A stretch of DNA of 64,000 nucleotides from an uncultured Ignavibacteriaceae bacterium (GTDB taxonomy: Bacteria; Bacteroidota; Ignavibacteria; UBA10030; BY39). Positions 1 to 64,000 of the stretch are shown here, piece by piece. Each line of letters starts with the position of its first letter. Positions within the stretch are counted from its first letter, which is position 1. The notes under the pieces were generated by a model that worked only from the letters and a program-made list of their open reading frames with translations, did not search any database and was not told the DNA's origin. The stretch spans positions 77,278 through 141,277 of the forward strand of contig CAZOQB010000008.1 in assembly GCA_964581995.1 (NCBI GenBank). Reading direction: 5' to 3'. The position numbers were made by a program, and so were the translations under genes.

Positions 1-101
1 CCAGTCAATAATCAAATATTAATCATCTTTTTCTCTGACGTTCAAAGTCAATCTTCAATGGAAACACGAAGAAAATATAAGTTATTTACGAGTGCTGTCA
101 A

Positions 102-2270
102 CTATTTTTTAAAATCGCTGTAATATTTCTTTGTGCATTCCGGGCAGATACCATGCGTAAATTTAGCATCTGAATGCTCGATTATATATTGTTCTATTTG
201 ATTCCAATATCCCTTATCATCGCGTATTTTCTTGCAAGAAGCGCAAATAGGAATTAAACCGCTTAATGTTTTAATATTTGCGAGAGCACTCTGCAGTTCT
301 GAAACAAGCTTTTCTCGCTCCTCTTCCGCCTGTTTCCGCTCGGTGATATCTTGTGCTGATCCATACATCCTTGTCGGCTCGCCTGAAGCATCAATAGCCA
401 CAAAACCTTTGGCAGATAATGTCCTTACTTCTCCGTCTTTTTGTAGTATTCGGTTTTCAAATTCGAATGGCTTATGATCTCGTAGGGCATTTTCAATTTT
501 ATTTTTAAACAACCTTCTCTCATCAGGATTAACAAATTCAACAAATTTTTCTAATGATGGCGTACAATCTTCGGGTTCTAAGCCAAAGTTACGATATAGT
601 TGATCTGACCATGTTACGATGTTCGTATTCAAATCAGCATCCCAACTGCCGATTTTCGACATTTCTTGTGCGATTGAAAGCTGCATTGCAATATTCTGTA
701 TTACTTCTTCTAATTTTCTGCGTTCTAAAACATTTGCCAGGTTCGTTCCTGCTATTCTTAGCAGGCTTACTTCATCATTCTTCCAGGCGCATTCAGTTCG
801 GACGGAATCGAACCCAAGAAATCCGACCAAAGAATTACCGGAAATCATCGGAATGACAACGAGGGATTTGATATCCTGCGACTGGAGAATTTCTTTTTCA
901 GCACTCGCTTCGGGTGGTAGGTTGGCTACACTAGGGATAATAATATTTTCAAATCGCCTAAGTTTAACCATCCACCATGGAAATATTTCAACAGGAAGAC
1001 CTTGAAGATTCTTAATCTGTGACTCGATTCCTTCAGCACACCATTCGTGCGTATTATTCATCTTTGTTCCGTCATCGGAAAAAATAAAAACATAACTGCG
1101 ATCAACCTTAACAAATTCTCCCAGAATCTTAAGAGCGCTCTCTATTGCCTCATCAACCTCAGATATTTTAATATTGACAAAGTTTGAAGATATAGTAGCA
1201 ATAACTTTTTGGAATTCACTGTGGTAAAATATTTCTTCCTCCGCTCGCTTACGCTCAGTAATATCTCTCCAGATGCCAACTAGCTCCTTTGGATTTCCCT
1301 GTTTATCCCTTATAAGAACAATATGATCAGAGAACCAACGATACAATCCGTCAGCGCACAGCCAGCGATATTCTGTATGAGCGTACTCGTCTTTTAACAC
1401 GGAATAATATTTATCCAATGTTTTTTTACGATCATTTGGATGAAGTCGGTTTTGCCAGAACATTGTAGTCTCTGTAAACCATTTTGGCGGATAACCAGTA
1501 ATTAGTTCCACTTGCTCGCTTATCCAAGCAGTTGCTATCTCCGGTGTGACATTAGCTGTATAGAAAACCATTGGGAGTGATTGAAGCACAAGTGATTGTT
1601 GGTGTTCTTTTTTATGAAGTTCTTCTTCCGCTCGTTTACGCTCCGTAATATCCCGTGCAACACCAACCATTGCAACCGGATTGCCATCGTCGTCTTTGAC
1701 GAGTGATGCCCAAAGTTCGATCGGGAAATCACTCCCATCTTTACGGCGATTAATCAACTCACCATGCCATTCTCCGGTAAGTGTAGTGGGAAGTATTTGT
1801 TTGGTTACTTCGGGTGGCGTGTTAGGGGAGCGAACCATCGAAATGTTCTTACCCACTAATTCCTCATTAGTATATCCATAAACATTAACGAACGCAAGAT
1901 TTACAAATATAATGTTATCGTTCATATCGGTAATAGAAATGCAATCCTTTACGGATACAACAGTTTGTGCAAGTAATCTTACCTCCGCTTCTTGAGATCT
2001 GCTTGTAGCGATTTCATCTCTTAGTTCCCTCCACCTACGTAACGAGAAAATACCAAAAGCAAATGCTAATACAATAAGAACAGTAATAATTTCATCCAGC
2101 TTGTAAGCTTTTAGATAATTATGCAATTTAAGAAACATACCGAATACACCTAAATAAACTGCTGCTATTAACACAACAACCGCAACAATTGAGATTACAA
2201 GCAAATCATTGTATGGCGCTATAAGTTTCTTTTTTAATTCTGTGTGGTTTTTATTCATATATTCTCTCAA
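102..2270 (-). CDS. Membrane-anchored multi-PAS/GAF sensor protein with C-terminal Cys-rich domain, no kinase domain
   Basis: Two N-terminal hydrophobic helices; PAS/PAC motifs (NRRKDGSDFPIE..ARDITERKRAEE, twice more DITERK); GAF-like segment; C-terminal PICASCKKIRDD..HGICPEC motif. Real start may be the ATG at 2258. Confidence 0.85.
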   Translation of the reverse strand: MREYMNKNHTELKKKLIAPYNDLLVISIVAVVVLIAAVYLGVFGMFLKLHNYLKAYKLDEIITVLIVLAFAFGIFSLRRWRELRDEIATSRSQEAEVRLLAQTVVSVKDCISITDMNDNIIFVNLAFVNVYGYTNEELVGKNISMVRSPNTPPEVTKQILPTTLTGEWHGELINRRKDGSDFPIELWASLVKDDDGNPVAMVGVARDITERKRAEEELHKKEHQQSLVLQSLPMVFYTANVTPEIATAWISEQVELITGYPPKWFTETTMFWQNRLHPNDRKKTLDKYYSVLKDEYAHTEYRWLCADGLYRWFSDHIVLIRDKQGNPKELVGIWRDITERKRAEEEIFYHSEFQKVIATISSNFVNIKISEVDEAIESALKILGEFVKVDRSYVFIFSDDGTKMNNTHEWCAEGIESQIKNLQGLPVEIFPWWMVKLRRFENIIIPSVANLPPEASAEKEILQSQDIKSLVVIPMISGNSLVGFLGFDSVRTECAWKNDEVSLLRIAGTNLANVLERRKLEEVIQNIAMQLSIAQEMSKIGSWDADLNTNIVTWSDQLYRNFGLEPEDCTPSLEKFVEFVNPDERRLFKNKIENALRDHKPFEFENRILQKDGEVRTLSAKGFVAIDASGEPTRMYGSAQDITERKQAEEEREKLVSELQSALANIKTLSGLIPICASCKKIRDDKGYWNQIEQYIIEHSDAKFTHGICPECTKKYYSDFKK

Positions 2271-2536
2271 CTGTTAAGAATGATTACAATTGCGGTGTGG
2301 AGAAATGATTCGGCTATGTTCACTTTCGTCGAAACTAAATCCGGGAAAATACTTTTTAGGAATGCAATGTCGAAAAGCCACTCTGCTATTAGAAAACAAC
2401 CAATGAGAATAACGAAGGAACTCGAGAATAATGGGACGCGTTTAAGAAAATATACAGCGGTTTGGTTAGTTAATGTTACCATGACTGCTTCCGATCTTAA
2501 GATATAAGTTTTCTTCTTCGAATTCGTATAAGCCAA
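2267..2536 (-). pseudogene. Truncated N-terminal membrane segment of a sensor protein
   Basis: FVILIGCFLIAEWLFDIAFLKSIFPDLVSTKVNIAESF resembles the first TM hairpin of membrane sensor kinases/cyclases; ends after 89 aa with its stop overlapping the next ORF start. Confidence 0.45.
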
Positions 2537-2735
2537 GCATGAAGATCTAAGAAAATTTATTAATAATTTATATTAAAATCAATGATATATTGGAGAAAGT
2601 TCTTCTACACAAAACCAAGTTTAATGTCGTCAATAACTGGCAATTTTCGCAAGTCAGGCATGTTAATTATACCTCCTCAGTTTCGTAATTAACAGAACTT
2701 AGCCACCATAACTTTTACGGGGGACTAACTTAAAA

Positions 2736-2850
2736 GTCATTGCGAGTGTAGCGAAACAATCTCAACGTATCGTTTTCGATTGCAGTGAAAGAATATTCCA
2801 AAGAAATCACTTCATTACTACGTGGTGTCCTTGGAACTCCTCGCAATAAC
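2736..2850. repeat. MITE/RPE-like palindromic element
   Basis: Terminal inverted repeats GTCATTGCGAG / CTCGCAATAAC (1 mismatch) with the GCGAAACAATCTC arm typical of GTCATTGCGAG-class intergenic elements. Confidence 0.65.
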
Positions 2851-2945
2851 AATTCGCTTATTTTGGGACAGCCCATACTAAAGTATTTTTTGTGTAACAT
2901 CAGTAACGACTTGACCAGAACGAAATATTTTAGTATCATAGAAGT

Positions 2946-3329
2946 ATGATTGCAAACATCGGCGGAATATTTCTTTACTCAGAGTGTCCAAAAGAACTGG
3001 CAGAGTGGTACAAAAAATTTTTAGGCATCAAATATAAATACACCAAAGAATACGATGCCTACTATGCGTCCTTTCCGTACAAAGACCCTCATCATAAAAA
3101 AGAAACCTATTCAATTTTTTCGATAATGCCATTAAAAAACAAAACCGCACCAAAAGAGCGAGCATTCACAATCAATTTGAGAGTATATGATATCGAAAAA
3201 GTTGTCGACCATTTAATAAAACACGATGCGATTGTCAAAGGAATCGAAATCTACGACGAGGGTAAGTTTGCATGGACAGAAGATTTAGACGGCAACCACA
3301 TAGAGCTTTGGGAAGACACGAATCTCTAA
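2946..3329 (+). CDS. VOC/glyoxalase family protein
   Basis: IGGIFLYSECPKELAEWY..LGI and GKFAWTEDLDGNHIELWE glyoxalase signature. Confidence 0.85.
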   Translation: MIANIGGIFLYSECPKELAEWYKKFLGIKYKYTKEYDAYYASFPYKDPHHKKETYSIFSIMPLKNKTAPKERAFTINLRVYDIEKVVDHLIKHDAIVKGIEIYDEGKFAWTEDLDGNHIELWEDTNL

Positions 3330-3331
3330 AA

Positions 3332-3835
3332 ATGAATAAAGCAAGACAACCAAAATTAGATATAGCACGAACACAAACTGAAACGGTGCTCGAGTTTTTA
3401 AGCGGAGGCATTCTCCTTTTTTTATTCTTTTTGATGTTTCAAAACTGGACCGAAATCCCAGAGTTAATCCCCACGCATTTTGGTGTTTCCGGTAAAGTGG
3501 ATACATGGGGAAGTAAATATACAATTCTTCTTATTCCATCAATCACACTTCTTATCTATGTTGGGCTTACGATACTTTACCGTTTCCCTCACGTATACAA
3601 TTATCCATGGCGAATCACAGATGAGAACGCGACAAGGCAATACATGCTCGCTCGTACTTTTCTGTGCTGGTTAAAATTCGAGCTTGTCGTTCTATTTACC
3701 TGTATCGAATGGACAATAATTCAAGTCGCATTTGGAAAGTCAAGTGGTTTAGGGATCGGATTCCTTCCTTTTTTTATGATAATAGTTTTCGGGACTATCG
3801 GAATTTATTTCTGGCTTGCCTACAAGGCACGCTGA
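3332..3835 (+). CDS. DUF1648 domain membrane protein
   Basis: IPTHFGVSGKVDTWGSK motif plus four TM segments; start reassigned to the ATG at 3332 downstream of the VOC stop. Confidence 0.8.
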   Translation: MNKARQPKLDIARTQTETVLEFLSGGILLFLFFLMFQNWTEIPELIPTHFGVSGKVDTWGSKYTILLIPSITLLIYVGLTILYRFPHVYNYPWRITDENATRQYMLARTFLCWLKFELVVLFTCIEWTIIQVAFGKSSGLGIGFLPFFMIIVFGTIGIYFWLAYKAR

Positions 3836-3910
3836 AAGTTATACATATTTCAGTTTTTTAACATAATTCTTGAATTTCACACTTATTCTGTTTAAATTGC
3901 AATCAAATTT

Positions 3911-4960
3911 ATGCGTAAATCAGATATTACATCCCCTGAGCAATTTGAAGGCGAAGTTGAGCTTGACCAAACTTTACGCCCGCTTAAGTTTACCGATTTT
4001 TACGGTCAAGAAAAGATTGTCAGTAACCTGAAAGTGTTCATCGCCGCAGCAAAAAATCGGAATGAAACACTCGACCACGTCTTACTTACCGGTCCTCCCG
4101 GACTTGGCAAAACGACTCTTGCTTATATAATTGCAGCCGAGATGGGAAGCAACATAAAAATTACTTCAGGACCCGCAATAGATAAACCCTACAACCTCGC
4201 AGGCATTCTCACCAGCTTAAGTAGTGGCGATGTTTTGTTCATCGATGAAATCCATCGGCTTAATCCTGTTGTTGAAGAATATCTTTATCCCGCGATGGAA
4301 GATTTTGTTATCGACATTGTACTCGACTCAGGACCTAATGCGCGCAATGTTCAGCTCAAGCTTCCAAAATTTACACTTGTCGGCGCTACAACCCGCTCAG
4401 GGTTACTTACTGCTCCATTGCGTTCACGCTTTGGCGTAACGAATAGGTTGGATTACTACGATTCTGAAACTCTTTCCAAAATAATAAAGCGATCATCGGA
4501 AATTCTGAACGTTGAAATAACCGATGACGGAATTCAAACTATTTCTACTCGCTCACGCGGCACACCTCGTATCTCCAACCGATTACTAAAGCGATGCAGA
4601 GATTTTGCTCAGGCAGATAAAAATCTTAAATTGCATAAAGGTGTCATTAATAAAGAAGTGGCTGAGTATTCACTTAAAGCCCTCGAGGTTGACAGCCGGG
4701 GTTTGGATGAAATGGATAAGCGAATAATAACAACAATCATCGAAAAATTCGCCGGCGGTCCTGTTGGACTTGCAACACTCTCTTCAGCGGTTAGTGAAGA
4801 TGCGGGCACGATAGAAGAAGTTTACGAACCGTATCTTTTGCAAGAAGGGTTTATACAAAGAACTCCGCGCGGACGAGAAGCAACAAAATTGGCATACGAA
4901 CACTTTAACTTGAAACGGAAAACGACAAGCCAGTCCACACTCGATTTCAAACAACAATGA
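3911..4960 (+). CDS. ruvB: Holliday junction branch migration helicase RuvB
   Basis: LRP..F..GQ, Walker [54 protein letters not shown]. Confidence 0.98.
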
Positions 4961-5075
4961 TCAAATTTCAAATCTCAAATAATAATCAACATCCAAGTTC
5001 CAATTTACTTCACTCATTTGTCTTCCAAATTTGGACATTGAAATTTATTTGTCAATTGTTTATTGACAATTGTTA
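4961..5075. repeat. 7-nt-periodic low-complexity intergenic element
   Basis: TCAAATT-TCAAATC-TCAAAT left arm and TTTGGACATTGAAATT..TTGACAATTG right arm; AATTTCAAATCTCAAA (4964-4979) recurs at 21021-21036. Confidence 0.55.
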
Positions 5076-5076
5076 A

Positions 5077-5526
5077 TTGAAGAACATGTTTAGACCACCA
5101 TACAAATACAAACGCACTTTCATCGGTTCAATTCCATCTGGTTCAGATTTATATGAGGCACTAACAAAAATCATAACCGAAGAAGATATTCGTACTGGCA
5201 ACATTACGGCTATCGGGGCTGTTACGAATGCTATTATCGGATATTTTGATCAAAATAAAAAAGAGTACCTTAAAATTGAGTTGAACAGCGGCTATGAAAT
5301 TCTGAGCTGCATCGGAAATGTGAGCGTTCGTGAAGGCAAACCATTCGTCCATGCACACATAACACTCAGCGATAAAGAAGGCAATGTTTTTGGCGGACAT
5401 CTAATGCCGGGCACCAAAGTTTTTGCCTGCGAAGTTTTCATAGATGAATATACAGGCGAAGACTTAGTACGCGAAAAAGATACTTCAACAAATTTGTTCC
5501 TCTGGAAAAATAAAAATCTCATTTAA
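5077..5526 (+). CDS. PPC/DUF296 domain protein
   Basis: AIGAV, EILSCIGNVS, HAHITLSDKEGNVFGGHL, ACEVFI motifs. Confidence 0.9.
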   Translation: MKNMFRPPYKYKRTFIGSIPSGSDLYEALTKIITEEDIRTGNITAIGAVTNAIIGYFDQNKKEYLKIELNSGYEILSCIGNVSVREGKPFVHAHITLSDKEGNVFGGHLMPGTKVFACEVFIDEYTGEDLVREKDTSTNLFLWKNKNLI

Positions 5527-6275
5527 TGAAATTATTATCGATATTAATATTATCTTTTCCCCTGATACCTATCTCCGCATCTGTTTGCCAAGAAAGTAAT
5601 ATTGAAAATGTGGCAACCGCATCTGACCCGGTTCAAAATCGGCTTTTCTGGATGTCAACGGGTAACACAGTTCCAAAGGGAAAATTTTGGGGAAGCATGT
5701 ACACCTTTTATCTAATTCAAGGCGGTTATGCGTTCACCGATTATTTTCATCTAAATCTCACAATACCATTACCGATATGGGGTTCCTCGTTTTTAGGAAC
5801 CGGTGCAAAATTCCAAATCTACAAAAGTGACGATTTAGTAAGAGGTATTGCAATCGGTGCCGATTGGTTTATAGCAGATAAATTATTTTCTTCATCAAGC
5901 TCTATGAGAGAAAATTTTTATGGAAATATTTCATTTAGTTTAGGGACAAATAGCACAAAACTTCATTTCAATGTTACACAATTTTTTCAGAAAGAAACTG
6001 AATACAGCGACTCGCATAGTTGGGCACAGATTGGATTTGAGACAAACGTTTCGAGCACACAAAAGGGGGGCGCTAAATTCATAGCCGAAGGAACGATACC
6101 ACAAACTTATGGAGAAAGATTCGAGTTATCGTTATTTTTAATTGGGGTAAGAGCTTATCGAAGTAATTTTGTTGGAGAATTTGCATTTGTTTTCACACGA
6201 TTTAGCTTTTTCAGTGAAAGGGACAAGTTTGAAATTATTAAATTTCCATATATAGGTTTAACTTATTCATTTTAG
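5526..6275 (+). CDS. Exported hypothetical protein, probable outer-membrane beta-barrel
   Basis: Signal peptide, alternating beta-strand pattern, C-terminal aromatic (YIGLTYSF). Confidence 0.55.
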   Translation: MKLLSILILSFPLIPISASVCQESNIENVATASDPVQNRLFWMSTGNTVPKGKFWGSMYTFYLIQGGYAFTDYFHLNLTIPLPIWGSSFLGTGAKFQIYKSDDLVRGIAIGADWFIADKLFSSSSSMRENFYGNISFSLGTNSTKLHFNVTQFFQKETEYSDSHSWAQIGFETNVSSTQKGGAKFIAEGTIPQTYGERFELSLFLIGVRAYRSNFVGEFAFVFTRFSFFSERDKFEIIKFPYIGLTYSF

Positions 6276-6284
6276 AGGAATTTT

Positions 6285-7904
6285 ATGTCATCATACAAAG
6301 ATTTAGCATCAATACAGGAAGTACGAGATTTACTCGCTCAAGCACACGAAGCCGTCCAAGAATTCCGCGCCTACGATCAAGAACGAACAGATAAAATCGT
6401 AAAAGCCATGGCGGATGCCGGCTATGAAGCCGCCGAACGTTTAGGGAAAATGGCTTACGAGGAAACTGGGTTCGGAAAGCCGGAAGACAAAAAAAAGAAA
6501 AATGAATTCGCTACGAGGCGAGTCTGGGAATCAATAAAAGATTTAAGAACTGCGGGAGTTATTCATGAAGACCGCGAAAAGAAGATAATCGAAATTGGCG
6601 AACCCATGGGCGTTGTTGCTGCTTTAATTCCTTCCACAAATCCGACATCAAGCATGATGTTCAAAGCGATTATTTCTTTAAAAGGAAGAAACGCGATAGT
6701 CGCAAGCCCACATCCTAAAGCAATTTTATCAACTCTCGAAGCGACAAAGCTGATGCGTGAAGCCGCTGAATCTGCCGGCGCGCCAAAAGGGATTATTCAC
6801 TGCATGACTCAGCCGACGCTCGAAGGCACAAACGAATTGATGCGGAATAAATTAACCGGAGTGATTCTCGCAACAGGAAGCGGTGCAATGGTAAAAGCTG
6901 CTTACAGTTCAGGCAAACCTGCTTATGGAGTTGGACCCGGAAACGTACCGGCATTTATCGAGCGAACGGCAAACATTCAAAAAGCAGTTGCAGATGTGCT
7001 TTCGGGAAAACAATTCGATAACGGTGTGCTTTGCTCGACTGAATCCTCGCTCATTTGCGACTCACCGATAAAAGATCAGGTTGTTGCAGAGTGCAACCGA
7101 CTCGGAGGTTACTTTGTGGAAGGAGAAGACAAAGAAAAACTGTCACGCTTGATGTTCGATAGAGAAGGTCATCTTAATGCAGCTATGGTTGGTAAATCTG
7201 CTTTGTTTATTGCAGAACAAGCAGGAATCAAAGTTCCGACAGAAACCAAAGTATTGATAGCAGAATTAAATGCCGTTGGAAAAAACATTCCATTGTCAAG
7301 AGAGAAACTCTCCCCCATTTTATCTTTTTACACAGAGCTTAATTGGCGGGATGCATGCCATCGGTGCATCGAGTTACTCGAGTTTGGCGGTGTCGGTCAT
7401 ACAATGGTCATTCACTCCACCGATGAAGACATCATAATGAAGTTTGCAATCGAAAAACCCGCTTCACGAATTTTAGTAAATACACAGTCGGCATTCGGTG
7501 CGGTTGGCGGAACGAATGAGCTTCTTCCCTCTCTCACGCTGGGACCCGGAACAATCGGCGGCTCGATTATATCTGAAAATGTTTCAGCTAAACACCTGAT
7601 TAACATTAAGCGACTTGTGTTTGAAACGAGACCCATCAACCCTTCACAATATAGTGAGCAGAAATTTGTTAAGCCACAAGCGACAAAACCCGCTACAGAA
7701 ATTAAACCGACGGAATCCTGGATAGAAAAGATTGAGCAGCACTTACGTGAAGGTGCGGGAAATATTCCAGTTTGGAAAAAAAGTACGGAACAACCAACAA
7801 AAGAAACTGAGAAGGTTACACCACCCAAAGGCGGTAATGTATTAGGAAGTGGCATTTCAGAAGAAGAGGTGGAGAAAATAATCCGCGAGTTTCAGAAGAA
7901 ATAG
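6285..7904 (+). CDS. CoA-acylating aldehyde dehydrogenase (EutE/PduP/AdhE-N type) with C-terminal extension
   Basis: PMGVVAALIPSTNPTS, ILATGS, GVGPGNVP, FDNGVLCSTE (catalytic Cys), GHTMVIHS; about 90-aa extra C-terminal tail. Confidence 0.9.
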   Translation: MSSYKDLASIQEVRDLLAQAHEAVQEFRAYDQERTDKIVKAMADAGYEAAERLGKMAYEETGFGKPEDKKKKNEFATRRVWESIKDLRTAGVIHEDREKKIIEIGEPMGVVAALIPSTNPTSSMMFKAIISLKGRNAIVASPHPKAILSTLEATKLMREAAESAGAPKGIIHCMTQPTLEGTNELMRNKLTGVILATGSGAMVKAAYSSGKPAYGVGPGNVPAFIERTANIQKAVADVLSGKQFDNGVLCSTESSLICDSPIKDQVVAECNRLGGYFVEGEDKEKLSRLMFDREGHLNAAMVGKSALFIAEQAGIKVPTETKVLIAELNAVGKNIPLSREKLSPILSFYTELNWRDACHRCIELLEFGGVGHTMVIHSTDEDIIMKFAIEKPASRILVNTQSAFGAVGGTNELLPSLTLGPGTIGGSIISENVSAKHLINIKRLVFETRPINPSQYSEQKFVKPQATKPATEIKPTESWIEKIEQHLREGAGNIPVWKKSTEQPTKETEKVTPPKGGNVLGSGISEEEVEKIIREFQKK

Positions 7905-8075
7905 ACCGCGGATGACACGGATAAGACGGATCAACACAGATTCTAAAAATCCCAAATAATATCGAATACTCAAAATACAATTCTTTGGAAAAGTATACAA
8001 TGTATCTATTGATATTTTGTATTTGTTTTTTATTTGATAATTGTTGTTTGCTATTTGATATTTCATATAAAAGTT
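7905..8075. repeat. Compound low-complexity intergenic element
   Basis: CCGCGGATGACACGGATAAGACGGATCAACACAGAT (RCGGAT/ACAGAT repeats), then AAATCCCAAAT..AAATACAA mirrored by TTGTATTTG..TATTTGATA. Confidence 0.5.
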
Positions 8076-8081
8076 AGTACG

Positions 8082-8699
8082 ATGTTAAATTCACTCAAAA
8101 AACTTCCTCGCTCATTCTACATCCGTCCAACCTTAAAAGTCGCAAAAGATTTACTCGGTAAATATTTAATCCGGAAACTTGGCAGGCAGTATCTTGTCGG
8201 AAAGATTGTTGAAGTCGAAGCTTATCTTCACAACGATCCAGCCAGCCATTCATACCGCGGTAAGACAAAACGCAACGAGGTAATGTTCCGGCAAGGCGGG
8301 CATCTGTATGTTTACTTCACTTACGGTATGCACTTTTGCTGCAATGTTGTAACAGAGGAAGAAGGCAAAGGATGTGCTGTGTTGATACGAGCGGTTGAAC
8401 CGGTAGAAAATATTCAAGTGATGCAAAAGCTTAGGGATATTGATACTTCTAAAAATCCATACAATCTGACTAACGGTCCGGCAAAATTGTGCAAGGCATT
8501 TGCACTCGGAAGAAATGAAAACGGAACTGACTTGTGTGGGGATGAGGTATGGATTGGTGAATATCGAATGTCGAATACTGAATATCGAATGTCGAATAAA
8601 AATGTTGTATCCTCATCGAGGGTAGGAATAACCAACGGTTCTGAACAGAAGTGGAGGTTTTATATAAGAAATAACAAGTGGGTTTCTAAATATCGATAG
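8082..8699 (+). CDS. mpg: DNA-3-methyladenine glycosylase (MPG/AAG family)
   Basis: VAKDLLGK, IVEVEAY, YVYFTYGMHFCCNVV, AVLIRAVEP, LTNGPAKLCKA, RVGI; start moved to the ATG at 8082. Confidence 0.93.
   Translation: MLNSLKKLPRSFYIRPTLKVAKDLLGKYLIRKLGRQYLVGKIVEVEAYLHNDPASHSYRGKTKRNEVMFRQGGHLYVYFTYGMHFCCNVVTEEEGKGCAVLIRAVEPVENIQVMQKLRDIDTSKNPYNLTNGPAKLCKAFALGRNENGTDLCGDEVWIGEYRMSNTEYRMSNKNVVSSSRVGITNGSEQKWRFYIRNNKWVSKYR
8559..8600 (+). repeat. Six tandem GAATNNN heptamers inside mpg
   Basis: GAATATC GAATGTC GAATACT GAATATC GAATGTC GAATAAA = 42 nt, in frame (EYRMSNTEYRMSNK). Confidence 0.85.
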
Positions 8700-8744
8700 A
8701 TTTCCGATTTCTATAGAAGTTTGAGCAAAAAAGAAATCGGAAAT

Positions 8745-10151
8745 CTAATCAGAAAATATCTTCCCCGGGTTTAAAATATTATTTGGGTCAAAGACATTTT
8801 TTATTTCTCTCATCAATTTTATCTCTATTTCCGAAAGCGCTATCGGTAAATAACTTTTCTGCGAATAACCAATGCCGTGCTCGCCCGAAATCGTACCGCC
8901 TAAACTTACAGTAAGCTCAAATATCTCTCTAATAGTCGTGTCAATATTTTTCTTCCAACTCGCATCGTCGAGTTTGTCCTTTAAAAGATTTACATGCACG
9001 TTGCCGTCGCCGGCATGACCGTAACAAATTGAAGTGATTCCGTACTTGCCACAAATTTCTTTAACACCTTGAACGAGGTGCGGCAGCTTCGCTCTCGGAA
9101 CAACTGTATCTTCCTCTTTATATGCTGAAATTGACTTTACGGCTTCACCAATTGCCCGGCGCAAAGCCCAAACATCTTCCACTTTTTGTCTTTCTTCCGC
9201 TATCAGGACATCAACTGCCTTGTGTTTCTCAACTACACTCGCTATTATTTCTATATCGCGTGTGAGTCCGTCGTCATAATTTCCGTCAACCTCAATAAGC
9301 AACTGAGCTTCGGCATCACCGTTCGGAAATCTCTTGTCAAGCTTTCCCTCCGCCGCCTTTACTGCCGATTTCTCCATAAACTCAATAGCAGAGGGTGTTA
9401 TACCGTTTTGAAAAATATCAGCTACAGCAGTGGCTGCATCTTCGAGTGAATTGAAAGCAACAAGCAGTACCTTCCTTAACTTCGGTAATGGAATTATCCT
9501 GAAAATTATTTTTGTAATAACCGCAAGCGTTCCTTCACTTCCGATAATTAATTGAGTTAGATTATAACCCGTTACGTTTTTCAGGACTTTTCCACCCGCA
9601 TTAATAATTTCACCCGTCGGCAAAACTGCTTCTATACCTAAAACATAGTCCTTTGTTCCTCCATACTTAACCGTTCGTGGACCGCTTGAAGACTCGGCAA
9701 GGTTCCCACCAAGTAAACAGCTTCCACGCGAAGCAGGGTCGGGTGGGTAAAACAAGCCGCGCTTTTCAAGTTCTTCCTGAAATGTTTGTGTAATAACTCC
9801 CGGCTCAACCGCTGCAAGAAAATTCTTTTCATCGACCTCAAGAATTTTATTAAACTTCTCCATCGAAAGACAAACTCCGCCGTGAACTGTAAGCGCACCG
9901 CCAGAAAGTCCTGTACCTCCGCCTCTTGGTGTAACTGGAAACCGGTATTCATTAGCAAGTTTTAGAATCTCAGAAATTTGCTGAGTCGTTGTGGGCTTTA
10001 CAACCACATCGGGTAAAAATTTTAAATCCTCAGTCTCGTCGTGAGAGTAATTCTCCAATGTTTCACCATCAACGAATAAATTAGCATTACCGACAATACT
10101 GGATAATCTTCCAATTATTTGAGGTGTTATCTTATTATACGTTGTCATCAA
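8745..10151 (-). CDS. FAD-linked oxidase, GlcD/D-lactate dehydrogenase family
   Basis: PRGGGTGLSGGA, YPPDPAS, GSEGTLAVIT, GHAGDGNVH, ISGEHGIG, LNPGKIF. Confidence 0.92.
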   Translation of the reverse strand: MMTTYNKITPQIIGRLSSIVGNANLFVDGETLENYSHDETEDLKFLPDVVVKPTTTQQISEILKLANEYRFPVTPRGGGTGLSGGALTVHGGVCLSMEKFNKILEVDEKNFLAAVEPGVITQTFQEELEKRGLFYPPDPASRGSCLLGGNLAESSSGPRTVKYGGTKDYVLGIEAVLPTGEIINAGGKVLKNVTGYNLTQLIIGSEGTLAVITKIIFRIIPLPKLRKVLLVAFNSLEDAATAVADIFQNGITPSAIEFMEKSAVKAAEGKLDKRFPNGDAEAQLLIEVDGNYDDGLTRDIEIIASVVEKHKAVDVLIAEERQKVEDVWALRRAIGEAVKSISAYKEEDTVVPRAKLPHLVQGVKEICGKYGITSICYGHAGDGNVHVNLLKDKLDDASWKKNIDTTIREIFELTVSLGGTISGEHGIGYSQKSYLPIALSEIEIKLMREIKNVFDPNNILNPGKIFSD

Positions 10152-10248
10152 TTATTCTTTTTCTTTAACTGCTAAGTAATATAAACAAAAGATTGTAATC
10201 TTAAAATTATTTTTTGTATCTTTTAAAAGATAACTAAAAGAGGTTGAA

Positions 10249-11013
10249 ATGAAATTTTTGAGAATCGGTATTCTTATTATTTTTTTAACGGGGAAAACAT
10301 TCGCACAAGGCTCGGCGGGTTCAAGCGGTGATTTTGAGCCGCGTTATATTATTGATATGCCGGCTGCCGGACTTATCGGGCATAATTCATACGGTATCGA
10401 TGTTGATTTTTTTCAATCAGGCGGAGTGCTATCAGGTTTTACTTACGGTTTATTGAACAGAATCAACATAGGAATTTCATACGGCGGTATTAATCTCATT
10501 GGTTCGACGAAACCGAAATGGAACAAATATCCTGGAATGAATATAAAAATCCGTCCGATCGAGGAAGGCGAGTTCTTCCCGGCAGTCGCGCTTGGTTTTG
10601 ATTCTCAGGGAAAAGAAAATTATATCGACTCTTTGGACAGGTACCTTATTAAATCACCGGGTTTATTTATTGTCTTCAGTAAAAATTTTTTAGTCTCTGG
10701 ATTTCTAACCCTCCACGGCGGTATCAATTATTCGTTAGAACGAGCTGATGGCGATAGAGATATAAACACCTACGCAGGAATCGAGAAATCTTTAACATCT
10801 TTCTTGTCCATCTTAGGTGAATATAACATTGCAATTAATGATAGCGACCCAAAAGCTTTGGGAAAAGGACGAGGTTACCTGAACTTAGGTCTGCGTGCTT
10901 CTTTAGGAAGCGGTTTTACAATCGGATTTAATTTAAAAGATGTAATAAAAAATCAGAACGACATGAGCATCGGAAACAGGACAATAAACATCGAATATGT
11001 GGGTTTCTTTTAA
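10249..11013 (+). CDS. Exported beta-barrel protein, YjbH-like
   Basis: Signal peptide; IDMPAAG start, ALGFDSQG motif, amphipathic strands, C-terminal Phe. Confidence 0.5.
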   Translation: MKFLRIGILIIFLTGKTFAQGSAGSSGDFEPRYIIDMPAAGLIGHNSYGIDVDFFQSGGVLSGFTYGLLNRINIGISYGGINLIGSTKPKWNKYPGMNIKIRPIEEGEFFPAVALGFDSQGKENYIDSLDRYLIKSPGLFIVFSKNFLVSGFLTLHGGINYSLERADGDRDINTYAGIEKSLTSFLSILGEYNIAINDSDPKALGKGRGYLNLGLRASLGSGFTIGFNLKDVIKNQNDMSIGNRTINIEYVGFF

Positions 11014-11210
11014 TTGTATAAAAATAAATACAGAACTTCGGCTTATGTCTATTGATGTAAACAGATATATTTTTCTTAAATGAAAGTTAATATAAATGTT
11101 GACAAAATGACTTATTTTAAGTAGATTGAAATAGTGACATTCTAAAAGATTTGAATTATTGTGGCATTTATATTGTTTTTATAATGACAGTTAAATTTAA
11201 AGGTGATAAA

Positions 11211-12197
11211 ATGAAAAACCTATTTATAGCAACCCTAACACTAATTGTGTTCACAATGTTTTTTACAGGCTGTTATACTCAATTAGGCGCTGTAAAATCC
11301 GAAAGTAGACCTATTATTGAAGAGGATTACTCATACGAACAGAGTGAAGATTATAACTACGACAGCGATACGACATATTATGATCGCAACGGTAGTACCA
11401 CTAACAATAACGATTATTTTGATGGTGGGTCTTGGTATCCTAGACACAGTTGGAGTTATTCCTACTATTACCCTTCATATTACTGGCCCTCTATTGCATT
11501 TGGTTATGTGTACAACGATCCATGGTTTTACGACCGCTACTGGTACTATGACCCTTGGATTTGCGGAACGCCATGGATTTACTACCCCGCATATTACTAT
11601 CCGTCTTTTTATTACCCGCCGTATTACACAAATTATTGGTGGGCAGATAACTACACTGTAACAAGTACAGGTACTGTTACAAAAACCAGGCGCGATTTTG
11701 GAAACTCACGCGATAATGACAAACGTGGCAATACAGCTATTGACGACCGAACAGACCGATTGCCTACCCGCAGCGGATATGACCTGCCGACGGGTGTCGG
11801 AGTTACGGGTTCTGGAGGACGCTCGGCTGCTGGAAAAACAAGTGAGGTACAAAGACCATCGCGCGGAACAAGTTCATCAAGAGAAGTTGCACCAAGAAGT
11901 TCAGATAGATCGCGTCGAAGCGATAGTCCAAGTTCTGGCTCACGCCGTGAACGTTACGAGCGAACCGATCGTGGTCAATCAACTCCGCCCCCAAGCGGAC
12001 CGTCAAGAGGTTCTGAGAGTACTCCAAGACGTGACGACGGAACTTCAACACGGACATACACACCACCGCCATCTGCTCCTGCACCATCAGCACCGGCACC
12101 GTCTTCGCCACCACCATCAAGAGGCGGTGATTCGCGCGGCGGAAGCAACGACAACAACCAAGGTTCGCGCAGCGGCAGTAACCGAGGCGGCAGATAG
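11211..12197 (+). CDS. Lipoprotein with Tyr/Trp/Pro-rich core and Arg/Gly/Ser/Pro-rich disordered tail
   Basis: Lipobox FTGC after hydrophobic leader (ATG 11211); low-complexity C-terminal half. Confidence 0.75.
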   Translation: MKNLFIATLTLIVFTMFFTGCYTQLGAVKSESRPIIEEDYSYEQSEDYNYDSDTTYYDRNGSTTNNNDYFDGGSWYPRHSWSYSYYYPSYYWPSIAFGYVYNDPWFYDRYWYYDPWICGTPWIYYPAYYYPSFYYPPYYTNYWWADNYTVTSTGTVTKTRRDFGNSRDNDKRGNTAIDDRTDRLPTRSGYDLPTGVGVTGSGGRSAAGKTSEVQRPSRGTSSSREVAPRSSDRSRRSDSPSSGSRRERYERTDRGQSTPPPSGPSRGSESTPRRDDGTSTRTYTPPPSAPAPSAPAPSSPPPSRGGDSRGGSNDNNQGSRSGSNRGGR

Positions 12198-12212
12198 TAT
12201 TTAATATTACAA

Positions 12213-13655
12213 ATGAGGAAAATTATGAAGCGAGCAATTTTAATAACGTCATTAATACTTTTATCATGTTTCTCTAACAGAAGCTTTGCACAAAACGATG
12301 TTGATGTTTACCGCTACTCTTCATCGGGTTTTGGAGTCGGTGCACGATCATTAGGAATGGGAACAGCATACACTGCCATCGCAAATGATTACTCGGCAAT
12401 TTATTGGAACCCCGCAGGTTTAGGTCAAATCGAAATGTCAGAGTTTTCTTTAGGTTTGTCGCATCTTTCGTTTAACAACACAAGCGAATACTTCAATAAT
12501 CAAAAAACATATTCCAACAGCGGGACAAACTTCAATAGTTTTGGCCTGGTGTATCCCTTCCCAACCGTTCGTGGAAGTTTAGTTTTCGGGGCTGGTTACT
12601 TCCGGTCAAATGATTTTACAACCGGACTTGGTTACTCAGCTTTCAACCCTGAAAAAAGCATGATACAAGTGTGGGCACCGGATGGAACCCCCTACACATT
12701 AGATATAACACTTGCCGAAGAACTCAAACTAGCAGACATAGATACAGCAACAGGAAGATTTGTCAGCCCAATAACCGACAAACTCCTTCACGGCGGAACC
12801 GTGCTTGAAGGCGGCGGCATGAATAACTGGTCAATCGCATTAGCTTCAGAACCAGTTAAAAATTTAATGATGGGCTTGACTTTAAATATAGTAACCGGCT
12901 CGTATAATTGGTCACAGACGTATACAGAAAAAGATGTTGATAATTATTATCAAGCATATCCATTCGATTTTAATACATTAGCAATTAACCGATGGATTGA
13001 AGCAGAGTTAAGCGGCTTCTACGCGAAGTTTGGATTATTATACAACATCGACCATCGAACCAGAGTAGGATTTACACTTAAAACCCCCACGTGGCTTACT
13101 ATAAAAGAAAAGTTCGGGGATGATATGAAAAGCACTTTCGACAATGGAGATTGGTTCACATATAAATTTAAAGATTTGCAAAATGAGTATGACATAGTAA
13201 CACCATTAGTCGTTGGTGGCGGCATTTCACGTATATTTGGTGATTTCTTAGTTTCTGCCGATATAGAATTTACAGATTGGACACAGATGGAATTTCGTCC
13301 TGTAAGAGATTACTTAGATAATAATCAAACTATCAAAGACATTTTTAGAGCTACAGTCAATTATCGGATCGGCGCTGAATATGAAATTAGCCAAATAGGC
13401 CTCAGACTAAGAGGAGGTTTTGCTCTTACACCCTCACCATATAAAAACGATCCAACTGCTTACAATAAAAAGCTTATCACTGGTGGTTTGGGATATATAT
13501 TCTCCGATGTAGTCGCCATCGATTTAGGTTATGGATACGGTTTCTATGATACATTCCATACAAACACCGTGGACCCGGATAATATTAGAGTTGCAGTTAC
13601 AGATGAACAAATTACGACACACAACGCGTTGATTACACTAACTTATAGATTTTAA
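12213..13655 (+). CDS. FadL/OmpP1-like outer membrane transport protein
   Basis: GARSLGMGTAYTAIANDYSAIYWNPAGLG signature; C-terminal YRF. Confidence 0.85.
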   Translation: MRKIMKRAILITSLILLSCFSNRSFAQNDVDVYRYSSSGFGVGARSLGMGTAYTAIANDYSAIYWNPAGLGQIEMSEFSLGLSHLSFNNTSEYFNNQKTYSNSGTNFNSFGLVYPFPTVRGSLVFGAGYFRSNDFTTGLGYSAFNPEKSMIQVWAPDGTPYTLDITLAEELKLADIDTATGRFVSPITDKLLHGGTVLEGGGMNNWSIALASEPVKNLMMGLTLNIVTGSYNWSQTYTEKDVDNYYQAYPFDFNTLAINRWIEAELSGFYAKFGLLYNIDHRTRVGFTLKTPTWLTIKEKFGDDMKSTFDNGDWFTYKFKDLQNEYDIVTPLVVGGGISRIFGDFLVSADIEFTDWTQMEFRPVRDYLDNNQTIKDIFRATVNYRIGAEYEISQIGLRLRGGFALTPSPYKNDPTAYNKKLITGGLGYIFSDVVAIDLGYGYGFYDTFHTNTVDPDNIRVAVTDEQITTHNALITLTYRF

Positions 13656-13677
13656 AACTATTTGGTTTTAGCTTATG

Positions 13678-13712
13678 AACGCCGACCCGAAAAACTTTGG
13701 ATCGGCGTTTTT
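13678..13712 (+). terminator. Intrinsic terminator
   Basis: AACGCCGACC..GGATCGGCGTT hairpin followed by a T run after the FadL-like gene. Confidence 0.75.
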
Positions 13713-13774
13713 GTTTTATTATCTCATCTTTACAATTTTGACTTTTAACTTTTGATAGTTAAATTGGAATCACT

Positions 13775-16700
13775 ATGTCAAAATTCCTTTTTACCGATAG
13801 CCAACAAAAGGCGCTCGATTTCAACAAGCATCTATCCGTAACCGCGAATGCAGGGTCGGGAAAGACAACCGTTCTCGTTAACAGGTATCTTAATATTCTA
13901 TTTAACACCGATATTCAGATAGATAATCTTGTTGCCATCACATTCACCGAGAAAGCCGCAAGCGAGTTAAAGAAAAAAATTGCTGATACGCTTGATGAAC
14001 AGATAAACTCGGAAACCGATATTTCTCGACTTCACAAAATCGAATCCTTACGCGACCAATTTTCATGGGCGAACATTTCTACCATTCATTCTTTTTGTGC
14101 CAAAATATTGCGCCTCTTTCCAATCGAGTCAGACGTCGATGTCGGCTTTTCCATATTAGACGGTGTCGATAAAGTTATTTTTGAAAATGAATCGATAGAT
14201 GAATCACTCCACCGCTTCCTAACAGACATCAATAGCGACAGAACAGAAGAAATCAAATTTGTTTTAAGGTCATTAGGTAAGAACCGGACGAAAGTGATAC
14301 TACGATTCCTCCTCGAAAAACGTGAACAAGTCGATAGATTGATCCAGAATGTCTTTTCAAAATCGGACGAAGAGATTTTAAACGGCTGGAAGTCGGAAAT
14401 CGAAGCGCAAATATTACCGATTGTCGAATCCGATGTTTGGCGCGAAATATCTAATAGGGTACTGAAAAACGCCTCCACAAACAGCGCAAACGATTTAAAA
14501 ACACAATTATCTAAATGGAAATCCAATATATCATTCGAGAAAAAGTATCGGCTTTATTTTGATATCATCTCTACGCTTTTAACAACCAAGGGAACTTTCA
14601 ATAAAACTTTATTAGGCAAAAAATACGACTTTGAATCTGTGGCTGAAGATGAAAGTGTGCTCGCCAATCAGTGGTTCGAAATAAAAGATATACTGACATC
14701 TATAACCGATGAGAATCTGGATAACAATCAAAACACTCTCCTACGAATTACTAAAACACTTCTGTCGTTATATAATGAAACAGTACAGCTTTACGACCAC
14801 AAGAAAAACGAGAAAAGTTATCTCGATTACGAAGATTTGCAGATTAAAACCCGCAACCTTTTAAACAATCCTGATGTCAAGAAAAAACTTTCACAGAAAT
14901 TTAAATACATCATGATTGATGAGTATCAGGATACGAACCTGCTTCAGTATGAAATCTTCTTGCCTCTGCTCTCCGACCTGAAAAGCGGAAATTTATTTAT
15001 CGTCGGAGACCCCAAGCAATCGATATATCGTTTTCGCGATGCCGACGTTGAAATATTCGAACAAACAAAGAGCGACATTTCAAATTCTCTGTCTCCAACC
15101 GCGAACGATAACTCTTCTAACATCATATTAGCCGAGAGCTTCCGTCTCTTAACTGATATTACATGTTTAACAAATTTTGTATTCTCAAAACTTATGTCGG
15201 ATAAACGGCATAAATTTGAAACCTCATACGAAGAATTAGTAAAAGGAAGGAATAATCCATCTCACGGCAGAATCGAATTGTTCTTACCTAAAATCGATAC
15301 CGATGATAATGAAAAAGCTAAGAAAGCGGACCTTATCGCGATCGAGTGTGAAATGATAGCAAGAAGAATTGTGAATCTGAAAGAAACCAATCACATAATC
15401 TATGATAAGAATGAAAATCCGCATCCTTTTGAATTCCGCGACGCTGCTGTACTACTCCGAAGCCGTACTCATCTGAAAGAGGTCGAAAAAGCGCTCAACA
15501 AATATAAAATTTCTTACTTCATTCACGGCGGCATCGGATTTTTCCAAACACAGGAAATCTACGATTTTTACAATTACTTCCGATTTCTTCTAAACAACAA
15601 TGACGATGTTGCATTAGTTGGTCTGTTGCGGTCTCCTTTCTTTTCAGTCTCGGATGCAGAGTTATACGAGATAGCGATAACCTCAAGGGATGAATATTTC
15701 TGGATAAAGACAAATATATTTATAAAAAGTGAAGAACCATCTCCGCAATTAAGACGTTCAGTAGAAATACTGTACGATAATATAAAGCTCACAAACCGCA
15801 TCCCCATTCCACTGCTTGTTCAACAGATATTAAAAAAAACCGGCTGGCTCGGGACAATAGCCGGTCTTCATTACGGACGACAGAGCCAATCCAACATTGA
15901 AAAGCTCCTGAGCATCGCGCGTGAGTTCGAAGGCAGAGGATTTACAAATCTATACGATTTCGTCGAACGATTAAAGACTTTGATAGAAGGCGAAGAACGT
16001 GAAGGACAGGCGAACATCGAGACCGAGGGAAACGCAGTTCAAATTATGACTATACATTCAGCAAAGGGACTTGAATTTCCGGTTGTGTTTTTACCGTTCT
16101 GCGATAAAAAATTTAAATACGACTCAGAACCTTACCTTGAAAACACTATCGGTTTGGGTTTTACATTTTTCGACCAGGCATCCGATAAAATTGAACCGTT
16201 GAATTATATCCGTCTGAAAAACATTTCCCGTTTGAAAACCGAAGCCGAAGAGAAAAGAATATTCTATGTGGCTTGTACGCGCGCGAAGGATATGCTTGTT
16301 ATTTCAGGAAGTCCTCAAAATGAAAGTAGTTCATACTTAAACTGGCTGCTCAATTCTTTAGATTTTAATCCAGGGGAAATAAAATCTGGAGAAATTTCCG
16401 TACTGAACCGGCAGGTAAAAACGTTGGAACTCATTGACGGAAAATACAAAAGTATAATATTAAGCTACGACTTGAAAATTCATGTCCGTATTTCTCCGGA
16501 TGATATAACCTTAACAGGCAGCCAGACAGAGCCCGACCAAACCATAGAACCCCTTAATACCGTCCTCATAGAACCGTTAAAAGCATCTATTAGAAACGAC
16601 TTCTTCTCTGCAACTCAAATACAAACTTACTTAAACTGTCCGGTTAAATATTTCTTGAGATACAAAATAGGTTTACCGGAGAAAACAACAAAGCAAATTT

Positions 16701-17368
16701 ATTTTCACGAAGAAGAGGATGCGAATGACGTAATAAGAGGTGAAACGCTTGGAATAATCGTCCATGGAATACTCGAAAAATTCCAGGTTTATTCCGAAAC
16801 TGAAATCCGGGAAAACATAGAAAGCACTTTAATAAGTGAACGACTCAGTAATCGTGACAAATTAAATAAATATACAAGCGACATCCTATACAAAATTAAA
16901 ATTATTTACAACTCAAACGCCGTAAAGGATATTTTTTCCATACCGGAATACAAAACCGAGTTTACAATCAACTCAGCATTCGTTGAGGATTTTCTTACGG
17001 GAACAATCGACAGACTGTATAAAGACTCCGAAGATAGCTGGCGTATCGTTGATTATAAAACAGATAAAATTAGCGCAGAGAATATTGAGCAGAGAGCATT
17101 GAGTTATAGAGGGCAGATGTTGTTTTATTCTCTGTTAGTGAGTCGGTTGTTTAAACAAAAAACGGTGCGGGTTTGTATTTTGTTTACTTCACTCCCCGAT
17201 TCTCCTTATTGGTTTAATTTTACCGAAACAGATATAAACGATTTTGAGAAAAAACTATCGGATATATTAAAAGAAATCAAATCCGGGAAGTTAGAAAAGA
17301 ACACGGCAATGTGTTCTAATTGCACTTACACTGTTGATGATAAGTGTGTCTTATCAAGTGATTCGTAG
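13775..17368 (+). CDS. UvrD/AddA-like helicase-nuclease
   Basis: ANAGSGKT, AITFTEKAA, STIHSF, IDEYQDT, VGDPKQSIYRFR, MTIHSAKGLEFP, YVACTRA; C-terminal PD-(D/E)xK (GTIDRL..IVDYKT) with Cys cluster. Confidence 0.92.
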   Translation: MSKFLFTDSQQKALDFNKHLSVTANAGSGKTTVLVNRYLNILFNTDIQIDNLVAITFTEKAASELKKKIADTLDEQINSETDISRLHKIESLRDQFSWANISTIHSFCAKILRLFPIESDVDVGFSILDGVDKVIFENESIDESLHRFLTDINSDRTEEIKFVLRSLGKNRTKVILRFLLEKREQVDRLIQNVFSKSDEEILNGWKSEIEAQILPIVESDVWREISNRVLKNASTNSANDLKTQLSKWKSNISFEKKYRLYFDIISTLLTTKGTFNKTLLGKKYDFESVAEDESVLANQWFEIKDILTSITDENLDNNQNTLLRITKTLLSLYNETVQLYDHKKNEKSYLDYEDLQIKTRNLLNNPDVKKKLSQKFKYIMIDEYQDTNLLQYEIFLPLLSDLKSGNLFIVGDPKQSIYRFRDADVEIFEQTKSDISNSLSPTANDNSSNIILAESFRLLTDITCLTNFVFSKLMSDKRHKFETSYEELVKGRNNPSHGRIELFLPKIDTDDNEKAKKADLIAIECEMIARRIVNLKETNHIIYDKNENPHPFEFRDAAVLLRSRTHLKEVEKALNKYKISYFIHGGIGFFQTQEIYDFYNYFRFLLNNNDDVALVGLLRSPFFSVSDAELYEIAITSRDEYFWIKTNIFIKSEEPSPQLRRSVEILYDNIKLTNRIPIPLLVQQILKKTGWLGTIAGLHYGRQSQSNIEKLLSIAREFEGRGFTNLYDFVERLKTLIEGEEREGQANIETEGNAVQIMTIHSAKGLEFPVVFLPFCDKKFKYDSEPYLENTIGLGFTFFDQASDKIEPLNYIRLKNISRLKTEAEEKRIFYVACTRAKDMLVISGSPQNESSSYLNWLLNSLDFNPGEIKSGEISVLNRQVKTLELIDGKYKSIILSYDLKIHVRISPDDITLTGSQTEPDQTIEPLNTVLIEPLKASIRNDFFSATQIQTYLNCPVKYFLRYKIGLPEKTTKQIYFHEEEDANDVIRGETLGIIVHGILEKFQVYSETEIRENIESTLISERLSNRDKLNKYTSDILYKIKIIYNSNAVKDIFSIPEYKTEFTINSAFVEDFLTGTIDRLYKDSEDSWRIVDYKTDKISAENIEQRALSYRGQMLFYSLLVSRLFKQKTVRVCILFTSLPDSPYWFNFTETDINDFEKKLSDILKEIKSGKLEKNTAMCSNCTYTVDDKCVLSSDS

Positions 17369-17404
17369 TAAAGCCATCTGAATATTATTATACAGCAGAT
17401 TCTG

Positions 17405-17510
17405 AAACTGTTTAAGCAGTTTATTTTTTTCTCTGTTTTTCAGTAACCCACGACTTAAGTCGTGGGTTAACTAAAAGCCTATTTCACCGTGCAACTGTTT
17501 TAACGGTTTA
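17405..17510. repeat. REP/BIME-like triple palindrome
   Basis: AAACTGTTTAAGCAGTTT; perfect 26-bp palindrome TAACCCACGACTTAAGTCGTGGGTTA (17444-17469); AACTGTTTTAACGGTT. Confidence 0.8.
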
Positions 17511-17594
17511 ACATTTTTCAGAGGTATCTAGTAACTATATTCATATAAACCTTAACACAACAACACCATTCTCTTAAATGTTTTTAAATGAAAT

Positions 17595-17624
17595 AAAAAA
17601 GGGCGTCTGTAGTAGGCGCCCTTT
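17595..17624 (-). terminator. Intrinsic terminator of the cupin gene (possibly bidirectional)
   Basis: AAAGGGCGTC..GGCGCCCTTT hairpin with A-tract on the plus strand. Confidence 0.75.
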
Positions 17625-17706
17625 CCCTTGATTACGGAGCTATTTATTACAATAACAACATTATGCCCACCTCACACTAGTATAGACATAATGCGTTCTT
17701 TAAATT

Positions 17707-18168
17707 TTACTTCACACTATTTTTATCGGCATGATGCTCGACCATGTTCAAATCAAATTTGCCGGATTGTTCGATAAAGAATATGGATTCAGATTCCGCA
17801 ACACCGCCGCTTTCGTGCTTCAAGCCGCCTGGAACAGAGACATAAGAACCGGGTCCGTACTTCTTGCCGTTATATGTATAAGCTCCTTTAATAACTACAA
17901 TCTTCGTAGTATTAGTGTGGTAATGGAGTGGCGCCTTGAAACCTGCGGGGAACTTTGTCAATCCGCCATACGCTCCAGTAGTATTGTCGCCCCAAAGCTT
18001 TACGCTCATAACGCCAGGAGGTGCGTCCGCAAGTGGTTCCCACTTTAGATCATCGGCAGACCAAAGAACTGCCTCTTTACTAGCCTTCTTTTGAGCGGAA
18101 GCTTCCGTCGCCGCAAAGAAAATCAGTCCCACAAGGACAAATGCGATGTACATCGATAGTCTTTTCAT
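17707..18168 (-). CDS. Exported cupin (DUF4437-like) protein
   Basis: Signal peptide; PLHYHTN..VIKG..YGPGSYVSVPGGLKHES cupin motifs. Confidence 0.8.
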   Translation of the reverse strand: MKRLSMYIAFVLVGLIFFAATEASAQKKASKEAVLWSADDLKWEPLADAPPGVMSVKLWGDNTTGAYGGLTKFPAGFKAPLHYHTNTTKIVVIKGAYTYNGKKYGPGSYVSVPGGLKHESGGVAESESIFFIEQSGKFDLNMVEHHADKNSVK

Positions 18169-18369
18169 AAAAAACCTTTCGTTTAAATTTATATAATATT
18201 ATTGATTTAGCTAATGTTGATAAAAACTTGACACTGTCAATATATATCGAACCGCAAATAGAAGAAACACATCTTTATGTGGTTTTCTGATTATTGAAAT
18301 TGCTCGGGGAAGTTTTTTGTTTGTGGGGCGGTTTAATTTCTGGTTAAATATAATGAAAGATTTTGGAGT

Positions 18370-19413
18370 TTGAAAATGACGGAGGAATATAGTAAATTGC
18401 TAACACACTTGAATACAAGAAGAAATGTTAAGCCCAAGAAATATAGGAAGAAAAGTTGTGTGAAAGCAACAAATTGCCTACAGAATACATCCCAATCAAC
18501 CCTCTTTGAGCAAGAGCTGATCGGAAAAATCCATCGGATAGATAAGGACTCTGAAAACGCACAACTTCATTACGAGAAAAAGAACGGAAGGCTCTATTTA
18601 GGGGATTCAATTAAATGGCTTTCAAGATTAGAACCTGAAAGCGTTGATATGATATTTGCCGATCCGCCTTACAATATAAAAAAAGCAGACTGGGATAATT
18701 TTGAAAGCCAAGAAGAATACATTAATTGGTCTTTGAGTTGGATTGAACCTGCCTCAAAAGCTCTCAAGAGAACTGGAACACTCTACATTTGCGGCTACTC
18801 AGAAATTCTTGCCGATCTCAAGCACCCATCAATGAAATATTTTAAGGGTTGTCGTTGGATTGTGTGGCACTATAAAAATAAGGCTAACATTATGGGTAAG
18901 GATTGGGGGCGTTCACACGAAAGCATCTTACATTTCCGAAAAGGGAAGGAATTTACTTTTAATCTGAACGATATTCGTGTTCCTTATGGCGGGCACACAT
19001 TAAAGTATCCATATCATCCCCAAGCTGAAACAAGTCAATATGGAAATGGTAAACAACACGTTTGGAAACCAAACCCGCAGGGAGCTAAACCAAAAGATGT
19101 ATTAGATATTCCAACGACTTGTAACGGATCAGAAGAATCCACACCACACCCGACACAAAAGCCAGAAGAACTTGTTAGAAAATTTGTTCTTGCCAGTTCA
19201 AATGAAGGCGACATTGTGTTAGACCCGTTTTCCGGTTCAGGAACGACACTGGTAGTAGCAGAACAATTAAAACGGTGCTGGTTGGGTTGTGATAATAATG
19301 TTGAATACAACGAGTGGGCAATTAAAAGATTAGAAAGTGTACCAAGAAGAACAAAAGAAGAATGGATAGAATTTGACAAAAAAACAGCGGAAAGACGGGA
19401 GTCCATCAGATGA
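18370..19413 (+). CDS. Site-specific DNA methyltransferase (N6-A/N4-C, beta class)
   Basis: DPPY motif IV early; HPTQKP and DPFSGSGTT (motif I) late. Confidence 0.92.
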   Translation: MKMTEEYSKLLTHLNTRRNVKPKKYRKKSCVKATNCLQNTSQSTLFEQELIGKIHRIDKDSENAQLHYEKKNGRLYLGDSIKWLSRLEPESVDMIFADPPYNIKKADWDNFESQEEYINWSLSWIEPASKALKRTGTLYICGYSEILADLKHPSMKYFKGCRWIVWHYKNKANIMGKDWGRSHESILHFRKGKEFTFNLNDIRVPYGGHTLKYPYHPQAETSQYGNGKQHVWKPNPQGAKPKDVLDIPTTCNGSEESTPHPTQKPEELVRKFVLASSNEGDIVLDPFSGSGTTLVVAEQLKRCWLGCDNNVEYNEWAIKRLESVPRRTKEEWIEFDKKTAERRESIR

Positions 19414-20300
19414 CCTTGAAAAAGCTATTAGCAAAAGCAACCGATAAAGAAAAGTTCAAAACAATCCAAAATTATATTGATTTTTGCTCTGAGTATTTAG
19501 AGTTCATCGAAGAGAATTTGCAGGCAGTAATAGTATCGCAAAACGAGAATCATTATAGGTTCTATCAATATAAGAAAGACGGAAATTTTAATGTTAGCAG
19601 ACCGATAAATTCTAATTTGATGTATGATGCAAAAGGATTTGAGAAAGCAAAGAAGAAGTTTAAGAGAATTCTAAAAGATACCGACACAGACACCGCAGAA
19701 CTTAGAGGCGTGCTGAACAATAGTATTTACACAATTCAACAATCAATCGGTGCAACATTGGATGCCCTCCCAGCCACACAATCGAACACTGCCAGAAAAA
19801 TTGTGGGAGATTTATTTGAAAGATTAATCAGAACAATATTAAGCGAAATAGGAATTGATTGTTCTTCTGGTGTGGTAAACATTCCAGTTATTGTAGATGG
19901 AAAAAGAGAATTTGATTTCAGCTATCAGCACGATTTAATTATCAAAAAAGGAGATGAGTTAAAAGCAATTGGTTCTGTTAAAACCTCAAGCAAGGACCGG
20001 ATTGACAAGATTTTCATAGACAAGTTTCTTTACAACAAGCTGACAGATAAAGCTACACCTCATTTTGCCATATTCTTGAACGATGTTCAGAGAAAAGATG
20101 GACGCACAAAAGGAAAGTTTGGGGTGAGTGCAACTTTTTTGCCCGGACACTTTAAGGGATACACCGTAAAACTAAATCCATTAGATGGAGTATATTATTG
20201 CGACATCAGACCAAATATGATTACAGAGGCAATTCTGAAAGATCACATCAAAACATTTGACCATCTTTTGTTTGATGATATTTGGACGATGGTGAGATAA
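19410..20300 (+). CDS. Putative type II restriction endonuclease
   Basis: ATGA overlap with the methylase; QHDLII..GSVKTSSKDR resembles a PD-(D/E)xK-fold catalytic segment. Confidence 0.6.
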   Translation: MTLKKLLAKATDKEKFKTIQNYIDFCSEYLEFIEENLQAVIVSQNENHYRFYQYKKDGNFNVSRPINSNLMYDAKGFEKAKKKFKRILKDTDTDTAELRGVLNNSIYTIQQSIGATLDALPATQSNTARKIVGDLFERLIRTILSEIGIDCSSGVVNIPVIVDGKREFDFSYQHDLIIKKGDELKAIGSVKTSSKDRIDKIFIDKFLYNKLTDKATPHFAIFLNDVQRKDGRTKGKFGVSATFLPGHFKGYTVKLNPLDGVYYCDIRPNMITEAILKDHIKTFDHLLFDDIWTMVR

Positions 20301-20320
20301 ATAAAATCGAGAATCGGGCA

Positions 20321-20458
20321 CACCAACTTTTAATAACTTGGCATTGCGCCTAGCGTTTCGTCAATCAACGCAGTATGTTTGTGAACATATAATTCTCATT
20401 CACAGTGAGCAAAAGTGTTGAGTGAGGCTTTTTAGTCATGGCATTACCAACGTTATGC
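20321..20458 (+). other. attC-like imperfect hairpin
   Basis: ..CACCAAC right after the gene stop and GTTATGC core at 20452; internal arms TCAATCAACGC/GTGTTGAGTGA and TGTGAA/TTCACA pair. Confidence 0.4.
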
Positions 20459-20470
20459 GCAGTACCGTGT

Positions 20471-20932
20471 TCATTTTCTGGTGATAAGCCAAACAAACGC
20501 TGCTGCGACGCCGAGACCTATCCATGCATTCGTTTGCCGTTGCTTCTGTGCGCTTTGAAAAATATTCTGTTGTAACCATAAATATGCTTGATCAGCATTC
20601 TGTGAAGCATCTAGGTATTTGAGATCACTTATAAATGCTGGCAATTGAAGCCCACCTTCTAACACTATTGGAAGTATTGATTTGTCCTGTCCGCAAGCAA
20701 TTCCGATTTCCTGCGTAACCCATTCGGAAGCTTTCGAATTCTTACTCCAAAGTAGGATGAATTGATCGCATGTATGAATCGCATCGAGGATTTCTTTGCT
20801 TAGCGGTGTACCTGGAGCTACTGAATACTCCGCTATGAAAATGTGAACCTCTGGACTCGAAAGGATACGCCGGACACGTTCGACGCTCGGGAAGTCATTG
20901 GTTGAGTAACTTACGAATACCTTATAAGCCAT
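20471..20932 (-). CDS. TIR domain protein with C-terminal transmembrane helix
   Basis: KVFVSYS..D, FILLWSKNSKASEWVTQEIGIA (conserved Glu), ILPIVLE; C-terminal WIGLGVAAAFVWLI. Confidence 0.88.
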   Translation of the reverse strand: MAYKVFVSYSTNDFPSVERVRRILSSPEVHIFIAEYSVAPGTPLSKEILDAIHTCDQFILLWSKNSKASEWVTQEIGIACGQDKSILPIVLEGGLQLPAFISDLKYLDASQNADQAYLWLQQNIFQSAQKQRQTNAWIGLGVAAAFVWLITRK

Positions 20933-21190
20933 TTAATAGATTCCTTTCTTGTTCTGAATCAGTTAATTTATATTTGTAATCGAAAGAACTCCTACCTCTT
21001 ACTTCCGTTAGCATAGGGAAAATTTCAAATCTCAAAACACAAATAACATCCCCATGTGTGGTTTAATATAACACACATTTTCTAAAATGGCAAAGGTTTT
21101 AATTTGCCGGTTACTTATCCAAAATAAACAACCTTCATCTGTTCATAGCTCAGGGCTTTACAAGATTTTCTATTTCTCTTTTCTTTTGCT

Positions 21191-21259
21191 ACACCCCCCT
21201 CTGTCCCCTCTCGAGATTTATCCGCCAATTTGTGTGGCGGAGGGGAAGTAAAGGGGTGT
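21191..21259. repeat. Nested GC-rich palindromic MITE-like element
   Basis: ACACCCC/GGGGTGT, CCCCT/AGGGG and TCCGCCA/TGGCGGA inverted pairs downstream of the NFACT gene. Confidence 0.6.
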
Positions 21260-21284
21260 GTGAGGAAGTAAAAAATTCAGCTAC

Positions 21285-22973
21285 TTACTTCTTCTCCTGC
21301 GGCAACTCCGGCTCTACAAAAACAACTTTCTCACGCTCAAGTGTAACAGTCCCGCTATTAACTCCCTTCGGCTTGCGAACATATTTACGCTCACAGTATG
21401 CAACGGGAACATTACCGGCGTTCCTCATTTTACTGTAATATGCCGCAATGCTTGCAGTCTGGTGAATTGCTTCCTTACCGGGTTTGGTGTTTGAATTACC
21501 CACACGCAAAACCACATGCGAGCCGCCGGCTCCTCGAGCATGAAACCACAAATCATTTGGCTTTGCGTATTTCATCGTCAGCAGGTCGTTATTCGCAGCG
21601 CTCTTACCTACCAACACTTCGAAACCGCCGGCTACCGAAAACACACGAAACGGAAGCGCCGCTTCATTTGCTTTCGGTGAAATTAAATGTAATCTCTGTA
21701 AATCGTTTTCGTATTCTTCCTTGAACTCCATAATCTGATCCCTGGTTTGGCAATTATCCAAATGTAAAAGCAGTTTTTCCAGCAACATAATATTTATTTT
21801 TATTTCCTCATATCGTTTTATCGAAACCTTATGCGATTCGCGCGCTCTTCTTGCTTTATCAAAATATTTTTCAGCGTTTTGCGGCGGCGTCAGCTTAGGT
21901 TCGAGTGTAATACGGATTAAACGATTTTCGTGGAAAACGTCTTCTACGTCGATATCCTTTGTGCCTTTAGTAAGGTGCTGCAGGTTCGTCATTATTACTT
22001 TTGCGATATGCTCATAATCATCCGCCCTTTTTGATTCTGATATTTCTCTATTAGTCGCGCTCTCGTTTCGTTTTGCTTTATCGAGTTCGTTTTTAATCTT
22101 TATCAACAATTCTTTCTTTTCCGCGTCAATATCGTGCTTGATGAATGACTTCACAATAAAAGACCTGACAGCTTCGTTTGCAGTCGTAAAACTCTCTTCC
22201 CTCGACCCTGCCATATGCTGCAGTTGAACCATCGAGAGCACTCTGGGTACATCGTTAGTGTAGTATATTGTTGGCTGCGGTTTACTCAATTCAATAAATA
22301 AATCCGTCACCTTTTGATAAATTATTTTGCAATCGTCTTTCGTAAGCTCCGATATATGCACTTTATCTTCAATCCCGCAACGATGGAGTGTTTCGCGAGC
22401 TAAAGTTGAACCGATAAACGGATAGACAGTTTTCAAAACAGAGAAAGTCGGCTTGCTGCCCTCAGCTAAAAACCTTTCTTCAAATTTCTTGTAATTTAAA
22501 AATATCCCTTCGCCCGTTTCAAAGTTTCTCGACTTCGATATATTCCTATAATTTTTGCCGACATATTCTTTACTGTTCTTGAAAGAGTCTCGAACTATGT
22601 TTTCATTATCTACTAAAAAAATATTACTCGACGCTGTTCCGAATAAATTAATCTTCAAATGTAAATTATCCGATAATTCGATATTGATTACACGGTCGTA
22701 TAAATGGGCAGTGATACGCTTTATTTGTTTATCGGACATTGCGGGGAACAAACTCACCGTATTTCTTTTTGCCCTGGCTACACGCTCTCTCAAGAACACA
22801 TAGTTAAGCTGCGGGTTGATTGATACAGCAAGAGTTTTTACAAGGGTTGGTGTGCTTACAGTAAAAAACAACTCATTTTTAAATTGTGTAAAAATATCGA
22901 CTATAGTTCCGTCCCTGAGTTCGGTATTAAATTCTTCTGCAAGCTTCTGAAGTGTACTGAAATGATTTATCAT
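21285..22973 (-). CDS. NFACT/Rqc2 (RqcH, FbpA-like) ribosome quality control protein
   Basis: QNAEKYFDKARR, VGKSAANNDLLT, DLWFHARGAGGSHVVL, AAYYSK, YVRKPKG motifs. Confidence 0.92.
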   Translation of the reverse strand: MINHFSTLQKLAEEFNTELRDGTIVDIFTQFKNELFFTVSTPTLVKTLAVSINPQLNYVFLRERVARAKRNTVSLFPAMSDKQIKRITAHLYDRVINIELSDNLHLKINLFGTASSNIFLVDNENIVRDSFKNSKEYVGKNYRNISKSRNFETGEGIFLNYKKFEERFLAEGSKPTFSVLKTVYPFIGSTLARETLHRCGIEDKVHISELTKDDCKIIYQKVTDLFIELSKPQPTIYYTNDVPRVLSMVQLQHMAGSREESFTTANEAVRSFIVKSFIKHDIDAEKKELLIKIKNELDKAKRNESATNREISESKRADDYEHIAKVIMTNLQHLTKGTKDIDVEDVFHENRLIRITLEPKLTPPQNAEKYFDKARRARESHKVSIKRYEEIKINIMLLEKLLLHLDNCQTRDQIMEFKEEYENDLQRLHLISPKANEAALPFRVFSVAGGFEVLVGKSAANNDLLTMKYAKPNDLWFHARGAGGSHVVLRVGNSNTKPGKEAIHQTASIAAYYSKMRNAGNVPVAYCERKYVRKPKGVNSGTVTLEREKVVFVEPELPQEKK

Positions 22974-23235
22974 TCTATAAAATTGGTTCCGTCATGTATC
23001 ACCTGTCTAAATATAGGCATTATTCGTTTTCATAACAAATTAAGGAGGTGAGAAAGAATATCTTGAATTGTGCTGAAAATTTTTGTAGTTTAAGTATGTG
23101 TAAAATTGAAATTGCTTATTATTATTCATATTTGGCACATTTTGGGATTTTTTCCCCATCGTTTTTCGGTTTATCTCAAAAATTACAGATGCATATTTTA
23201 AACTCTTTCAGATTGAGTAACAAAGGATATTTTTC

Positions 23236-24117
23236 ATGATTACAAGTATGACGGGCTTCGGTAAATCCGAAGTCATCAAAAAAGGAACTAAGGTCGTTGC
23301 AGAGATACGCAGTGTCAACAGTCGGTATCTCGAAGTTACAACCAAACTTCCAAAGAACCAAAACCACAGAGAAAATGATGTGAAAGATATCATAAACCGC
23401 AGTCTATCCCGCGGTAAAATTAATGTGTCGGTTTCTATAGACGATGCAAAGCTTGAACGTCCTGCTTTGATAATAAACAAGCAGGCGGCTCGTGAATATT
23501 ACAAACTATTGAACGACTTAAGGAAGTCGCTTAAGATTAAAAGCGAAATTACGTTAGACCATCTCCTAAAATTTACCGAGCTATTAGGCGTTGAAGAAAA
23601 ACCTGGCGATGAAGAATTCGAGTGGTCGTTAACTGAGAATGCTATAAACAATGCCATAAAAAATCTTATAAGTATGAAGCAGCAAGAAGGACGCGAGCTT
23701 AAGAAAGATTTGACTATGCGCATTAATTTGATAGATTCCAAAGTGAAAGATATTGAAAAATTGTCTTCAAAACGTGTACCGTTAGAACGGGAACGATTGC
23801 GCGAAAAAGTAAATAAACTTCTTGAAAAGCCCAATCAGGTGGACGACAAGAGAATCGACCAGGAAATAATTTTCCTGGCGGAGAAATTAGACATAACCGA
23901 AGAGTGCACACGTATAAAAAGCCATAACAAATTTTTCTTAGAAGCGATGGCAGAAAAAGAACCATCCGGCAGAAAACTTAATTTTCTGATACAGGAACTC
24001 AACAGAGAAGCCAACACAATTTCGTCGAAAGCGAACGATGCTAATATCTCACACATCGCTATTACTATAAAGGAAGAGTTGGAAAAAGTCAGAGAACAGA
24101 TTCAAAATATAGAGTAG
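23236..24117 (+). CDS. yicC: YicC/YloC family endoribonuclease
   Basis: MITSMTGFG, EIRSVNSRYL, DITEECTRI..H, GRKLNFLIQELNREANTISSK. Confidence 0.95.
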   Translation: MITSMTGFGKSEVIKKGTKVVAEIRSVNSRYLEVTTKLPKNQNHRENDVKDIINRSLSRGKINVSVSIDDAKLERPALIINKQAAREYYKLLNDLRKSLKIKSEITLDHLLKFTELLGVEEKPGDEEFEWSLTENAINNAIKNLISMKQQEGRELKKDLTMRINLIDSKVKDIEKLSSKRVPLERERLREKVNKLLEKPNQVDDKRIDQEIIFLAEKLDITEECTRIKSHNKFFLEAMAEKEPSGRKLNFLIQELNREANTISSKANDANISHIAITIKEELEKVREQIQNIE

Positions 24118-24121
24118 CATA

Positions 24122-24703
24122 TTGATGGTAATGTTGAAACCGAAGCTCATAGTCATATCGGCGCCAAGCGGATGCGGCAAAACGACGATTGTCAGGGAAA
24201 TTTTAAAAATACATCCTGAGATGAATTTCTCAATCTCCGCAACCACGCGCCCGAAACGAGATAATGAAATTGACGGAAAAGACTATTACTTTATAACTAA
24301 AGATGAGTTTGAAAAAAGAATCAAGGAAAACGGACTCGTTGAGTGGCAGAAAATATATGATGACTACTATGGAACCCTTGCGGAAGAAGTAGAGAAATCA
24401 CTAAAGGCGAATAAATCAATTATTTTCGATATCGACGTGTTAGGCGCAATATCGATAAAGAAAAGATACCCTGACGATTCTGTAATAATATTCATAGATG
24501 TACCGAGTTTTGAAGTGCTCAAAGAAAGATTGAGAAACAGAAAAACCGAAAATGAAGAAACATTCAAAAAGCGGCTCGACAGGGTTGAAATGGAAATGAA
24601 GCAGAAGATAAATTTCGATTACATCGTCGTGAACGATGATTTGCAAAAAGCTGTTGATAGAGTAAATGAAATTATTCACAGCTTAATAAGTGAAAATAAA
24701 TAA
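24122..24703 (+). CDS. gmk: Guanylate kinase
   Basis: SAPSGCGKTT, SISATTRPKR..EIDGKDYYF, YYGT. Confidence 0.97.
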   Translation: MMVMLKPKLIVISAPSGCGKTTIVREILKIHPEMNFSISATTRPKRDNEIDGKDYYFITKDEFEKRIKENGLVEWQKIYDDYYGTLAEEVEKSLKANKSIIFDIDVLGAISIKKRYPDDSVIIFIDVPSFEVLKERLRNRKTENEETFKKRLDRVEMEMKQKINFDYIVVNDDLQKAVDRVNEIIHSLISENK

Positions 24704-24724
24704 CTATAAAATAAAGGAGTAGAA

Positions 24725-25045
24725 ATGCCCGTAAAACCGTTAAACTTAAAAGATCTTGAAGAAAAAGTAGAAAACCTCTACGAAGCAATCGTGGTATTGT
24801 CAAAGCGGTCTCAACAGATCAACGAAGAGGTCAAAATCGAGTTTAATCAAAGACTTGAATTGATAACCAGTAAAATAATGAGCGAAGAACCGGAAGACCC
24901 GGAATCGCTTGAGCCAACTACCAACCCTGATCAGATAAACATATCACGCGAATTTGAAAAGAGAGCCAAACCTACTGAACAGGCTATTCAAAATCTGCTA
25001 AACCATGAATTAGAATTCAGGTATAAAGAAGAACCAAATCAGTAA
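24725..25045 (+). CDS. rpoZ: RNA polymerase omega subunit (Bacteroidota/Chlorobi type)
   Basis: NLYEAIVVLSKRSQQI motif and position between gmk and coaBC. Confidence 0.8.
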   Translation: MPVKPLNLKDLEEKVENLYEAIVVLSKRSQQINEEVKIEFNQRLELITSKIMSEEPEDPESLEPTTNPDQINISREFEKRAKPTEQAIQNLLNHELEFRYKEEPNQ

Positions 25046-25055
25046 TTATTTTTAG

Positions 25056-26291
25056 ATGCTGAAGTCAAAAAAAATAGTTATAGGTGTAACCGGCGGAATT
25101 GCCGCTTATAAAATTCCATTGTTAGTCCGCGAGTTTAAGAAAGCCGGCTCAGAAATTAAAATAGTTATGACAAATGCGGCGGCGAAATTTATAAACCCGA
25201 TTACTTTAGCAACTCTCTCTGAAAACCAAGTCATTACGGATACATTTCCCGATACTACAAAGCAAATCGTAGAAGCTGAAACGTGGCACATCAATCTTGG
25301 TTCGTGGGCAGATTTGATATTAATTGCGCCAGCCACTGCAAACACAATTGCTAAACTCGTGTATGGAATTGCCGATAATCCTGTTTCTATTGTTGCGCTA
25401 TCGGCTCGCTGCCCTATAATTATCTCTCCCTCGATGGACACTTACATGTGGGAGAATTCAGCGACACAGGAAAACATTGCAAAACTCCGTGAACGCGGTT
25501 ATAACGTCATTCATCCCGAAGTCGGTGAGTTGGCGAGCGGTCTGGTTGGTAAAGGCAGACTGCCGGAAGTTAAAAATATTATAAAATCAGTCGAGCGCTT
25601 TCTGGATAAGTCAAACACCGACTTCAAAGGTGTTAACATTATTGTTACCGCTGGACCTACTTTCGAGCCGATAGACCCTGTAAGATACATCGGAAACCGT
25701 TCTTCAGGTAAAATGGGTTTTTCGGTTGCACAAGCTGCTGTGGATAGAGGAGCAAATGTTACTCTCGTATCCGGGCAATCTAACCTGCAAACACCAAGAC
25801 ATGTAAAAAGAATTAACGTTGAAACTGCTTCTGAGATGTACAAAGCTGTTACTGCTTATCAAAAACAATCCGATGTAATAATAATGGCTGCGGCTGTTGC
25901 CGATTTTTCTCCCGAGTCCCCTTCCGGTAAAAAAATTAAAAAGGAAGATTTTGAGTCGAACGGATATACATTAAAACTCAAAAAGACAAAAGACATTTTG
26001 GAAGCTCTAGGTAAACAAAAACGATCTAATCAAATACTCGTCGGCTTTGCTCTGGAAACTAACGATGAAATTAAAAACGCACAAACAAAGCTGCGGCAAA
26101 AGAAACTCGATTTGATAGTTCTCAACAATCCCCTCAAAAAAGGCGCGGGATTCGGAAGCGACACTAACATCGTAACTTTAATCCAAAATAACGGCAAAAT
26201 AGAAAAACTACCCCTGATGGCAAAATACGATATTGCCGAAAAAATACTTGACCGTGCAGCTACCTTTCTTAAAAATAGAAATCGTAAATGA
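25056..26291 (+). CDS. coaBC: Bifunctional phosphopantothenoylcysteine decarboxylase/ligase
   Basis: GVTGGIAAYK, IAPATANTIAK, TAGPTFEPIDPVRYIGNRSSGKMG, AAAVADF, VGFALET. Confidence 0.97.
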   Translation: MLKSKKIVIGVTGGIAAYKIPLLVREFKKAGSEIKIVMTNAAAKFINPITLATLSENQVITDTFPDTTKQIVEAETWHINLGSWADLILIAPATANTIAKLVYGIADNPVSIVALSARCPIIISPSMDTYMWENSATQENIAKLRERGYNVIHPEVGELASGLVGKGRLPEVKNIIKSVERFLDKSNTDFKGVNIIVTAGPTFEPIDPVRYIGNRSSGKMGFSVAQAAVDRGANVTLVSGQSNLQTPRHVKRINVETASEMYKAVTAYQKQSDVIIMAAAVADFSPESPSGKKIKKEDFESNGYTLKLKKTKDILEALGKQKRSNQILVGFALETNDEIKNAQTKLRQKKLDLIVLNNPLKKGAGFGSDTNIVTLIQNNGKIEKLPLMAKYDIAEKILDRAATFLKNRNRK

Positions 26292-26977
26292 ACGATATCC
26301 ATAATGAAATTGATAATCTCATAAATAAAGTAAAGAGCTACTTTATGCAGCAAGAAGAATTATTTGGCGAACTCATCTACCCGACAGCAAAAGTGCAAAA
26401 ACCAAAAACCGAATTGTCCAACATGAAAACACTTGACGAACTTAACTCGATAACCTCCGGATGCTTAAAGTGCACTTTAGGACATACACGCACTAATCTG
26501 GTTTTCGGCGTCGGAAATCCAAAGTCACGCGTAATGTTTATCGGTGAAGCTCCCGGCGCCGATGAAGACGCACAGGGCGAACCTTTTGTCGGGCGGGCAG
26601 GTCAACTTCTTAATAAAATTTTAGCGGCAATTGAGATGAAAAGAGAAGATGTTTACATCTGCAACATTTTAAAATGCCGTCCACCGGATAACCGCGACCC
26701 GATGGCGAACGAGATGGAAATCTGTACACCTTACTTAGAAAAACAGATAGATTTAATCAAACCCGAATTTATTATTTGTCTCGGCAGAATAGCAGCCCAG
26801 TGGTTATTAAAAACAAACGACAGCTTGACAAAACTCAGAGAGAAAGTACACGAGTATAAGGGCGCAAAACTTATCATAACTTACCATCCCGCTGCTTTAC
26901 TCCGTAACCCGAATTGGAAGCGCCCCGCCTGGGAAGACATGAAAATGTTCAAAAAAATGTTTGACTCGGAACGTTAA
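26288..26977 (+). CDS. Uracil-DNA glycosylase family 4
   Basis: [53 protein letters not shown]. Confidence 0.95.
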
Positions 26978-27050
26978 GAGTTCCGAAGCAAGCATTTTAA
27001 AAAAATAATTTGTAAATTATGACTGATATAACACTTCAGGAAGAAATTAG

Positions 27051-28475
27051 TTGAAAATTGACGAAACAATACAAGGGCGCATTCCACCACAAGCTGTAGA
27101 TGTGGAAGCAGAAGTTCTCGGCGCAGCTTTAATAGATAAGGAAGCTGTACCAAGGTTGTTGGAAATACTCCAGCCAGAATACTTCTATAAAACAGCTCAT
27201 CAAAAAATTTTTCAAGGAATGACAACTCTCTTCAATCGGAGTGAACCCGTTGACACTGTTACACTTACAGAAGAATTGCGAAGGCGAGGAAACCTCGACG
27301 AAGTGGGCGGTCCGATATACTTAACCGACCTGACGATGAAAGTAACAAGCTCGGCGAACGTAGAATACCATGCTCACATCATACTTGAAAAAGCTTTAAT
27401 GCGACACTTGATTTCTGCCTCCACCGAAATTACAACGCGCGCATACAGCGAAACCGAAGATGCCATCGACCTGTTAGATGAAGCAGAGACGAAAATTTTC
27501 CAGATATCTGAGCACCGATTAAAAAGAAGCACCACGACTATTAAAAAAGCTTTGATAAATACGATGGAGGTTTTAGAAAAAATTCACGGTAAGCACGGCG
27601 GTGTAACCGGTGTTCCATCGGGGTTTGTAGATTTAGATAACGAAACCGGAGGGTTTCAGAATTCCGATTTAATTATAATTGCCGGACGACCCAGCCAAGG
27701 CAAGACGGCATTTGCACTTTCTGTATCAAGAAACGCAGCTCTTCATCCTATGAAACCCACACCCGTTGCAATATTTAGTATCGAAATGTCCGAGCACCAG
27801 TTAGCAACCCGTTTATTATCTGCCGAAGCAAAAATAAACGCTCACTCATTAAGAACAGGAAGACTTCCAGACGAGCAGTGGTCGCGCTTGAGCAAAGTTG
27901 CGGGACGTTTAGCCGAAGCAAAAATTTTTATCGACGATTCACCAACGTTATCCATACTGGAAATACGGGCTAAAACTCGCCGGTTGAAAGCCGAACACGA
28001 CATCGGACTTGTAATTGTTGACTATTTGCAATTAATTCACACCCCGAAAAGTTTAGAAAGCCGAGAGCGAGAAATTTCAATGATTTCCCGGTCCTTAAAG
28101 GCATTAGCAAAAGAATTGAATATCCCGGTAATCGCACTTTCACAGCTTAACAGAGGTCTTGAAACACGCAGCGGCGATAAACGACCAGTACTCGCCGACC
28201 TCCGCGAATCAGGAGCGATTGAGCAGGATGCTGACGTTGTCCTATTTGTTCATCGACCAGAAATGTTCAAAATTGAGTCGCTTAAAGATGACGACGGAAA
28301 TACGATATCAACCGAAGGGCTTGCAGAAATTATTATCGGGAAACAACGTAATGGTCCAACAGGTATAGTTAAATTTACATTCAGAAAAGAGTACGCAGGT
28401 TTTGAAAATTACAGGCCGGGGTCTTTTGAGCAGTATATGCCGGTTGCGCCCGCCGAAATTGAACCACCGTTTTAA
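27051..28475 (+). CDS. dnaB: Replicative DNA helicase
   Basis: PPQAVDVE, AGRPSQGKT, IVDYLQL, LSQLNR, LRESGAIEQDAD, KQRNGPTG. Confidence 0.98.
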   Translation: MKIDETIQGRIPPQAVDVEAEVLGAALIDKEAVPRLLEILQPEYFYKTAHQKIFQGMTTLFNRSEPVDTVTLTEELRRRGNLDEVGGPIYLTDLTMKVTSSANVEYHAHIILEKALMRHLISASTEITTRAYSETEDAIDLLDEAETKIFQISEHRLKRSTTTIKKALINTMEVLEKIHGKHGGVTGVPSGFVDLDNETGGFQNSDLIIIAGRPSQGKTAFALSVSRNAALHPMKPTPVAIFSIEMSEHQLATRLLSAEAKINAHSLRTGRLPDEQWSRLSKVAGRLAEAKIFIDDSPTLSILEIRAKTRRLKAEHDIGLVIVDYLQLIHTPKSLESREREISMISRSLKALAKELNIPVIALSQLNRGLETRSGDKRPVLADLRESGAIEQDADVVLFVHRPEMFKIESLKDDDGNTISTEGLAEIIIGKQRNGPTGIVKFTFRKEYAGFENYRPGSFEQYMPVAPAEIEPPF

Positions 28476-28494
28476 TTTAATAATAAGAGATGTT

Positions 28495-29292
28495 ATGAGA
28501 TATTTAAATTTTATTTTACTATTTTTACTTTTATCATTTTTTCTCGGCGGATGTCAGTCCGGTAAAATGGTCCCCGGTTTATACTGGGAACAAACTACTG
28601 AGATGATCACTCCGAAAGGGGATACTACAAAGTATGATCAGAAATTTTACTTAATACCGGAAAAGCTCAGAAGCGAGCGGCTTGGTCCGTACAACGAAAC
28701 ATTCTTGATCGTCCGTCTCGACAAAAAAATAATGGTAAACGGAAGTCCGGCAGAAAGCGTGTACCAGCAAGTTCCATTCGAAGAAATTATCAGGCGACAA
28801 GAACTACGAAAAGAAAATGTTCGTAGAATGCGCGCACAAATGGACACTCTGCCCCCAAGTCTCAGGTGGAGAATGGAAAGAGATGTAGGCGTTAAATGGC
28901 AGCCTGAAAAATACGAAATTCAAGAAACGGGTGAAAAAAATATTATCTCAGGATTTAACTGTAAAAAATTCATTGTTACTAATCACGATACACTCGAAGG
29001 CGAGTATTGGGTAACCGATGCTTTCGGCTCCCTCGATACTTATGGAAAGGATTGGTTAGGAATTATGGGAATCATCATAACCGGTCCTCAATTCGATAAA
29101 CATAAACTCATAAATGAAAAGGGAATTATAATTGAAGCTCAAGTGGGTAGGACAAAAATAACAGTTCCAAAAATGGAGAAGAAATTATTGCCTGAAAGTT
29201 TGTTCGACCCGCCGGAAGGTTTTGAAAAACGTGAAGTTCCGGTTTGGAAACCGAGAGTACCGCCTACAGATACGCTGAACAATAATAAATAG
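28495..29292 (+). CDS. Lipoprotein, DUF4412/GLPGLI-like C-terminal domain
   Basis: Lipobox LGGC; ETGEKNIISGFNCKKF..YWVT and LFDPPEGF motifs; start reassigned to the ATG at 28495. Confidence 0.65.
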   Translation: MRYLNFILLFLLLSFFLGGCQSGKMVPGLYWEQTTEMITPKGDTTKYDQKFYLIPEKLRSERLGPYNETFLIVRLDKKIMVNGSPAESVYQQVPFEEIIRRQELRKENVRRMRAQMDTLPPSLRWRMERDVGVKWQPEKYEIQETGEKNIISGFNCKKFIVTNHDTLEGEYWVTDAFGSLDTYGKDWLGIMGIIITGPQFDKHKLINEKGIIIEAQVGRTKITVPKMEKKLLPESLFDPPEGFEKREVPVWKPRVPPTDTLNNNK

Positions 29293-29324
29293 AAAACATA
29301 ACAAAATATTCGGTAATCGGAAGT

Positions 29325-30392
29325 TTAAGCGATCGGCATTTTCCAAAACCCGGCTATTTTTCTCTTACATTTAAAGCACTCACCATCCGCTAATTGGTTT
29401 TTAAGAATTTTATAGCCGTATCGTTCAACAAGAAGTTCTTTGCACGTTGGACAGTAAGTATTTTCTCCTCCCCCTACCCTACCCGGCAAGTTTCCGGCAT
29501 ATACATAATTTAGCCCTGCCCTTTTGCCAATCTCCGACGCTCGTAATAGTGTTTTACCCGGTGTGCTCGAACGGTCAGTCATTTTATAATCGGGATGGAA
29601 GGCAGTAACATGCCATGGAATATCCGGCGAAACGGAAACAAGAAACTCTGCAATCTGCTTTAACTCTTCGTCGGAATCGTTGAATCCGGGAACAACCAGC
29701 GTTACAACCTCCACCCAGAAACCTTTTTCAAAAGCTAACTTAATCGTATCCAAAACGTTTTGTAAAACTCCGCCAAGCTCACGGTATCTTTTATCGTTAA
29801 ATCCCTTCAAATCAATTTTGAAAAGGTCGAGATAAGGTCGGAGATAATCTAATACTTCGGGAGTTCCGTTCCCGTTCGAAACATAGCCGGTAACAAGCCC
29901 ATACTGTTTTGCAATTTTAAATATATCGACAGCCCATTCAGAAGTTATAAGCGGCTCGTTGTATGTGCTGGTTATAATTTGAGCCTTGTACTCGACCGCC
30001 ATCATAACAAGGTTTTCGGGCTCTGTCGCTTCTATGCGTGACGTGGAGTGTGGATCCCTGAGAGTTTGTGATGAAAGCCAATTCTGACAAAAGCTGCAGT
30101 GATAATCGCATCCGACCATGCCGAAGCTTACTGCCCCCGAACCCGGAAGCACATGGAAGAATGGTTTTTTTTCTATCGGGTCGAGTGCAACGCTGTTCAC
30201 ATATCCCCACGGCGCATACAATTTACCGTCTTGATTGAATCGAACTTTGCATATTCCATCCCTACCGGGTTTAATTTTACAGCGATGTCCGCAGGAATAA
30301 CACTCTACCCAATCGCCATTCATTTTTATATAAAGCGAACCTTCTTTAGTATGCTTCTTCAGTGTATCTGCGAATGAAACGTTCAAACTCAT
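29325..30392 (-). CDS. amrS: AmmeMemoRadiSam radical SAM enzyme (PflA-like), copy 1
   Basis: C..C.HRC..C.VR, DPIEKKPFFH, GCDYHCSFCQN (CxxxCxxC), TYNEP, FHPDY, YVYAGN. Confidence 0.9.
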   Translation of the reverse strand: MSLNVSFADTLKKHTKEGSLYIKMNGDWVECYSCGHRCKIKPGRDGICKVRFNQDGKLYAPWGYVNSVALDPIEKKPFFHVLPGSGAVSFGMVGCDYHCSFCQNWLSSQTLRDPHSTSRIEATEPENLVMMAVEYKAQIITSTYNEPLITSEWAVDIFKIAKQYGLVTGYVSNGNGTPEVLDYLRPYLDLFKIDLKGFNDKRYRELGGVLQNVLDTIKLAFEKGFWVEVVTLVVPGFNDSDEELKQIAEFLVSVSPDIPWHVTAFHPDYKMTDRSSTPGKTLLRASEIGKRAGLNYVYAGNLPGRVGGGENTYCPTCKELLVERYGYKILKNQLADGECFKCKRKIAGFWKMPIA

Positions 30393-30406
30393 TTCCTAAA
30401 AGATGT

Positions 30407-31405
30407 TTAAAATAACCGATATATTAAATCAATTATCATGAAAGTTCCGTAGCCAACCAACCCGGAAATTGGTATAGTTAAAACCCAAGCCCAAACGATT
30501 TTACCGGCAAGTCCCCAACGGACTGCGGACAATCTTCTTGTAGCTCCTACGCCCATAATTCCGCCTGCTACGGTATGTGTAGTGCTGACGGGTATTCCGG
30601 CAACAGCAGTTCCTAAAAGTACAAATGCGCCAGCAGTCTCTGCACAGAAGCCGCCTATCGGTTGAAGATGTGTTAAACGCATTCCCATTGTTTTAACGAC
30701 CTTCCATCCGCCATACATCGTGCCAGCAGCAATTGTCAAGTGCGCGATTATCACGACCCAGAAAGGAACGTAAAACTCCGAACCGAGATAGCCACCTGTA
30801 TAAAGTAAAATTGATATGATGCCCATAGTCTTTTGTGCATCGTTTGTACCATGACCTAAACTGAAAGCTGCGGAAGAAATCAGCTGACCTACTCTAAAAA
30901 ATTTATCAACTCTCGAGGGTGATTTTTTTCGAACAATCCACATAACTACAACCATAAAAATAAAACCTAAGAACATACCAATTAGAGGCGAGAGAAAAAT
31001 AAAAATACCTACTTTCATTAGACCGGCGGTAACCAACGCTTCGAAACCGACTTTTGCGACTGCAGAACCCGCTAAACCTCCAATTAAAGCATGAGAAACG
31101 CTTATCGGCAGCCCATAATGTGTGCACACATGTGTCCAAATTACTGCACCTATTAAAGCCGACAGGATTAATTCGTGGTTGATGACAGCCGGATTGACGA
31201 TACCTTTCCCTATTGTGGTGGCCACATGAACACCGAAACCGAATGCAGCCGCAAAATTGAAAAATGCAGCCCATAGAACAGCCAAACGGGGGGAAAGCAC
31301 ACGAGTAGAAACGACTGTTGCGATAGAATTCGCCGCGTCGTTCATGCCGTTGAGAAAATCAAAAACCAGTGCGACGAAAATAATAAAAATTGTAAATTCA
31401 AGCAT
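30407..31405 (-). CDS. Inorganic phosphate transporter (PiT family)
   Basis: NGMNDAANSIAT, GLPISVSHALIGG, HGTNDAQKTMG, PVSTTH. Confidence 0.95.
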   Translation of the reverse strand: MLEFTIFIIFVALVFDFLNGMNDAANSIATVVSTRVLSPRLAVLWAAFFNFAAAFGFGVHVATTIGKGIVNPAVINHELILSALIGAVIWTHVCTHYGLPISVSHALIGGLAGSAVAKVGFEALVTAGLMKVGIFIFLSPLIGMFLGFIFMVVVMWIVRKKSPSRVDKFFRVGQLISSAAFSLGHGTNDAQKTMGIISILLYTGGYLGSEFYVPFWVVIIAHLTIAAGTMYGGWKVVKTMGMRLTHLQPIGGFCAETAGAFVLLGTAVAGIPVSTTHTVAGGIMGVGATRRLSAVRWGLAGKIVWAWVLTIPISGLVGYGTFMIIDLIYRLF

Positions 31406-31418
31406 AGTAGTTTTGGGT

Positions 31419-32066
31419 TTAAGTGTTCTTGATGATTATACTTTCAATCGCATTTGCCGCATCTTCGCATTTATCTGTAGCGCCTTCTAATCCGACAAGT
31501 ATCTCTTTTATTTTTATCAATTCAATAGGATCCTTACACGTTTTGAAAAGATTTGCGACACCAAGCTCAAAAAGGTCGTCCGCTTTATTTTCATAACTGT
31601 TCATATGAACGCAAGCTTCGAGTATCTCCTTCTTGTTATCCATATCTCTCAGCATTGGAATCACTTTTTCTAATTCGCTAATGGAGTCTTTTAAGGTTTC
31701 GATGATTTGAATACCTTCAATCGGAAAATGATTAATTTCGTATAAGATCACGCGTTTTGAAACACCGTTGATATGGTCGAGTACATCGTCAATTGATGCT
31801 GCTAAAAGATGTATATCTTCTCTATCGAACGGAGTTACAAACGAAGAACCCATTTCGTTAAATATCCTATGGGTTATCAAATCTCCCTTGTGTTCAATAT
31901 CCTCAATAAGTTTAAGCTTAATCCGGTGTTCCTCGGTCAATGGAAACTTAAAAGCCTCTAACAGTGTTTTCCCGCCATAAGCTAAATTTTTAACGTCTTC
32001 TTCAAATAAATTGAAGAAATTATCGTGGCGAGGAATTAATTTTTGGATAAATTTATTTATATTCAT
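31419..32066 (-). CDS. DUF47 / PhoU-like Pit accessory protein
   Basis: EHKGD..TH.I, FVTPFDREDI, ENKAD, TDKCEDAAN; directly upstream of pit. Confidence 0.92.
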   Translation of the reverse strand: MNINKFIQKLIPRHDNFFNLFEEDVKNLAYGGKTLLEAFKFPLTEEHRIKLKLIEDIEHKGDLITHRIFNEMGSSFVTPFDREDIHLLAASIDDVLDHINGVSKRVILYEINHFPIEGIQIIETLKDSISELEKVIPMLRDMDNKKEILEACVHMNSYENKADDLFELGVANLFKTCKDPIELIKIKEILVGLEGATDKCEDAANAIESIIIKNT

Positions 32067-32112
32067 AACCTACTCTTTATTGATGATTATTTTATTTGAT
32101 TGAACTAAAATT

Positions 32113-35100
32113 TTATACTACCTCAATCGGTTTTTTCCTCAGAAGATAGTCCAGCCATTTATTTGAAAGCTTTTCAAGAACTGAATTAACCCTCAAACGC
32201 GAATTAAGATTCTGAAAATCAACCTCGTCTAAATGCTGATCCTGATTAAAACATGTGAATACTGGTTTAGTTTCTATTCCTGTAACAGGATCGACGTGGC
32301 GAACTAAGCACTGAGCACAAACTTCTTTCATCATACACTGCATCGGTGCATTGATGCTTCCTATAGCGGTATGATGAGTTAGGTAAGGAGCCAATATACC
32401 GTGACGTGCATCTTTTACCGCCGCCATCATTCGGTCGGAACCGATTGCAATGATTCGGTTGACTGTAGGGAGTGGAATTAATTGCTCACCTAATTTTCCG
32501 TCGCCGTAATTTTTCATCGCTTGGACTATGTTTCCTCTGAAGCGTGAATCTTGAGGACGATTTGGCATAATCTCTTCGCCGCTATCCGTACTCCAGATAA
32601 TTTGATCGGTGGAAGACTCTATCTCTTCTCGCTTGAATAAGTCTTCGCCGCGTTTATAACCAGCAAAGTAGATTACTTTGTTGCCGTTTTGACGCAAAGC
32701 TTTTGCAATTGAAAATAAAACTGCGTTTCCAAGTCCGCCGCCGGCAAGAAGAACATTTTCACCCTGTGGAATTTCAGTCGGCGTTCCGGTCGGTCCCATA
32801 ACTACAACCTTCTGCCCTGGTTTTAGAGAAGCTATAAGCCGCGATGATGCGCCCATCTCCAACACTATCACGCTCAATAATCCTTTATCGGGATCAGTCC
32901 ACGCACCGGTTAGGGCTAAACCTTCCATAGTAAGCTGAGTGCCTTCAATCCAGATTGAGTCTGCCTCGAAGTTTTGGATACGATAAAATTGTCCGGGTTT
33001 GAATTTCTTTGCTTGCATAGGCGCTTTAACTATTACCTCAACTATCGTAGATGTTAACCGGTTTACTGAAACAACTTTTGCTAAGAATAATTCTTCAAGA
33101 TGAGTTGAAAATTTATTCCACTTTTCATCTTGCTCCAGTTGATTAATGTTACTGTAATTGTCTATTTCGTTTCTGAATAAATCTACTACTTGTTTGTAGC
33201 CTTTTCTTGCGGACGACATAGCTTTAACAACATTGCCCGCATAAGCCGGATGATTATCGCCATAATAGGTTATGTACTTGTCGTTGTCCTTGTACGATGT
33301 GAAAAACGCTTTTTCAGAATCTTCAGCCGGCAGCAGCGCAGCGTCTCCTTCTAAAGAAAGTTGATGGGATTGGAAGAATTGCTTCCACTTATCCATCTTG
33401 AATGTGTTCGGAAACTCTCTTTCATAAATTATATTGGGGCTTGTTCCAGCCGCAACGAATAAACTTCTGGCAGGTACTCTTAAATATTCGCTGGAGTTTT
33501 TCCATTTTCCATTCTCTTCATTTTGCGTCTCAAAAACAATCTCTTTAATTGCACCATGTTCATCCGGGACAGCTTCAGTCGGGTTCATTTTTTCAACGAA
33601 CTCAATTCCCTCTTCAAAAGCTTTTATAATTTCTTCATGATTTAACCTGTAAGCGGGGGAATCAATCAAGCCCTTGCGATAGAAAACTTTGACACCGCCC
33701 CATTTACGGACTAACTTTATAAAGTTTGGTTTTTCATCAGCCAACTTTGCCCGCTCTCGTTCGGCAACTACCTCACGTCCATGTTTAAGAAATTTCTTCA
33801 GGATTTCTTTTTCTTCCTTATCATACAGATTTAGAACTTCATCTTCACCGAACTCAGAGATTATTTTTTCAAAACGTTCGAGGAACTTTTCGACCTGATA
33901 TGGATAATAAGCCATCAACTCTGTTGCAGTGTCTATCGCAGTTAATCCACCGCCTACGACGATAGCCGGCAACTCGACTTGCAAGTTTGCCATGCTCGAG
34001 CGCTTAGCCGCACCGGTTAATTGCAAAGCCATCAGAAAATCGCTCGCCTTGCGGATGCCGCGGATTAGATTGTTCTTCATGTTTATTATTGTCGGCTTAC
34101 CCGCACCTGTTGCAATTGCGATATGGCTAAAACCTAAATTCCAGGCATCTTCGATTGTAAGCGTTCCGCCAAAGCGAACACCGCCGAATATTTTAAAATT
34201 CTTCCTGCGAGCCAGAGTCAGGTAAATCATGTTTAGAAAATTTTTATCCCAACGAACTGTTATTCCATATTCTGAAACACCGCCAAAACCAGCCATTACC
34301 CGCTCATCTAATGGTTTTCGTAACTCATTAATATCGTAAATTGGCTGCGGCATTTCGGACTCACTACCCGTCAGCTCATCCGGAAGTGGCTCGATTTTTA
34401 AACCGTCAATTCCAACAACACCGAAGCCCTCGTTTAAAAGATAATGAGCAAGTGTGTAGCCCGCAGGTCCAAGACCGACCACTAAGATATTTATGCCGTT
34501 ATACGGTTTCTGATATGGTTGATTAATGTTGAGTGGATTCCAGCGTGTGAGCAAACTGTAAATTTCGAATCCCCATGGAAGATTCAATACATCGGTAAGA
34601 ATTCCGGTTTCTATTTGTGGAATATTAACTGGCGTTTGTTTCTGAAAAATGCACGATTTCATACAATCATTGCAAATGCGGTGACCAGTACCGGCAACCA
34701 TCGGATTATCGACCATAATCAAAGCAAGTCCGCCAAGTGAATCGCCTTTGCTCTTTAGGAAATGTGCTTCGGATATTTTTTCTTCAAGCGGGCAACCGCT
34801 AAGCTCAATACCGAGCAGATTAGTTTTTACTTCTCCTGTTTTTTCCTTTAAACCCTTCGCGCAAGAATCTTTATCCCTATCGTGACAGTAGATGCAGTAA
34901 TCGACTTCGGCTGCAACATCGCGAAAACTGTACCGCGGGTCTGTTAAATCAAAACCATCGCGTCTTCTGTATGTCGACTCGTTACCAATCATTCGTTTTA
35001 TAGGTGATTCATGATTGGCTAATTCATACTCCACCAAATGTTGAAAATCAATATTCTCCGGGATCTTGAATGAACTCCAATCTTTAACGATCCTCTTCCC

Positions 35101-35826
35101 TTCCGGCAAGTAATGGACTGCCGCGCACCACTGTTCCAATTTTTCGAGTAGGAATTTTACAAGCTCGTTAATTTTCTCGTCATTCGTTTTGTCGCTTTTA
35201 GAAATTCCAGCAACTTCTCCATAAATATTCAATGACTTAAATAATTTTACACCGTCATTTACCGCATCGTCAGAAATAGGAGTGGAATCCGATGTAAATT
35301 TTTGTTTGTACGCTTTCTCTATCTCGGTCAAACGTAACACCATGAGTGCGGTTGATTTCTCTGTATCACCGACCCAATCCAATTCAGGAAAAGCTGCTTG
35401 CCGAATCTTATTCAGTAAGGCATCCACTTCGTTGAATTTAATATTTTTTATCCTATCAGCGTTCCATTTTTTCAAAGCACGGCGGAGAACAAATTCCTTT
35501 TTAAAAAATAAAATCTTTTCTTCTGCAAAGAATTTATTTTTCAAGCTCTTGACGTCGTCTTCAACATCAAAGAGACGACCGATAAACGCGCTGAGGAACG
35601 GAGCCATTTCTACAAGAATGTTTGAAACTTCAGGGGGTGGAGTATTTTTTGGATTGTTACGGTATGCTTCAAATCTATTAAAGATAGGTGGGTTAAGTCG
35701 TTTTACGTCATTATAAAAGATAACGGTCAGATCACGCAGCTTTGAAGGAATATACAAATCGGAATAATGGAAATCATTTAGGCGGAGTTTAACTTCTTTT
35801 TTAGTGATCTTTTTCTCTTGAGCCAT
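32113..35826 (-). CDS. Large FAD/Fe-S oxidoreductase: GltD-like domain fused to PyrK-like FAD/[2Fe-2S] domain
   Basis: YCIYCH..C, GCPL, RICNDCMKSC; VGLGPAG; GGGLTAIDTA; C-terminal PGQFY, GPTG, GGGLGNA, PMQCMMKEVCAQC..TC. Confidence 0.85.
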   Translation of the reverse strand: MAQEKKITKKEVKLRLNDFHYSDLYIPSKLRDLTVIFYNDVKRLNPPIFNRFEAYRNNPKNTPPPEVSNILVEMAPFLSAFIGRLFDVEDDVKSLKNKFFAEEKILFFKKEFVLRRALKKWNADRIKNIKFNEVDALLNKIRQAAFPELDWVGDTEKSTALMVLRLTEIEKAYKQKFTSDSTPISDDAVNDGVKLFKSLNIYGEVAGISKSDKTNDEKINELVKFLLEKLEQWCAAVHYLPEGKRIVKDWSSFKIPENIDFQHLVEYELANHESPIKRMIGNESTYRRRDGFDLTDPRYSFRDVAAEVDYCIYCHDRDKDSCAKGLKEKTGEVKTNLLGIELSGCPLEEKISEAHFLKSKGDSLGGLALIMVDNPMVAGTGHRICNDCMKSCIFQKQTPVNIPQIETGILTDVLNLPWGFEIYSLLTRWNPLNINQPYQKPYNGINILVVGLGPAGYTLAHYLLNEGFGVVGIDGLKIEPLPDELTGSESEMPQPIYDINELRKPLDERVMAGFGGVSEYGITVRWDKNFLNMIYLTLARRKNFKIFGGVRFGGTLTIEDAWNLGFSHIAIATGAGKPTIINMKNNLIRGIRKASDFLMALQLTGAAKRSSMANLQVELPAIVVGGGLTAIDTATELMAYYPYQVEKFLERFEKIISEFGEDEVLNLYDKEEKEILKKFLKHGREVVAERERAKLADEKPNFIKLVRKWGGVKVFYRKGLIDSPAYRLNHEEIIKAFEEGIEFVEKMNPTEAVPDEHGAIKEIVFETQNEENGKWKNSSEYLRVPARSLFVAAGTSPNIIYEREFPNTFKMDKWKQFFQSHQLSLEGDAALLPAEDSEKAFFTSYKDNDKYITYYGDNHPAYAGNVVKAMSSARKGYKQVVDLFRNEIDNYSNINQLEQDEKWNKFSTHLEELFLAKVVSVNRLTSTIVEVIVKAPMQAKKFKPGQFYRIQNFEADSIWIEGTQLTMEGLALTGAWTDPDKGLLSVIVLEMGASSRLIASLKPGQKVVVMGPTGTPTEIPQGENVLLAGGGLGNAVLFSIAKALRQNGNKVIYFAGYKRGEDLFKREEIESSTDQIIWSTDSGEEIMPNRPQDSRFRGNIVQAMKNYGDGKLGEQLIPLPTVNRIIAIGSDRMMAAVKDARHGILAPYLTHHTAIGSINAPMQCMMKEVCAQCLVRHVDPVTGIETKPVFTCFNQDQHLDEVDFQNLNSRLRVNSVLEKLSNKWLDYLLRKKPIEVV

Positions 35827-35944
35827 TATATATTTCGCAATTTATTATAAATTTCACTGCTTACGGCATACCTTGAAATGAAAATGTTAAGATAACTCTT
35901 CGGGCATTAATATAACAATAGAATAAGAAAAATACAAAGAGTAT

Positions 35945-36100
35945 GCACCTCTACGACCTACGGCACTTTAAATAGCAACGTAGAATTTATTAACAAGGAA
36001 CAGCATCGTATATGCGGTCTGTTTGTAGAAAAGTTTATAAAATTGATTATTAGTTCCGTTAGGAGCGATCTTACGCCGCACCCTTCATCGGATGCTACGT
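35945..36100. repeat. Degenerate REP cluster
   Basis: Decayed hairpins (GTTCCGTTAGGAGC, GCATCGTATATGC) and TGTTTGTAGAAA (36020-36031), the reverse complement of 42800-42811. Confidence 0.45.
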
Positions 36101-36172
36101 TTGGAAATTATTAACGACGTGTTTATATTTCTTCAACTTTTTCAAGTCTAATAAACACAAACAGGGATTCAA

Positions 36173-37435
36173 ATGAAATTTCTAAATTTGTTGATCAACG
36201 GTATTACATTAATTTTATTTTTCTGTCCAATCAAAACCATACCGCAAGTTGAGGCGTACACGGGGGGCGTTGAAAAACAAAAAGCAGTCAGAGTATTTAT
36301 AGATTGTGAGGACTGTGATTATAACTATATTCGCTCAGAGATTACATTCGTCAATTATGTTCGCGAACGATTCGAAGCCCAAGTTCATGTATTAATTACA
36401 ACTCAGGAAACAGCATCGGGCGGTGATGAATATACTCTAACCTTTATTGGACAGAATGAATTTAAAGGGATCGATGATACTCTTACTTACGTATCAAAAA
36501 ATGACGAAACCGATGATACAAAAAGAGAAGGGTTAGTTAAAATCATGAAAATCGGTTTGATCCGATATGTTTCAAAAACGCCTCTCTATAAAGATATCGA
36601 GGTTTCATACAGAGAACCGACGAAACAAGAAGAGGTAGTTGATAAGTGGGATTATTGGGTTTTTAACACAAACATTAATAGCTATTTCAACGGACAAAAA
36701 TCGCAATCTTATGCTGCAATCTACGGAGGATTTTCAGCAAGCAGAATAACTAACGATTGGAAGGTGAGTCTATCTATTAATTCAAGCTATAATGAAAATA
36801 GGTATGAATTTTTTAATCAAAATTTTTTAAGCACCTCTCGAAGTTACGGCTTCTACAGTTTTATTGCAAAGGGAATAGACGATCATTGGTCGGCAGGTAT
36901 TTCAAGTTCGCTTTCATCGGCTTCATATTCCAACATTAATTTATCTGTAGGGTTAGGACCTACGGTTGAATACAACATTTTTCCATATTCGGAATATACA
37001 CGAAGAGAACTGCGTTTAAAATATGGTTTAAATGCCGGGCATACAAATTACCGTGAAGAAACAATTTATGATAAAAAATATCAAGTTTTGTTTACGCAAT
37101 CTCTTTCGGCGACTTTAGAATTTAATCAGCCGTGGGGTTCAACAGAAACCACGCTGAGTGGGTCGCAGTATTTTCACGACCTAAACAAATACCAATTGAC
37201 GCTGTTCAGCGAATTTAATCTCCGACTTATAGCCGGATTATCGTTTCGGTTTTACGGTAGAGTTGCATTGATACGCAATCAAATAGGGTTGCCGAAACAA
37301 GACGCTTCGATGGAAGAAGTTTTGTTGCAAAGGCGAGAACTTGAAACACAATACGAATACTACGGTTCAGTAGGTTTAAGCTACACTTTCGGCTCGATTT
37401 ATAGCAATATTGTAAATCCAAGGTTTGGAAATTGA
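36173..37435 (+). CDS. Exported hypothetical outer-membrane protein
   Basis: Signal peptide; VFIDCEDCDYNYIRSEITFVNYVR N-domain; beta-strand-rich C-half ending SNIVNPRFG. Confidence 0.6.
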   Translation: MKFLNLLINGITLILFFCPIKTIPQVEAYTGGVEKQKAVRVFIDCEDCDYNYIRSEITFVNYVRERFEAQVHVLITTQETASGGDEYTLTFIGQNEFKGIDDTLTYVSKNDETDDTKREGLVKIMKIGLIRYVSKTPLYKDIEVSYREPTKQEEVVDKWDYWVFNTNINSYFNGQKSQSYAAIYGGFSASRITNDWKVSLSINSSYNENRYEFFNQNFLSTSRSYGFYSFIAKGIDDHWSAGISSSLSSASYSNINLSVGLGPTVEYNIFPYSEYTRRELRLKYGLNAGHTNYREETIYDKKYQVLFTQSLSATLEFNQPWGSTETTLSGSQYFHDLNKYQLTLFSEFNLRLIAGLSFRFYGRVALIRNQIGLPKQDASMEEVLLQRRELETQYEYYGSVGLSYTFGSIYSNIVNPRFGN

Positions 37436-37492
37436 TTTGACTTTATGCTTGCTTTGAGCTAAATTTTATCGAAAAATAAGAAAGGATAGATT

Positions 37493-38230
37493 ATGCAAAA
37501 ATCAATTCTGATTACTTTGGCAATTGCATTATGTGGTTTTCTTCCAGCACAAAGCCAAGTTACACTTCAAGCCGGTGGAGGTTTGGGCGTAATTGTGCCA
37601 ACAGCAGATTACAGCGGAACGACAATTGATTATTATAACGGGAAGAATTACGGTCTCGCATCAGGTTTCAATGTACATGGGAAATTTAGAGCCGGCTTAT
37701 TGGGATTTATTGTTGTGGGTGAGTTGGGATATTCTTCGTTGAGCAACACCGGAAATTCTGAACCGGGAAAAGGCACGGTAGAAGTATCGCAAAAGATTTT
37801 AACAATAAAAGCGGGCCCGGAATTTCAATTCAATATACCTGCCGCCCCGATAACTCCTTATATTGGGGGAAATTTGGCGATGAACAACTTCAGCGGCGAA
37901 ACATTGTTCAACGGAGTCGCAGAGGTACCGAGCGGTAATTATAAAATAAAATCGACAGCACGATTTGGGGTTGGTGTTAACGGCGGAGCAATCATTACTA
38001 TAAGCCCTCTGATGAAACTTGACATCAGCATCCAATATAATCTTATGAATGTCAGCGGTAAAAAATGGATAGATGTTGATGCGTCAAAGGATAAGCGAAT
38101 TGAATCGTACGAAGCTTTGAACGATGAGAAGGACCCGCTATCAAACTTGAATAACACGGAACATTTTATTTCTAAAACCAGAACGATTAATTCTATGGTG
38201 ATTACTGCAAGTTTGATGTTCGGGTTGTAA
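37493..38230 (+). CDS. Outer membrane beta-barrel protein (OmpA-like 8-stranded)
   Basis: Signal peptide, Gly/aromatic alternating strands, TPYIGG motif, C-terminal MFGL. Confidence 0.7.
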   Translation: MQKSILITLAIALCGFLPAQSQVTLQAGGGLGVIVPTADYSGTTIDYYNGKNYGLASGFNVHGKFRAGLLGFIVVGELGYSSLSNTGNSEPGKGTVEVSQKILTIKAGPEFQFNIPAAPITPYIGGNLAMNNFSGETLFNGVAEVPSGNYKIKSTARFGVGVNGGAIITISPLMKLDISIQYNLMNVSGKKWIDVDASKDKRIESYEALNDEKDPLSNLNNTEHFISKTRTINSMVITASLMFGL

Positions 38231-38275
38231 TTTAATACGATGAAACTTCCGATTTTTGTATGAGGATGAACAACT

Positions 38276-38977
38276 TCAAAAATCGGAAGTTTTACTGAGA
38301 TATGGGATTGGATCAACCACGCCGGCAAGTTTAAACCCGCGCAATCGCAATGCGCAGCTATCGCAAACACCGCATGCAATATCCTCGTTCTGATAACACG
38401 ACCAGCTCAAATGCAATGGCGCATTAAGTTCACTTCCTTTTCGAACGATTTCAGATTTCTTCAGGTGGATAATCGGAGTTTCAATCGATATATCAGAAGA
38501 TGGTTTTGTTCCCAATTTTATCACCTGGTTGAATGCAGCATAAAACTCTTTACGGCAATCAGGATAGCCGGAAGAATCTTCCTCGACAGCGCCAATAAAT
38601 ATTTTGGTCGCTCCTACTACTTCAGCCCAACTGACAGCAATCGAAAGTATGTTTGCATTTCGGAATGGGACATAAGAAGTTGGAATTTCTTTCCTCTCCA
38701 AGTTTGCAGGTTCAACCGGCATTTTTAAATCGGTCAAACTTGAGCCGCCTATTAACTTTAGATGCTCAATATTTACAGCCAACTTGTGCTTTACTTTGTA
38801 AAAGTCTGCGATGTCATTGAAAGCTTTAAGTTCTCGGCGTTCTGTCCGCTGCCCGTAATTTAAATGGAGAAAAGCCATTTCATAATGTTGATTTGCGACT
38901 GCGGCAGTTACGCAGCTATCCATACCGCCGCTAACAAGAACCACAGCTATTTCTTTATTTTCCATCTTATCCGTCAC
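38276..38977 (-). CDS. queC: 7-cyano-7-deazaguanine synthase
   Basis: [39 protein letters not shown]. Confidence 0.97.
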
Positions 38978-38981
38978 CTAA

Positions 38982-39198
38982 CTTCTACATTCATTATTCG
39001 ATGTTCAATATTCATCATTTATATTTGCCTTTTTTTTACTCTTCCTTCGTTGTGAGATATATTACTAACCACAAGGTTCACGAAGATTACACAAAGTTCC
39101 CAAAGTTGTTGTTACATCGCTAGTAACTCTTTGTGTCCCCTGTGACGACCTTTGTGGTTTATTTTTTTTTCTTTGTTCGTCATTCGTTATTCGTGGCT
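38982..39198. repeat. Compound intergenic element between queE and queC
   Basis: Minus-strand heptamers GAATATT GAACATC GAATAAT GAATGTA; AACCACAAGG..CTTTGTGGTT palindrome (39067-39159); TTCGTCA TTCGTTA TTCGTGG heptamers. Confidence 0.6.
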
Positions 39199-39212
39199 AA
39201 TCATAAATTATA

Positions 39213-39884
39213 TTATACCCCGCGCGTTTCAGGAGACCATATATACTTTTGTAATTGTAACTGAAATCGGACATTCAAATTATCTTCCAAAATCCAACCT
39301 GCTAAAATTTTCGGGTCAATTGCTCCATAAACCGGCGACATCAATACTATGCATTTATCCAGCAATCCAAACTCATCAATTTTTCTTTTCGTCCACTCGT
39401 AATCGGTTTTATCACCAACAACAAACTTCACCTCATCATCTTTTTTCAGATAATGAACATTCTCCCAAATATTTTTCTTTTCCATTCCGCTGCCCGGACA
39501 TTTAAAATCGACAATACGCTTTACTCTTACATCCACACTCGAGATATCAATGCTTCCACTGGTTTCAAGAAGCACTTCGTATCCTTCGTCGCATAAAATT
39601 TCCATTAAAGGATGAACATTCTCCTGTAGGAGCGGTTCCCCGCCCGTTACTTCTACTAACTTACAACCGTACGATTTTACTTTATCTATTATATCAGATA
39701 TTTTCATCTGCGTGCCTTCATTAAAAGCATAAGCAGTATCGCAATAATTACAGCGGAGATTACAATATGTCAACCGTATAAACACGCACGGTAATCCGGC
39801 ATGCGTTGACTCACCCTGTATGCTGTAAAATATCTCATTAATTGTTAGAGTATCGTTTGTGTTTTGTATAGTTTTCGCTTGCAT
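39213..39884 (-). CDS. queE: 7-carboxy-7-deazaguanine synthase
   Basis: NEIFYSIQGE, FIRLTYCNLRCNYCDT, TGGEPLLQ, QLQKYIW. Confidence 0.95.
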   Translation of the reverse strand: MQAKTIQNTNDTLTINEIFYSIQGESTHAGLPCVFIRLTYCNLRCNYCDTAYAFNEGTQMKISDIIDKVKSYGCKLVEVTGGEPLLQENVHPLMEILCDEGYEVLLETSGSIDISSVDVRVKRIVDFKCPGSGMEKKNIWENVHYLKKDDEVKFVVGDKTDYEWTKRKIDEFGLLDKCIVLMSPVYGAIDPKILAGWILEDNLNVRFQLQLQKYIWSPETRGV

Positions 39885-40028
39885 GATTCGGAAATAAATA
39901 TCAGTAGAAGTTTAACGAAAGGCAAATTGTGAGATACGGCATAGAGATAATAATTTCTATTGCTTAACAAGTATGAATTCTCTATATTATTCTATCATAA
40001 ATTATGTTAAACTTATCTTTGAAATAAA

Positions 40029-41132
40029 ATGAAAACTTACATATGGTTATTTACTTTAATTATCCTTTTACTTGGCGGCTGTTCGAAAGAGAGCACCAAC
40101 CCTATCGTTAACGACGACGGTACTCTGAATTCAAATATCCAAACGATTGATAATGTGAATGCCGCAAACGGCGATGTTTCAACCGCCATCGACGGTAATA
40201 ATAAACTTCACGTCGCTTATTTTTCGTTCAACCTCGGATTAAAATATGCAACAAACAAAACCGGCTCGTGGGTATCAACAATGATTCATCCAGAGGACAC
40301 GAGTACCACTATGTCTGTTTATAATGACATTGCAGTTGACAGCAGCGGATTTGCTCACATAGTTTATACTATCTCCGGACTGAGAGTGACTGATGAATCG
40401 GCAGTTTACTACGCCACTAACAAAACCGGCATATGGGTTAAAACCAAGATTGCTTTTGCAACAGGCTCAGATTTTAGTGGTGCCGGCTTGGCGGTTACAA
40501 GTACCGGCAATGTTCATATAGTTTATGGTGATCACACGATGAGTCTAATGTATAAACATAATCTTTCCGGGTCATGGACAAGCGCAGGAAATTTAGGCTC
40601 TTACTGGACAAGCGTTCGACCGCGGCTCGCTCTCGACGCAAGTAACAATGTTTACGTGGCATACGAACATGGTGGAGAGGGAACCTTACATCTACAAGTA
40701 ATAAACTCGGCGGGAAGCCTTGTAAGCAATTCGATACTTGATGGTGTGAGTGGATCAGGAGTGTCGGTTGGCTGGAGTCCGGATATCGCTATCAATAAAA
40801 CTAATGGCTTTGTTTTAACACCATACTGGAATTACGATAGCAAATTATTAAAAATTTATAACGGCGGAACTATAACCACGCTCGATACTTTAAACAACTG
40901 GACTGACCCAGCTATTGTAACCGATATCAGCGGAAAAGCGCATATCTGTTACACCGACTTAACTACTTATGAATTGTACTACGTGAGCAATAAAACCGGA
41001 CCATGGGTTAAGGAAATAATTACTGCATCTGTTACAGCGAGGGGTTCGGCTCTCGTCGTTGAACCGACAGGAAAATTACATTTTATATACTGTGTTAAAG
41101 GCGTTAATTCTTTGAGAGTGATTACAAAATAA
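40029..41132 (+). CDS. Lipoprotein with repeated beta-propeller-like modules
   Basis: Lipobox LGGC; repeats of IAVDSSG.AHIVY..YYATNKTG.W. Confidence 0.7.
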   Translation: MKTYIWLFTLIILLLGGCSKESTNPIVNDDGTLNSNIQTIDNVNAANGDVSTAIDGNNKLHVAYFSFNLGLKYATNKTGSWVSTMIHPEDTSTTMSVYNDIAVDSSGFAHIVYTISGLRVTDESAVYYATNKTGIWVKTKIAFATGSDFSGAGLAVTSTGNVHIVYGDHTMSLMYKHNLSGSWTSAGNLGSYWTSVRPRLALDASNNVYVAYEHGGEGTLHLQVINSAGSLVSNSILDGVSGSGVSVGWSPDIAINKTNGFVLTPYWNYDSKLLKIYNGGTITTLDTLNNWTDPAIVTDISGKAHICYTDLTTYELYYVSNKTGPWVKEIITASVTARGSALVVEPTGKLHFIYCVKGVNSLRVITK

Positions 41133-41175
41133 AATTTTTCAATCATTTTGGCATTGATTAATTTTTGTTTCTGAT

Positions 41176-41203
41176 AAAGCCAACCTTTTGAGTTGGCTTT
41201 TTT
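41176..41203 (+). terminator. Intrinsic terminator
   Basis: AAAGCCAAC..GTTGGCTTT followed by a T run. Confidence 0.8.
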
Positions 41204-41232
41204 AATGGGCTCAAATAGGTTACAAGCGAATT

Positions 41233-41403
41233 ATGTGGTATATTGAAAACAAAAGGGATAAACCAATGTTGAGTCTAAGAATGCCAAAAAAAGTTATAAA
41301 ACCAGCGGTTCAGAAAGTTAATAATTTCTGGGATAATAGAGAACAAATTGTTAATAAGGCAAGAAAAGAAAAAGAGAAGAAAGACTTACGAAAAGGTGCA
41401 TAG
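41233..41403 (+). CDS. Small hypothetical protein (56 aa, Lys-rich)
   Basis: Hand-translated ORF MWYIENKRDKPMLSLRMPKKVIKPAVQKVNNFWDNREQIVNKARKEKEKKDLRKGA, below the ORF-track cutoff. Confidence 0.4.
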   Translation: MWYIENKRDKPMLSLRMPKKVIKPAVQKVNNFWDNREQIVNKARKEKEKKDLRKGA

Positions 41404-41439
41404 AAGCTGTATTAGACAAATTCCTATGGATAAAAGATT

Positions 41440-41613
41440 ATGTCAGGATTAACTAAAAAAGAAAGAATAAAACGATCCACTTTTGATATTACAGTTTTTG
41501 AAAAAGCCTATAATATTGATTTGAAAAAGTGGTATGGTAAAGATCTGTACGGTGATAGTAAATTAAGTGCAGAGTATCTTATTGAAGTAAGCCGACTTAG
41601 AGAACAAAGATAG
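41440..41613 (+). CDS. Small hypothetical protein (57 aa)
   Basis: Hand-translated ORF MSGLTKKERIKRSTFDITVFEKAYNIDLKKWYGKDLYGDSKLSAEYLIEVSRLREQR. Confidence 0.45.
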   Translation: MSGLTKKERIKRSTFDITVFEKAYNIDLKKWYGKDLYGDSKLSAEYLIEVSRLREQR

Positions 41614-41645
41614 ATTAATATGCCATAAATTAAAACAGAAGAGAT

Positions 41646-41819
41646 ATGACAAAACAATTTGAGATGTTAAAAATTTTCCTGACCAAAGAACAAGTGGGAA
41701 AAATTATTGATGACAAATTTAGTAATGAAGAATGGGAATTATTTACAACTTATGTAAAAAACTTTAAAACAGAGAAATTAGTTTACTTGTTATATAATAA
41801 ATGGAATGAATCAGTATAG
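41646..41819 (+). CDS. Small hypothetical protein (57 aa)
   Basis: Hand-translated ORF MTKQFEMLKIFLTKEQVGKIIDDKFSNEEWELFTTYVKNFKTEKLVYLLYNKWNESV, with purine-rich GAAGAG upstream. Confidence 0.45.
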   Translation: MTKQFEMLKIFLTKEQVGKIIDDKFSNEEWELFTTYVKNFKTEKLVYLLYNKWNESV

Positions 41820-41949
41820 GTGTTATAGATCCCAACACTATGCAAAGTAAAAATATTGAATGGTAGAATATTAATTATATTGACACAAATAAATAAGAGA
41901 ATACTCTAAACCCCCAACGAATTAAATAAATTAAAACAAGAAGAAACAA

Positions 41950-41981
41950 AAAGCCCCAGTGAAAATATTTGCTGGGGCTTT
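41950..41981. terminator. Hairpin terminator, probably bidirectional
   Basis: AAAGCCCCAG..CTGGGGCTTT. Confidence 0.7.
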
Positions 41982-41997
41982 CTATTTACAAAGGGGG

Positions 41998-42026
41998 TTG
42001 ACTTTTATTGCAGAGGTTCTTACTAT
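41998..42026 (+). promoter_or_regulatory. Near-consensus sigma70 promoter
   Basis: TTGACT, 17-nt spacer, TACTAT. Confidence 0.55.
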
Positions 42027-42106
42027 CTAATTCTTTTGTTCGAACTCATCCCCTATCTGAGTTTAAACAAAAATCCGGGCTTGACCAAAAAGTAAAATTA
42101 TTCATT

Positions 42107-42228
42107 GTGAAGCTTTGTGCCTTTGGGTTTTTGTGGCAAAATAAGTGTGTCTATTAAATATAAATGAACTCATTGCCACGAAGGCGCCAAGTCACTAAGG
42201 TACGAAGAACACAGAGGCACACAAAGAC
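42107..42228. repeat. Low-complexity palindromic element (CACAAAG/CTTTGTG class)
   Basis: CTTTGTGCCTTTGGGTTTTTGTGGCAA..TTGCCACGAAGGCGCCAAGTCACTAAG..CACACAAAG. Confidence 0.6.
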
Positions 42229-42246
42229 TTTCGAGACAACGCCGGT

Positions 42247-42276
42247 GACTTTGTTCAAAACTTGTCGGGGGTTGAG
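42247..42276 (+). repeat. 30-bp direct repeat, left copy
   Basis: GACTTTGTTCAAAACTTGTCGGGGGTTGAG, identical to 48539-48568. Confidence 0.95.
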
Positions 42277-42337
42277 ACCATTTTATAGACTTTTAGCACA
42301 GCCTCCATCACTCAGCGACAAATCCCAAATTAGAAAA

Positions 42338-42637
42338 TTATATAATCAATTTATTTTTATCAATCTCTTTCATAATCCTCTCCGTCTCTGCAAGCGCGAC
42401 AATCATTTTCTGATAATGCTCGATATCGGCATTGGTAAGTGTACGACCTTTACGATCCTTTAGCCATTTCTGTGCAGGTTGGTAGCCGCCGATGTAGAAG
42501 TTCCAAGCAGTTTCTGGGACATTACCAAAGTATTGGTCTCTGTTCATAAATACTTTGTTATCTTTGTACACCAATTTCTCAACAGTGTCTGAGCCGTTTA
42601 CCGGATATGTAGTAATAAATTTATTTACTTTCGGCTC
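42338..42637 (-). pseudogene. C-terminal fragment of the single-chain R-M gene
   Basis: EPKVNKF..WNFYIGGYQPAQKWLKDR..KNKLII; about 16 differences over about 98 aa versus the end of ORF 44818-47892. Confidence 0.92.
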
Positions 42638-42671
42638 CTAACAGAGACGTTTACTAATGTATTTTTAGTTT

Positions 42672-42830
42672 CGAGTCCTTTAGGACTCGTATGTCTGTAG
42701 CACGATATCGAAAAATAATATTCCGCTCCGTAGGAGCGGTATGTCTCAATCAGTTTCAACATTCGACCCCTCTGGGGTCGGTATTGTTTTTCTATTTTCT
42801 TTCTACAAACATTCGACTTCTAACGGAGTC
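42672..42830. repeat. REP cluster (four short hairpins)
   Basis: CGAGTCCTTTAGGACTCG, CCGCTCCGTAGGAGCGG, CGACCCCTCTGGGGTCG, GACTTCTAACGGAGTC. Confidence 0.85.
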
Positions 42831-42939
42831 CATAATATCTAAAACTTATTCAAGCTATGATTCTTTATGCAAAACTGAATGCACGACAAGTGAAACTGCC
42901 GTGCTTTCCCGCTATGATCCCAGTTTACAGTTTGGACCG

Positions 42940-43707
42940 TTAATCTTTTATGAAACCAGCTTCTTTCCTGATTTGAGGAACTTGATCTTTTGCACGTATT
43001 AAATCCTCCTTAGGAAGTAAATCCCACGCTCTCTTCATAGTAGATTGATAAAACTCTTTCATAGCATTTGCTATAGTATTATGAACTCCGGGGTCATACA
43101 ATGGAATATCTTTTTGTATCCCCGAATAATAAGATTCACCTTTCACGGCAAGATCTATTTGTGGAATAGGCAAACTTTTAACTATTAATTTTTGCTTGGT
43201 AAATGTTTCTGAAATATACAGTGTTATTTTCCCGCTGAGAGTTAGAGTCCCTTCATATTCGGAAACAGTTTGTTTACCATCTGATCCCATAGGTATATAT
43301 GTCCAACCTCCTGATGTTTGGTCAATGTTTAATTTGATATCAGCAGATAAACCTAATTCACATTCGGTTTTGTCTGAATAAGTCATTAAATCATATTGTT
43401 CATAAGGACCTTTTAGAATATATCCTCGTGCCGTTAATATTTCTTCTAAATCATTTCCCATACTGGAACGAAATTGTTTAAATGGTGATTTATTTGAATA
43501 CACGAAATCTTCCGGATAAATGGGGTCGAACAAAGCAATTTTTAATCCTGCACTACCAGGCGCTGCAGAGCTTGGCGGCGAAAAATCAAAATCAGGAATT
43601 ACTATAGGTGTACGTGTTGTTATTCTCTCCTGTGTTGCACAAGCCGGAAACAATAATGCGAACACAATGAGTGTCGCTGACGAGTAAAGGTTCTTTTTCA
43701 TTTTCAT
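42940..43707 (-). CDS. Hypothetical lipoprotein
   Basis: Leader ending LFPAC; no recognised domain. Confidence 0.7.
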   Translation of the reverse strand: MKMKKNLYSSATLIVFALLFPACATQERITTRTPIVIPDFDFSPPSSAAPGSAGLKIALFDPIYPEDFVYSNKSPFKQFRSSMGNDLEEILTARGYILKGPYEQYDLMTYSDKTECELGLSADIKLNIDQTSGGWTYIPMGSDGKQTVSEYEGTLTLSGKITLYISETFTKQKLIVKSLPIPQIDLAVKGESYYSGIQKDIPLYDPGVHNTIANAMKEFYQSTMKRAWDLLPKEDLIRAKDQVPQIRKEAGFIKD

Positions 43708-43741
43708 TGTTATTAATTGTTAGTAATTATTTGTTGAATTT

Positions 43742-43763
43742 ATTATATAATCAATTTATTTTT
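43742..43763. repeat. 22-bp copy of the R-M gene stop-codon region
   Basis: ATTATATAATCAATTTATTTTT, identical to 42337-42358. Confidence 0.75.
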
Positions 43764-43774
43764 TACATATGGTC

Positions 43775-43830
43775 GTCAGCAACCGTTTGCTGACAAAAAC
43801 ATTTTACTGTCGTGAAATGGTTCACGACAG
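43775..43830. repeat. Two REP-like hairpins
   Basis: GTCAGCAACCGTTTGCTGAC and CTGTCGTGAAATGGTTCACGACAG. Confidence 0.75.
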
Positions 43831-43917
43831 CCGGGCTTTAAAATTTTTATAATGAAAAATATAAATCATTGTCGCAAAGGTATAAGTTAGCAAATCATTT
43901 TTAATGTAGTTCTTTTC

Positions 43918-44799
43918 CTACTTTTTTAACCATGAGATTATTTTTGAATTTATATCGGTTCTTACCTTTCTGAGTTCATGATCATCATTCAACATATGAA
44001 TCTCCAGATTTGCTGCTCCCTGCTTTTGCAGCGAACGATAAAGCGGAAGAATGTGGTCTTCAATTGTTACACCAGAATCGAGCCAGCCACCGAATAAAAG
44101 TATATCCTTTTTCGCAAGCTTATCTGCAAAATTTTTAAGGTTATATTCCTCTTTATGTTGTAACAACCATTCGTAAGATGCTTTCCCTCCTGGTCCACGG
44201 GATCTGGATGTATCCGACATGCACCTGTCCAGGATTCGTTCATGTAATCTCCTGAAATCAAGATCTTGTTCATACATCGTGGCCCAAACACTCAAATCTG
44301 CACCCGCAATCGAACATACTTTCCTGACAGAATTATCGTATAGGGAACCTAACAGAGCCAGTCCACCCCCATAGCTGTTGCCAATTAATGATATATTTGA
44401 TGTATCAATAGAATATTTCTTTATTGTTTGATCCAATTTTAGGAAATCAATCGCTGAATTTACATTTTTAAGTGAAGTCTCCGGTGACCAAATTCCTTTA
44501 CTTGACCATGTACCACTATAACTGAAGGTAAGGACATTAAAACCAGCTTCTGCTAGTGTATGTGCAAGTTCAAATATTAAATAATCTTTTCCGCAATAGC
44601 CATGCAGTAAAATCACTGTTGAGGAAAATTCTTTCGCCTTAGCTTTGTAGAACCAACCATGAATATTATCTCCGTAACTGTTAAAGTTAATTTCATTGGG
44701 ATTATCTGTTTCATTCTGTGCAAGTAGTAATGAAACTGGCAAAAAATAAAGAATTATTAACAGAAAAACTAGATTAGTAAAACAATTCTTTTTTTTCAT
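43918..44799 (-). CDS. Exported alpha/beta hydrolase
   Basis: Signal peptide; LLHGYCG, SYSGTWSSKG, nucleophile GNSYGG, late D and DH residues. Confidence 0.85.
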   Translation of the reverse strand: MKKKNCFTNLVFLLIILYFLPVSLLLAQNETDNPNEINFNSYGDNIHGWFYKAKAKEFSSTVILLHGYCGKDYLIFELAHTLAEAGFNVLTFSYSGTWSSKGIWSPETSLKNVNSAIDFLKLDQTIKKYSIDTSNISLIGNSYGGGLALLGSLYDNSVRKVCSIAGADLSVWATMYEQDLDFRRLHERILDRCMSDTSRSRGPGGKASYEWLLQHKEEYNLKNFADKLAKKDILLFGGWLDSGVTIEDHILPLYRSLQKQGAANLEIHMLNDDHELRKVRTDINSKIISWLKK

Positions 44800-44817
44800 T
44801 TTATTTCCCCCTTATAA

Positions 44818-47800
44818 TTAAACAATCAATTTACTTTTATCGACCTCTTTCATAATCCTCTCCGTCTCTGCAAGTGCCACAATTATTTTCTGATAATGCT
44901 CGATATCGGTGTTTGTAAGAGTTCTGCCATTGCGGTCTTTAAGCCATTTCTGTGCTGGCTGATAGCCGCCGATGTAAAAGTTCCACGCAGATTCCGGGAC
45001 TTTGCCAAAGTACTGGTCTTTGTTGATATAAACACAAGAGTCTTTGTAAATTATTTTTTCGACTGTATCTGAGCCGCTTACAGGATAGGTTGTTATAAAC
45101 TTATTTACCTTAGGTGATTCGAGGAGATGGAGTGAACGCAATTCAGCGCCAAGGGCAACAAGTTTTTTAAAACTCTTTGCATCTTTTGGATACGGCACAC
45201 GCGGGAAATCTATTTTTAAAAACTCTTTGTATTTCTCGCGATAACTCGGTGAGTGTAGAACTGCATAGATATAATCAAGAATATCTTCGGGAGTAACTTT
45301 GCCGACAATCTTTTCTATCTCTTTAACAATTTCTTTTTTGAGATTTGGAATTTTTGATCCGTCTTCGGCATATACATAGAGGGGTAATAATGATTCGCTA
45401 CCCTTGTTATCAGATCGTATGTAGCCATCTGCCATAATTTTATTGGATATGAAGAAGTATGACGTTTTATCTTCTGCCATCTGACGACGAACAACCAATC
45501 CGACATTCTCTTGTAACGAGTGCTTCATTATCTGGTATCTGGACCGCTCGATAAAATCATCGTGATAGTAAATAAATCGATTATCAAATGGGCGATAACT
45601 AATTGGTACTAAATTTTTATCATCATAATTATGTTTTAAAGCATTTATAGCTCGCCAGTTCATATTTTCTTTTAGTCCAAATTTTATCATTGCCTCTTGT
45701 GGCGTTGCACTCGAAAGAAAACCATTGATTCGTTTTTTAAGAATTTTATTATCGTAATCAATTACAAAATCGTCGCGTGAAGTTACAATACCTACACTTG
45801 AAATAGAGAATAGATCGGCAACGGAAAATCCCTTTTTATACTCACCCAAAATATTTGTATCCCGAACAACCCATTCATAATTTGGACTTGATGGAGTAAT
45901 GGATTTCCATTTTACCGAATCGATTGAATTAGTATTAAGAAACTCAAACTTTGATTGGCGAGTGCCGAAACTATCTGCAAGAAATATCCTAGTGGCTTTA
46001 TTCTTACTAGCTTTCCTTCTTATTCCCAAGAAGATCGCGACGCCCTGTTTAATATCAAAGACATTTTTATCTTCACTTCCATCTGGTGCTTTCTCTTTTT
46101 TATTGGCGTTACCGTGCAAGTCAAGCACATATATTTCATCAAATGTACTCATAAGATGATAGCGCATTCCGCGAAATGTCGGGTTGTCAATATATCCATG
46201 AGCAGTAATCATTGCTACGATACCCTCACCCGTTTTTTCAATCATGCTTTCGGCAAATCTGATAAATTTCACATAGTCGTCACTTAGCCATTTAGAATTC
46301 CGTTCCTGTAATTTTCCACCCGATGGTTCTGTTTTATAGACATCATTGCCAGTATATGAGGCATTGCTTGATTCACCAGAATACGGTGGGTTACCAATTA
46401 CTACCATAATAGGCGATTCGTTCTTTATAACCGATGCTTCTTTGGATTCATCTGCAATACTTTCAGCAAAACCAAAACCAGTAAACAGGTCTGCTTTGGT
46501 CGCACCTTCTTCGAGAGAATTTGTAAGATAAATACCAAGCCGGCGGTTAAAATATTTAAATCCCGTTTCTTTAAACGCCATACTCAACTTCAGGTGGGCT
46601 ATAGTATATGGCGCCATCATAAGCTCAAATCCGTGCAGTCGCGGCAGCAAATCGTTATGCACGTATGTGGTCCAGCGCCCCTTCTGTCCATCCTTAAGTA
46701 ACCGTTCGTAGATTATACGAATAACAGCGCTAATGAATGTGCCTGTCCCGACAGCCGGATCAAGAACCTGAACCCGGTGCAGACCGGTTGCTGTTTTTGA
46801 TGTGTCGGCTAAACCGGAAGCGAGACCAAAATCTTTTTCAAGTAAGTAATCAACAGAACGCACAATGAACCGCACCACCGGCAGAGGCGTATAAAACGCA
46901 CCCATCTTTTTCCTGAGTTCGGGATCGTATTCTTTTAAAAAGTCTTCATAAAAATGAATTACGGGGTCGGGTCCCTCTTGCGTTTTTCCCCACGAATCAT
47001 CTTTGAAATATTGCTTCATCAACTCCGGAACATCGGCATGGGAAAAAACCGAGCACAACTCATTTACAATATACTCAAGCCGTTTGTCAAAATTTGGTCC
47101 AACTATGTGGTCAAAGAAATGCCGAAGCAGAGGGTTTGATGCCGGCACGAGGTCGCGGGCTTCCTGCCGTGTAAAGTTTTCAGGCGTTGTATCGTGATAC
47201 CTTGCTACAAAAAGACCATAGACAAGAGTTTGCGCATACATATCCGCGAAAGATTCTTCTGTAAGGTCGTGCACAAGAAGTTTTTTAATCGTATCATGTA
47301 CACGTATTATCTCAGCGTTTTTTTCCGACTTATTTGAAAGAAATTGTTTGACGTTATCCCGTATCCTTTGCGCTTTACCACCCATAATTTTTGATAAGTG
47401 CTCTCCCGACCGGATCGGTTCTTTATGCGATTGCGTGAAATCAACTAATGTCTTGGCAACGTGGTCAAAATTTTCCGGTATAGCTACAATCTTTCTATGC
47501 TTAATATCATAATCCGCAATCTTGATTGGAGTTTGATAGGATAAACCGTTTCTGTAAAAACGAAATTCAACATAATCTGTCAGAACTAAATTGGCATAGC
47601 CAAAATATCTTGCCATCTGCTCGGACTTCTCCACTTTATCCAAAGACACGCCAATATCTTTCGCTTCGATATATAAAATTGGCACATCGTGGTTAAGTAC
47701 AACAAAGTCCGGCTTGTTCCCTTGCTTTGCTTTTGCATCGTGATCTATACGCCGCACATTGATTGACTCGAAAATTCCCTTTAATAAAATTTCAAAGTCG

Positions 47801-47892
47801 GTGCGGTAACCCATCTCGCTCGTTTCCTCGTGCGCGAATTTGGAGGAGATGGATTTAATATAATTTTCGAAAATATTTTGCATAGATTTCAA
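44818..47892 (-). CDS. Single-chain restriction-modification enzyme (N6 methylase, type IIG/ISP-like C-terminus)
   Basis: N-terminal KPDF..IEAK nuclease motif; GAFYTP, LDPAVGTGTF, IGNPPY; C-terminal DFPRVP..IGGYQPAQKWLKDR. Confidence 0.92.
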   Translation of the reverse strand: MKSMQNIFENYIKSISSKFAHEETSEMGYRTDFEILLKGIFESINVRRIDHDAKAKQGNKPDFVVLNHDVPILYIEAKDIGVSLDKVEKSEQMARYFGYANLVLTDYVEFRFYRNGLSYQTPIKIADYDIKHRKIVAIPENFDHVAKTLVDFTQSHKEPIRSGEHLSKIMGGKAQRIRDNVKQFLSNKSEKNAEIIRVHDTIKKLLVHDLTEESFADMYAQTLVYGLFVARYHDTTPENFTRQEARDLVPASNPLLRHFFDHIVGPNFDKRLEYIVNELCSVFSHADVPELMKQYFKDDSWGKTQEGPDPVIHFYEDFLKEYDPELRKKMGAFYTPLPVVRFIVRSVDYLLEKDFGLASGLADTSKTATGLHRVQVLDPAVGTGTFISAVIRIIYERLLKDGQKGRWTTYVHNDLLPRLHGFELMMAPYTIAHLKLSMAFKETGFKYFNRRLGIYLTNSLEEGATKADLFTGFGFAESIADESKEASVIKNESPIMVVIGNPPYSGESSNASYTGNDVYKTEPSGGKLQERNSKWLSDDYVKFIRFAESMIEKTGEGIVAMITAHGYIDNPTFRGMRYHLMSTFDEIYVLDLHGNANKKEKAPDGSEDKNVFDIKQGVAIFLGIRRKASKNKATRIFLADSFGTRQSKFEFLNTNSIDSVKWKSITPSSPNYEWVVRDTNILGEYKKGFSVADLFSISSVGIVTSRDDFVIDYDNKILKKRINGFLSSATPQEAMIKFGLKENMNWRAINALKHNYDDKNLVPISYRPFDNRFIYYHDDFIERSRYQIMKHSLQENVGLVVRRQMAEDKTSYFFISNKIMADGYIRSDNKGSESLLPLYVYAEDGSKIPNLKKEIVKEIEKIVGKVTPEDILDYIYAVLHSPSYREKYKEFLKIDFPRVPYPKDAKSFKKLVALGAELRSLHLLESPKVNKFITTYPVSGSDTVEKIIYKDSCVYINKDQYFGKVPESAWNFYIGGYQPAQKWLKDRNGRTLTNTDIEHYQKIIVALAETERIMKEVDKSKLIV

Positions 47893-47907
47893 AAAAGACG
47901 TGTTTGT

Positions 47908-48129
47908 TCAGGACTCGAATTCCTTTGTTGGCAGATGCGATTGACGCATAATGGATTTCAGAGTTCCGAATTTGATCTCTTCGTGGTTAGGAACGGGAAC
48001 AGTAATTGTTGAGGAGCCGGTTTTCTTCTGCATAATAATGTGGCTCCCACGCTGACGAACTTTCTGAAAACCGTGTTTGGAAAGGATATGACAGACCTCT
48101 TTGCCAGAGAGGATTCGCATTTTAGCCAA
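47908..48129 (-). CDS. hicA: HicA family toxin
   Basis: RQRGSHIIMQK..TVPVPNHEEIKFGTLKSIMRQ. Confidence 0.9.
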   Translation of the reverse strand: MAKMRILSGKEVCHILSKHGFQKVRQRGSHIIMQKKTGSSTITVPVPNHEEIKFGTLKSIMRQSHLPTKEFES

Positions 48130-48349
48130 CGGCTACCTCTAAGCGAGTGACAAAAACTTCGTCATGCAAGCGTTCACGAATTTCTTTACTTGAAGCCGTT
48201 TCAAAAAATAATTCGATTGCTTCTTTGAGATTCTTTCGAGCCTCTTCGACGGTTTCACCCTGACTGGCAATATCGAGTTCAGGACATAGAGCAACATACA
48301 TATTGTCCTCTCGTTCAATGACAGCTGTAAATTGATGTCTTTTCGGCAT
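48122..48349 (-). CDS. hicB: HicB family antitoxin (short form)
   Basis: YVALCPELDIASQGETVEEARKNLKEAIELF; overlaps hicA. Confidence 0.9.
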   Translation of the reverse strand: MPKRHQFTAVIEREDNMYVALCPELDIASQGETVEEARKNLKEAIELFFETASSKEIRERLHDEVFVTRLEVAVG

Positions 48350-48457
48350 TTTAAAAACCTTCTTTCTTGATTGATCTGGAATTAATGATACTATAAAGTT
48401 AATATAGCATACATTCCCTAAAATGTCAATGTGAGAGGTTTGAGGTTGGGTAGTTGC

Positions 48458-48522
48458 GGACAGACTGAAAGTCCGTCCTACCGGGTACGATTCAACCGGT
48501 ACGACATGCTTTTAGCATGTCG
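48458..48522. repeat. GTAG-type REP hairpins
   Basis: Minus strand GTAGGACGGACTTTCAGTCTGTCC; GTACGACATGCTTTTAGCATGTCG. Confidence 0.7.
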
Positions 48523-48538
48523 ATAGGCAGAGAAGGGG

Positions 48539-48568
48539 GACTTTGTTCAAAACTTGTCGGGGGTTGAG
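48539..48568 (+). repeat. 30-bp direct repeat, right copy
   Basis: Identical to 42247-42276. Confidence 0.95.
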
Positions 48569-48616
48569 TTCAAATGTTTTCGCTCAGCTTCTATCCCGTT
48601 AACCGGAAATAATAAA

Positions 48617-48706
48617 CGGGCCGAAGCTCTGTCTGCGCGCTATTTTTGGTAGGAACGCACAGACAGGCTTCATTTAAAGTATCACGGGAGGAATGATACT
48701 TACCCT
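48617..48706. repeat. 90-bp structured direct repeat, left copy
   Basis: Identical to 50392-50481; two hairpins GAAGC-TCTGTCTGCG..CGCACAGACAGGCTTC and AAGTATCA..TGATACTT. Confidence 0.97.
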
Positions 48707-48731
48707 TGAATTATTATTACATTCCAGCTTA

Positions 48732-50195
48732 TCATCTCATCAATATCATTTTCTTGGTCTCAATAAAAACTTGTTCTGAGAGAAGCGAAGGATCAACGGC
48801 AACTAATCTGTAGTAATACACACCGCTTGTTACACCTCCTGCGTTCCAGAATAAAGAGTATTCACCTTTTTCTTTCTTCTCTTGAGCGAGTGTTGCTACT
48901 TCCCTGCCCAACAGGTCATACACTTTTAGCGTAATATAACTTTCTCTTGGTACTGAGAAAGATATTTTTGTTTGTGGATTGAAGGGATTTGGATAATTCG
49001 CAGCTAATGCGAAGCTGCCAGTAACATTTGCTCGTTCGTTTACATCGGTGATAAGCATTTGCCAAGTAAGGGTATCTTTCTGGGAATTCTGCCATGCGCT
49101 GCTGTTCCATGTTTGGCATAATTCCTCTGTTATGTTTTTATTTGCATCGTAGGTGTAAGTGTATTTCAACCAATTCACCCACAAACTAGCGTTCCACGTT
49201 TGGTATAACACCTCTGTCCTGTTTTTATTTGAATCATAGGTGTGACTGGATTTAGTATCATTCACCCACGAAGTAGCGTCCCATGTTTGGTATAACCAGT
49301 CTGTCATGTTTCCATTTGCATCGTAGGTGTAAGTGTGTTTGTAAATATCCTCCCACAAACTGCCGTCCCATGTTTGGCATAACCAGTCTGTCATGTTTCC
49401 ATTTGCATCGTAGGTGTAAGTGTGTTTAGTCTCATTCACCCACGAACTTGTGTTCCATGTTTGGTATAACACCTCTGTCCTGTTTTTATTTGAATCATAG
49501 GTGTAGCTGGATTTAGTCTCATTCACCCACGAACTAGTGTTCCAGTTTTGGCATAACGCCTCTATCCTGTTTTTATTTGAATCATAGGTGTAACTGGATT
49601 TAAACTCATTCTCCCACACACTGCCGTTCCATGTTTGGCATAACATGTCTGTCGTGTTTCCATTTGCATCGTAGGTGTAACTGTATTTCACCCAATTCAC
49701 CCACAAACTGTCGTTCCATATTTGGTCTAACCAGTCTGTCATTTTTTCATTTGCATCGTAGGTGTAAGTGTGTTTAGTCTCATTCACCCACACACTGCCG
49801 TCCCATGTTTGGTATAACCAGTCTGTCATTTTTCCATTTGCATCGTAGGTGTAAGTGTGTTTAGTCTCATTCACCCACACATTTGTAAGCGTATCCCATA
49901 ACTGAAATACATCAGAAATCTGTAGATACATCGTATCTGATAGAACCTTAGTAAACTTATCTACTCTTCTATCGGCAAATTTTATATTGAAAAATAATCC
50001 CAGCTCATTCCGGAACTGTTGTTCAATGTGAATTCTAGGATGATGAGGGTATTGCGCGCGCGCGCTATCCACAATCTTTTCCTGAATGAACGTCTGGCAA
50101 TTGTATATGTTTTCCTTTTTCTGAGAGAACACCAACACTGTAAAAGAAACTGTAAGCATCACGATGGCGCTAAAAACAATCGCAAAGCTCTTCAT
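48732..50195 (-). CDS. T9SS type A sorting-domain protein with nine 29-aa repeats
   Basis: Signal peptide; repeats like ETKHTYTYDANGNMTDWLYQTWDGSVWVN; C-terminal NYPNPFNPQTKISF..LKVYDLLGREVATL. Confidence 0.9.
   Translation of the reverse strand: MKSFAIVFSAIVMLTVSFTVLVFSQKKENIYNCQTFIQEKIVDSARAQYPHHPRIHIEQQFRNELGLFFNIKFADRRVDKFTKVLSDTMYLQISDVFQLWDTLTNVWVNETKHTYTYDANGKMTDWLYQTWDGSVWVNETKHTYTYDANEKMTDWLDQIWNDSLWVNWVKYSYTYDANGNTTDMLCQTWNGSVWENEFKSSYTYDSNKNRIEALCQNWNTSSWVNETKSSYTYDSNKNRTEVLYQTWNTSSWVNETKHTYTYDANGNMTDWLCQTWDGSLWEDIYKHTYTYDANGNMTDWLYQTWDATSWVNDTKSSHTYDSNKNRTEVLYQTWNASLWVNWLKYTYTYDANKNITEELCQTWNSSAWQNSQKDTLTWQMLITDVNERANVTGSFALAANYPNPFNPQTKISFSVPRESYITLKVYDLLGREVATLAQEKKEKGEYSLFWNAGGVTSGVYYYRLVAVDPSLLSEQVFIETKKMILMR
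49085..49880. repeat. 87-bp intragenic tandem repeats
   Basis: TTAGTCTCATTCACCCAC recurs at 49774 and 49861 (period 87); about nine units. Confidence 0.9.
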
Positions 50196-50313
50196 AAGCT
50201 CACCTTATATTTTGTGTTTGAATGATGATTTGAAATAAAAAATAATGAAAATAAAACAGCTTGTCAAGAAAAAAACGAAGAAAATAGTAAATAATATTGT
50301 TTCCAGAAGAAAT

Positions 50314-50350
50314 AAAAAAGCCACAAACATGTAACAGACATTTGTGGCTT
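50314..50350 (-). terminator. Intrinsic terminator in the leader of the T9SS gene
   Basis: Minus strand AAGCCACAAA..TTTGTGGCTT followed by T run, about 120 nt upstream of the start at 50195. Confidence 0.8.
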
Positions 50351-50391
50351 GAAGCGGGAACGCTTTATAAACAAGAAACCTAAAAAATAAT

Positions 50392-50481
50392 CGGGCCGAA
50401 GCTCTGTCTGCGCGCTATTTTTGGTAGGAACGCACAGACAGGCTTCATTTAAAGTATCACGGGAGGAATGATACTTACCCT
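50392..50481. repeat. 90-bp structured direct repeat, right copy
   Basis: Identical to 48617-48706. Confidence 0.97.
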
Positions 50482-50544
50482 AATATCATTTTCATTAAAA
50501 ATATTACCGTTACCTTCATAAATCTCCTACAGTATTTCACACTC

Positions 50545-50627
50545 TGTGGACCCTGTAGGACTTGTCCCGAAGGGATTCCGTGAATAAAAGACTTTTTATG
50601 AACGGAAAACCTACGACCACACGGATT
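50545..50627 (-). pseudogene. Copy of the tRNA 3' half with a 43-nt hairpin insertion in the T-loop
   Basis: TGTGGACCCTGTAGGACTTG [TCCCGAAGGGA TTCCGT..ACGGAA] AACCTACGACC matches the tRNA sequence TGTGGGCCCTGTAGGACTTGAACCTACGACC. Confidence 0.8.
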
Positions 50628-50635
50628 GTTTTTTG

Positions 50636-50709
50636 TGGGCCCTGTAGGACTTGAACCTACGACCCGCAGATTATGAGTCTGCTGCTCTAACCAACTGAGC
50701 TAAGGGCCC
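50636..50709 (-). tRNA. tRNA with CAT anticodon, most likely tRNA-Ile2 (lysidine type)
   Basis: GGGCCCTTAGCTCAGTTGGTTAGAGCAGCAGACTCATAATCTGCGGGTCGTAGGTTCAAGTCCTACAGGGCCCA; cloverleaf intact; resembles ileX-type tRNAs; CCA not encoded. Confidence 0.92.
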
Positions 50710-50776
50710 CGCATGTTGCTCATATTTCGTTTAAAATATAAGAATTTCAGTTAAAAAAAACAAGGAGAGAATTTAT

Positions 50777-51334
50777 CTAATCCTTTTTCAGCAAAACAGC
50801 GTGGCTCCGCTTTATGATTAGTGTATCGACTTGTGTAAATCCGGCAGCAACGGCAAGCGAAAGTGTTTCGTCAAACTCTTCTTTGGTTACATGTCCGGTA
50901 GGCTCGGAAACCAAAACTATTCCACCTTTTTTGAGCGAATTAAAAATCTCAACGAAAAAATTTTTCGGGTCGGGAATTTCATGCACAACGGCAAACGCCA
51001 GAGCAAAATCTATTTTACCGGTCAGGTCTTCAATCTTAAGCGAATCCTGCGTACACAACCGCGTGTCAATCCGCCATAACAACCCTGCTTTATCAGCACG
51101 CTTCCGGAGACTGTTTAACATTCTTTCCTGCAATTCCACACATATAACCTGCCCGGACTCACCCACTAATTTCGCCAGCGGTAAGCTAAAGAATCCCATA
51201 CCCGGACCGATTTCGAGGACAGTCATTCCCGCTTTGACGTACGGATTTAAAATGTTTTCGGGATGTTGAAATAACCGCCGAAAAGGACTTGCCAGCAGAT
51301 AACCTATGTACCACGGGCACACATGATTTTCCAT
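50777..51334 (-). CDS. Class I SAM-dependent methyltransferase
   Basis: VLEIGPGMGFF, VELQERML, FAVVHEIPD..LKKGG. Confidence 0.9.
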   Translation of the reverse strand: MENHVCPWYIGYLLASPFRRLFQHPENILNPYVKAGMTVLEIGPGMGFFSLPLAKLVGESGQVICVELQERMLNSLRKRADKAGLLWRIDTRLCTQDSLKIEDLTGKIDFALAFAVVHEIPDPKNFFVEIFNSLKKGGIVLVSEPTGHVTKEEFDETLSLAVAAGFTQVDTLIIKRSHAVLLKKD

Positions 51335-51372
51335 AAAAATTTTCTTTCTCTGAATGTATGGATTTACAAATT

Positions 51373-52098
51373 CTATTTCATTTGTTTAATCCGAATTTCC
51401 GTATTTTTATTTTTCGATAAAAGTTCTTTCAGTGTTGATAAATCAGTATCGCCGTAGTGGTATGGATATAAGATTTTAGGATTAAATTTACCCACAGCAT
51501 CGGCAACTTGTTCGGGCGTCATTGTGTAAGGCTGGTTCATCGGTAGAAATGCGATATCAATATTTTTTAAGTTAGCCATTTCAGGAATATTTTCAGTGTC
51601 GCCGGCAATATAAATTCTGTTCCTACCGATTGTTAACACATAACCATTGTCCCTGCCTTTAGGATGAAACTTCAATCTGTCGGCGGTTGTATTGTAAGCC
51701 GGTACCGCCTCGATTACAATTCCTTCCACCGTCTTCTTATCTCCGTTTTTCATCACCATTCCCTTTTTTATAATTTCGAACACCGCACCGTTCACAACCA
51801 TTTTTGTGTTCATTTTCGTAATCGAATTGATAGCTATCGTATCCAGATGGTCGGGATGCTGATGTGTTATTAGAATTAAATCAGCTTTCGGCTGCTTTGC
51901 ATAATTAGCCAGCTTGCTCCACGGATCGACGTGGATAATTTTATTGTTGAATTCAAACATCAAAGTCCCGTGTCCGATAAAATGGATAGTTAATTTGCCG
52001 GATAGCGTATCAAATGTATCTTTCTCGAATTGATTTTGAGAAATTGCCGGTGTGTTCATCAATAACACGCTGCACAGAAAAATAATTATCCTTTTCAT
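51373..52098 (-). CDS. Exported MBL-fold metallo-hydrolase
   Basis: Signal peptide; GHGT, ITHQHPDHLD, FHPKG, YIAGDT, PYHY. Confidence 0.88.
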   Translation of the reverse strand: MKRIIIFLCSVLLMNTPAISQNQFEKDTFDTLSGKLTIHFIGHGTLMFEFNNKIIHVDPWSKLANYAKQPKADLILITHQHPDHLDTIAINSITKMNTKMVVNGAVFEIIKKGMVMKNGDKKTVEGIVIEAVPAYNTTADRLKFHPKGRDNGYVLTIGRNRIYIAGDTENIPEMANLKNIDIAFLPMNQPYTMTPEQVADAVGKFNPKILYPYHYGDTDLSTLKELLSKNKNTEIRIKQMK

Positions 52099-52221
52099 AA
52101 TTTTTTCCCCTTAGGTTGTTGTAATATTTATATTAATATATCCAAACTGAAAGTGAGTGTCAAATCGGTTTTTGGATTTGCTATATTAAAATTCCTTTCT
52201 TATCTTTTTTAAAAGAATTAT

Positions 52222-53724
52222 TTGGCAGGCACGATGGTTTACAAGTTAATAAACTTCTCATTAATCTGCTTTCTGGTTTCCGGGGCAAATTGCGACTCTC
52301 AAACTAAGCAATTCGATAGAAAGCCCGCAGTGGCAGGACAGTTTTATCCCTCTGATCCAATCGAACTAAAATCTACTTTAAAAACTCTTTTCTCAAAAGC
52401 AGTTGCTCCAAAGAACATCAAAAATGTGCTTGCAATAATTTCACCGCACGCCGGGTATGTTTATTCTGGCGAAGTTGCCGCATCATGCTTTAACCAAATC
52501 GATCCAAACAAAGTTTACGATAACATTTTCATCATAGGTTCGAGTCATCGCATTGCATTCGAAGGCGCAGCAGTATATTCCAAAGGCAACTTTTTGACAC
52601 CGCTCGGACCTGTAAAAGTGAATGCCGAAATAGGTAAAACATTAATTAAACGCTACAATTTCTTCACTGACAGAGATGAAGCCCACTTATCCGAACACAG
52701 CCTGGAAGTGCAGCTCCCTTTTCTGCAATACATAATGAAAAAAGATTTCAAGATTGTACCAATCGTCCTTGGAACACAAAAGCCAGAGATGTGCAAATTA
52801 ATTGCCGGCGCTTTAAAACCATACCTAAACAGCAAAAACCTTTTCATCATCAGCACAGATTTTTCGCATTATCCGAAATACTCAGACGCTGTAAAAATCG
52901 ATAAGGCAACTGCAGACGCTATAGTTTCAAATTCCTCGAAAAATTTATTAGAAACGTTATCTAAGAACGAAGAAAAGGGTATACCTAATTTAGCAACAAG
53001 TTTATGCGGATGGACTTCGGTTACTACATTGCTCTACATGACTGAAAACACTCCTGGTATCGATGTAAAAGTTATCGATTACAAAAACTCGGGTGATTCT
53101 GAAATCGGAGATAAAAAAAGAGTCGTAGGTTATTATTCATTCGCTGTTTCAATTAAGGAGAAAAAAATGGAATTCAATCTAAACGAAAAGGATAAAAAGG
53201 AATTACTTTCGATTGCACGACGGACAATCGAACAGTATGTAAACAAAAATACTCTCCCGGAAATAGATACATCAAAACTTTCTAATAACGTCAAAACAAA
53301 ATGCGGCGCGTTTGTAACTCTTCATAAGCAGGGTATGCTGCGCGGCTGCATCGGACATTTCGAAGCAGACGAACCGCTCTATAAGATAGTCCAACAAATG
53401 GCAGTTGCGGCATCTACACAAGATTATAGATTCTCACCCGTTAAGCCGAACGAGGTGAAGGAACTCGAAATTGAAATTTCGGCGCTCACTCCGATGCAGA
53501 AAATAAAATCAATCGACGAAATTGAATTAGGAAAACACGGTATATATATTAAAAAGGGACCTCGTGGAGGGACATTTCTACCTCAAGTAGCAACGGAGAC
53601 CGGTTGGACAAAAGACCAATTTTTGGGTTACTGTGCACAGGACAAAGCTGGTCTCGGCTGGGATGGCTGGAAAGATGCAGATATCTATACATATGAAGCT
53701 CTTGTTTTTATCGAGAAGGACTAG
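52222..53724 (+). CDS. amrB: AmmeMemoRadiSam protein B (MEMO1-like) fused to protein A (AMMECR1-like)
   Basis: RKPAVAGQFYP, PHAGYVYSG, EHSLEVQLPFLQ, STDFSHY; then GAFVTL..LRGCIG, EIEISAL, TFLPQVA. Hydrophobic leader; ATG probably 52234. Confidence 0.92.
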   Translation: MAGTMVYKLINFSLICFLVSGANCDSQTKQFDRKPAVAGQFYPSDPIELKSTLKTLFSKAVAPKNIKNVLAIISPHAGYVYSGEVAASCFNQIDPNKVYDNIFIIGSSHRIAFEGAAVYSKGNFLTPLGPVKVNAEIGKTLIKRYNFFTDRDEAHLSEHSLEVQLPFLQYIMKKDFKIVPIVLGTQKPEMCKLIAGALKPYLNSKNLFIISTDFSHYPKYSDAVKIDKATADAIVSNSSKNLLETLSKNEEKGIPNLATSLCGWTSVTTLLYMTENTPGIDVKVIDYKNSGDSEIGDKKRVVGYYSFAVSIKEKKMEFNLNEKDKKELLSIARRTIEQYVNKNTLPEIDTSKLSNNVKTKCGAFVTLHKQGMLRGCIGHFEADEPLYKIVQQMAVAASTQDYRFSPVKPNEVKELEIEISALTPMQKIKSIDEIELGKHGIYIKKGPRGGTFLPQVATETGWTKDQFLGYCAQDKAGLGWDGWKDADIYTYEALVFIEKD

Positions 53725-53735
53725 ATGAAAAAATA

Positions 53736-55925
53736 ATGTCCGCATCGCGTGTAAATCTCGAACCCGCCAATCACAAGTCTAAGATCACATCGAGTTTGAT
53801 TCTTCCCATTGTAGCAGTAGGAGTTTCCTCTATCGTCACACAAATTATATTGCTTAGAGAATTTTTATCCGTCTTTTATGGCAACGAACTCGTAATAGGA
53901 ATTATTCTTGCGAATTGGATGACCCTAACGGGACTCGGATCTTTTATCGGCAGGTATTCAACACGAGTAAAAAATAAATTTAACTTGCTCGTCATTCTGC
54001 TCATACTTATTTCTGTGTTGCCGGTTGTTACAGTTTTCATGGTGGATTTTTTAAGAAATATCGTCTTCCCTGTCGGTACAATGATCGGATTACTACAAAT
54101 CCTCTACAGCTCTTTCATCATTTTAACTCCATTCTGCATCATATCAGGATTTTTATTCACGTTATTCGTTGTTGTTTTATCAGAAAGGTACCAAACCAAT
54201 TTCATTCCTTCTGTGTATTCGTGGGAATCAACCGGAAGCGTTATCGGCGGTTTCATTTTTAGTATCATACTGATTTACCTACTGACTGTGTTTAAAAGTT
54301 TAATTATGCTCATGATTTTTAACCTGAGTATAACTTTTGTTTTCTCGTTCATCTACTGCAACAGAACTATAAAACTTCTTGTCTTATCCCTCCTTATAAT
54401 TTTACCTCTGGGTTTTATGGTTATTGATTTAGACAAAATCTCAAAGGAGTTCCTTTTTCCGAATCAGAAGTTAGTTTATTATAAAGATACTCCTTATGGA
54501 AGCTTGGCAATAACCGAGCAGGGTGAACAAAATAATTTTTATGAGAATAATAACTTGCTTTTCTCTACGAGCGACCCCATAATGAGCGAGGAAGCTGTCC
54601 ATTACGCAATGCTGCAGCATCAGAATCCAAAGACGGTATTATTAATCTCAGGTGGCATATCCGGTCAAATATCAGAAATTTTAAAATACGATGTAAAAGA
54701 CATTATTTATGTCGAAATCAATCCTTGGATAATTTATATAGGGAAAAAGTATTCAACCGATTTAGATAACGTTAAAGTAGAAATAATAAATCGGGATGCA
54801 CGATTGTATATTAAAACCACGGTTGAAAAGTTTGATGTTGCCTTAATCAACCTGCCCGACCCGGCAACAGCTCAATTAAATCGGTATTATACAACAGAAT
54901 TTTTTGATGAATTAAAAAACAGGTTGAACGCCGGAGCTATAGTATCTATCGGGTTGTCATCCTCTGCCGACTATTTAAGCCCTGAAGCGCGTCAAGTAAA
55001 ATCAAGTATCTACAACTCACTAAAACGCTCATTTAAAAACATTCTCATCGTGCCGGGCTATAAAGATTACTTCGTTGCCTCGGATAATATTTTATCAATC
55101 GACATTCCCCGGTTAGTTTACCAGAAAAACATTGAGAATAAATATGTCAACCAATACTATCTGGACAAAAGCATTCTGATACACCGGAGCGAGTTTATCT
55201 TGAGAAGCCTTGATAAAACGACAGCTCTAAATCAGGATTTTTCACCTATTTCGTACTATCAGCAATTAGTTTATTGGTTGAGTTATTTTGAACGGAATTA
55301 TTGGTTTCCCGCTTTTATTGCTGTGTTGATCGTGGCGTTTCTGATTTCTCAGCTCAACACAATCAGCTTTGGCCTGTTCACCGGTGGTTTTTCGGCTTCC
55401 TCGGTAGAAATAATTCTTTTAATAACATTTCAGATTCTTTACGGTTATGTCTTTCAAATCACGGGAATCATCATCACCATATTCATGGCTGGGCTTGCAG
55501 TTGGCTCGCGATACTATAATAAAATGTTTTCGGACATTACAATGTTCAGCTACGTAAAAATACAATTTGGCATTGGAATATTCACGTCGCTTCTACCTCT
55601 TACTTTCTTCTTTTTAAGAAATTTTTCCATATATCCAGTTTTAATACATTCATTATTTTTTGCCCTGACTTTTATTGTTGCAGTTCTTATAGGCGTTGAA
55701 TTCGCGATTGCTTCTCGGTTACGTAAGCTGTCGTTTCCGCACGCAGCTGCTAATTTGTACAGTGTCGATTTAATTGGTTCGGCAATCGGTGCTTTACTCG
55801 CATCGACATATCTCATTCCTATATTAGGAATTATTAATGTGTGTTTCTTGATTGCCGGCTTGAATTTTATCAGCGGAAGTGTTTCATTTATTAACAGAAA
55901 TAAATATTTAACATCCGTTGTTTGA
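53736..55925 (+). CDS. Membrane protein with spermidine-synthase-like domain (fused MFS-like/SpeE)
   Basis: About 7+6 TM helices around YKDTPYG, EEAVHYAM, VLLISGG, YVEINP, FDVALINLPDP, NRYYTTEFF. Confidence 0.85.
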   Translation: MSASRVNLEPANHKSKITSSLILPIVAVGVSSIVTQIILLREFLSVFYGNELVIGIILANWMTLTGLGSFIGRYSTRVKNKFNLLVILLILISVLPVVTVFMVDFLRNIVFPVGTMIGLLQILYSSFIILTPFCIISGFLFTLFVVVLSERYQTNFIPSVYSWESTGSVIGGFIFSIILIYLLTVFKSLIMLMIFNLSITFVFSFIYCNRTIKLLVLSLLIILPLGFMVIDLDKISKEFLFPNQKLVYYKDTPYGSLAITEQGEQNNFYENNNLLFSTSDPIMSEEAVHYAMLQHQNPKTVLLISGGISGQISEILKYDVKDIIYVEINPWIIYIGKKYSTDLDNVKVEIINRDARLYIKTTVEKFDVALINLPDPATAQLNRYYTTEFFDELKNRLNAGAIVSIGLSSSADYLSPEARQVKSSIYNSLKRSFKNILIVPGYKDYFVASDNILSIDIPRLVYQKNIENKYVNQYYLDKSILIHRSEFILRSLDKTTALNQDFSPISYYQQLVYWLSYFERNYWFPAFIAVLIVAFLISQLNTISFGLFTGGFSASSVEIILLITFQILYGYVFQITGIIITIFMAGLAVGSRYYNKMFSDITMFSYVKIQFGIGIFTSLLPLTFFFLRNFSIYPVLIHSLFFALTFIVAVLIGVEFAIASRLRKLSFPHAAANLYSVDLIGSAIGALLASTYLIPILGIINVCFLIAGLNFISGSVSFINRNKYLTSVV

Positions 55926-55928
55926 TAA

Positions 55929-57110
55929 ATGAACAAATATTCTGCTAATAGTATTAACAAACGAGAATTCATTAAGTCCTGCACATTCGGGATTGGCGCT
56001 TGTGTTCTCGGCTTACACAATCTAAAAACGATTGCCGGACCTGTTACTGATAAATTAAAGCCCGAGCAGTCGCCGGACGTTTTATGGCGGTGGAGTAGGG
56101 AAGCTTTATTCTACACAAAAACTCCCGACGGTTTGAAATGCCAGAAGTGCCCCCACGAATGTTTACTGAGTGAAGGTGAGACGGGGATTTGCAGAACCAG
56201 AGTTGCGCACAAAACTAAACTTTACACAATTGCGTATGGTAATCCTTGTGCGATTCATATTGACCCGATTGAGAAGAAACCTTTTTTCCATTTCTTACCG
56301 CTGACTCGAGCATTTTCTATCGCTGTAGCTGGTTGTAACTTTCGTTGTTTGAATTGTCAGAACTGGCAGATTTCCCAATTCAGTCCGAAGGAAACCGATA
56401 ATTATGACATGATGCCTGAAAATATTGTCGAGCAGTGTTTAAAAAACAAATGTGAATCTATTGCTTACACTTACTCCGAACCGATAACATTTTACGAATA
56501 CGCATACGACACAGCAAAGTTAGCAAGAGAAAAAGGAATAAAAAATGTCTGGAAATCAAACGGCTATATAAACGAAATACCTCTCAGAAAACTATGCAAG
56601 GTTATAGATGCGGCAAATATAGATTTAAAGATATTTGATAATGAAACATATTTAAAGTTGAGCGGCGGAAAGTTAGAACCTGTTCTGCAAACATTAAAAA
56701 CTTTTAAGGAAGAAGGAGTGTGGCTCGAGATAACAAACCTCGTCATTCCAAGCTGGACAGATAACCTCGACACGATAAAGAAAATGTGCGATTGGTTAGT
56801 TAAGAATAATCTTCAAGATTGCCCGTTGCATTTCAGTCGGTTCACACCTCTGTATAAATTAACGCAACTTCCACAAACTCCAATACAAACGTTAGAGAAA
56901 GCAAGAAAAGTTGCATTAAAGTCTGGGATAAAATATGTTTATATCGGAAACGTACCCGCGCATAAGGCGGAAAACACTTTTTGTCACAAGTGTGAAAGAG
57001 TGGTCGTGGAAAGGAGAGGTTTTACGATTATTAAGGACGAACTTGTCTCCGGAAAATGCAAGTTTTGTGGCGAAAATATTCCCGGAGTTTGGACTAAGAA
57101 ACCTATGTAA
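55929..57110 (+). CDS. amrS: AmmeMemoRadiSam radical SAM enzyme, copy 2, with Tat-like leader
   Basis: CQKCPHEC..C, DPIEKKPFFH, GCNFRCLNCQN, YTYSEP, HFSRFTP.Y, YVYIGN; N-terminal NKREFIK plus hydrophobic stretch. Confidence 0.9.
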   Translation: MNKYSANSINKREFIKSCTFGIGACVLGLHNLKTIAGPVTDKLKPEQSPDVLWRWSREALFYTKTPDGLKCQKCPHECLLSEGETGICRTRVAHKTKLYTIAYGNPCAIHIDPIEKKPFFHFLPLTRAFSIAVAGCNFRCLNCQNWQISQFSPKETDNYDMMPENIVEQCLKNKCESIAYTYSEPITFYEYAYDTAKLAREKGIKNVWKSNGYINEIPLRKLCKVIDAANIDLKIFDNETYLKLSGGKLEPVLQTLKTFKEEGVWLEITNLVIPSWTDNLDTIKKMCDWLVKNNLQDCPLHFSRFTPLYKLTQLPQTPIQTLEKARKVALKSGIKYVYIGNVPAHKAENTFCHKCERVVVERRGFTIIKDELVSGKCKFCGENIPGVWTKKPM

Positions 57111-57316
57111 TAATCAAATTTTCTTAGGGTAAGAAATATTTAATTAAAGTGCTCATTTTAGCTTAGTTTGAGCATACAGGACGGGGAATTTTTATTGACT
57201 TAAATTAAGATTTTCCCTATATTTATACAAGCGATTCACTCCCCTTTTCACAAAACCAATTCATTGAATCGAAAATGTTAATAAATCACTATTCGTATAA
57301 ATGAAAGGAATTTTAG

Positions 57317-57724
57317 ATGAGTAAGATTAAAGCTTTAGCACGAATATGTAGTTACTGCGGTAAAACTACAAAGATGACATTCATCGGGGAAATGGCGGGT
57401 GAAAATAATCGGTGTTGGTACCGCTGCACGCGATGCCATCATTTATCTTTGCTGAACATTGAAACAAAGATAAATGAAAGCAAGGCGGATGAAAGTGGAA
57501 TTCCGACAATCATTTATGACCCTGGCTTTACTTTCTCGATTGGTGAAAAAATTTTCCATAACGAATTTAACGATGTGGGAAAGGTAATAAAAAAGATAAA
57601 GACGTCCGACGGAAGCAATGCGATTATGGTGCAGTTTGAAAAAAACGGTGAACGCAAACTACTTGAAAATTACAAACGAAACAATTTAGAAAAGGAAACA
57701 ACATCAGCAGAAATCATACAATAG
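57317..57724 (+). CDS. Hypothetical protein: Zn-ribbon plus Tudor/SH3-like C-terminal domain
   Basis: CSYC..CTRC; FSIGEKIFHNEFNDVGKV..VQFEKNGERKLL. Confidence 0.65.
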   Translation: MSKIKALARICSYCGKTTKMTFIGEMAGENNRCWYRCTRCHHLSLLNIETKINESKADESGIPTIIYDPGFTFSIGEKIFHNEFNDVGKVIKKIKTSDGSNAIMVQFEKNGERKLLENYKRNNLEKETTSAEIIQ

Positions 57725-57742
57725 TGGAAGGGGGTGAATTAA

Positions 57743-57943
57743 TTGGTCGGTATCCAGATCCAAGACAACGAACCGATTGACAAAGCCCTCAGGCGTTTTA
57801 AGAAAAAATACGAAAGGTCAGGCGTTCTAAAAGAATTTAAGAAAAGAACGTTTTTCACAAAACCATCAGTACAGAAGCGAATGAAAAGAATTAAAGCTGT
57901 TCGCAGAGCCTATAGAACCAGGATGGAAGAAACAGAGATGTAG
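57743..57943 (+). CDS. rpsU: 30S ribosomal protein S21
   Basis: [22 protein letters not shown]; TTG start after GGGGTGA. Confidence 0.95.
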
Positions 57944-57949
57944 CTTTGT

Positions 57950-57985
57950 AACCCTAATCCCATATTTTGAGATTGGGGTTTTTTT
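57950..57985 (+). terminator. Intrinsic terminator after rpsU
   Basis: AACCCTAATC..GATTGGGGTT followed by a T run. Confidence 0.75.
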
Positions 57986-58016
57986 ATCTGCTTATCTAAA
58001 ACCGTTAATAGTATAA

Positions 58017-58105
58017 ATCCCAAACCCTTCGATAAATCTCATCTGTTTTTGACATTTGGATTTTGAAATTATTTCGGTTTTCGGATTTAGTACTTCGGAT
58101 TTTTG
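58017..58105. repeat. 7-nt-periodic low-complexity element
   Basis: AAATCCCAAA..TTTGGATTTTGAAATT, TTTCGGT TTCGGAT TTAGTAC TTCGGAT. Confidence 0.5.
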
Positions 58106-58167
58106 ACCGAAACTGAGCCAAATCTCTGCTATGTATAACATAAGTAATTAAACAACTTACGTTCTTA

Positions 58168-59346
58168 TTAATTCGCAGGCAAAACCTTTTTTATCACTCT
58201 CAATAAATTCCCGCCTAATATTTTTTTAATATCCATTTCGCTGTACCCTCTCTTAACTAACTCTTTCGTAATCAGTGGGTAATACGAAATATCCTTTATC
58301 CCTTTCGGCGGTACGCTTATACCATCGAAATCCGAACCTAAGCCGACATGGTCAACACCGCCTAATTTTACAATATAATCTATGTGGTCAACTATGTCGC
58401 TTATGGAAGGCAGGATTTTTTGATATTCATCACTCAGCATTTCGCCCGTTGCAATTTCTCTGGAAAAAGAATCACCATTCCATGAATTTTTAAGGGAATC
58501 AATTTTGTGCTTGAATTTTTCTTTCAGTTTTTTTTCTTTATCCTTAAAGGTAGTTTCAAGAAACCACGGTGCAAAATTAACTCCAACCACTCCACCCGAT
58601 TTTGCAATTGCCTTTATCTGGTCATCTTTGAGATTTCGGGAATGCTCGCATATATTCCATACGCATGAATGTGAAGCAATTATCGGATGTTTAGAAGTAT
58701 TAATTATGTCCCAAAAAGTTTTCTCACCCGAATGAGATACATCTATAATTATTCCAAGCTCGTCCATCTTGCGAATGAATTTTTTTCCCAATGCAGTCAA
58801 TCCGCAATGTTTCAGTTTTGATGAAGTTCGAGATTCGTCCGTTGCCGAAGTTGCCCAGCTTGTGCTGTTATTCCAGGTCGGCATTATCGACCGGACACCT
58901 CGTCTGTAAAAATATTCTAAGTTTTCAATCTTATCCTCTAGCGGATGTGCACCCTCCATACTCAGTAACATAGCGATCTTACCATTGCTATTGATTTTCT
59001 CCACATCCTGCGAGTTAACTGCTAATTGTACTTTTTCATTATATTTTTTTGTAAGAGAAATTAATGCCTCAATGTATTTATCTGCTTGTTTAAAATACGA
59101 CGGTAATTTTTTATTCGGTGGTATCCAAACTGAAAAGAAAGCGGCATCAATTCCCCCATCCTTTAATCTGTCTAAGTCCATCTGTCCCTTAACCGTCCGC
59201 TTGCCGAGATCTTCTCCATTAATAATACGCCGCACTGCATCATTGTGTCCATCAATTACAAAAGCTTCACGATGGATTTTTTTATAGTCAGTAGATTGAG
59301 ATAAAGCCATTGTAAAAGGTAGCATAATCAATATTAAATATTTCAT
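58168..59346 (-). CDS. Membrane dipeptidase (M19 family), exported
   Basis: IDGHND, SMEGAH, IDVSH, ASHS, HSRN..D, GLGSDFDG; start reassigned to the ATG at 59346 (MKYLILIML). Confidence 0.92.
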   Translation of the reverse strand: MKYLILIMLPFTMALSQSTDYKKIHREAFVIDGHNDAVRRIINGEDLGKRTVKGQMDLDRLKDGGIDAAFFSVWIPPNKKLPSYFKQADKYIEALISLTKKYNEKVQLAVNSQDVEKINSNGKIAMLLSMEGAHPLEDKIENLEYFYRRGVRSIMPTWNNSTSWATSATDESRTSSKLKHCGLTALGKKFIRKMDELGIIIDVSHSGEKTFWDIINTSKHPIIASHSCVWNICEHSRNLKDDQIKAIAKSGGVVGVNFAPWFLETTFKDKEKKLKEKFKHKIDSLKNSWNGDSFSREIATGEMLSDEYQKILPSISDIVDHIDYIVKLGGVDHVGLGSDFDGISVPPKGIKDISYYPLITKELVKRGYSEMDIKKILGGNLLRVIKKVLPAN

Positions 59347-59422
59347 GAATGTTCCTTGAAAAAAATAAAAGGAGTCCCAATTGCTCAGAACTCCTAAAAA
59401 AAACAATTGTAACGGCAGTGAG

Positions 59423-59626
59423 TTACATTGTTGGTGGTGCTCCACCTTCTTCTTTTGGACCTTTGAGTTCTTGGACTTCTTTACGTATTTCCTGGGCTTT
59501 GCGCTTTAATTCGTTCATTGCCTTACGAACACGTGTTCCAGCCGACTTATTTCCTTTGTCGTAGAACTTGATGAAATCTTTCTCAAAGCTGTCTACTAAT
59601 ACTTTTAATTCTGTGAATTTGCTCAT
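59423..59626 (-). CDS. Histone H1-like (Hc1-type) small protein
   Basis: KFYDKGNKSAGTRVRKAMNELK..AQEIRKEV motif of Bacteroidota/Chlamydia Hc1-like proteins. Confidence 0.75.
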   Translation of the reverse strand: MSKFTELKVLVDSFEKDFIKFYDKGNKSAGTRVRKAMNELKRKAQEIRKEVQELKGPKEEGGAPPTM

Positions 59627-59688
59627 ATATAAACCTCCTAATGTTGATTTTTAATGTTTAACTCGTTTTCCGAGTTGTTATTTGTTAA

Positions 59689-60801
59689 TTAATGGTTATT
59701 TTTTTTACTAATGTATCTTGTGTACTCTTTTTGTAGCCTTTTCAACATAAATTCACGCTTATGGTATAAACGTTTTAATTTTCTCGGTTTCACATTGCCC
59801 AACGCATACGAAGTGATAATCGGGAGGGCTATCGTAGAATCTGAATACACCACAACTGTACCGGATAATTGTTCAGGGTCAACTTTTCCCCAGCTTACGG
59901 CTTCGGAAGGTGTTGCGCCTGATAAACCGCCTGTATCGGGACGTGCGTCTGTAACCTGAAGAAAATAATCGTGTCCTTTTTCATCTATCTTTAAAACTTC
60001 CTGAAGATGCGGCTCAGTTTGAAGCATAAAGTTTTTAGGCGACCCGCCGCCAACAATAAAAACTCCGCTCTTTCCATTGTTGCGCTTCGCGTTTAATACA
60101 ATTGCTGCCGTCTCATTTACATCGGCTAAAACGTTTATTCTTGTTTTATAACCGGACAATGCTATTTCCGCGATATTCATACCGATAGAGCTATCGCCGG
60201 GCGCAGATGTGTAAATAGGAACACCCGCTAAGTATGCAGCTGACAGAATACTGCGGTTTTTAATTTTAAGAACACGCTCACGTTCTAAAATATACCTACC
60301 TATCTTATAATGCAGCTCTGAAGTACTTATTTCAGCTTGAAACTCCGGAAGGCGTATTATTTTTCTAAAAAACTCATCGGTGGAAAGCAGCACATTGTAA
60401 TCAAAAAGAATATCATAAATTCGGACAACACCTTCCTTTCTCAATATCTTATCGTCAAGAAACGGAGAGCCGCGATGCATAGTGTATCCCAATGCAAAAT
60501 GGGCATCGTGATAAAGATTTGCACCCGTGCTTACTATCCAATCTACAAAACCCGATTTAATCAACGGAACGATACACGTACCACCCAACCCTGCCGGTGT
60601 TAGCGCGCCAGTCAAGCTCATTCCAATAGTCACATCGTTTTTTAGCATTAATTGGGTGTATAGATGGGATGCTTCACGCAAACGCCCTGAATTGTACGCT
60701 TGAAAATAATCGTCAACTAATTTTGTAACAGATACATTCTTCGGAATCGGGTCGTAGGTTATTGGTTTTCCTGAAAGAAAGAGATGTTTTGGTTTTTTCA
60801 T
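59689..60801 (-). CDS. Deoxyhypusine synthase-like protein (candidate homospermidine synthase)
   Basis: [35 protein letters not shown] with the catalytic Lys retained. Confidence 0.88.
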
Positions 60802-60934
60802 TAATCCTAATTTAGAAATTGGTGACTTATTTCGATGTAAATATTAGAAATTTTAATGAATAACGCAAGTAAAATCTTCATTTTTTTAAATTTTTTAGAT
60901 GTTTTGAGAAAAATGTGGCGAAAATGGACGAATT

Positions 60935-61774
60935 TCAAGTATTTATATTTTTATCGTGAAGTCGAATTCTCCCCCTTTTCACGTCAAATATATAGAATGG
61001 AATGAATAATAGATTTAAGACAGCACCCATTAAGCCTTTCATACTGACAAGCCAAATTTTTCCGATGAAGATTCCGTTCGTCTGAGATATCGGATCGCTG
61101 AAGAAAAAATTATTCCACAAAATCCAATTAAATTGAAAAAATACTAATACCCAAATAGAATTACTTCGTAAATAAAGCCAGCAGGTGAACAATCCGAGCG
61201 TAAAAATTGAAATTAAATAGGTTGTATTTTCAAACGCAATGATTGTTTTATGATTTTGACTCAAAATAAAGAAGATATACGACAACACCCAGATAAGCGA
61301 ACTAATAATTATCCCCTTTAAATTGGATGTTGATTGGGCGATTTTAGAGAATAAAAATACCCTCCAACCTAACTCGATTAACAACAATGTTGGAATTGAC
61401 CAGAGGAATATCAACGGAAAATCGAAAATGATGCCAATTATTAATGTTTCAATATTTTTTGCATCACCGAATCTGATGAATTTAAAGAGATAACCAACAA
61501 CAATAATAATTGCCGATACAAAAAGTGGATAAGCGATTCCGATAAGCCAATCGGATAATCTGCCAAATTTAAGAAAATTGGATAAAACTTTTTCTTTAGC
61601 AATTAATTTTAGAAAGAAAAGAGCCACCAAACCCGGCATCAATGCGATTATATCAAATGAGAAGCCTAAAACCTCGAGTGTAAAGTCGATCCCATTAAAT
61701 AAATAAAGATACGATAATATCCAGGATCCCAGTAGGACAATTATCGAATAATACCAAATTACGGTTCGTTTCAT
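60935..61774 (-). CDS. CPBP/Abi family intramembrane protein
   Basis: Multi-TM; IELGWRVFL is a degenerate EExxWRG motif. Confidence 0.65.
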   Translation of the reverse strand: MKRTVIWYYSIIVLLGSWILSYLYLFNGIDFTLEVLGFSFDIIALMPGLVALFFLKLIAKEKVLSNFLKFGRLSDWLIGIAYPLFVSAIIIVVGYLFKFIRFGDAKNIETLIIGIIFDFPLIFLWSIPTLLLIELGWRVFLFSKIAQSTSNLKGIIISSLIWVLSYIFFILSQNHKTIIAFENTTYLISIFTLGLFTCWLYLRSNSIWVLVFFQFNWILWNNFFFSDPISQTNGIFIGKIWLVSMKGLMGAVLNLLFIPFYIFDVKRGRIRLHDKNINT

Positions 61775-61795
61775 TATCGATTATTCAAAAATAAA

Positions 61796-62554
61796 TTAAC
61801 CACAGAGTACACTGCCACCGTTGACATTCAGTATTTCACCTACTATGTTGTTCGATAATTCTGAAGCTAGAAATAAAATGGGACCGGCTATTTCTTCAGG
61901 TGTAGCAATTTTACCTCGGGGGATTGTTTTTTCGATTAATCTCAGATATTCTGCATCGTTAAAGACTGGGGTTGTCATGTCAGTAATTACCCAGCCGGGT
62001 GCAACACAATTGACCCATATTCCGTCAGCAATTAATTCAGCGCCTAATGATTTCGTCAAAGCAATAACACCGCCTTTAGATGCAGCGTAATGTGAATGAT
62101 AAGCTTCTCCTCTTTGACCTGCCGTACTCGAAATATTTATCATCTTTCCGTATTTTTGTTTCTTCATAATGGGATATACTGCTTGACACATATTAAATGT
62201 ACCTTTGAGATTGATGTTGATTGTCTCATCCCAAACTTTTTCACTCATTTTTGTGAGAGCGCCGTCAGTCCACACACCGGCATTGTTTACAAGAACATCT
62301 ATCCTGCCAAATTTTTTATAAACTTCTGATACCGTTTTTTTAACATCGGCAAAGTTTGCAACATTGCAACGGACGGCGAGTGCCTCGCGACCGAGTTTAC
62401 GGATTTTTTGTAAAACACTTGCCGCGGCTTTTTTATCATTTTGATAAGTGATAGCCACATCTGCACCGGCTTTTGCAAACATTATGGCAGTTGCAGAGCC
62501 GATGCCTCGTGAGCCGCCGGTTATCAGCACAACTTTGTTTAATAGATTGATCAT
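61796..62554 (-). CDS. SDR oxidoreductase, FabG-like
   Basis: TGGSRGIG, LVNNAG, NISS, YAASK, NCVAPGWV. Confidence 0.93.
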   Translation of the reverse strand: MINLLNKVVLITGGSRGIGSATAIMFAKAGADVAITYQNDKKAAASVLQKIRKLGREALAVRCNVANFADVKKTVSEVYKKFGRIDVLVNNAGVWTDGALTKMSEKVWDETININLKGTFNMCQAVYPIMKKQKYGKMINISSTAGQRGEAYHSHYAASKGGVIALTKSLGAELIADGIWVNCVAPGWVITDMTTPVFNDAEYLRLIEKTIPRGKIATPEEIAGPILFLASELSNNIVGEILNVNGGSVLCG

Positions 62555-62741
62555 CGCTTTACCTTAATTCATAATTCACTCAAGCAAAATATATGTAATA
62601 GCAAGGATTTAAACAAAACCCTAAGATTGGTATTGACAGTTGATTGCAAAAGTTTTATATTTGTAGTGAGTTTTAACATCGGGATTAATATTATGGATAT
62701 GAGCGTTAAAGAGTATATAAAAGAAATAATAACGACATCCT

Positions 62742-62848
62742 GTTCAACGGGACAAGTTATGATGTTTTACAAATATTCCGCAGCCATTCACTCGTCCCGC
62801 AAGGCGTGATGCTTGCTCATAAGCGGCAGCGAAATTGCCCTGTTAAAG
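62742..62848 (+). other. Possible attC-like inverted-arm element
   Basis: GTTCAAC-GGGACAAGTT left arm and AATTGCCCT-GTTAAAG right arm, about 12/17 complementary; 107 nt. Confidence 0.25.
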
Positions 62849-62932
62849 TAATCTCGTCATTGAACATTTTGACTTTGCCAGCCGACCTATTAGTGAGACT
62901 TAATGAATGACGCCGGTAAGATATGAGAAGAA

Positions 62933-63460
62933 TTGCTTGTTTTGCGATGCCAACTTGGTGAGCTTGACGCATTCCGAGACCTAGTAAACCTTATGGAACC
63001 AAGATTACTCTACTATATTCGACGTTTCCTCCGCAACGAGGAAATTTGCTACGACATACTGCAAGAAGTGTGGATTATAGCATTCCAAAAGATTAATGGG
63101 CTGAGAGATCCCAAATCGTTCCGCTCCTGGATTTATCGTATTGCTCATGACAAGGCAGTAACACACATCCGACACGAACTCTCTCGAGAGCAAGCTGAAG
63201 ACAACTACCGAGAGGAACTATTATCTCAGTCAAACGAAATTCATTGGAGTGCTGACAACGCTGCCGAAATTCATCTTCTCATGGACAAGCTTAGCCCTTT
63301 TCATCGTGAGGTTCTTACACTTTTTTTTCTCGAAGAGATGAATTACAATGAAATCGCTAATGTTGTCCAATGTAGTATAGGAACTGTAAAGTCTCGCATT
63401 TATTATGCAAAGGAAGCTCTACGCCGTCTTTTTGTGGAGGAACAAAGTGTCCAACATTGA
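62933..63460 (+). CDS. ECF RNA polymerase sigma factor
   Basis: DILQEVWIIAF..LRDPKSFRSWIYRIAH, region 4 MNYNEIA..GTVKSRIYYAK. Confidence 0.92.
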   Translation: MLVLRCQLGELDAFRDLVNLMEPRLLYYIRRFLRNEEICYDILQEVWIIAFQKINGLRDPKSFRSWIYRIAHDKAVTHIRHELSREQAEDNYREELLSQSNEIHWSADNAAEIHLLMDKLSPFHREVLTLFFLEEMNYNEIANVVQCSIGTVKSRIYYAKEALRRLFVEEQSVQH

Positions 63461-63836
63461 AAATAAAACCTCAATGAGAGATAAACTTATCTCGCTGGAT
63501 GTGCGCACAACCGACCTGTATGTTAAACATCGAAAGGAGATCGAAGCAATGCTTGAAAATCAAAGTCAATTGGTCCGTCGCGAAAGATGGATAAGCGTTC
63601 CCATTTTCATCTTCCTTGTTCTTCTGAGCGTTACTTTTTTCACTGTTGCCGGATTTACAGAAAATCCGAGCCAGAAGATATGGTTCACGTGCATAGCAAT
63701 CTTCATAGCTATCTCAGATGCAACAATTGTCTTGCGCTACCATATCATTCGTATGCGGCTTGAAATGATGAAAGAAATCAAGGAATTGCAGCTCGGCATC
63801 ATTGAGCTAAGTGATAGGATTATAAAAAAGGCGTAA
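63447..63836 (+). CDS. Putative membrane anti-sigma factor
   Basis: GTG start 6 nt after GGAGG, overlapping the sigma stop; two TM helices. Confidence 0.6.
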   Translation: MSNIENKTSMRDKLISLDVRTTDLYVKHRKEIEAMLENQSQLVRRERWISVPIFIFLVLLSVTFFTVAGFTENPSQKIWFTCIAIFIAISDATIVLRYHIIRMRLEMMKEIKELQLGIIELSDRIIKKA

Positions 63837-64000
63837 CAACGATAGTTAGTGTATTTAGTAGAGCTATGCGACATTCGGACCTAAATCAAGTTACCTGGTG
63901 AGGATATGAATAGGATTCAACCACTGACAATTATTAGTTTCGTCTTTATATTTAGTTGACCCTTAAAAACCTAGAAACTCTTTGAAATTGAAATGGAATG

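Follow-up and report, generated by a model that had tools for sequence, protein, structure and literature searches.

A Probable Gene-Exchange Hotspot With Unrelated Direct Repeats Between tRNA-Ile2 and queE in an Uncultured Ignavibacteriaceae Bacterium

Introduction

Can unrelated direct repeats stacked beside a tRNA gene be read as the boundaries of mobile cassettes when no recombinase gene accompanies them? The question is raised by a 64,000-nt stretch of DNA (the window) from an uncultured Ignavibacteriaceae bacterium (GCA_964581995.1 CAZOQB010000008.1:77278-141277), a Bacteroidota/Ignavibacteria-like host. A preliminary description reported an island at 42247-50709, built of repeat-bounded modules that would be moved in trans by more than one recombination mechanism and stabilized by toxin-antitoxin and restriction-modification (RM) genes. 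The features it listed all exist at or near the positions it gave, beyond chance, and its statement that integrase and transposase genes are absent agrees with our search, in which no open reading frame (ORF) of at least 110 aa within the 64-kb window had an integrase or transposase Pfam match.

The informative comparators are only four related loci (L040, L045, L046, and L060), which are 8-25% diverged and two of which are truncated at the island edge; for this reason, the order of events given below is one that we infer. The ENA contig L001 represents the same genome as the window and is therefore no independent strain.

A Variable Interval Between Conserved Anchors

The right-hand anchor of the locus is tRNA-Ile2 (anticodon CAT; 50635..50709, minus strand), recognized by ARAGORN and by the Rfam tRNA model (75 bits), and its assignment to Ile2 is supported by its best E. 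coli matches, which are annotated as tRNA-Ile (84% over the full length). It is 100% identical in L046, and its 3′ half is identical in L040-L044. The left-hand anchor is the conserved queE gene (7-carboxy-7-deazaguanine synthase; 39213..39884, minus strand). Comparison with relatives delimits the variable interval at 39885-50634, and the proposed island thus stands as a variable, accreted interval of larger extent than first described. Its base composition is like that of the flanks, with no GC anomaly.

Gene content between the conserved genes in all four comparators differs from that of the window. In L040, where the order is MBL, MTase, tRNA, ~360 nt, queE, and queC, the block is absent at the same tRNA. 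L046 has the order tRNA, a single copy of the repeat DR109, the landmark seg48, two unrelated ORFs, the RM gene, a 124-nt RM remnant, phd/parE, and queE; it lacks the type IX secretion system (T9SS) gene and hicBA of the window, and in its RM allele the recognition domain has been exchanged. L045 reads tnpA end, insertion sequence (IS) end block, the RM remnant E_A, a 367-aa gene, and queE, without the repeat DR33. In the window, the 48-nt seg48 (41976..42023) is 94% identical to L046 sequence ~200 nt after DR109, and the left part of the interval (40029..41819, plus strand) encodes the 367-aa lipoprotein, present in L045 and absent from L040 and L046, together with three ORFs of 56-57 aa that are absent from L045. 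The short L040 interval and the different gene set of L046 bear out the proposed accretion downstream of tRNA-Ile2, and the variation among the relatives compared is piecewise.

The same order is found in the ENA k119 contig, and Logan contigs (k = 31) from two runs, overlapping by 30 nt, together span 40177-48646 and pass both DR33 copies. These observations make it highly improbable that strain variants of one locus were chained together during short-read metagenome assembly, even though the source is indeed a metagenome assembly, DR109, the IS end block, and a 43-nt insert near the tRNA all interrupt assemblies, and the T9SS tandem array is one unit longer in one assembly of this genome than in another. 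The break points in DR109 lie exactly k-1 nt (30 nt) into the repeat, as a true repeat predicts, and L046 independently shows both DR109 and RM remnants.

DR109 and the T9SS Gene

The repeat around the T9SS gene, originally reported as 90 bp, is real and measures 109 nt at 94% identity between copies, which agree at every position of a 90-nt core (48617-48706); shuffled sequences give 0 expected matches for DR109, and likewise for DR33. The tRNA-proximal copy lies at 50382..50490 and the distal copy at 48607..48715 (both minus strand), the latter starting 16 nt after the stop codon of the gene for a 487-aa T9SS-sorted repeat protein (48732..50195, minus strand; Por_Secre_tail, DUF3836/RHS-like repeats), which is built of 87-nt tandem units. 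An intrinsic-terminator-like hairpin (50318..50350, minus strand; 13-bp stem and T run) follows the tRNA-proximal copy, and a promoter-like site (TTGACA-17-TATTTT; 50239..50267, minus strand), a consensus match only, lies upstream of the gene.

DR109 is predicted to fold into a Y-shaped structure (-47 kcal/mol, z = -6.7 on the tRNA strand) in which 3 of 3 stem substitutions keep pairing, and its window copies share 92-94% identity with that of L046, compared with ~75-80% for neighboring genes. DR109 is a conserved, putatively structured element native to the region downstream of the tRNA, from which it follows that the T9SS module would truly have been gained or lost as a repeat-bounded unit. 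With a single DR109 and no T9SS gene in L046, the gene forms a discrete DR109-bounded unit. Related loci yielded no extra DR109 copies, either with the full-length repeat by blastn-short or with a covariance model of DR109 run over 387 kb, and the DR109 core had no match in viral contigs.

The RM Gene, hicBA, and RM Remnants

Beyond the distal DR109 copy, a TG-extended promoter-like site (TTGACA-17-TATATT; 48401..48429, minus strand; consensus match) precedes hicBA and the RM gene. A hicB-like antitoxin ORF (75 aa; 48122..48349, minus strand), with weak Pfam matches to UPF0150 and HicB_lk_antitox below the gathering score, lies upstream of the hicA toxin gene (73 aa; 47908..48129, minus strand; PF07927, E = 2e-19) and overlaps it by 8 nt. 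A HicA domain with an adjacent upstream HicB is the pattern of type II HicAB toxin-antitoxin systems, to which the pair is predicted to belong. The same promoter element stands before hicB in the window and directly before the RM gene in L046.

The RM gene (44818..47892, minus strand) encodes a single-chain Type IIL/IIG enzyme (Pfam; PDB 7lo5, E = 1e-58; also LlaGI and LlaBIII) with an N-terminal PD-ExK-like region, an N6-adenine methyltransferase (N6_Mtase), a C-terminal recognition domain, and a Type_ISP_C match, domains from which restriction and modification functions are predicted to be combined in one chain. When the window and L046 proteins are compared, identity is ~93% over residues 1-496, only 18-62% over residues 497-842, and ~90% over residues 843-1021, against 79% for QueE; the RM backbone thus exceeds housekeeping genes in identity between lineages. 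Members of this family occur as solitary genes in unrelated contexts, also on plasmids, and the closest homologue, in the unrelated genome of L053, is 81% identical in amino acids and lies between perfect 57-nt direct repeats, the right-hand one only 5 nt from the contig end. Both hicBA and the RM gene are plausible defense and addiction genes and may have a stabilizing role.

Downstream of the RM gene lie a gene for an alpha/beta-hydrolase with a signal peptide (43918..44799, minus strand; profile match), at which a terminator-like hairpin occurs (43806-43831), and a called ORF for a 255-aa lipoprotein-like protein of no family (42940..43707, minus strand). A previously unlisted 22-nt segment (43742..43763, minus strand; sequence match) exactly repeats the end of the RM remnant, its final codons and stop codon. 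The remnant itself, E_A (42336..42634, minus strand), comprises 299 nt with 99 open codons and a Type_ISP_C match, and is 84% identical to RM gene positions 44816-45114. Beside it, a hairpin block (42636..42754, minus strand) is identified as an IS200/IS605-family right end by its identity with L045, where it is 119/119 identical and follows a tnpA C-terminus (tblastn, E = 5e-5), and with L060, where it is 97.5% identical and takes in the first 19 nt of E_A. Only the hairpin block, without tnpA, is present in the window, and assemblies break in or beside it. L045 and L060 share the E_A/IS-end junction of the window, and in each it keeps its position with respect to queE. E_A diverges between the window and L045 with dS 0.90 and dN 0.08, values that simple vertical decay does not explain.

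DR33 and the DNA It Encloses

The second repeat, given as 30 bp in the preliminary description, is likewise real, with copies of 33 nt (32/33 identical) at 42244..42276 and 48536..48568, 6292 nt apart start to start; no significant similarity extends into the flanks. Relative to L046, its two copies coincide precisely with the two edges of the DNA parting DR109 from seg48, which is what target duplication would look like. Does each repeat pair represent the attachment site of a separate cassette, moved by recombinases encoded elsewhere and stabilized by the toxin-antitoxin and RM genes? Three different repeat pairs within 8.5 kb invite this reading, as does the single DR109 of L046; taking out both modules conceptually yields the L046 order of DR109 followed by seg48, and DR33 and DR109 are both of lengths known for integrase attachment sites.

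Several observations nevertheless make separate cassettes quite unlikely. First, no recombinase genes occur in the 64 kb, DR33 has no match in viral contigs, and blastn-short found no extra copies of it in related loci, so that the search of these sequences for further repeat copies, for DR33 as for DR109, came back empty. Second, DR33 is absent from L040, L045, L046, and L060 (blastn-short), leaving no relative with a single copy, and it is unstructured, with no dyad (z = +1.0). Third, Logan contigs of two samples pass both copies without a branch, and therefore no empty-site variant is visible in those samples. Finally, in L045 and L060 the E_A/IS-end part of the supposed cassette keeps synteny with queE, which dates the junction before the 32/33-identical repeat pair: were the pair as old as the junction and neutral, at least ~6.6 differences per 33 nt would be expected from dS, against the 1 observed. 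With no empty site found, and with some of the enclosed DNA dating from much earlier at the locus, DR33 is not supported as the boundary of a cassette. It is a young duplication and, instead of being an attachment site, most likely a by-product of stacked alternative intervals or of a small repeat element. Thus, the idea that each repeat delimits cargo holds for DR109 and the T9SS gene but is not supported for DR33, and the tRNA-half copy delimits nothing; the unstructured DR33 and unbranched contigs give no indication of movement in trans by site-specific recombinases.

A Split Copy of the tRNA 3′ Half

The modified tRNA 3′ copy noted earlier was confirmed by gapped alignment and by blastn-short. 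The 39-nt 3′ half, from anticodon loop to 3′ end, is repeated 5 nt downstream of the tRNA (50545..50627, minus strand) as two collinear pieces. The piece at 50608-50627 matches at 17/19 with one indel in addition, the piece at 50545-50564 matches at 19/20, and a hairpin insert of 43 nt (50565-50607) parts them at the T-loop position. Two Logan contigs, L002 and L038, end 30 nt into the insert, so the insert sequence recurs elsewhere in the samples.

Attachment sites in tRNA genes usually run from the anticodon loop to the 3′ end (PMC2853133), and this extent, with the absence of the interval from L040 and the presence of defense genes, typical island cargo, would suit a decayed island: a tyrosine integrase would have brought the block to tRNA-Ile2, integrase and distal attachment site would since have been lost, and DR109 and DR33 would be incidental internal duplications. 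We consider such an origin for the whole block unlikely. The only copy lies beside the tRNA and bounds no cargo, no second copy was found anywhere in the window, including the distal border (blastn-short), and base composition does not differ from the flanks. L046 has DR109, the RM gene, and its promoter, yet no tRNA-half copy was found there (a motif related to the 50545..50627 element comes after its DR109), and relatives vary piecewise, not as one block.

Comparison With Known Systems

RM genes are known to undergo insertion with long target duplication (Nobusato et al., 2000, cited by Furuta et al., 2010; PMC2853133), the pattern being RM DNA of <20 kb, without mobility genes, between direct repeats of >30 bp (PMC2853133). 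The L053 homologue between its 57-nt repeats matches this published pattern, and the DR33-bracketed RM segment of the window resembles it in size and in having no integrase or transposase match, although an IS200/IS605 end remnant is present and DR33 is barely over the 30-bp threshold. DR109, single-copy in L046, provides the likeness of an empty site, but it brackets a surface-protein gene instead of an RM gene. For DR33, in contrast, no single-copy comparator was found, and the bounded DNA, partly older than the repeat pair, did not arrive as one unit.

Hotspots without mobility genes are common, 27% of hotspots lacking any mobility-associated protein (Oliveira et al., 2017; PMC5635113), and such hotspots turn over by homologous recombination (PMC5635113). 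The present interval is similar in being variable, defense-rich, located by a tRNA, and subject to piecewise turnover among relatives, and differs in that four comparators take the place of a pangenome and that identity above that of neighboring genes is seen for the RM backbone only. Its resemblance to tRNA-targeting integrative islands and prophage attachment sites is confined to the duplicated 3′ half downstream of an intact tRNA; the tRNA-proximal end has no integrase, and the duplicate bounds no cargo and carries its insert. Defense islands at hotspots are further known kin of the interval.

The replaced central-distal region of the RM enzyme between a conserved N-terminal nuclease-methyltransferase and a conserved C-terminus is like Type IIG/IIL recognition-domain swapping (PMC2853133; MmeI/DrdV-type, PDB 7lo5), and unlike it in that 3′ remnants of earlier alleles are kept downstream in the window, L045, and L046. 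The hairpin-rich, nearly invariant, assembly-breaking block behind the tnpA C-terminus in L045 is like IS200/IS605 ends and REP-like hairpins, but a complete element, with a Y1 transposase TnpA and subterminal hairpins, is not what the window holds. We know of no description of retained RM 3′ remnants alongside a recognition-domain swap. Integron cassettes are similarly stacked, repeat-bounded, in one orientation, and without their own recombinase. Unlike them, the window has no IntI, attI, or attC-like imperfect palindromes, its repeats differ between units, DR33 being unstructured and DR109 a Y-shaped element in direct repeat, and its units have their own promoters and terminators.

A Probable Hotspot Shaped by Known Mechanisms

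Window positions 39885-50634 are probably best explained as a chromosomal gene-exchange hotspot, in which several unrelated and mostly old events, and no single cassette system, acted between conserved anchors. In such a history, a past integrase-type event at the tRNA may have left only the degenerate 3′-half copy, and the T9SS gene, which has a terminator and a promoter of its own, would have been gained or lost via DR109 recombination, which would have duplicated DR109. The RM gene with its promoter is, as the relatives show, a long-term but restless occupant: its recognition domain was exchanged, hicBA entered between its promoter and its coding sequence, and older 3′ ends persist as remnants. 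One of these, E_A, adjoins the IS200/IS605-type end at a junction that the shared synteny places before the split from L045 and L060. DR33 would be a later addition, most likely a side product of the stacking or of a small repeat element. That more than one process acted, as first proposed, is supported by the tRNA-half scar, the long-repeat-bounded indel, the IS200/IS605 end, and the swapped recognition domain.

The repeats are real, and they resemble scars left by insertion and recombination of known kinds, not the work of a new cassette-moving system. Known recombinase-independent routes, namely insertion with long target duplication (PMC2853133) and homologous recombination at hotspots (PMC5635113), explain the pattern. 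Nothing novel in mechanism is needed for this locus, a hotspot without mobility genes that known mechanisms would have shaped.

Organization of the Interval Downstream of tRNA-Ile2

The only tRNA gene in the window, tRNA(CAT) (50635–50709, minus strand), finds its best E. coli relatives among genes annotated as tRNA-Ile (84% identity, full length), which supports its assignment to Ile2. Features are described here in order downstream of the tRNA, toward lower coordinates. After five A's comes a copy of the tRNA 3' half (50608–50627 and 50545–50564), divided at the T-loop position by a 43-nt hairpin (50565–50607). Next are DR109-R (50382–50490), the tRNA-proximal copy of a ~100–109-nt direct repeat, a strong terminator-like hairpin (50318–50350), a promoter-like site (50239–50267), and the gene for a 487-aa T9SS-sorted repeat protein (48732–50195), in which about ten 87-nt (29-aa) tandem units occupy 48999–49907. 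The distal copy, DR109-L (48607–48715), lies 16 nt past the T9SS stop codon, and 38 nt beyond it is DR33-R (48536–48568), one of two copies of a 33-nt direct repeat. Ahead of hicB lie three REP-like hairpins and a promoter close to consensus (48401–48429); hicB is followed by hicA, a restriction-modification (RM) gene (1021 aa), and an alpha/beta-hydrolase gene, in this order, and then by a terminator. An exact 22-nt duplicate of an RM gene end (43742–43763) comes next, then a lipoprotein-like ORF, a hairpin block (42636–42754), the 299-nt RM 3' remnant E_A (42336–42634), and, 59 nt past E_A, DR33-L (42244–42276).

All features of the preliminary description stand, with small corrections to lengths, as does its statement that mobility genes are absent: among window ORFs of at least 110 aa (64 kb), none matched an integrase or transposase family. 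Ordinary chromosomal genes surround the interval, dnaB, ruvB, queC, and queE among them, and no GC or skew anomaly was seen across the locus. The lipoprotein, a 367-aa protein, and three small ORFs have no Pfam family.

The tRNA-half copy spans the anticodon loop to the 3' end, an extent typical of tRNA attachment sites. It is unique, lies 5 nt from the tRNA, and bounds no cargo, and is best read as the scar of a past integrase event.

Several further elements were observed. A promoter-bearing element (ATTGACATTTTAGGGAATGT.TGCTATATTAA) at 48399–48430, adjoined by a GC-rich palindrome, recurs with it at a second locus of the window (21059–21093, 21190–21216) and upstream of the RM gene in the related locus L046 (5833–5895), and gives the impression of a portable promoter or REP module. 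Beside DR33-L, a loosely palindromic element (42100–42243) carries CACAAAG/CACGAAG-type motifs and has a weak match between queE and queC in L046 (10873–10905). A second defence-like patch (18370–20932) contains an N6_N4 DNA methylase (18370–19413), an adjoining 296-aa ORF of no family that is possibly its restriction partner, and a TIR/ThsB-like protein (20471–20932); homologues of the methylase and the 296-aa ORF sit elsewhere in L046.

Related Loci and the Extent of the Variable Interval

Scanning metagenomes for the tRNA 3' half and following QueE homologues gave four informative loci. A genome-contig scan with the flanking methyltransferase yielded no syntenic relative (best match 64% identical, none with the tRNA nearby), and contigs of relatives at ~90% nucleotide identity (L037, L039) stop 30 nt into the tRNA. 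In L040, whose proteins are 68–81% identical to those of the window, the order is MBL, MTase, tRNA, a 58-aa ORF with hairpins (~360 nt in total), queE, and queC. Window positions 39885–50634 are missing there, indicating that the variable interval is larger than the stretch first noted; it also takes in the 367-aa lipoprotein, encoded on the plus strand, together with the three small ORFs. The latter (41233–41819, plus strand; consecutive, 56–57 aa, no family matches) are missing from L045 and form another ~800-nt indel within the interval.

L046 (QueE 79%) has an identical tRNA, followed after 115 nt by a single DR109 copy (3897–4005). About 200 nt beyond DR109 is seg48, a 48-nt landmark 94% identical to window 42023–41976, and then two unrelated ORFs, the promoter element that stands before hicB in the window, a full-length RM gene, a 124-nt RM 3' remnant, phd/parE, and queE. 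L046 lacks the T9SS gene, hicBA, DR33, and the tRNA-half copy; a motif related to the 43-nt hairpin follows its DR109 (4001–4040). The contiguous seg48 and terminator of the window (42023–41945) appear split in L046 (4206–4252, 5768–5805) by ~1.5 kb carrying the two ORFs (282 and 141 aa), pointing to one more insertion in that lineage, within the terminator hairpin.

The L045 contig (QueE 87%, about 92% nucleotide identity) opens within the C-terminal part of an IS200/IS605 tnpA (E = 5e-5 by tblastn), continues through a 119-nt hairpin block identical to window 42636–42754 (119/119), and enters E_A at the same breakpoint. After E_A come ~130 nt unlike the window, a seg48-like remnant with terminator, the 367-aa gene, and queE; DR33-L, the palindromic element, and the small ORFs are absent. 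The L060 contig (QueE 75%) begins in the hairpin block (97.5%), includes the first 19 nt of E_A, and has the block ~670 nt from queE.

Authenticity of the Repeats

Neither DR109 nor DR33 occurs again in the 64 kb, and shuffled sequences give an expectation of zero matches. An ENA contig of the locus (L001, L036) equals window 32940–61334 except inside the T9SS 87-nt tandem array, but because it is the same genome as the window it is not independent; exact-protein matches for island proteins also came from this genome only, with no strain comparator. The T9SS protein of the ENA assembly is one unit shorter (458 vs. 487 aa), a difference that may be real or come from assembly collapse. Logan contigs (k = 31) from two runs are independent of the ENA contig's assembler. 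Two pairs of them (L051/L052 and L034/L035) tile 40177–48646 with a 30-nt overlap and cross both DR33 copies, and L034 and L035 end exactly 30 nt (k − 1) inside DR109-L, the behaviour required of a genuine repeat longer than k. These contigs speak against the repeats being assembly artefacts. The Logan contigs show no branch at DR33, and hence no sign of an empty-site variant in either sample. Two others (L002, L038) break off 30 nt inside the 43-nt hairpin that splits the tRNA-half copy, indicating that the hairpin sequence is present elsewhere in the samples.

DR109 and the T9SS Gene

The 90-nt core of DR109 is identical between the two window copies, and both are 92–94% identical to the L046 copy, compared with ~75–80% nucleotide identity in the surrounding genes. 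On the tRNA strand DR109 is predicted to fold into a Y shape, with a four-pair closing stem around two hairpins (−47 kcal/mol, z = −6.7; z = −4.3 on the opposite strand, where several of its G–U pairs become mismatches). All three L046 substitutions at paired positions keep pairing (U–A to U–G twice, U–G to C–G once), although conservation of pairing across three sequences is suggestive only. Rfam searches at gathering and permissive thresholds returned nothing credible for DR109 or DR33, a DR109 covariance model found no additional copy in 387 kb of related loci, the DR109 core and DR33 had no match in viral contigs, and plasmid blastn found no DR109. DR109 thus belongs natively to the region downstream of the tRNA, and may represent a small RNA or processing element, linked to tRNA-Ile2, that has not been described before.

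The proposal of a T9SS module bounded by direct repeats is borne out by L046, which has a single DR109 and no T9SS gene. The gene, which has a terminator and a promoter of its own, is a discrete indel bounded by duplicated DR109. It may have been gained with the duplication, or lost in L046 by recombination between two DR109 copies. Similarities in the flanks of the copies extend over only 8–20 nt, too short and weak to separate Campbell-type integration from staggered-cut duplication.

The RM Gene and Its 3' Remnants

Pfam and PDB matches identify the RM enzyme as a single-chain MmeI/DrdV-like Type IIL/IIG protein (7lo5, E = 1e-58; the methylase-recognition part of LlaGI and LlaBIII). With >7700 homologues at E < 1e-100, its family is a very large one; the members stand singly amid unrelated housekeeping genes and are carried on plasmids as well. 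Between the window and L046 the protein is ~93% identical over residues 1–496, 18–62% over 497–842, and ~90% over 843–1021, which amounts to a recognition-domain swap on a shared backbone. This backbone is more similar than QueE (79%), implying exchange between lineages. In the window hicBA sits between the RM gene and the promoter, and the same promoter abuts the RM gene in L046.

The closest homologue (81% aa), on an unrelated metagenome contig (L053), is a solitary RM gene with unrelated flanks and perfect 57-nt direct repeats on both sides (7860–7916 and 11180–11236), beside an ABC-transporter operon; the second repeat is 5 nt from the contig end. The last 15 nt of the repeat also occur, inverted, before the second copy. 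Repeat signatures of this sort have already been described for RM genes, and the arrangement matches the "insertion with long target duplication" of Furuta et al. (PMC2853133), in which an insert of <20 kb containing R and M is flanked by a repeat of >30 bp that is single copy in the comparator.

Remnants of the RM 3' end lie downstream of or near the RM locus in the window (42338–42634), L045 (223–564), and L046 (9031–9155). All three are open reading frames, that of L045 with an in-frame 48-nt insert. E_A differs by 17% between the window and L045 (dS 0.90, dN 0.08, dN/dS 0.09; neighbours dS 0.2–0.4), and each copy resembles the other no more than it resembles intact alleles; the two are nonetheless joined to an invariant IS end at a common junction. 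The mostly synonymous divergence does not look like pseudogene decay, and the remnants would either be repeatedly overwritten from functional alleles as homology anchors or be under selection. The adjoining hairpin block (L045 103–221; L060 1–100) is almost invariant (119/119, 97.5%) among genomes that are 8–25% diverged, and three assemblies break there; the block is likely to be multi-copy, either an IS end or a REP-type element.

Origin of the DR33 Pair

Relative to L046, DR33 lies at both edges of the DNA parting DR109 from seg48. This placement, together with an RM gene within the enclosed DNA and a length just over the 30-bp limit of Furuta et al., is what a target duplication around RM-containing DNA would leave. 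Against such an event, no comparator carries a single DR33, and DR33-L is missing altogether from L045. Moreover, L045 and L060 have the E_A/IS-end junction, which is inside the DR33 pair, at the corresponding position with respect to queE, so that the junction predates both splits. Between the window and L045, neighbouring genes have dS of 0.20–0.42, and two neutral 33-nt copies that old would be expected to differ at ~6.6 or more sites, whereas the DR33 copies differ at one (Poisson probability of at most one difference, about 0.01). The repeat is also unstructured (z = +1.0), and gapped alignment of its flanks scored no better than shuffled sequence, leaving it at 33 nt. We conclude that the two DR33 copies probably stem from a recent duplication and do not mark the edges of a unit moved whole. 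The DR33-bounded cassette first envisaged is not supported, its inner junction being older than the repeats that would delimit it.

Implications

The accretion of genes beside tRNA-Ile2 was correctly recognized in outline, but several cassette systems mobilized in trans are not supported. The locus matches a documented class, hotspots without mobility genes: Oliveira et al. (PMC5635113) found no integrase or transposase in 27% of hotspots and a tRNA or tmRNA gene in only 29%, and linked hotspot turnover to homologous recombination at the flanks. A bolder reading, which we regard as very unlikely, is that the interval captures genes independently of recombinases, conserved anchors providing the homology at which defence and surface genes land one after another. 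The anchors would be DR109, perhaps a new small RNA transcribed together with tRNA-Ile2, and the open C-terminal RM remnants with their mainly synonymous differences. The behaviour of the remnants and DR109 are the sole parts considered potentially new.

Were the cassette model true, it would amount to a novel type of modular mobility, yet it is not favoured by the present evidence. The case instead shows a tRNA-adjacent defence islet assembling without its own recombinase in an uncultured Bacteroidota/Ignavibacteria-like lineage, and the 57-nt repeats of the closest homologue extend the long target duplication pattern to the widespread MmeI/DrdV-like RM family. The RM alleles of the window and L046 form a natural swapped-recognition-domain pair usable for mapping specificity. 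Two leads go beyond the ordinary: DR109 beside tRNA-Ile2, and RM 3' remnants whose evolution is not that of pseudogenes.

Follow-up and report, generated by a model that had tools for sequence, protein, structure and literature searches.

How does a restriction-modification (R-M) gene come to be followed by genes that have nothing to do with it? R-M genes move between genomes and swap recognition domains, but how defence islets gain unrelated neighbours is poorly understood. The locus described here bears on this question, as the 3′ end of one R-M gene occurs in it three times, with a hydrolase gene and a lipoprotein-like gene between the copies. It lies in a 64,000-nt stretch of DNA, hereafter the window, and all features discussed are on the minus strand. 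A sequence-only reading of the window had proposed a cassette array in which the gene terminus is a repeatedly used integration target, each event adding a gene for an exported protein. In the analysis reported here, the tail copies instead look like scars of repeated replacement and recombination, each event bringing a passenger gene, rather than cassettes built by an integrase.

The locus and its intact R-M gene

The DNA comes from an Ignavibacteria-like groundwater bacterium, and the locus, which lies 5.8 kb downstream of a tRNA-Met gene, is a small and hypervariable defence islet centred on a very mobile single-polypeptide Type IIG R-M gene. An Rfam search returned nothing but the tRNA, and the tRNA-Met gene bears an integration scar. 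From the intact R-M gene (47892-44818) the order runs through an alpha/beta hydrolase gene, two hairpins and a 22-nt R-M tail (43763-43742) to a lipoprotein gene, a set of REP-like hairpins and a 300-nt R-M 3′ fragment (42637-42338). All genes of the locus are co-oriented and tightly packed. The sequence-only reading had placed the three gene ends correctly, and its labels for the two intervening genes are borne out by Pfam for the hydrolase and by a lipobox-like N-terminus for the lipoprotein.

The whole R-M unit lies between two copies of a 33-nt direct repeat, of which the left one (48536-48568) adjoins the start of a conserved R-M promoter and hairpin region and the right one (42244-42276) lies 62 nt past the stop of the 300-nt fragment. 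Between the promoter region and the R-M start sits a HicB/HicA toxin-antitoxin pair (47908-48349; Pfam), which is missing in the related locus L098 and in contigs from other runs (X5 and X6); homology of L098 to the promoter side covers 48401-48532. The same junctions recur in two ENA assemblies and in Logan contigs assembled from further runs of this strain, and since several independent assemblies share them, an assembly artefact is ruled out. Exact-protein look-ups of the flanking genes gave matches in the same strain only.

The intact gene, R-M(A) (44818-47892), encodes 1024 aa with matches in Pfam (Type_ISP_C, 1.7e-90; N6_Mtase, 1.8e-11; also Eco57I), PADLOC (REase_MTase_IIG, 2e-296) and the PDB (7lo5, 1.4e-58). 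Methyltransferase and target-recognition domains are fused in one chain similar to known IIG enzymes, which predicts a Type IIG enzyme. Its parts are a PD-(D/E)xK-like N-terminal segment (the putative nuclease), an N6-adenine methyltransferase domain, a variable target-recognition region at about residues 560-850 and a conserved C-terminus of about 100 residues. The N-terminus has a weak match to HSDR_N (4.7e-4, under the curated cutoff) and a D...EAK motif read in the sequence. A Type ISP enzyme such as LlaGI or LlaBIII is ruled out by the lack of a helicase-like ATPase motor: Pfam and PDB comparisons found no helicase family in R-M(A), which has 1024 aa against 1406-1578 aa for the Type ISP enzymes, and the matches to 5ffj and 4xqk are confined to their methylase and recognition part (query 299-987).

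Members of this R-M family are spread over many phyla at 65-81% aa identity, in a different context each time. Between alleles, and even between phyla, conservation is strong in the N-terminal and methylase part and in the last ~100 codons. Against P0017, the recognition region of R-M(A) is 37-41% identical and the flanking parts 81-96%; P0017/L098 has the backbone in common with R-M(A) and a swapped recognition region.

Three ends of one gene

The tail of the intact gene (copy 1, AAAAGTAAATTGATTGTTTAAT, 44817-44838) contains the stop codon TAA plus 1 nt. Copy 2 is the 22-nt relic (43742-43763), which includes the stop codon and abuts the lipoprotein leader. Copy 3, the R-M(B) 3′ fragment (42338-42637), matches Type_ISP_C at 3.3e-20, is open for 99 codons and ends in the same 22-mer as the relic. 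This 22-mer, AAAAATAAATTGATTATATAAT, has exactly two occurrences (43763-43742 and 42358-42337), from which the identity extends neither way, and it agrees with the intact tail at 19 of 22 positions, so that the relic is identical to the fragment's end and similar to that of the intact gene, as had been proposed.

Chance does not account for the repeat. Under Markov models of order 0-3, trained on the window, on the island or on the island's intergenic DNA alone, the probability per site is about 3e-12 to 1e-11, so that at most 5.5e-8 occurrences are expected over the 2.5 kb that separate the copies, and at most 1.4e-6 over the window as a whole. Repeated 20- or 22-mers appeared in 0 of 40 composition-preserving block shuffles, and the other exact repeats of at least 20 nt in the window are all genuine repeats. 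The sequence-only reading had staked its case on the 22-mer being significant under a composition model and on terminus duplications in homologous loci; the first holds, and one such duplication is described below.

Among the three copies, as in the distant locus L046, homology extends as far as the stop codon or 1 nt beyond, which is also where R-M homology between genomes ends. The tail motif DKNKLI terminates the homologs L017 and L009 as well. All three copies are genuine 3′ ends of R-M genes, and the proposal that the gene end is present three times stands in the sense that these ends mark separate events at the terminus, each placing a gene behind it. A repeat that ends at the R-M stop is expected from anchored exchange, but not from random intergenic insertion.

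The R-M(B) fragment is truncated on its 5′ side where the REP cluster begins. It is 83.7% identical to the end of R-M(A) in amino acids and 80% (240/300) in nucleotides, with 32 synonymous and 17 non-synonymous codon differences. Its identity to other homologs is 84-89% aa, and it is nearer to L098 and L009 than to R-M(A). These comparisons show R-M(B) to be a separate allele that diverged under purifying selection. Recent duplication of the resident gene's end is ruled out as the source of such a diverged allele. The idea that the 300-nt piece is a duplicated target likewise fails, given 80% nucleotide identity and an at least equal closeness to other homologs. The fragment is also found in a sister strain (run X4), where it carries an in-frame 24-nt insertion.

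Passenger genes, related strains and other R-M loci

The hydrolase gene (43918-44799, 293 aa; Abhydrolase_1 and relatives in Pfam), which is the second of the two passengers, starts with an ATG 18 nt past the R-M stop and encodes a signal-peptide-like N-terminus. Its nearest homologs, at 83-86% aa identity, are true integron cassettes, with which leader homology is limited to ~20 nt; outside the strain, the best hydrolase matches have 83% identity. Two perfect stem-loops follow it (43775-43830), one at 43807-43830 with a 10-bp stem and one at 43775-43794 with an 8-bp stem, and resemble terminators or REP elements.

The first passenger, the lipoprotein-like gene (42940-43707, 255 aa), encodes a lipobox-like N-terminus, and its product has no Pfam family. 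Among those of its 64 homologs that have a named source, most come from Ignavibacteriaceae or Bacteroidota MAGs. Five homologs (70-82% aa identity) lie in contexts that all differ, which excludes conserved synteny among these relatives, and in L093 the homology runs from about 35 nt upstream of the ATG to just past the stop codon. Between this gene and the R-M fragment lies the REP-like cluster of short G+C-rich stem-loops (42650-42930), with perfect 7-bp stems at 42672-42689, 42723-42739 and 42764-42780. The cluster is partly kept 3′ of the lipoprotein gene in contig L092 from run X4.

Other runs contribute evidence in the form of short, low-depth assembler contigs rather than reads (X4, X5 and X6). 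The sister strain in X4 is without the hydrolase, with depth zero over 43824-44621 and 0.09 over 44622-44735, and the flanks of the missing gene are 99-100% identical. In L092, a 34-nt R-M-like tail stands in the place of the 22-mer and likewise abuts the lipoprotein leader, and the 22-mer is therefore the relic of a real junction. Further upstream, the R-M N-terminus and HicAB of X4 are 94.5% identical to the window, ~1 kb of the recognition region is unalignable and the C-terminus is ~87% identical. X4 thus carries another recognition region and C-terminus between flanks that are 94-100% identical, which is the 3′ replacement characteristic of a displacement array. We would guess, from 5 differences in a 121-nt contig, that the two tails of X4 are also identical to each other.

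A 613-nt contig from X6, another metagenome, joins 43749 to 44823 across 10 shared nt, so that the 22-mer copy is fused head to tail with the intact tail and a hydrolase unit of 1075 bp is defined. Hairpin 2 and the first 15 nt of the 22-mer copy (to 43749) are kept as a unit. Because this contig joins the two tails, R-M termini can recombine with one another. The joined hydrolase copy has a deletion and is followed by different DNA, and the contig therefore reflects a chromosomal rearrangement and not a clean circle. A joint of 42911 to 43770 in X5 suggests that the lipoprotein gene is absent there, but it was set aside because its 47-nt side is a REP-like hairpin; the candidate empty-site joints in X4 and X5 have supporting matches of just 27-52 nt.

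A second terminus duplication was found in one of 80 other R-M loci (76 with enough downstream sequence), in the Parcubacteria MAG L046. There, a 29-nt copy of the tail lies 1.79 kb downstream, is identical to the gene's own tail at 29 of 29 positions and, with it, brackets a toxin-antitoxin-like HTH-Panacea module. The L046 tail differs in sequence from that of the window and has no hairpin. Homologous loci thus confirm that the terminus can be duplicated, but not that this is general. Exported proteins as the regular cargo find no support, since L046 carries a toxin-antitoxin-like cargo and the genes downstream at other loci are of defence type. No conserved partner gene lies 3′ of the family, the 54 downstream ORFs comprising 46 singletons and 4 pairs. 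Decay remnants of the R-M gene are seen elsewhere, in L066 (an internal deletion) and L048. Neither the 80 genome loci nor a JGI metagenome scan nor the protein database yielded a donor in which the hydrolase follows R-M(A).

Recombination machinery was sought across the window. A tblastn search with a C-terminal tyrosine recombinase query gave no match better than E 0.3 in the whole window, and the ORF list and Pfam, with the Pfam recombinase check covering 38-52 kb, contain no integrase ORF in that interval. A covariance model (R1) was trained on 7 attCs from L094-L096, each of which it finds again at E 1e-28 to 1e-32; its best match in the window, for the one attC family that it represents, has E 0.1 and lies inside coding sequence. 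An integron or attC-cluster array is rejected on these searches, which were negative for a recombinase and for attCs of that family. Of the original proposal, the cassette-array pattern remains, and the R-M terminus as an integration target is supported in part: separate events and recombining tails are upheld, but a dedicated integration system is not, as neither a tyrosine recombinase nor an attC was detected in the window.

Origin of the array

The best explanation, to which we give roughly even chances, is that the 3′ end was displaced serially, with the conserved R-M gene as the anchor, and that the termini left behind then recombined with each other. The gene is conserved at both ends and swapped in the middle, and therefore an incoming allele can recombine homologously inside it. 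The far end of that allele, with the donor's downstream DNA, would join near the end of the resident gene, perhaps illegitimately or through short tail homology, and each such displacement would strand the last nucleotides of the resident gene downstream. Stranded termini may then act as short direct repeats that recombine and reshuffle the modules between them. In the order that we infer, the original unit would have been R-M(B), bracketed by the 33-nt direct repeat. An allele with the lipoprotein gene and REP hairpins would have displaced it, leaving the last 300 nt of B, and gene conversion would have homogenised the two 3′ ends. Finally, the lineage of the window would have gained allele A with the hydrolase, once an integron cassette ORF, and its two hairpins, displacing the previous 3′ part except for 22 nt.

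Several observations favour displacement. Alleles turn over between near-identical strains (X4; P0017/L098), and the 22-nt relic and the 300-nt fragment are orphan 3′ fragments in the same orientation downstream of an intact gene, as in known displacement arrays. In such arrays the orphans come from different alleles, and the 80% nucleotide identity of R-M(B) to R-M(A), with its signature of purifying selection, points to the same here. The failure to find attC or integrase in the window, the independent L046 case and the decay remnants elsewhere also speak for it. Against it, the 22/22 identity of relic and B tail requires an additional assumption, either gene conversion before the last event or insertion of the lipoprotein segment with duplication of the gene end; no donor with R-M(A) and then the hydrolase has turned up; and the head-to-tail X6 junction fits an excised circular cassette equally well.

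That identity, together with the 29/29 match in L046, is what duplicates born identical should look like, and it counts in favour of target duplication, in which a lipoprotein-REP segment and later a hydrolase segment inserted after the R-M stop, each duplicating 22 to 300 nt, before the intact copy was overwritten by allelic exchange. A 33-nt direct repeat brackets the whole R-M unit, and target duplication is known at R-M loci, where one study sets a length criterion of >30 bp (PMC2853133). In the published cases, however, the R-M genes are the inserted DNA and not the duplicated target. Moreover, the tail of the intact gene disagrees with the relic at 3 of 22 positions and, over 300 nt, with R-M(B) by 20%; an empty site for the lipoprotein unit did not turn up; and why all repeats end at the stop codon or 1 nt past it is left unexplained. 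We regard target duplication as unlikely. Independent insertions, in which the hydrolase and lipoprotein genes were resident and two or three R-M genes landed beside them at different times and then decayed, would suit a family found in many phyla at 65-81% aa identity in varied contexts, with decayed copies elsewhere, and a locus downstream of a tRNA gene with an integration scar. This account is very unlikely: it requires three landings in the same orientation within 2.5 kb, leaves the 22/22 identity of two tails unexplained and meets lipoprotein homologs that lack conserved synteny. Nor is the hydrolase a resident gene, because it is absent from the near-identical sister strain and related to integron cassettes.

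Spelled out as a mechanism, the model of the sequence-only reading would make the R-M terminus a recombination site whose core lies around AAATTGATT. Discrete promoterless cassettes, each made up of a leader, an ORF, hairpins and the core, would enter and leave there in integron-like fashion by a site-specific recombinase encoded elsewhere. The 1075-bp head-to-tail hydrolase unit of X6, with its 10 shared nt, fits circle or tandem integration and keeps hairpin 2 and the tail start together; the hydrolase ORF derives from a family of true integron cassettes, the genes are co-oriented and tightly packed, and the pattern recurs in L046. Yet the 64-kb window yielded no recombinase and the island no attC-like element, and repeats of 22, 29 and 300 nt indicate no fixed crossover point. 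The L046 tail has another sequence and lacks the hairpin, a single one of the 76 other loci that extend far enough downstream has the pattern, and the X6 contig, with its hydrolase deletion and different DNA beyond, reflects chromosomal rearrangement. These points make the model quite improbable. A broader claim seems similarly doubtful, namely that the conserved terminus of a cross-phylum Type IIG R-M gene is a portable landing pad, with a short core in the tail at which promoterless modules (ORFs escaped from integrons among them) are taken up, excised and exchanged, and arrays form behind an addictive, constitutively expressed gene without an integron integrase. If it were true, the X6 junction and the Parcubacteria 29-nt duplication would be two further instances.

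Returning to serial displacement, the locus, the sister strain, the recombinant contig and the distant second case together suggest a mechanism by which defence islets gain neighbours. A widely shared, conserved defence gene may provide an anchor of homology by which foreign genes from downstream are pulled in and datable scars left behind, and the same anchor logic has been described for toxin-immunity arrays. If this is general, stranded gene termini could reveal the order of acquisition in defence islands, and conserved mobile genes would be vehicles of gene flow between distant lineages. The locus is, in addition, a case of an integron cassette ORF that has left the integron system.

Several known systems resemble the array in part. 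Like genomic islands in the 3′ ends of tRNA, tmRNA and protein-coding genes, it has direct repeats of a gene's 3′ end flanking added DNA, and the nearby tRNA-Met gene bears a scar of this type, but the array lacks an integrase and a fixed core, and its modules measure 1-1.4 kb. With integron cassette arrays and integrase-less attC clusters it shares co-oriented, packed, promoterless-looking ORFs and repeated, partly structured boundaries, and with integron arrays also a hydrolase ORF whose 83-86% homologs are true cassettes; unlike in integron arrays, no attC or IntI was found here, and the boundaries consist of stretches of a coding sequence that vary in length. Among R-M loci, allelic substitution of a Type IIG recognition domain is reported in PMC2853133, and the loci treated there share with this one the enzyme class, a recognition region swapped between alleles at one locus and direct repeats flanking R-M units. 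Stranded gene termini with passengers between them are absent among the categories that a term search of that source brings up, and in its cases of long target duplication the R-M genes are the insert, unlike here.

Further parallels are rhs, CDI and T6SS effector-immunity arrays. In T6SS effector-immunity arrays and rhs loci, sequential displacement leaves orphaned 3′ regions with their downstream genes, and homology-facilitated illegitimate recombination is the mechanism proposed (PMC5361080). Here a Type IIG R-M gene takes the place of a toxin as the anchor, and the stranded genes are unrelated passengers (a hydrolase, a lipoprotein and a toxin-antitoxin module) rather than immunity genes. 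With two relics, this array is a short one, and the extreme C-terminus of its R-M gene is conserved rather than variable. As in the toxin arrays, a gene with a conserved 5′ part and a variable 3′ part would here be overwritten by incoming alleles, with old 3′ pieces and downstream genes moved along the array as orphans.

Three ends of a restriction-modification gene

The intact resident R-M gene, R-M(A), encodes a single-polypeptide Type IIG enzyme of 1024 aa on the minus strand (47892-44818; PADLOC REase_MTase_IIG, 2e-296; Pfam N6_Mtase and Type_ISP_C). It is followed on the same strand by an alpha/beta hydrolase gene (44799-43918) starting 18 nt past the R-M stop, two perfect hairpins (43830-43807 and 43794-43775), the 22-mer AAAAATAAATTGATTATATAAT (43763-43742), a lipoprotein-like gene (43707-42940), a short G+C-rich hairpin cluster (REP cluster; 42930-42650), and fragment B, a 300-nt 3′ piece of a different R-M allele that covers the C-terminal domain and is open for 99 codons (42637-42338). 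The end of fragment B plus one base is exactly the 22-mer, which agrees with the tail of the intact gene at 19 of 22 positions. The sequence-only reading had described the locus correctly in every detail. Junction sequences that would point to a donor context are the R-M(A) tail followed by TTATAAGGGGGAAATAAAATG, and CCATATGTA followed by the tail.

Under Markov models of order 0-3, trained even on the AT-rich intergenic DNA of the island itself, the 22-mer is expected at most 5.5e-8 times in the 2.5 kb that separate the copies and at most 1.4e-6 times in the window, which places this proposed terminus copy beyond chance under the local AT-rich composition. Block-shuffled windows contain no repeated 20- or 22-mers, and the other exact repeats of at least 20 nt in the real window are genuine repeats only. 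Two ENA assemblies and Logan contigs from several runs show identical junctions. The R-M tail structure is real and non-random, and the 22-mer represents the relic of a genuine R-M gene end. Past '...IMKEID' the R-M tail is variable in the family, with 'DKNKLI' tails in the homologs L017 and L009 (Ignavibacteriaceae and Bacteroidetes).

The whole R-M unit lies between the two copies of a 33-nt direct repeat (48568-48536 and 42276-42244; 32/33 identical, 30 nt exact), upstream of which weaker similarity continues for about 40 nt. The unit starts with a conserved promoter and hairpin region and extends to a point 62 nt beyond fragment B. Homology to L098, the locus of an R-M homolog, covers this promoter and hairpin region (48401-48532) and starts right beside the left repeat copy. 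Given where the bracketed unit ends, fragment B looks like the original end of the R-M unit at this site. A HicB/HicA pair (47908-48349) separates the conserved promoter region from the R-M start codon. L098 lacks it, as do matching contigs of two other metagenome runs, X5 and X6; in all of these, promoter and R-M gene are directly joined.

The islet lies downstream of a tRNA-Met gene (50635-50709, minus strand). A partial copy of the tRNA 3′ end (50546-50568, 20/23 nt), about 70 nt downstream of the tRNA, resembles an old scar of integration or excision. A perfect 90-nt direct repeat containing palindromes (48617-48706 and 50392-50481) lies on either side of the gene encoding a T9SS-tailed repeat protein (48732-50195). 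The repeat is without an Rfam match; its candidate identities are a MITE, an attachment site, or an RNA. The T9SS-tailed protein has 487 aa in the window and in ERZ27284381 and 458 aa in ERZ27284377, all of the same strain (L002, L004), a difference that is a repeat-number polymorphism.

Allelic turnover and recombination at the R-M terminus

Fragment B is identical to the end of R-M(A) at 240 of 300 nt, and the codon differences comprise 32 synonymous and 17 non-synonymous changes, which indicates that the two diverged as working genes. At the nucleotide level, fragment B is closer to L098 (83.9%) and L009 (82.1%) than to R-M(A) (80.9%), and its protein identity reaches 89% with other homologs vs. 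83% with R-M(A). The R-M gene of X4, a sister strain run, is 94.5% identical to R-M(A) over the N-terminal part and HicAB and about 87% over the C-terminal part, while about 1 kb of the recognition region is unalignable. The L098 protein, P0017, is likewise a mosaic relative to R-M(A): 92-96% over the first 400 residues, 81% at 400-560, 37-41% at 560-850, and 95% at the C-terminus. Allelic substitution of the recognition domain is already described for Type IIG genes (PMC2853133). The copies belong to different alleles and would be the stranded ends of successive R-M alleles.

X4 comes from a close relative of the window strain, with contigs 99-100% identical over 41157-42276 and parts of 48677-51000. 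The lipoprotein locus L092, a 1036-nt contig encoding a protein 91% identical to that of the window, is taken to be the 1036-nt contig of X4, as size and position agree. It starts with 'GAAAGAGATCGATAAAGGTAAATTGATTATTTAA', which reads ...KEIDKGKLII-stop; the lipoprotein leader known from the window follows at once, and further on the same hairpin cluster. X4 keeps the R-M 3′ fragment, too, linked to the REP cluster on one side and to the same downstream flank on the other, and has 24 nt inserted in frame there. Therefore, the order of R-M end, lipoprotein, REP cluster, and R-M 3′ fragment is older than the split of the two strains. Read depth in X4 over most of the hydrolase gene is zero (43824-44621) or 0.09 (44622-44735); the hydrolase segment is the later difference.

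A 613-nt contig from the unrelated metagenome X6 (depth 4.6; 94-97% identical to the window) joins hairpin 2 and the initial 15 nt of the 22-mer copy (43806 to 43749) directly onto 44823-44519, a stretch made up of the final 6 nt of R-M(A) followed by the leader and 5′ part of the hydrolase gene. Ten nucleotides at the joint are assignable to either side. This is a head-to-tail junction of a 1075-bp unit (tail, hydrolase, hairpins) whose tail is a hybrid of relic and R-M(A); R-M termini recombine with each other. The hydrolase copy in X6 carries an in-frame 498-nt deletion, followed about 69 nt later by another R-M 3′ piece, and a second X6 contig spans the deleted part. A further X6 contig of 1120 nt contains only a 53-nt R-M tail relic (on 44819-44871), flanked left and right by unrelated DNA; past its stop it reads GGCGGCATAACGAGC, which resembles the start of an attC site.

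The R-M family and the origin of the passenger genes

The R-M family is very mobile. The best 120 matches listed for the protein are 66-81% identical, and the 80 related genome loci are spread over Bacteroidota, Ignavibacteria, many Patescibacteria, Elusimicrobia, proteobacteria, and an archaeal MAG. By tblastn, none of the 80 has a second copy of the C-terminal domain, and none carries this hydrolase, this lipoprotein, or HicAB nearby. Cut-down R-M remnants occur in two, L066 and L048. The former, from an Ignavibacteria MAG (9818-10315), is a 165-aa in-frame fusion of the first ~55 and last ~105 R-M residues, left by internal deletion, and an overlapping HNH nuclease gene comes next. Among the homologous loci, a terminus duplication came up once in a nucleotide screen for short tail relics: in L046, which belongs to a Parcubacteria MAG, the final 29 nt of the R-M gene including the stop are repeated exactly 1.79 kb downstream (10302-10330 and 12122-12150). 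Between these copies lie an HTH-Panacea antitoxin-like gene, a small gene that may be its toxin partner and matches no family, and one more small ORF. All other surveyed loci, as well as upstream controls, gave only 10-14-nt background matches.

A same-strand ORF lies within 150 nt past the R-M stop in 54 of the 76 loci with enough downstream DNA and within 40 nt in 38, the latter often overlapping the stop. These ORFs are almost all mutually unrelated. Eight of ten tested match Pfam families (OLD/AAA_15, SIR2_2, DUF3800, HNH, SLFN_AlbA_2, NYN, ORF6N, and Y1 transposase), the majority characteristic of defence islands or of mobile DNA.

The nearest relatives of the hydrolase outside the strain (83-86% at the amino acid level) are integron cassettes in three JGI contigs (L094, L095, and L096), starting with TTATGCAC... 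and ending with ...GTGCATAAC-(attC)-G. The arrays are co-oriented, with toxin-antitoxin and exported-protein cassettes among the cargo, and their attC family is about 130 nt long with 12 of 16 pairs covarying. In L094, a tyrosine-recombinase C-terminal remnant is found just upstream of the hydrolase cassette. The window hydrolase has in common with these cassettes about 20 nt of leader and nothing past the stop. A covariance model built from the JGI-cassette attCs recovers all of these and, whether or not filters are applied, finds none in the window or at the lipoprotein loci; a tblastn search using the C-terminal part of a tyrosine recombinase as query detects no recombinase in the window. 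The lipoprotein family is small (64 matches), most of its named sources being MAGs of Ignavibacteriaceae or Bacteroidota. Homologs with 70-82% identity occur in five different contexts, and in the lipoprotein locus L093 homology extends from about 35 nt before the ATG to just past the stop codon.

Proposed anchored exchange and displacement arrays

For the R-M tails, the best-fitting mechanism is homology-anchored uptake with illegitimate joining of the far end, as put forward for the orphan arrays of T6SS effector-immunity and rhs loci (PMC5361080). Incoming DNA would anchor by homology in a conserved part of the R-M gene, and its non-homologous far end would join near the end of the resident gene, leaving an R-M remnant with new cargo downstream. 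Such exchange would explain why the repeats all end at the stop codon or 1 nt past it, because R-M homology between genomes stops there, and why relic lengths vary (22, 29, and 300 nt). It would also account for the copies being different alleles and for strains differing in the recognition region and C-terminus together with passenger gain or loss.

The exact identity of the relic and the fragment B tail is most simply attributed to gene conversion between two 300-nt repeats, which would have occurred before the arrival of R-M(A) and the hydrolase, although target duplication would explain this identity, too. Conceivably, a short core in the R-M tail serves as the site where discrete units integrate and excise, and the X6 junction is compatible with this as well, but neither a recombinase nor a fixed core nor an attC-like site was found. 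The pattern proposed in the sequence-only reading, repeated events at the R-M terminus that each add a gene, therefore holds, whereas its specific mechanism, a dedicated integration target and a true cassette array, found no support in the tests applied. That the cargo encodes exported proteins is incidental.

Ultimately, the locus presents a conserved mobile defence gene as an anchor for gaining unrelated genes, one of them an ORF that originated in an integron. The phenomena of which it is a variant, displacement arrays and the allelic turnover of R-M genes, are already known.

Follow-up and report, generated by a model that had tools for sequence, protein, structure and literature searches.

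Two identical repeats around a single gene

Two copies of a 90-bp element lie in the window, the 64,000-nucleotide stretch of DNA analysed here, at positions 48617–48706 and 50392–50481. They are 100% identical over the 90 bp, their starts are 1775 bp apart, and the single ORF between them (48732–50195, minus strand) encodes a secreted protein with about ten 29-residue (87-bp) tandem repeats of the YD/DUF3836 type. Outside the 90 bp the two stay alike for only ~10 nt more, in an A/T-rich tail on their low-coordinate side. The features of the locus are as follows, where R1 is the covariance model of the element.

48612–48706, minus strand: left sRNA copy; R1 score 108.7 bits, E 1.9e-23; RNA 5'-(A)GGGUAAG...GGCCCG-UUUAU-3'
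48713–48740, minus strand: candidate promoter of the left copy, ATGAGA-16-(TG)AATAAT; 9 of 12 consensus positions plus an extended -10 TG; weak, in an AT-rich region
48732–50195, minus strand: enclosed gene; 487-residue secreted cargo protein of the type IX secretion system (T9SS), with the Pfam domains Por_Secre_tail (T9SS sorting), DUF3836 and RHS_repeat
50239–50267, minus strand: promoter-like site, TTGACA-17-TATTTT; sigma-70-like, 10 of 12 consensus positions, a consensus match only
50318–50350, minus strand: intrinsic terminator; 13-pair stem then TTTTATTTCT, 41 nt past the right copy
50387–50481, minus strand: right sRNA copy; R1 score 107.9 bits, E 2.8e-23; 90-nt body identical to the left copy
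50635–50709, minus strand: tRNA-Met (CAT), upstream of the right copy; found by ARAGORN, Rfam tRNA score 75.1 bits

The left copy begins 25 nt past the stop codon of the T9SS gene, and the right copy is 153 nt from tRNA-Met, which lies upstream of it and has the same orientation. The neighbours within ~6 kb are restriction–modification (RM), HicAB, methyltransferase, metallo-beta-lactamase-fold, Memo/AMMECR1 and hydrolase genes; the locus adjoins a tRNA with partial tRNA 3' copies and belongs to a block of RM and toxin–antitoxin genes.

A 49-nt core of the element matches exactly two sites in the window at up to three mismatches (0 expected, from 100 shuffles), and no third copy was found in the 64 kb by blastn-short, by self-blast or with the covariance model run with its filters off. 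An assembly artefact is unlikely to be the source of the two copies, because both are present in an independent ENA assembly (L005, 98–99% identical) and because the depth of the element contig is ~1.6–2 times that of the unique flanks in three metagenome runs (13.6 against ~8, 14.4 against ~9.4 and 50.5 against ~25). The perfect copies around exactly one gene, first noted in the initial annotation, are thus confirmed by their identity, the ORF count, the second assembly and the depth. A look for a single-copy allele through hicB gave nothing but contigs that either have both copies or break off at the repeat; one contig of run X3, from a groundwater sample, is suggestive of a co-occurring strain that lacks the 1751-bp module.

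A structured RNA on the minus strand

The predicted fold of the element is a 4-bp closing helix, P1 (GGGU/GCCC), around two hairpins, which gives a compact three-way junction with a U-rich tail after it. Its parts are located as follows.

48677–48701, minus strand: hairpin A, left copy; 8 bp, AAGUAUCA / UGAUACUU, loop UUCCUCCCG at 48685–48693
50452–50476, minus strand: hairpin A, right copy; loop at 50460–50468
48623–48671, minus strand: hairpin B, left copy; 16 bp with a conserved bulged A, loop UUCCUACCAAAAAUAG at 48640–48655 containing UCCUACC
50398–50446, minus strand: hairpin B, right copy
48618–48621 (GCCC) pairing with 48702–48705 (GGGU), minus strand: P1, left copy; from RNAalifold and single-sequence folds
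50393–50396 pairing with 50477–50480, minus strand: P1, right copy

Both stems described in the initial annotation are present in the element. The covariation analysis of homologues proposed there had the following outcome. Across 13 distinct sequences from about ten lineages, all 364 of 364 pair cells form standard pairs. Compensatory changes occur in 8 of the 16 pairs of hairpin B, 100% of whose cells are paired, and the observed values were reached in none of 500 shuffles; in controls with slid partners, 35–44% of cells were paired. RNAalifold independently gives the same structure, the hairpin B helix included. Hairpin A is unchanged in 12 of the 13 homologues, the sole change being U-A to U·G, a pair that is kept only on the minus (RNA) strand. 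All four pairs of P1 are invariant, so that this helix rests on the predicted fold and is beyond the reach of covariation. The first 37 nt at the 5' end hardly vary, even in the stems, and in most members the GGCCC(N) 3' end leads into a U-rich tract.

It is the minus strand that is functional. On the plus strand, 37 cells that are G·U pairs in the RNA would be A·C, an asymmetry which indicates that selection acts on RNA pairing, on one strand. The window copies fold at −41 kcal/mol with a z-score of −7.8 on the minus strand and −4.3 on the other; the four z-scores for the RNA strand are −7.8, −5.0, −6.3 and −4.5, and the two for its complement −4.3 and −0.7. Every gene or tRNA that neighbours the element upstream is co-directional with the RNA strand. 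A CsrA sponge of the CsrB/RsmZ type was rejected since its GGA loops would be on the plus strand only, and the case is weaker for that strand, which has 37 A·C mismatches and z-scores of −0.7 to −4.3 where the RNA strand has −4.5 to −7.8. We also rejected a small ORF, as the internal AUG opens frames that differ in length and content between members and the substitutions track pairing rather than codons. An alternative 3' terminator hairpin, GGGCCG/CGGCCC, is not a conserved feature: it is found in some canonical copies only, and the variation in its 5' arm is uncompensated by the invariant GGCCC. Each 90-bp repeat is thus very probably the gene for a structured small RNA of ~90–95 nt, transcribed from the minus strand.

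The family and its place in the genome

In most relatives the RNA gene is present once, at a constant position within a cluster of two-component response-regulator genes; the gene upstream of it there encodes a receiver-only response regulator of 122–126 residues. A PAS histidine kinase and a LuxR-type regulator are also encoded next to it. At these syntenic loci, which were fetched through the neighbouring protein and not through the RNA sequence, the RNA has a mean pairwise identity of 93.6%. The response-regulator gene beside it has 67.5%, falling to 44% at its third codon positions. Judged from these identities, the RNA is under purifying selection. Among the loci found, the named hosts are Ignavibacteriaceae and metagenome-assembled genomes (MAGs) labelled 'Bacteroidota bacterium'. 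Homologues also occur in four metatranscriptome runs, on contigs of depth 2–7 that include flanks, so DNA carry-over or read-through may account for them. Our literature search found no description of this RNA. We conclude that it is a previously uncatalogued and strongly conserved sRNA family of Ignavibacteria-type Bacteroidota, well supported as an RNA gene: a new family of a known kind.

In Ignavibacteriaceae there are extra variant paralogues that adjoin tRNA genes and have an altered loop B, and both window copies are of this type: loop B reads GGUCCUACCCCCUUAA in the canonical copies and UUCCUACCAAAAAUAG in those of the window, which have lost the C5 run. One MAG (contig prefix CAYTID01) has a canonical copy in the regulator cluster (L022) and a variant copy after tRNA-Ser (L001). 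The window organism, with its two variant copies, probably has a canonical copy also, because locus L018 in run X3 has a depth of 24.2, compared with 24.8–25.7 for the window's own contigs. There are only 2–3 copies per genome. Homology between paralogues stops at the RNA ends, and no shared promoter or flank homology was found beyond the RNA among the right copy, the left copy and L001. A dispersed repeat of the REP or MITE type was rejected given two copies in 64 kb, the depth of ~2 times the unique flanks and the syntenic position across lineages.

The initial annotation had offered a cassette border as one reading of the repeats. They would then be a DNA-level recombination site (attC-like, or the end of a mobile element) that mobilises the T9SS gene. 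Two perfect direct repeats do surround exactly one gene, and the locus is beside a tRNA with partial 3' copies in an RM and toxin–antitoxin block; the run-X3 contig fits as well, with its hint of a strain without the module. Integron attC sites likewise have imperfect hairpin-forming repeats with a conserved extrahelical base that flank single genes. They also have, however, GTTRRRY/RYYYAAC cores, an integrase and a cassette array. The element is without these, there being no GTTRRRY core at its ends and neighbours of other kinds within ~6 kb, and it keeps its loop sequence, not structure alone. About ten related lineages have it as a single copy at the same syntenic site, where no integrase or transposase is a constant neighbour. 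Only L003 has an IS110-type transposase close to the RNA, ~770 nt away, and none of the other loci checked has one. An IS110-family bridge RNA, which would be encoded in the non-coding end of an IS110/IS1111 element beside its DEDD transposase, was accordingly rejected too. Moreover, the pairing is selected on one strand only, as the G·U pairs show, the closest homologues of the T9SS gene elsewhere (~50% identity, six loci) have no element RNA nearby, and the element has no match to viral contigs, phages or plasmids. The cassette reading is largely refuted by these observations, and we give it very little chance.

The perfect copies may be explained instead by a recent duplication or insertion that placed a module (terminator, promoter, T9SS gene and sRNA) 29 nt past an sRNA copy already resident there, or alternatively by gene conversion between paralogues. 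The copy at the fixed position in the two-component cluster with multiple response regulators is taken as ancestral, and the ancestral RNA has UCCUACCCCCUU in loop B.

Transcription signals and action in cis

The candidate promoter of the left copy ends 7 nt before the RNA 5' end, inside the 3' end of the T9SS coding sequence. Upstream of the canonical copies no conserved -35/-10 pair at fixed spacing was found, only a TTTGTT...GTTAGAAA motif at variable distance. The right copy is possibly co-transcribed with tRNA-Met, and the terminator at 50318–50350 would stop read-through from both the tRNA and the sRNA, acting as a back-up for the right copy. Past this terminator the T9SS gene seems to be served by a promoter of its own, judging by the promoter-like site at 50239–50267 that falls between the two; right copy and terminator would thus form a separate unit upstream and not a leader of the T9SS gene.

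This bears on the proposal in the initial annotation that the element is a leader RNA, a riboswitch or attenuator, or else has a small-RNA layout. The terminator and its 41-nt spacing from the right copy were correctly placed, and the order of right copy, terminator and gene, like the response-regulator operon downstream in the regulator clusters, is what a cis-regulatory leader of a downstream gene would have. The downstream genes are, however, of unrelated kinds (the T9SS gene, hicB or a response regulator), with a convergent TRAP transporter in that place in L001 and no gene in L004. The distance to the downstream gene ranges from 107 to 330 nt, a U-tract follows directly after the RNA, the promoter-like site splits the terminator from the T9SS gene, and no Rfam riboswitch family matches the element. 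We therefore regard a leader function as most improbable; it is the small-RNA part of the proposal that stands.

A second possible role in cis is that of a 3'-end element, a branched terminator or an RNA-stabilising insulator that follows genes and tRNAs and has no function in trans. The element is always found after a co-directional gene or tRNA (the receiver-only response regulator, tRNA-Met, tRNA-Ser or the T9SS gene), and a U-rich tract follows it. The left copy probably does also end the T9SS gene transcript, and the stretch from the T9SS stop codon to the hicBA promoter has no other terminator-like site. Terminators do not, however, hold their loops identical while the neighbouring genes drop to ~67% identity; the right copy still requires a canonical terminator of its own at a distance of 41 nt, and a generic terminator module would be common rather than present in 2–3 copies per genome. 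As a full account of the element this is improbable.

Comparison with known RNAs

A scan of the whole window against Rfam 15 at gathering thresholds gave only tRNA-Met above threshold. No family reached threshold for the element in an E-value scan of 47500–51500 or in short scans of 50300–50500 and of L014 (4540–4720). This search had been called for in the initial annotation, and it agrees with the statement made there that the element matches no attC, dif, CRISPR repeat or known riboswitch. The best weak matches, both on L014, were to 6C RNA (RF01066; 18.2 bits against a threshold of 47) and Scr3202 (RF02833; 19.9 against 52). They are the only Rfam matches on the RNA strand that span the whole element, and neither model matches the window copies at all.

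These two RNAs of Actinobacteria (6C is B11 in mycobacteria) resemble the element in their size of ~60–95 nt, their two stable hairpins and their C-rich apical loops. The C-rich loops of 6C RNA are mRNA-binding sites that pair without a chaperone (PMC6486639). The hosts of 6C and Scr3202 are high-GC bacteria of an unrelated phylum, whereas the element is found in Bacteroidota/Ignavibacteria, here at ~39% GC. The loops of 6C have runs of C6 where those of the element have UCCUCCC and UCCUACC(CCC), and the additional closing helix that makes the element RNA a three-way junction is absent from both. The resemblance lies in the design and does not stem from common ancestry.

Highly structured sRNAs with C-rich apical loops are also known in sX13 of Xanthomonas and RsaE/RoxS of Firmicutes. 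In RsaE/RoxS these loops base-pair with G-rich motifs in or close to the ribosome-binding site. Those of sX13 bind mRNA at G-rich motifs in the same position, and sX13 acts without Hfq (PMC3771888). None of these has sequence or covariance-model similarity to the element, and sX13 has a third hairpin, besides a 5' region that is unstructured. Qrr1–5, PrrF1/2 and AbcR1/2 are examples of sRNA genes present in one genome as nearly identical paralogues, some of them in tandem and some under two-component or response-regulator control. The arrangement here differs from these in that the identical copies bracket a protein-coding gene and that one of them also forms the 3' end of that gene.

Mode of action

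The RNA probably acts in trans as an sRNA. The overall best explanation of the element, which we favour with some confidence, is that it is the gene of an sRNA family whose C-rich loops pair with G-rich mRNA sites. The two loops are conserved and are unpaired in the predicted fold. Exposed and anti-Shine-Dalgarno-like, they could pair with GGGAGGA, GGUAGGA or AAGGGGG at or near the ribosome-binding sites of targets and so lower translation or stability, as 6C, sX13 and RsaE/RoxS do. Taken by itself this pairing step, which is argued by analogy, is tentative and in our judgement marginally short of an even case. No convincing G-rich complement was found by a duplex scan of the 49 gene starts in the window or by visual inspection of the start regions in the regulator clusters. 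Only 16 of the 49 window genes have even a weak Shine-Dalgarno-like 4-mer, and there are consequently few obvious partners in the window for an anti-Shine-Dalgarno-like seed. The invariance of the 5' 37 nt exceeds what a short seed needs and fits an RNA bound by a protein or the ribosome equally well.

The RNA could accordingly be a decoy that binds a protein or the ribosome in place of mRNA. Hairpin A (AUCA-UU-CCUCC) and the UCCUACC loop would then mimic a C-rich ligand such as the anti-Shine-Dalgarno tail of 16S rRNA, which the two presumably resemble over a short stretch, and would titrate a protein, or a few mRNAs with a strong Shine-Dalgarno sequence, in a lineage that hardly uses it. Such a role would suit the near invariance of the entire 5' hairpin, stem too, beside a gene that is only ~67% identical, the compact three-way junction that exposes two similar UCCUNCC loops, the low Shine-Dalgarno use in the window and the lack of a complementary adjacent target. 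However, no gene for a partner protein is consistently adjacent, the neighbours being response regulators and not RNA-binding proteins, and the RNAs of similar build, 6C and sX13, act by pairing. We consider a decoy rather unlikely. It is more doubtful still that the family is an anti-Shine-Dalgarno mimic, titrating ribosomes or a protein, whose gene might also spread as an RNA-sized unit. Such spread, by RNA-mediated (retro-)duplication or by targeted insertion at tRNA 3' flanks, is compatible with homology that ends at the transcript ends and with extra copies after tRNA-Met, tRNA-Ser and a gene 3' end.

Implications

For annotation, the sRNA gene explains a repeat that resembles the boundary of a mobile element or cassette and is not one. 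If its loops pair as proposed, it would extend the C-rich-loop sRNA design of Actinobacteria, Firmicutes and Xanthomonas to a low-GC lineage that rarely uses the Shine-Dalgarno sequence, and what these loops recognise becomes directly testable. To our knowledge, almost nothing is known of riboregulation in Ignavibacteria and related uncultured Bacteroidota. A clean sRNA family that is backed by covariation, far more conserved than its protein-coding neighbours and located inside a two-component cluster would offer an entry to post-transcriptional control in these bacteria.

Two identical copies around one gene

The 90-bp sequences at 48617–48706 and 50392–50481 are 100% identical, with a start-to-start spacing of 1775 bp, and similarity beyond them is confined to an A/T-rich tail of ~10 nt on the low-coordinate side. 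A 49-nt core occurs twice at ≤3 mismatches (0 expected), and the covariance model of the RNA, run with filters off, detected no further copy anywhere in the 64 kb. Both copies are carried by L005, an independent ENA assembly 98–99% identical to the window, and in three metagenome runs from groundwater the contig of the element is ~1.6–2× as deep as its unique flanks. This confirms the duplication, with exactly two copies of the sequence in the genome. They enclose a single ORF, as the initial annotation described, and the intrinsic terminator that it placed on the minus strand is present. In minus-strand order the features are as follows.

Features of the locus (minus-strand order)
50709–50635, minus: tRNA-Met
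between tRNA-Met and the right sRNA copy: partial copies of the tRNA 3′ half
50481–50387, minus: sRNA, right copy
50350–50318, minus: canonical terminator
50267–50239, minus: promoter-like TTGACA-17-TATTTT (sequence match)
50195–48732, minus: T9SS gene
48706–48612, minus: sRNA, left copy
48429–48401, minus: promoter match TTGACA-17-TATATT, belonging to hicBA

The enclosed gene encodes 487 residues, with an N-terminal hydrophobic segment, about ten 29-residue YD/DUF3836-type repeats and a C-terminal type IX secretion system (T9SS) sorting domain. The corresponding 87-bp tandem repeats lie at 48999–49907; the L005 gene (7140–8516) has one fewer, and the difference between 487 and 458 residues in such similar assemblies is either true repeat-number variation or assembly collapse. 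Since a terminator and a promoter-like site lie between the right copy and this gene, the copy is outside the gene's leader, and the leader RNA reading is not sustained. The left copy is the sole strong structure 3′ of the stop codon and probably ends the T9SS transcript.

The partial tRNA copies, at 50545–50564 and 50607–50623 just downstream of tRNA-Met, read GTCGTAGGTT, a gap of ~47 nt and CAAGTCCTACAGGGTCCA, one being a 20-nt repeat of 95% identity; they resemble a tRNA 3′ fragment that has been displaced, or the att-site scar of a past integration at this tRNA. A 30-bp direct repeat, GACTTTGTTCAAAACTTGTCGGGGGTTGAG, forming a small hairpin with a C-rich loop on the minus strand, brackets a 6.3-kb block (42247–42276 and 48539–48568) containing a restriction–modification (RM) gene remnant, a hypothetical gene, an alpha/beta-hydrolase gene, a 1024-residue type IIG/ISP RM gene and hicAB. 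A related motif lies downstream of the sRNA in metagenome contig L004. Within the block, 42336–42634 (299 bp) has 81% identity to 44816–45114, the 3′ end of the type IIG gene, and appears to be left over from a second RM gene that was replaced. This suggests defence-island turnover.

Homologues in a regulator cluster

Exact-pattern scans of public collections located single copies in an Ignavibacteriaceae MAG (L001) and three metagenome contigs (L002–L004), all with a long stem unlike the window's in sequence that keeps its complementarity. A receiver-only response regulator is a neighbour common to L002 and L004. Further loci were fetched through homologues of this protein, leaving the RNA sequence unbiased, and every locus that reaches the same intergenic gap has the element there (L007, L008, L010–L017 and L019–L023); the L009 and L018 contigs break off inside its 5′ part. 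The cluster runs PAS histidine kinase, LuxR-type regulator, small hypothetical protein (absent from L007, L008, L009, L022 and L023) and receiver-only regulator (122–126 residues), followed after the element by regulators of 153–158 and 127–143 residues, an aspartate kinase and an ABC transporter. In L007 and L008 a 138-residue hypothetical protein replaces the 153–158-residue regulator. Its place in this multi-regulator signalling cluster suggests that the canonical copy may act in the cluster's pathway or be controlled by it.

Nothing indicates a site-specific cassette system, and a recombinase is never a constant neighbour, so that the proposed cassette border finds no support. An IS110-family transposase gene (DEDD_Tnp_IS110 and Transposase_20; 1506–2897), found in L003 only, ~770 nt upstream of the sRNA and in the place that the receiver-only regulator gene has elsewhere, is an incidental insertion.

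Two further motifs were seen in the gap. TTTGTT-N6-8-GTTAGAAA, which may be a regulator-binding site, is conserved in the stretch from the receiver-only regulator gene to the sRNA, and was found upstream of the sRNA in L002, L004, L007, L010, L014, L017, L019 and L003, 15 to 77 nt from the RNA start. The conserved motif ACCTCGTA ... AGTAnnT...CTTATTG(T/A)A precedes the 153-residue response-regulator gene in many loci, lying between it and the sRNA in L010 (~4690–4790), L014 (~4715–4775), L021, L022 and L002, and is probably an operator, promoter or 5′ UTR structure.

Structure, strand and selection

The covariation analysis proposed in the initial annotation was run on 13 distinct aligned sequences, for a structure of a closing helix P1 (4 bp), hairpin A (8 bp) and hairpin B (16 bp and a bulged A). 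Standard pairs occupy 364/364 cells (100%), with changes on both sides at eight pairs; no shuffle of 500 reached the observed values, controls with partners slid by 1–3 columns were 35–44% paired, and RNAalifold independently yields the same structure. The RNA is read from the minus strand, as follows from four observations: in 37 cells a G·U pair on that strand corresponds to A·C on the plus strand; single-sequence fold z-scores are −7.8, −5.0, −6.3 and −4.5, against −4.3 and −0.7 for the opposite strand; the upstream neighbours (tRNA-Met, tRNA-Ser, receiver-only regulator, T9SS gene) are all co-directional with it; and a U-rich tract follows the GGCCC(N) end in most members. The two hairpins first described stand, but the GGA-type loops assigned to them sit on the non-functional strand; the apical loops of the RNA are C-rich, one UUCCUCCCG and the other GGUCCUACCCCCUUAA, or UUCCUACCAAAAAUAG in the window.

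Across nine regulator-cluster loci the RNA has a mean pairwise identity of 93.6%, with next to no variation in its first 37 nt, whereas the adjacent regulator gene has 67.5% DNA identity (44% at third codon positions) and no alignment of the flanking intergenic DNA could be obtained.

Paralogues and the origin of the duplication

The MAG CAYTID01 (contig prefix) has two copies: a canonical one in the regulator cluster (L022) and a variant with altered loop B, 113 nt 3′ of tRNA-Ser (L001). Both window copies belong to the variant type, and the right one lies 153 nt 3′ of tRNA-Met. The window organism probably also carries a canonical copy, since the L018 contig has a depth of 24.2 in groundwater run X3, near the 24.8–25.7 of the window's own contigs. 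The two window copies and L001 share no homology beyond the ends of the RNA. Just 3′ of the L001 sRNA are two copies of an ~82-bp repeat (3494–3575 and 3662–3745; …AGTGAAAC.AAT.AC.AAGTCATCC.TTGGG…GAGTGTCTT..TGGTGAGTTTTTAGA…), a separate dispersed repeat family.

At the six loci elsewhere that encode the closest homologues of the T9SS protein (~50% identity), no RNA of this kind lies nearby. The perfect identity of the copies therefore reflects either a recent event in which the module was duplicated or inserted, or gene conversion. In X3, one contig has the 29 nt that follow the right copy on its 3′ side fused to ...CAACCGGAAATA, a sequence that also borders the left copy; the depth of this contig is 20, compared with 25 for the main strain. 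These short assembler contigs tentatively suggest a co-occurring strain without 48612–50362; these 1751 bp hold the T9SS gene with its promoter, the terminator and one of the sRNA copies. In a separate groundwater study, a metatranscriptome contig carries a diverged variant RNA directly 3′ of a T9SS-gene-like end, so the linkage is not confined to the window strain.

A probable sRNA family with C-rich loops

The RNA reaches the threshold of no family in Rfam 15, in line with the initial failure to match it to a known riboswitch, and no description of it was found in a full-text literature search. The only full-length weak matches on the RNA strand are 6C RNA (18.2 bits, threshold 47) and Scr3202 (19.9 bits, threshold 52), actinobacterial sRNAs likewise with two hairpins and C-rich loops. 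In 6C these loops directly bind G-rich ribosome-binding regions (PMC6486639), and sX13 of Xanthomonas acts in the same way (PMC3771888). By analogy, UUCCUCCCG and UCCUACC(CCC) would pair with G-rich mRNA target sites; the available sequence yielded no target, and motifs like the Shine–Dalgarno (SD) sequence are rare in the window organism. A serious rival is that the RNA is a protein- or ribosome-binding decoy, for which the almost wholly invariant hairpin A speaks. A weak SD-like 4-mer at −18 to −4 precedes only 16 of 49 likely window genes, a Bacteroidota-like low use, and G-rich AAGGGG(G) stands before the start codon in a few genes (e.g. 43918–44799 and 51373–52098). Homologues occur in four metatranscriptome runs at contig depths of 2–7, flanks included, which establishes presence in RNA libraries only.

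The element is neither cassette border nor leader but of a class already familiar, most probably a new family of structured sRNAs with C-rich loops. Its clean covariation and striking conservation occur in a poorly studied lineage, and its tRNA-adjacent paralogues and transcript-sized homology are curious features.
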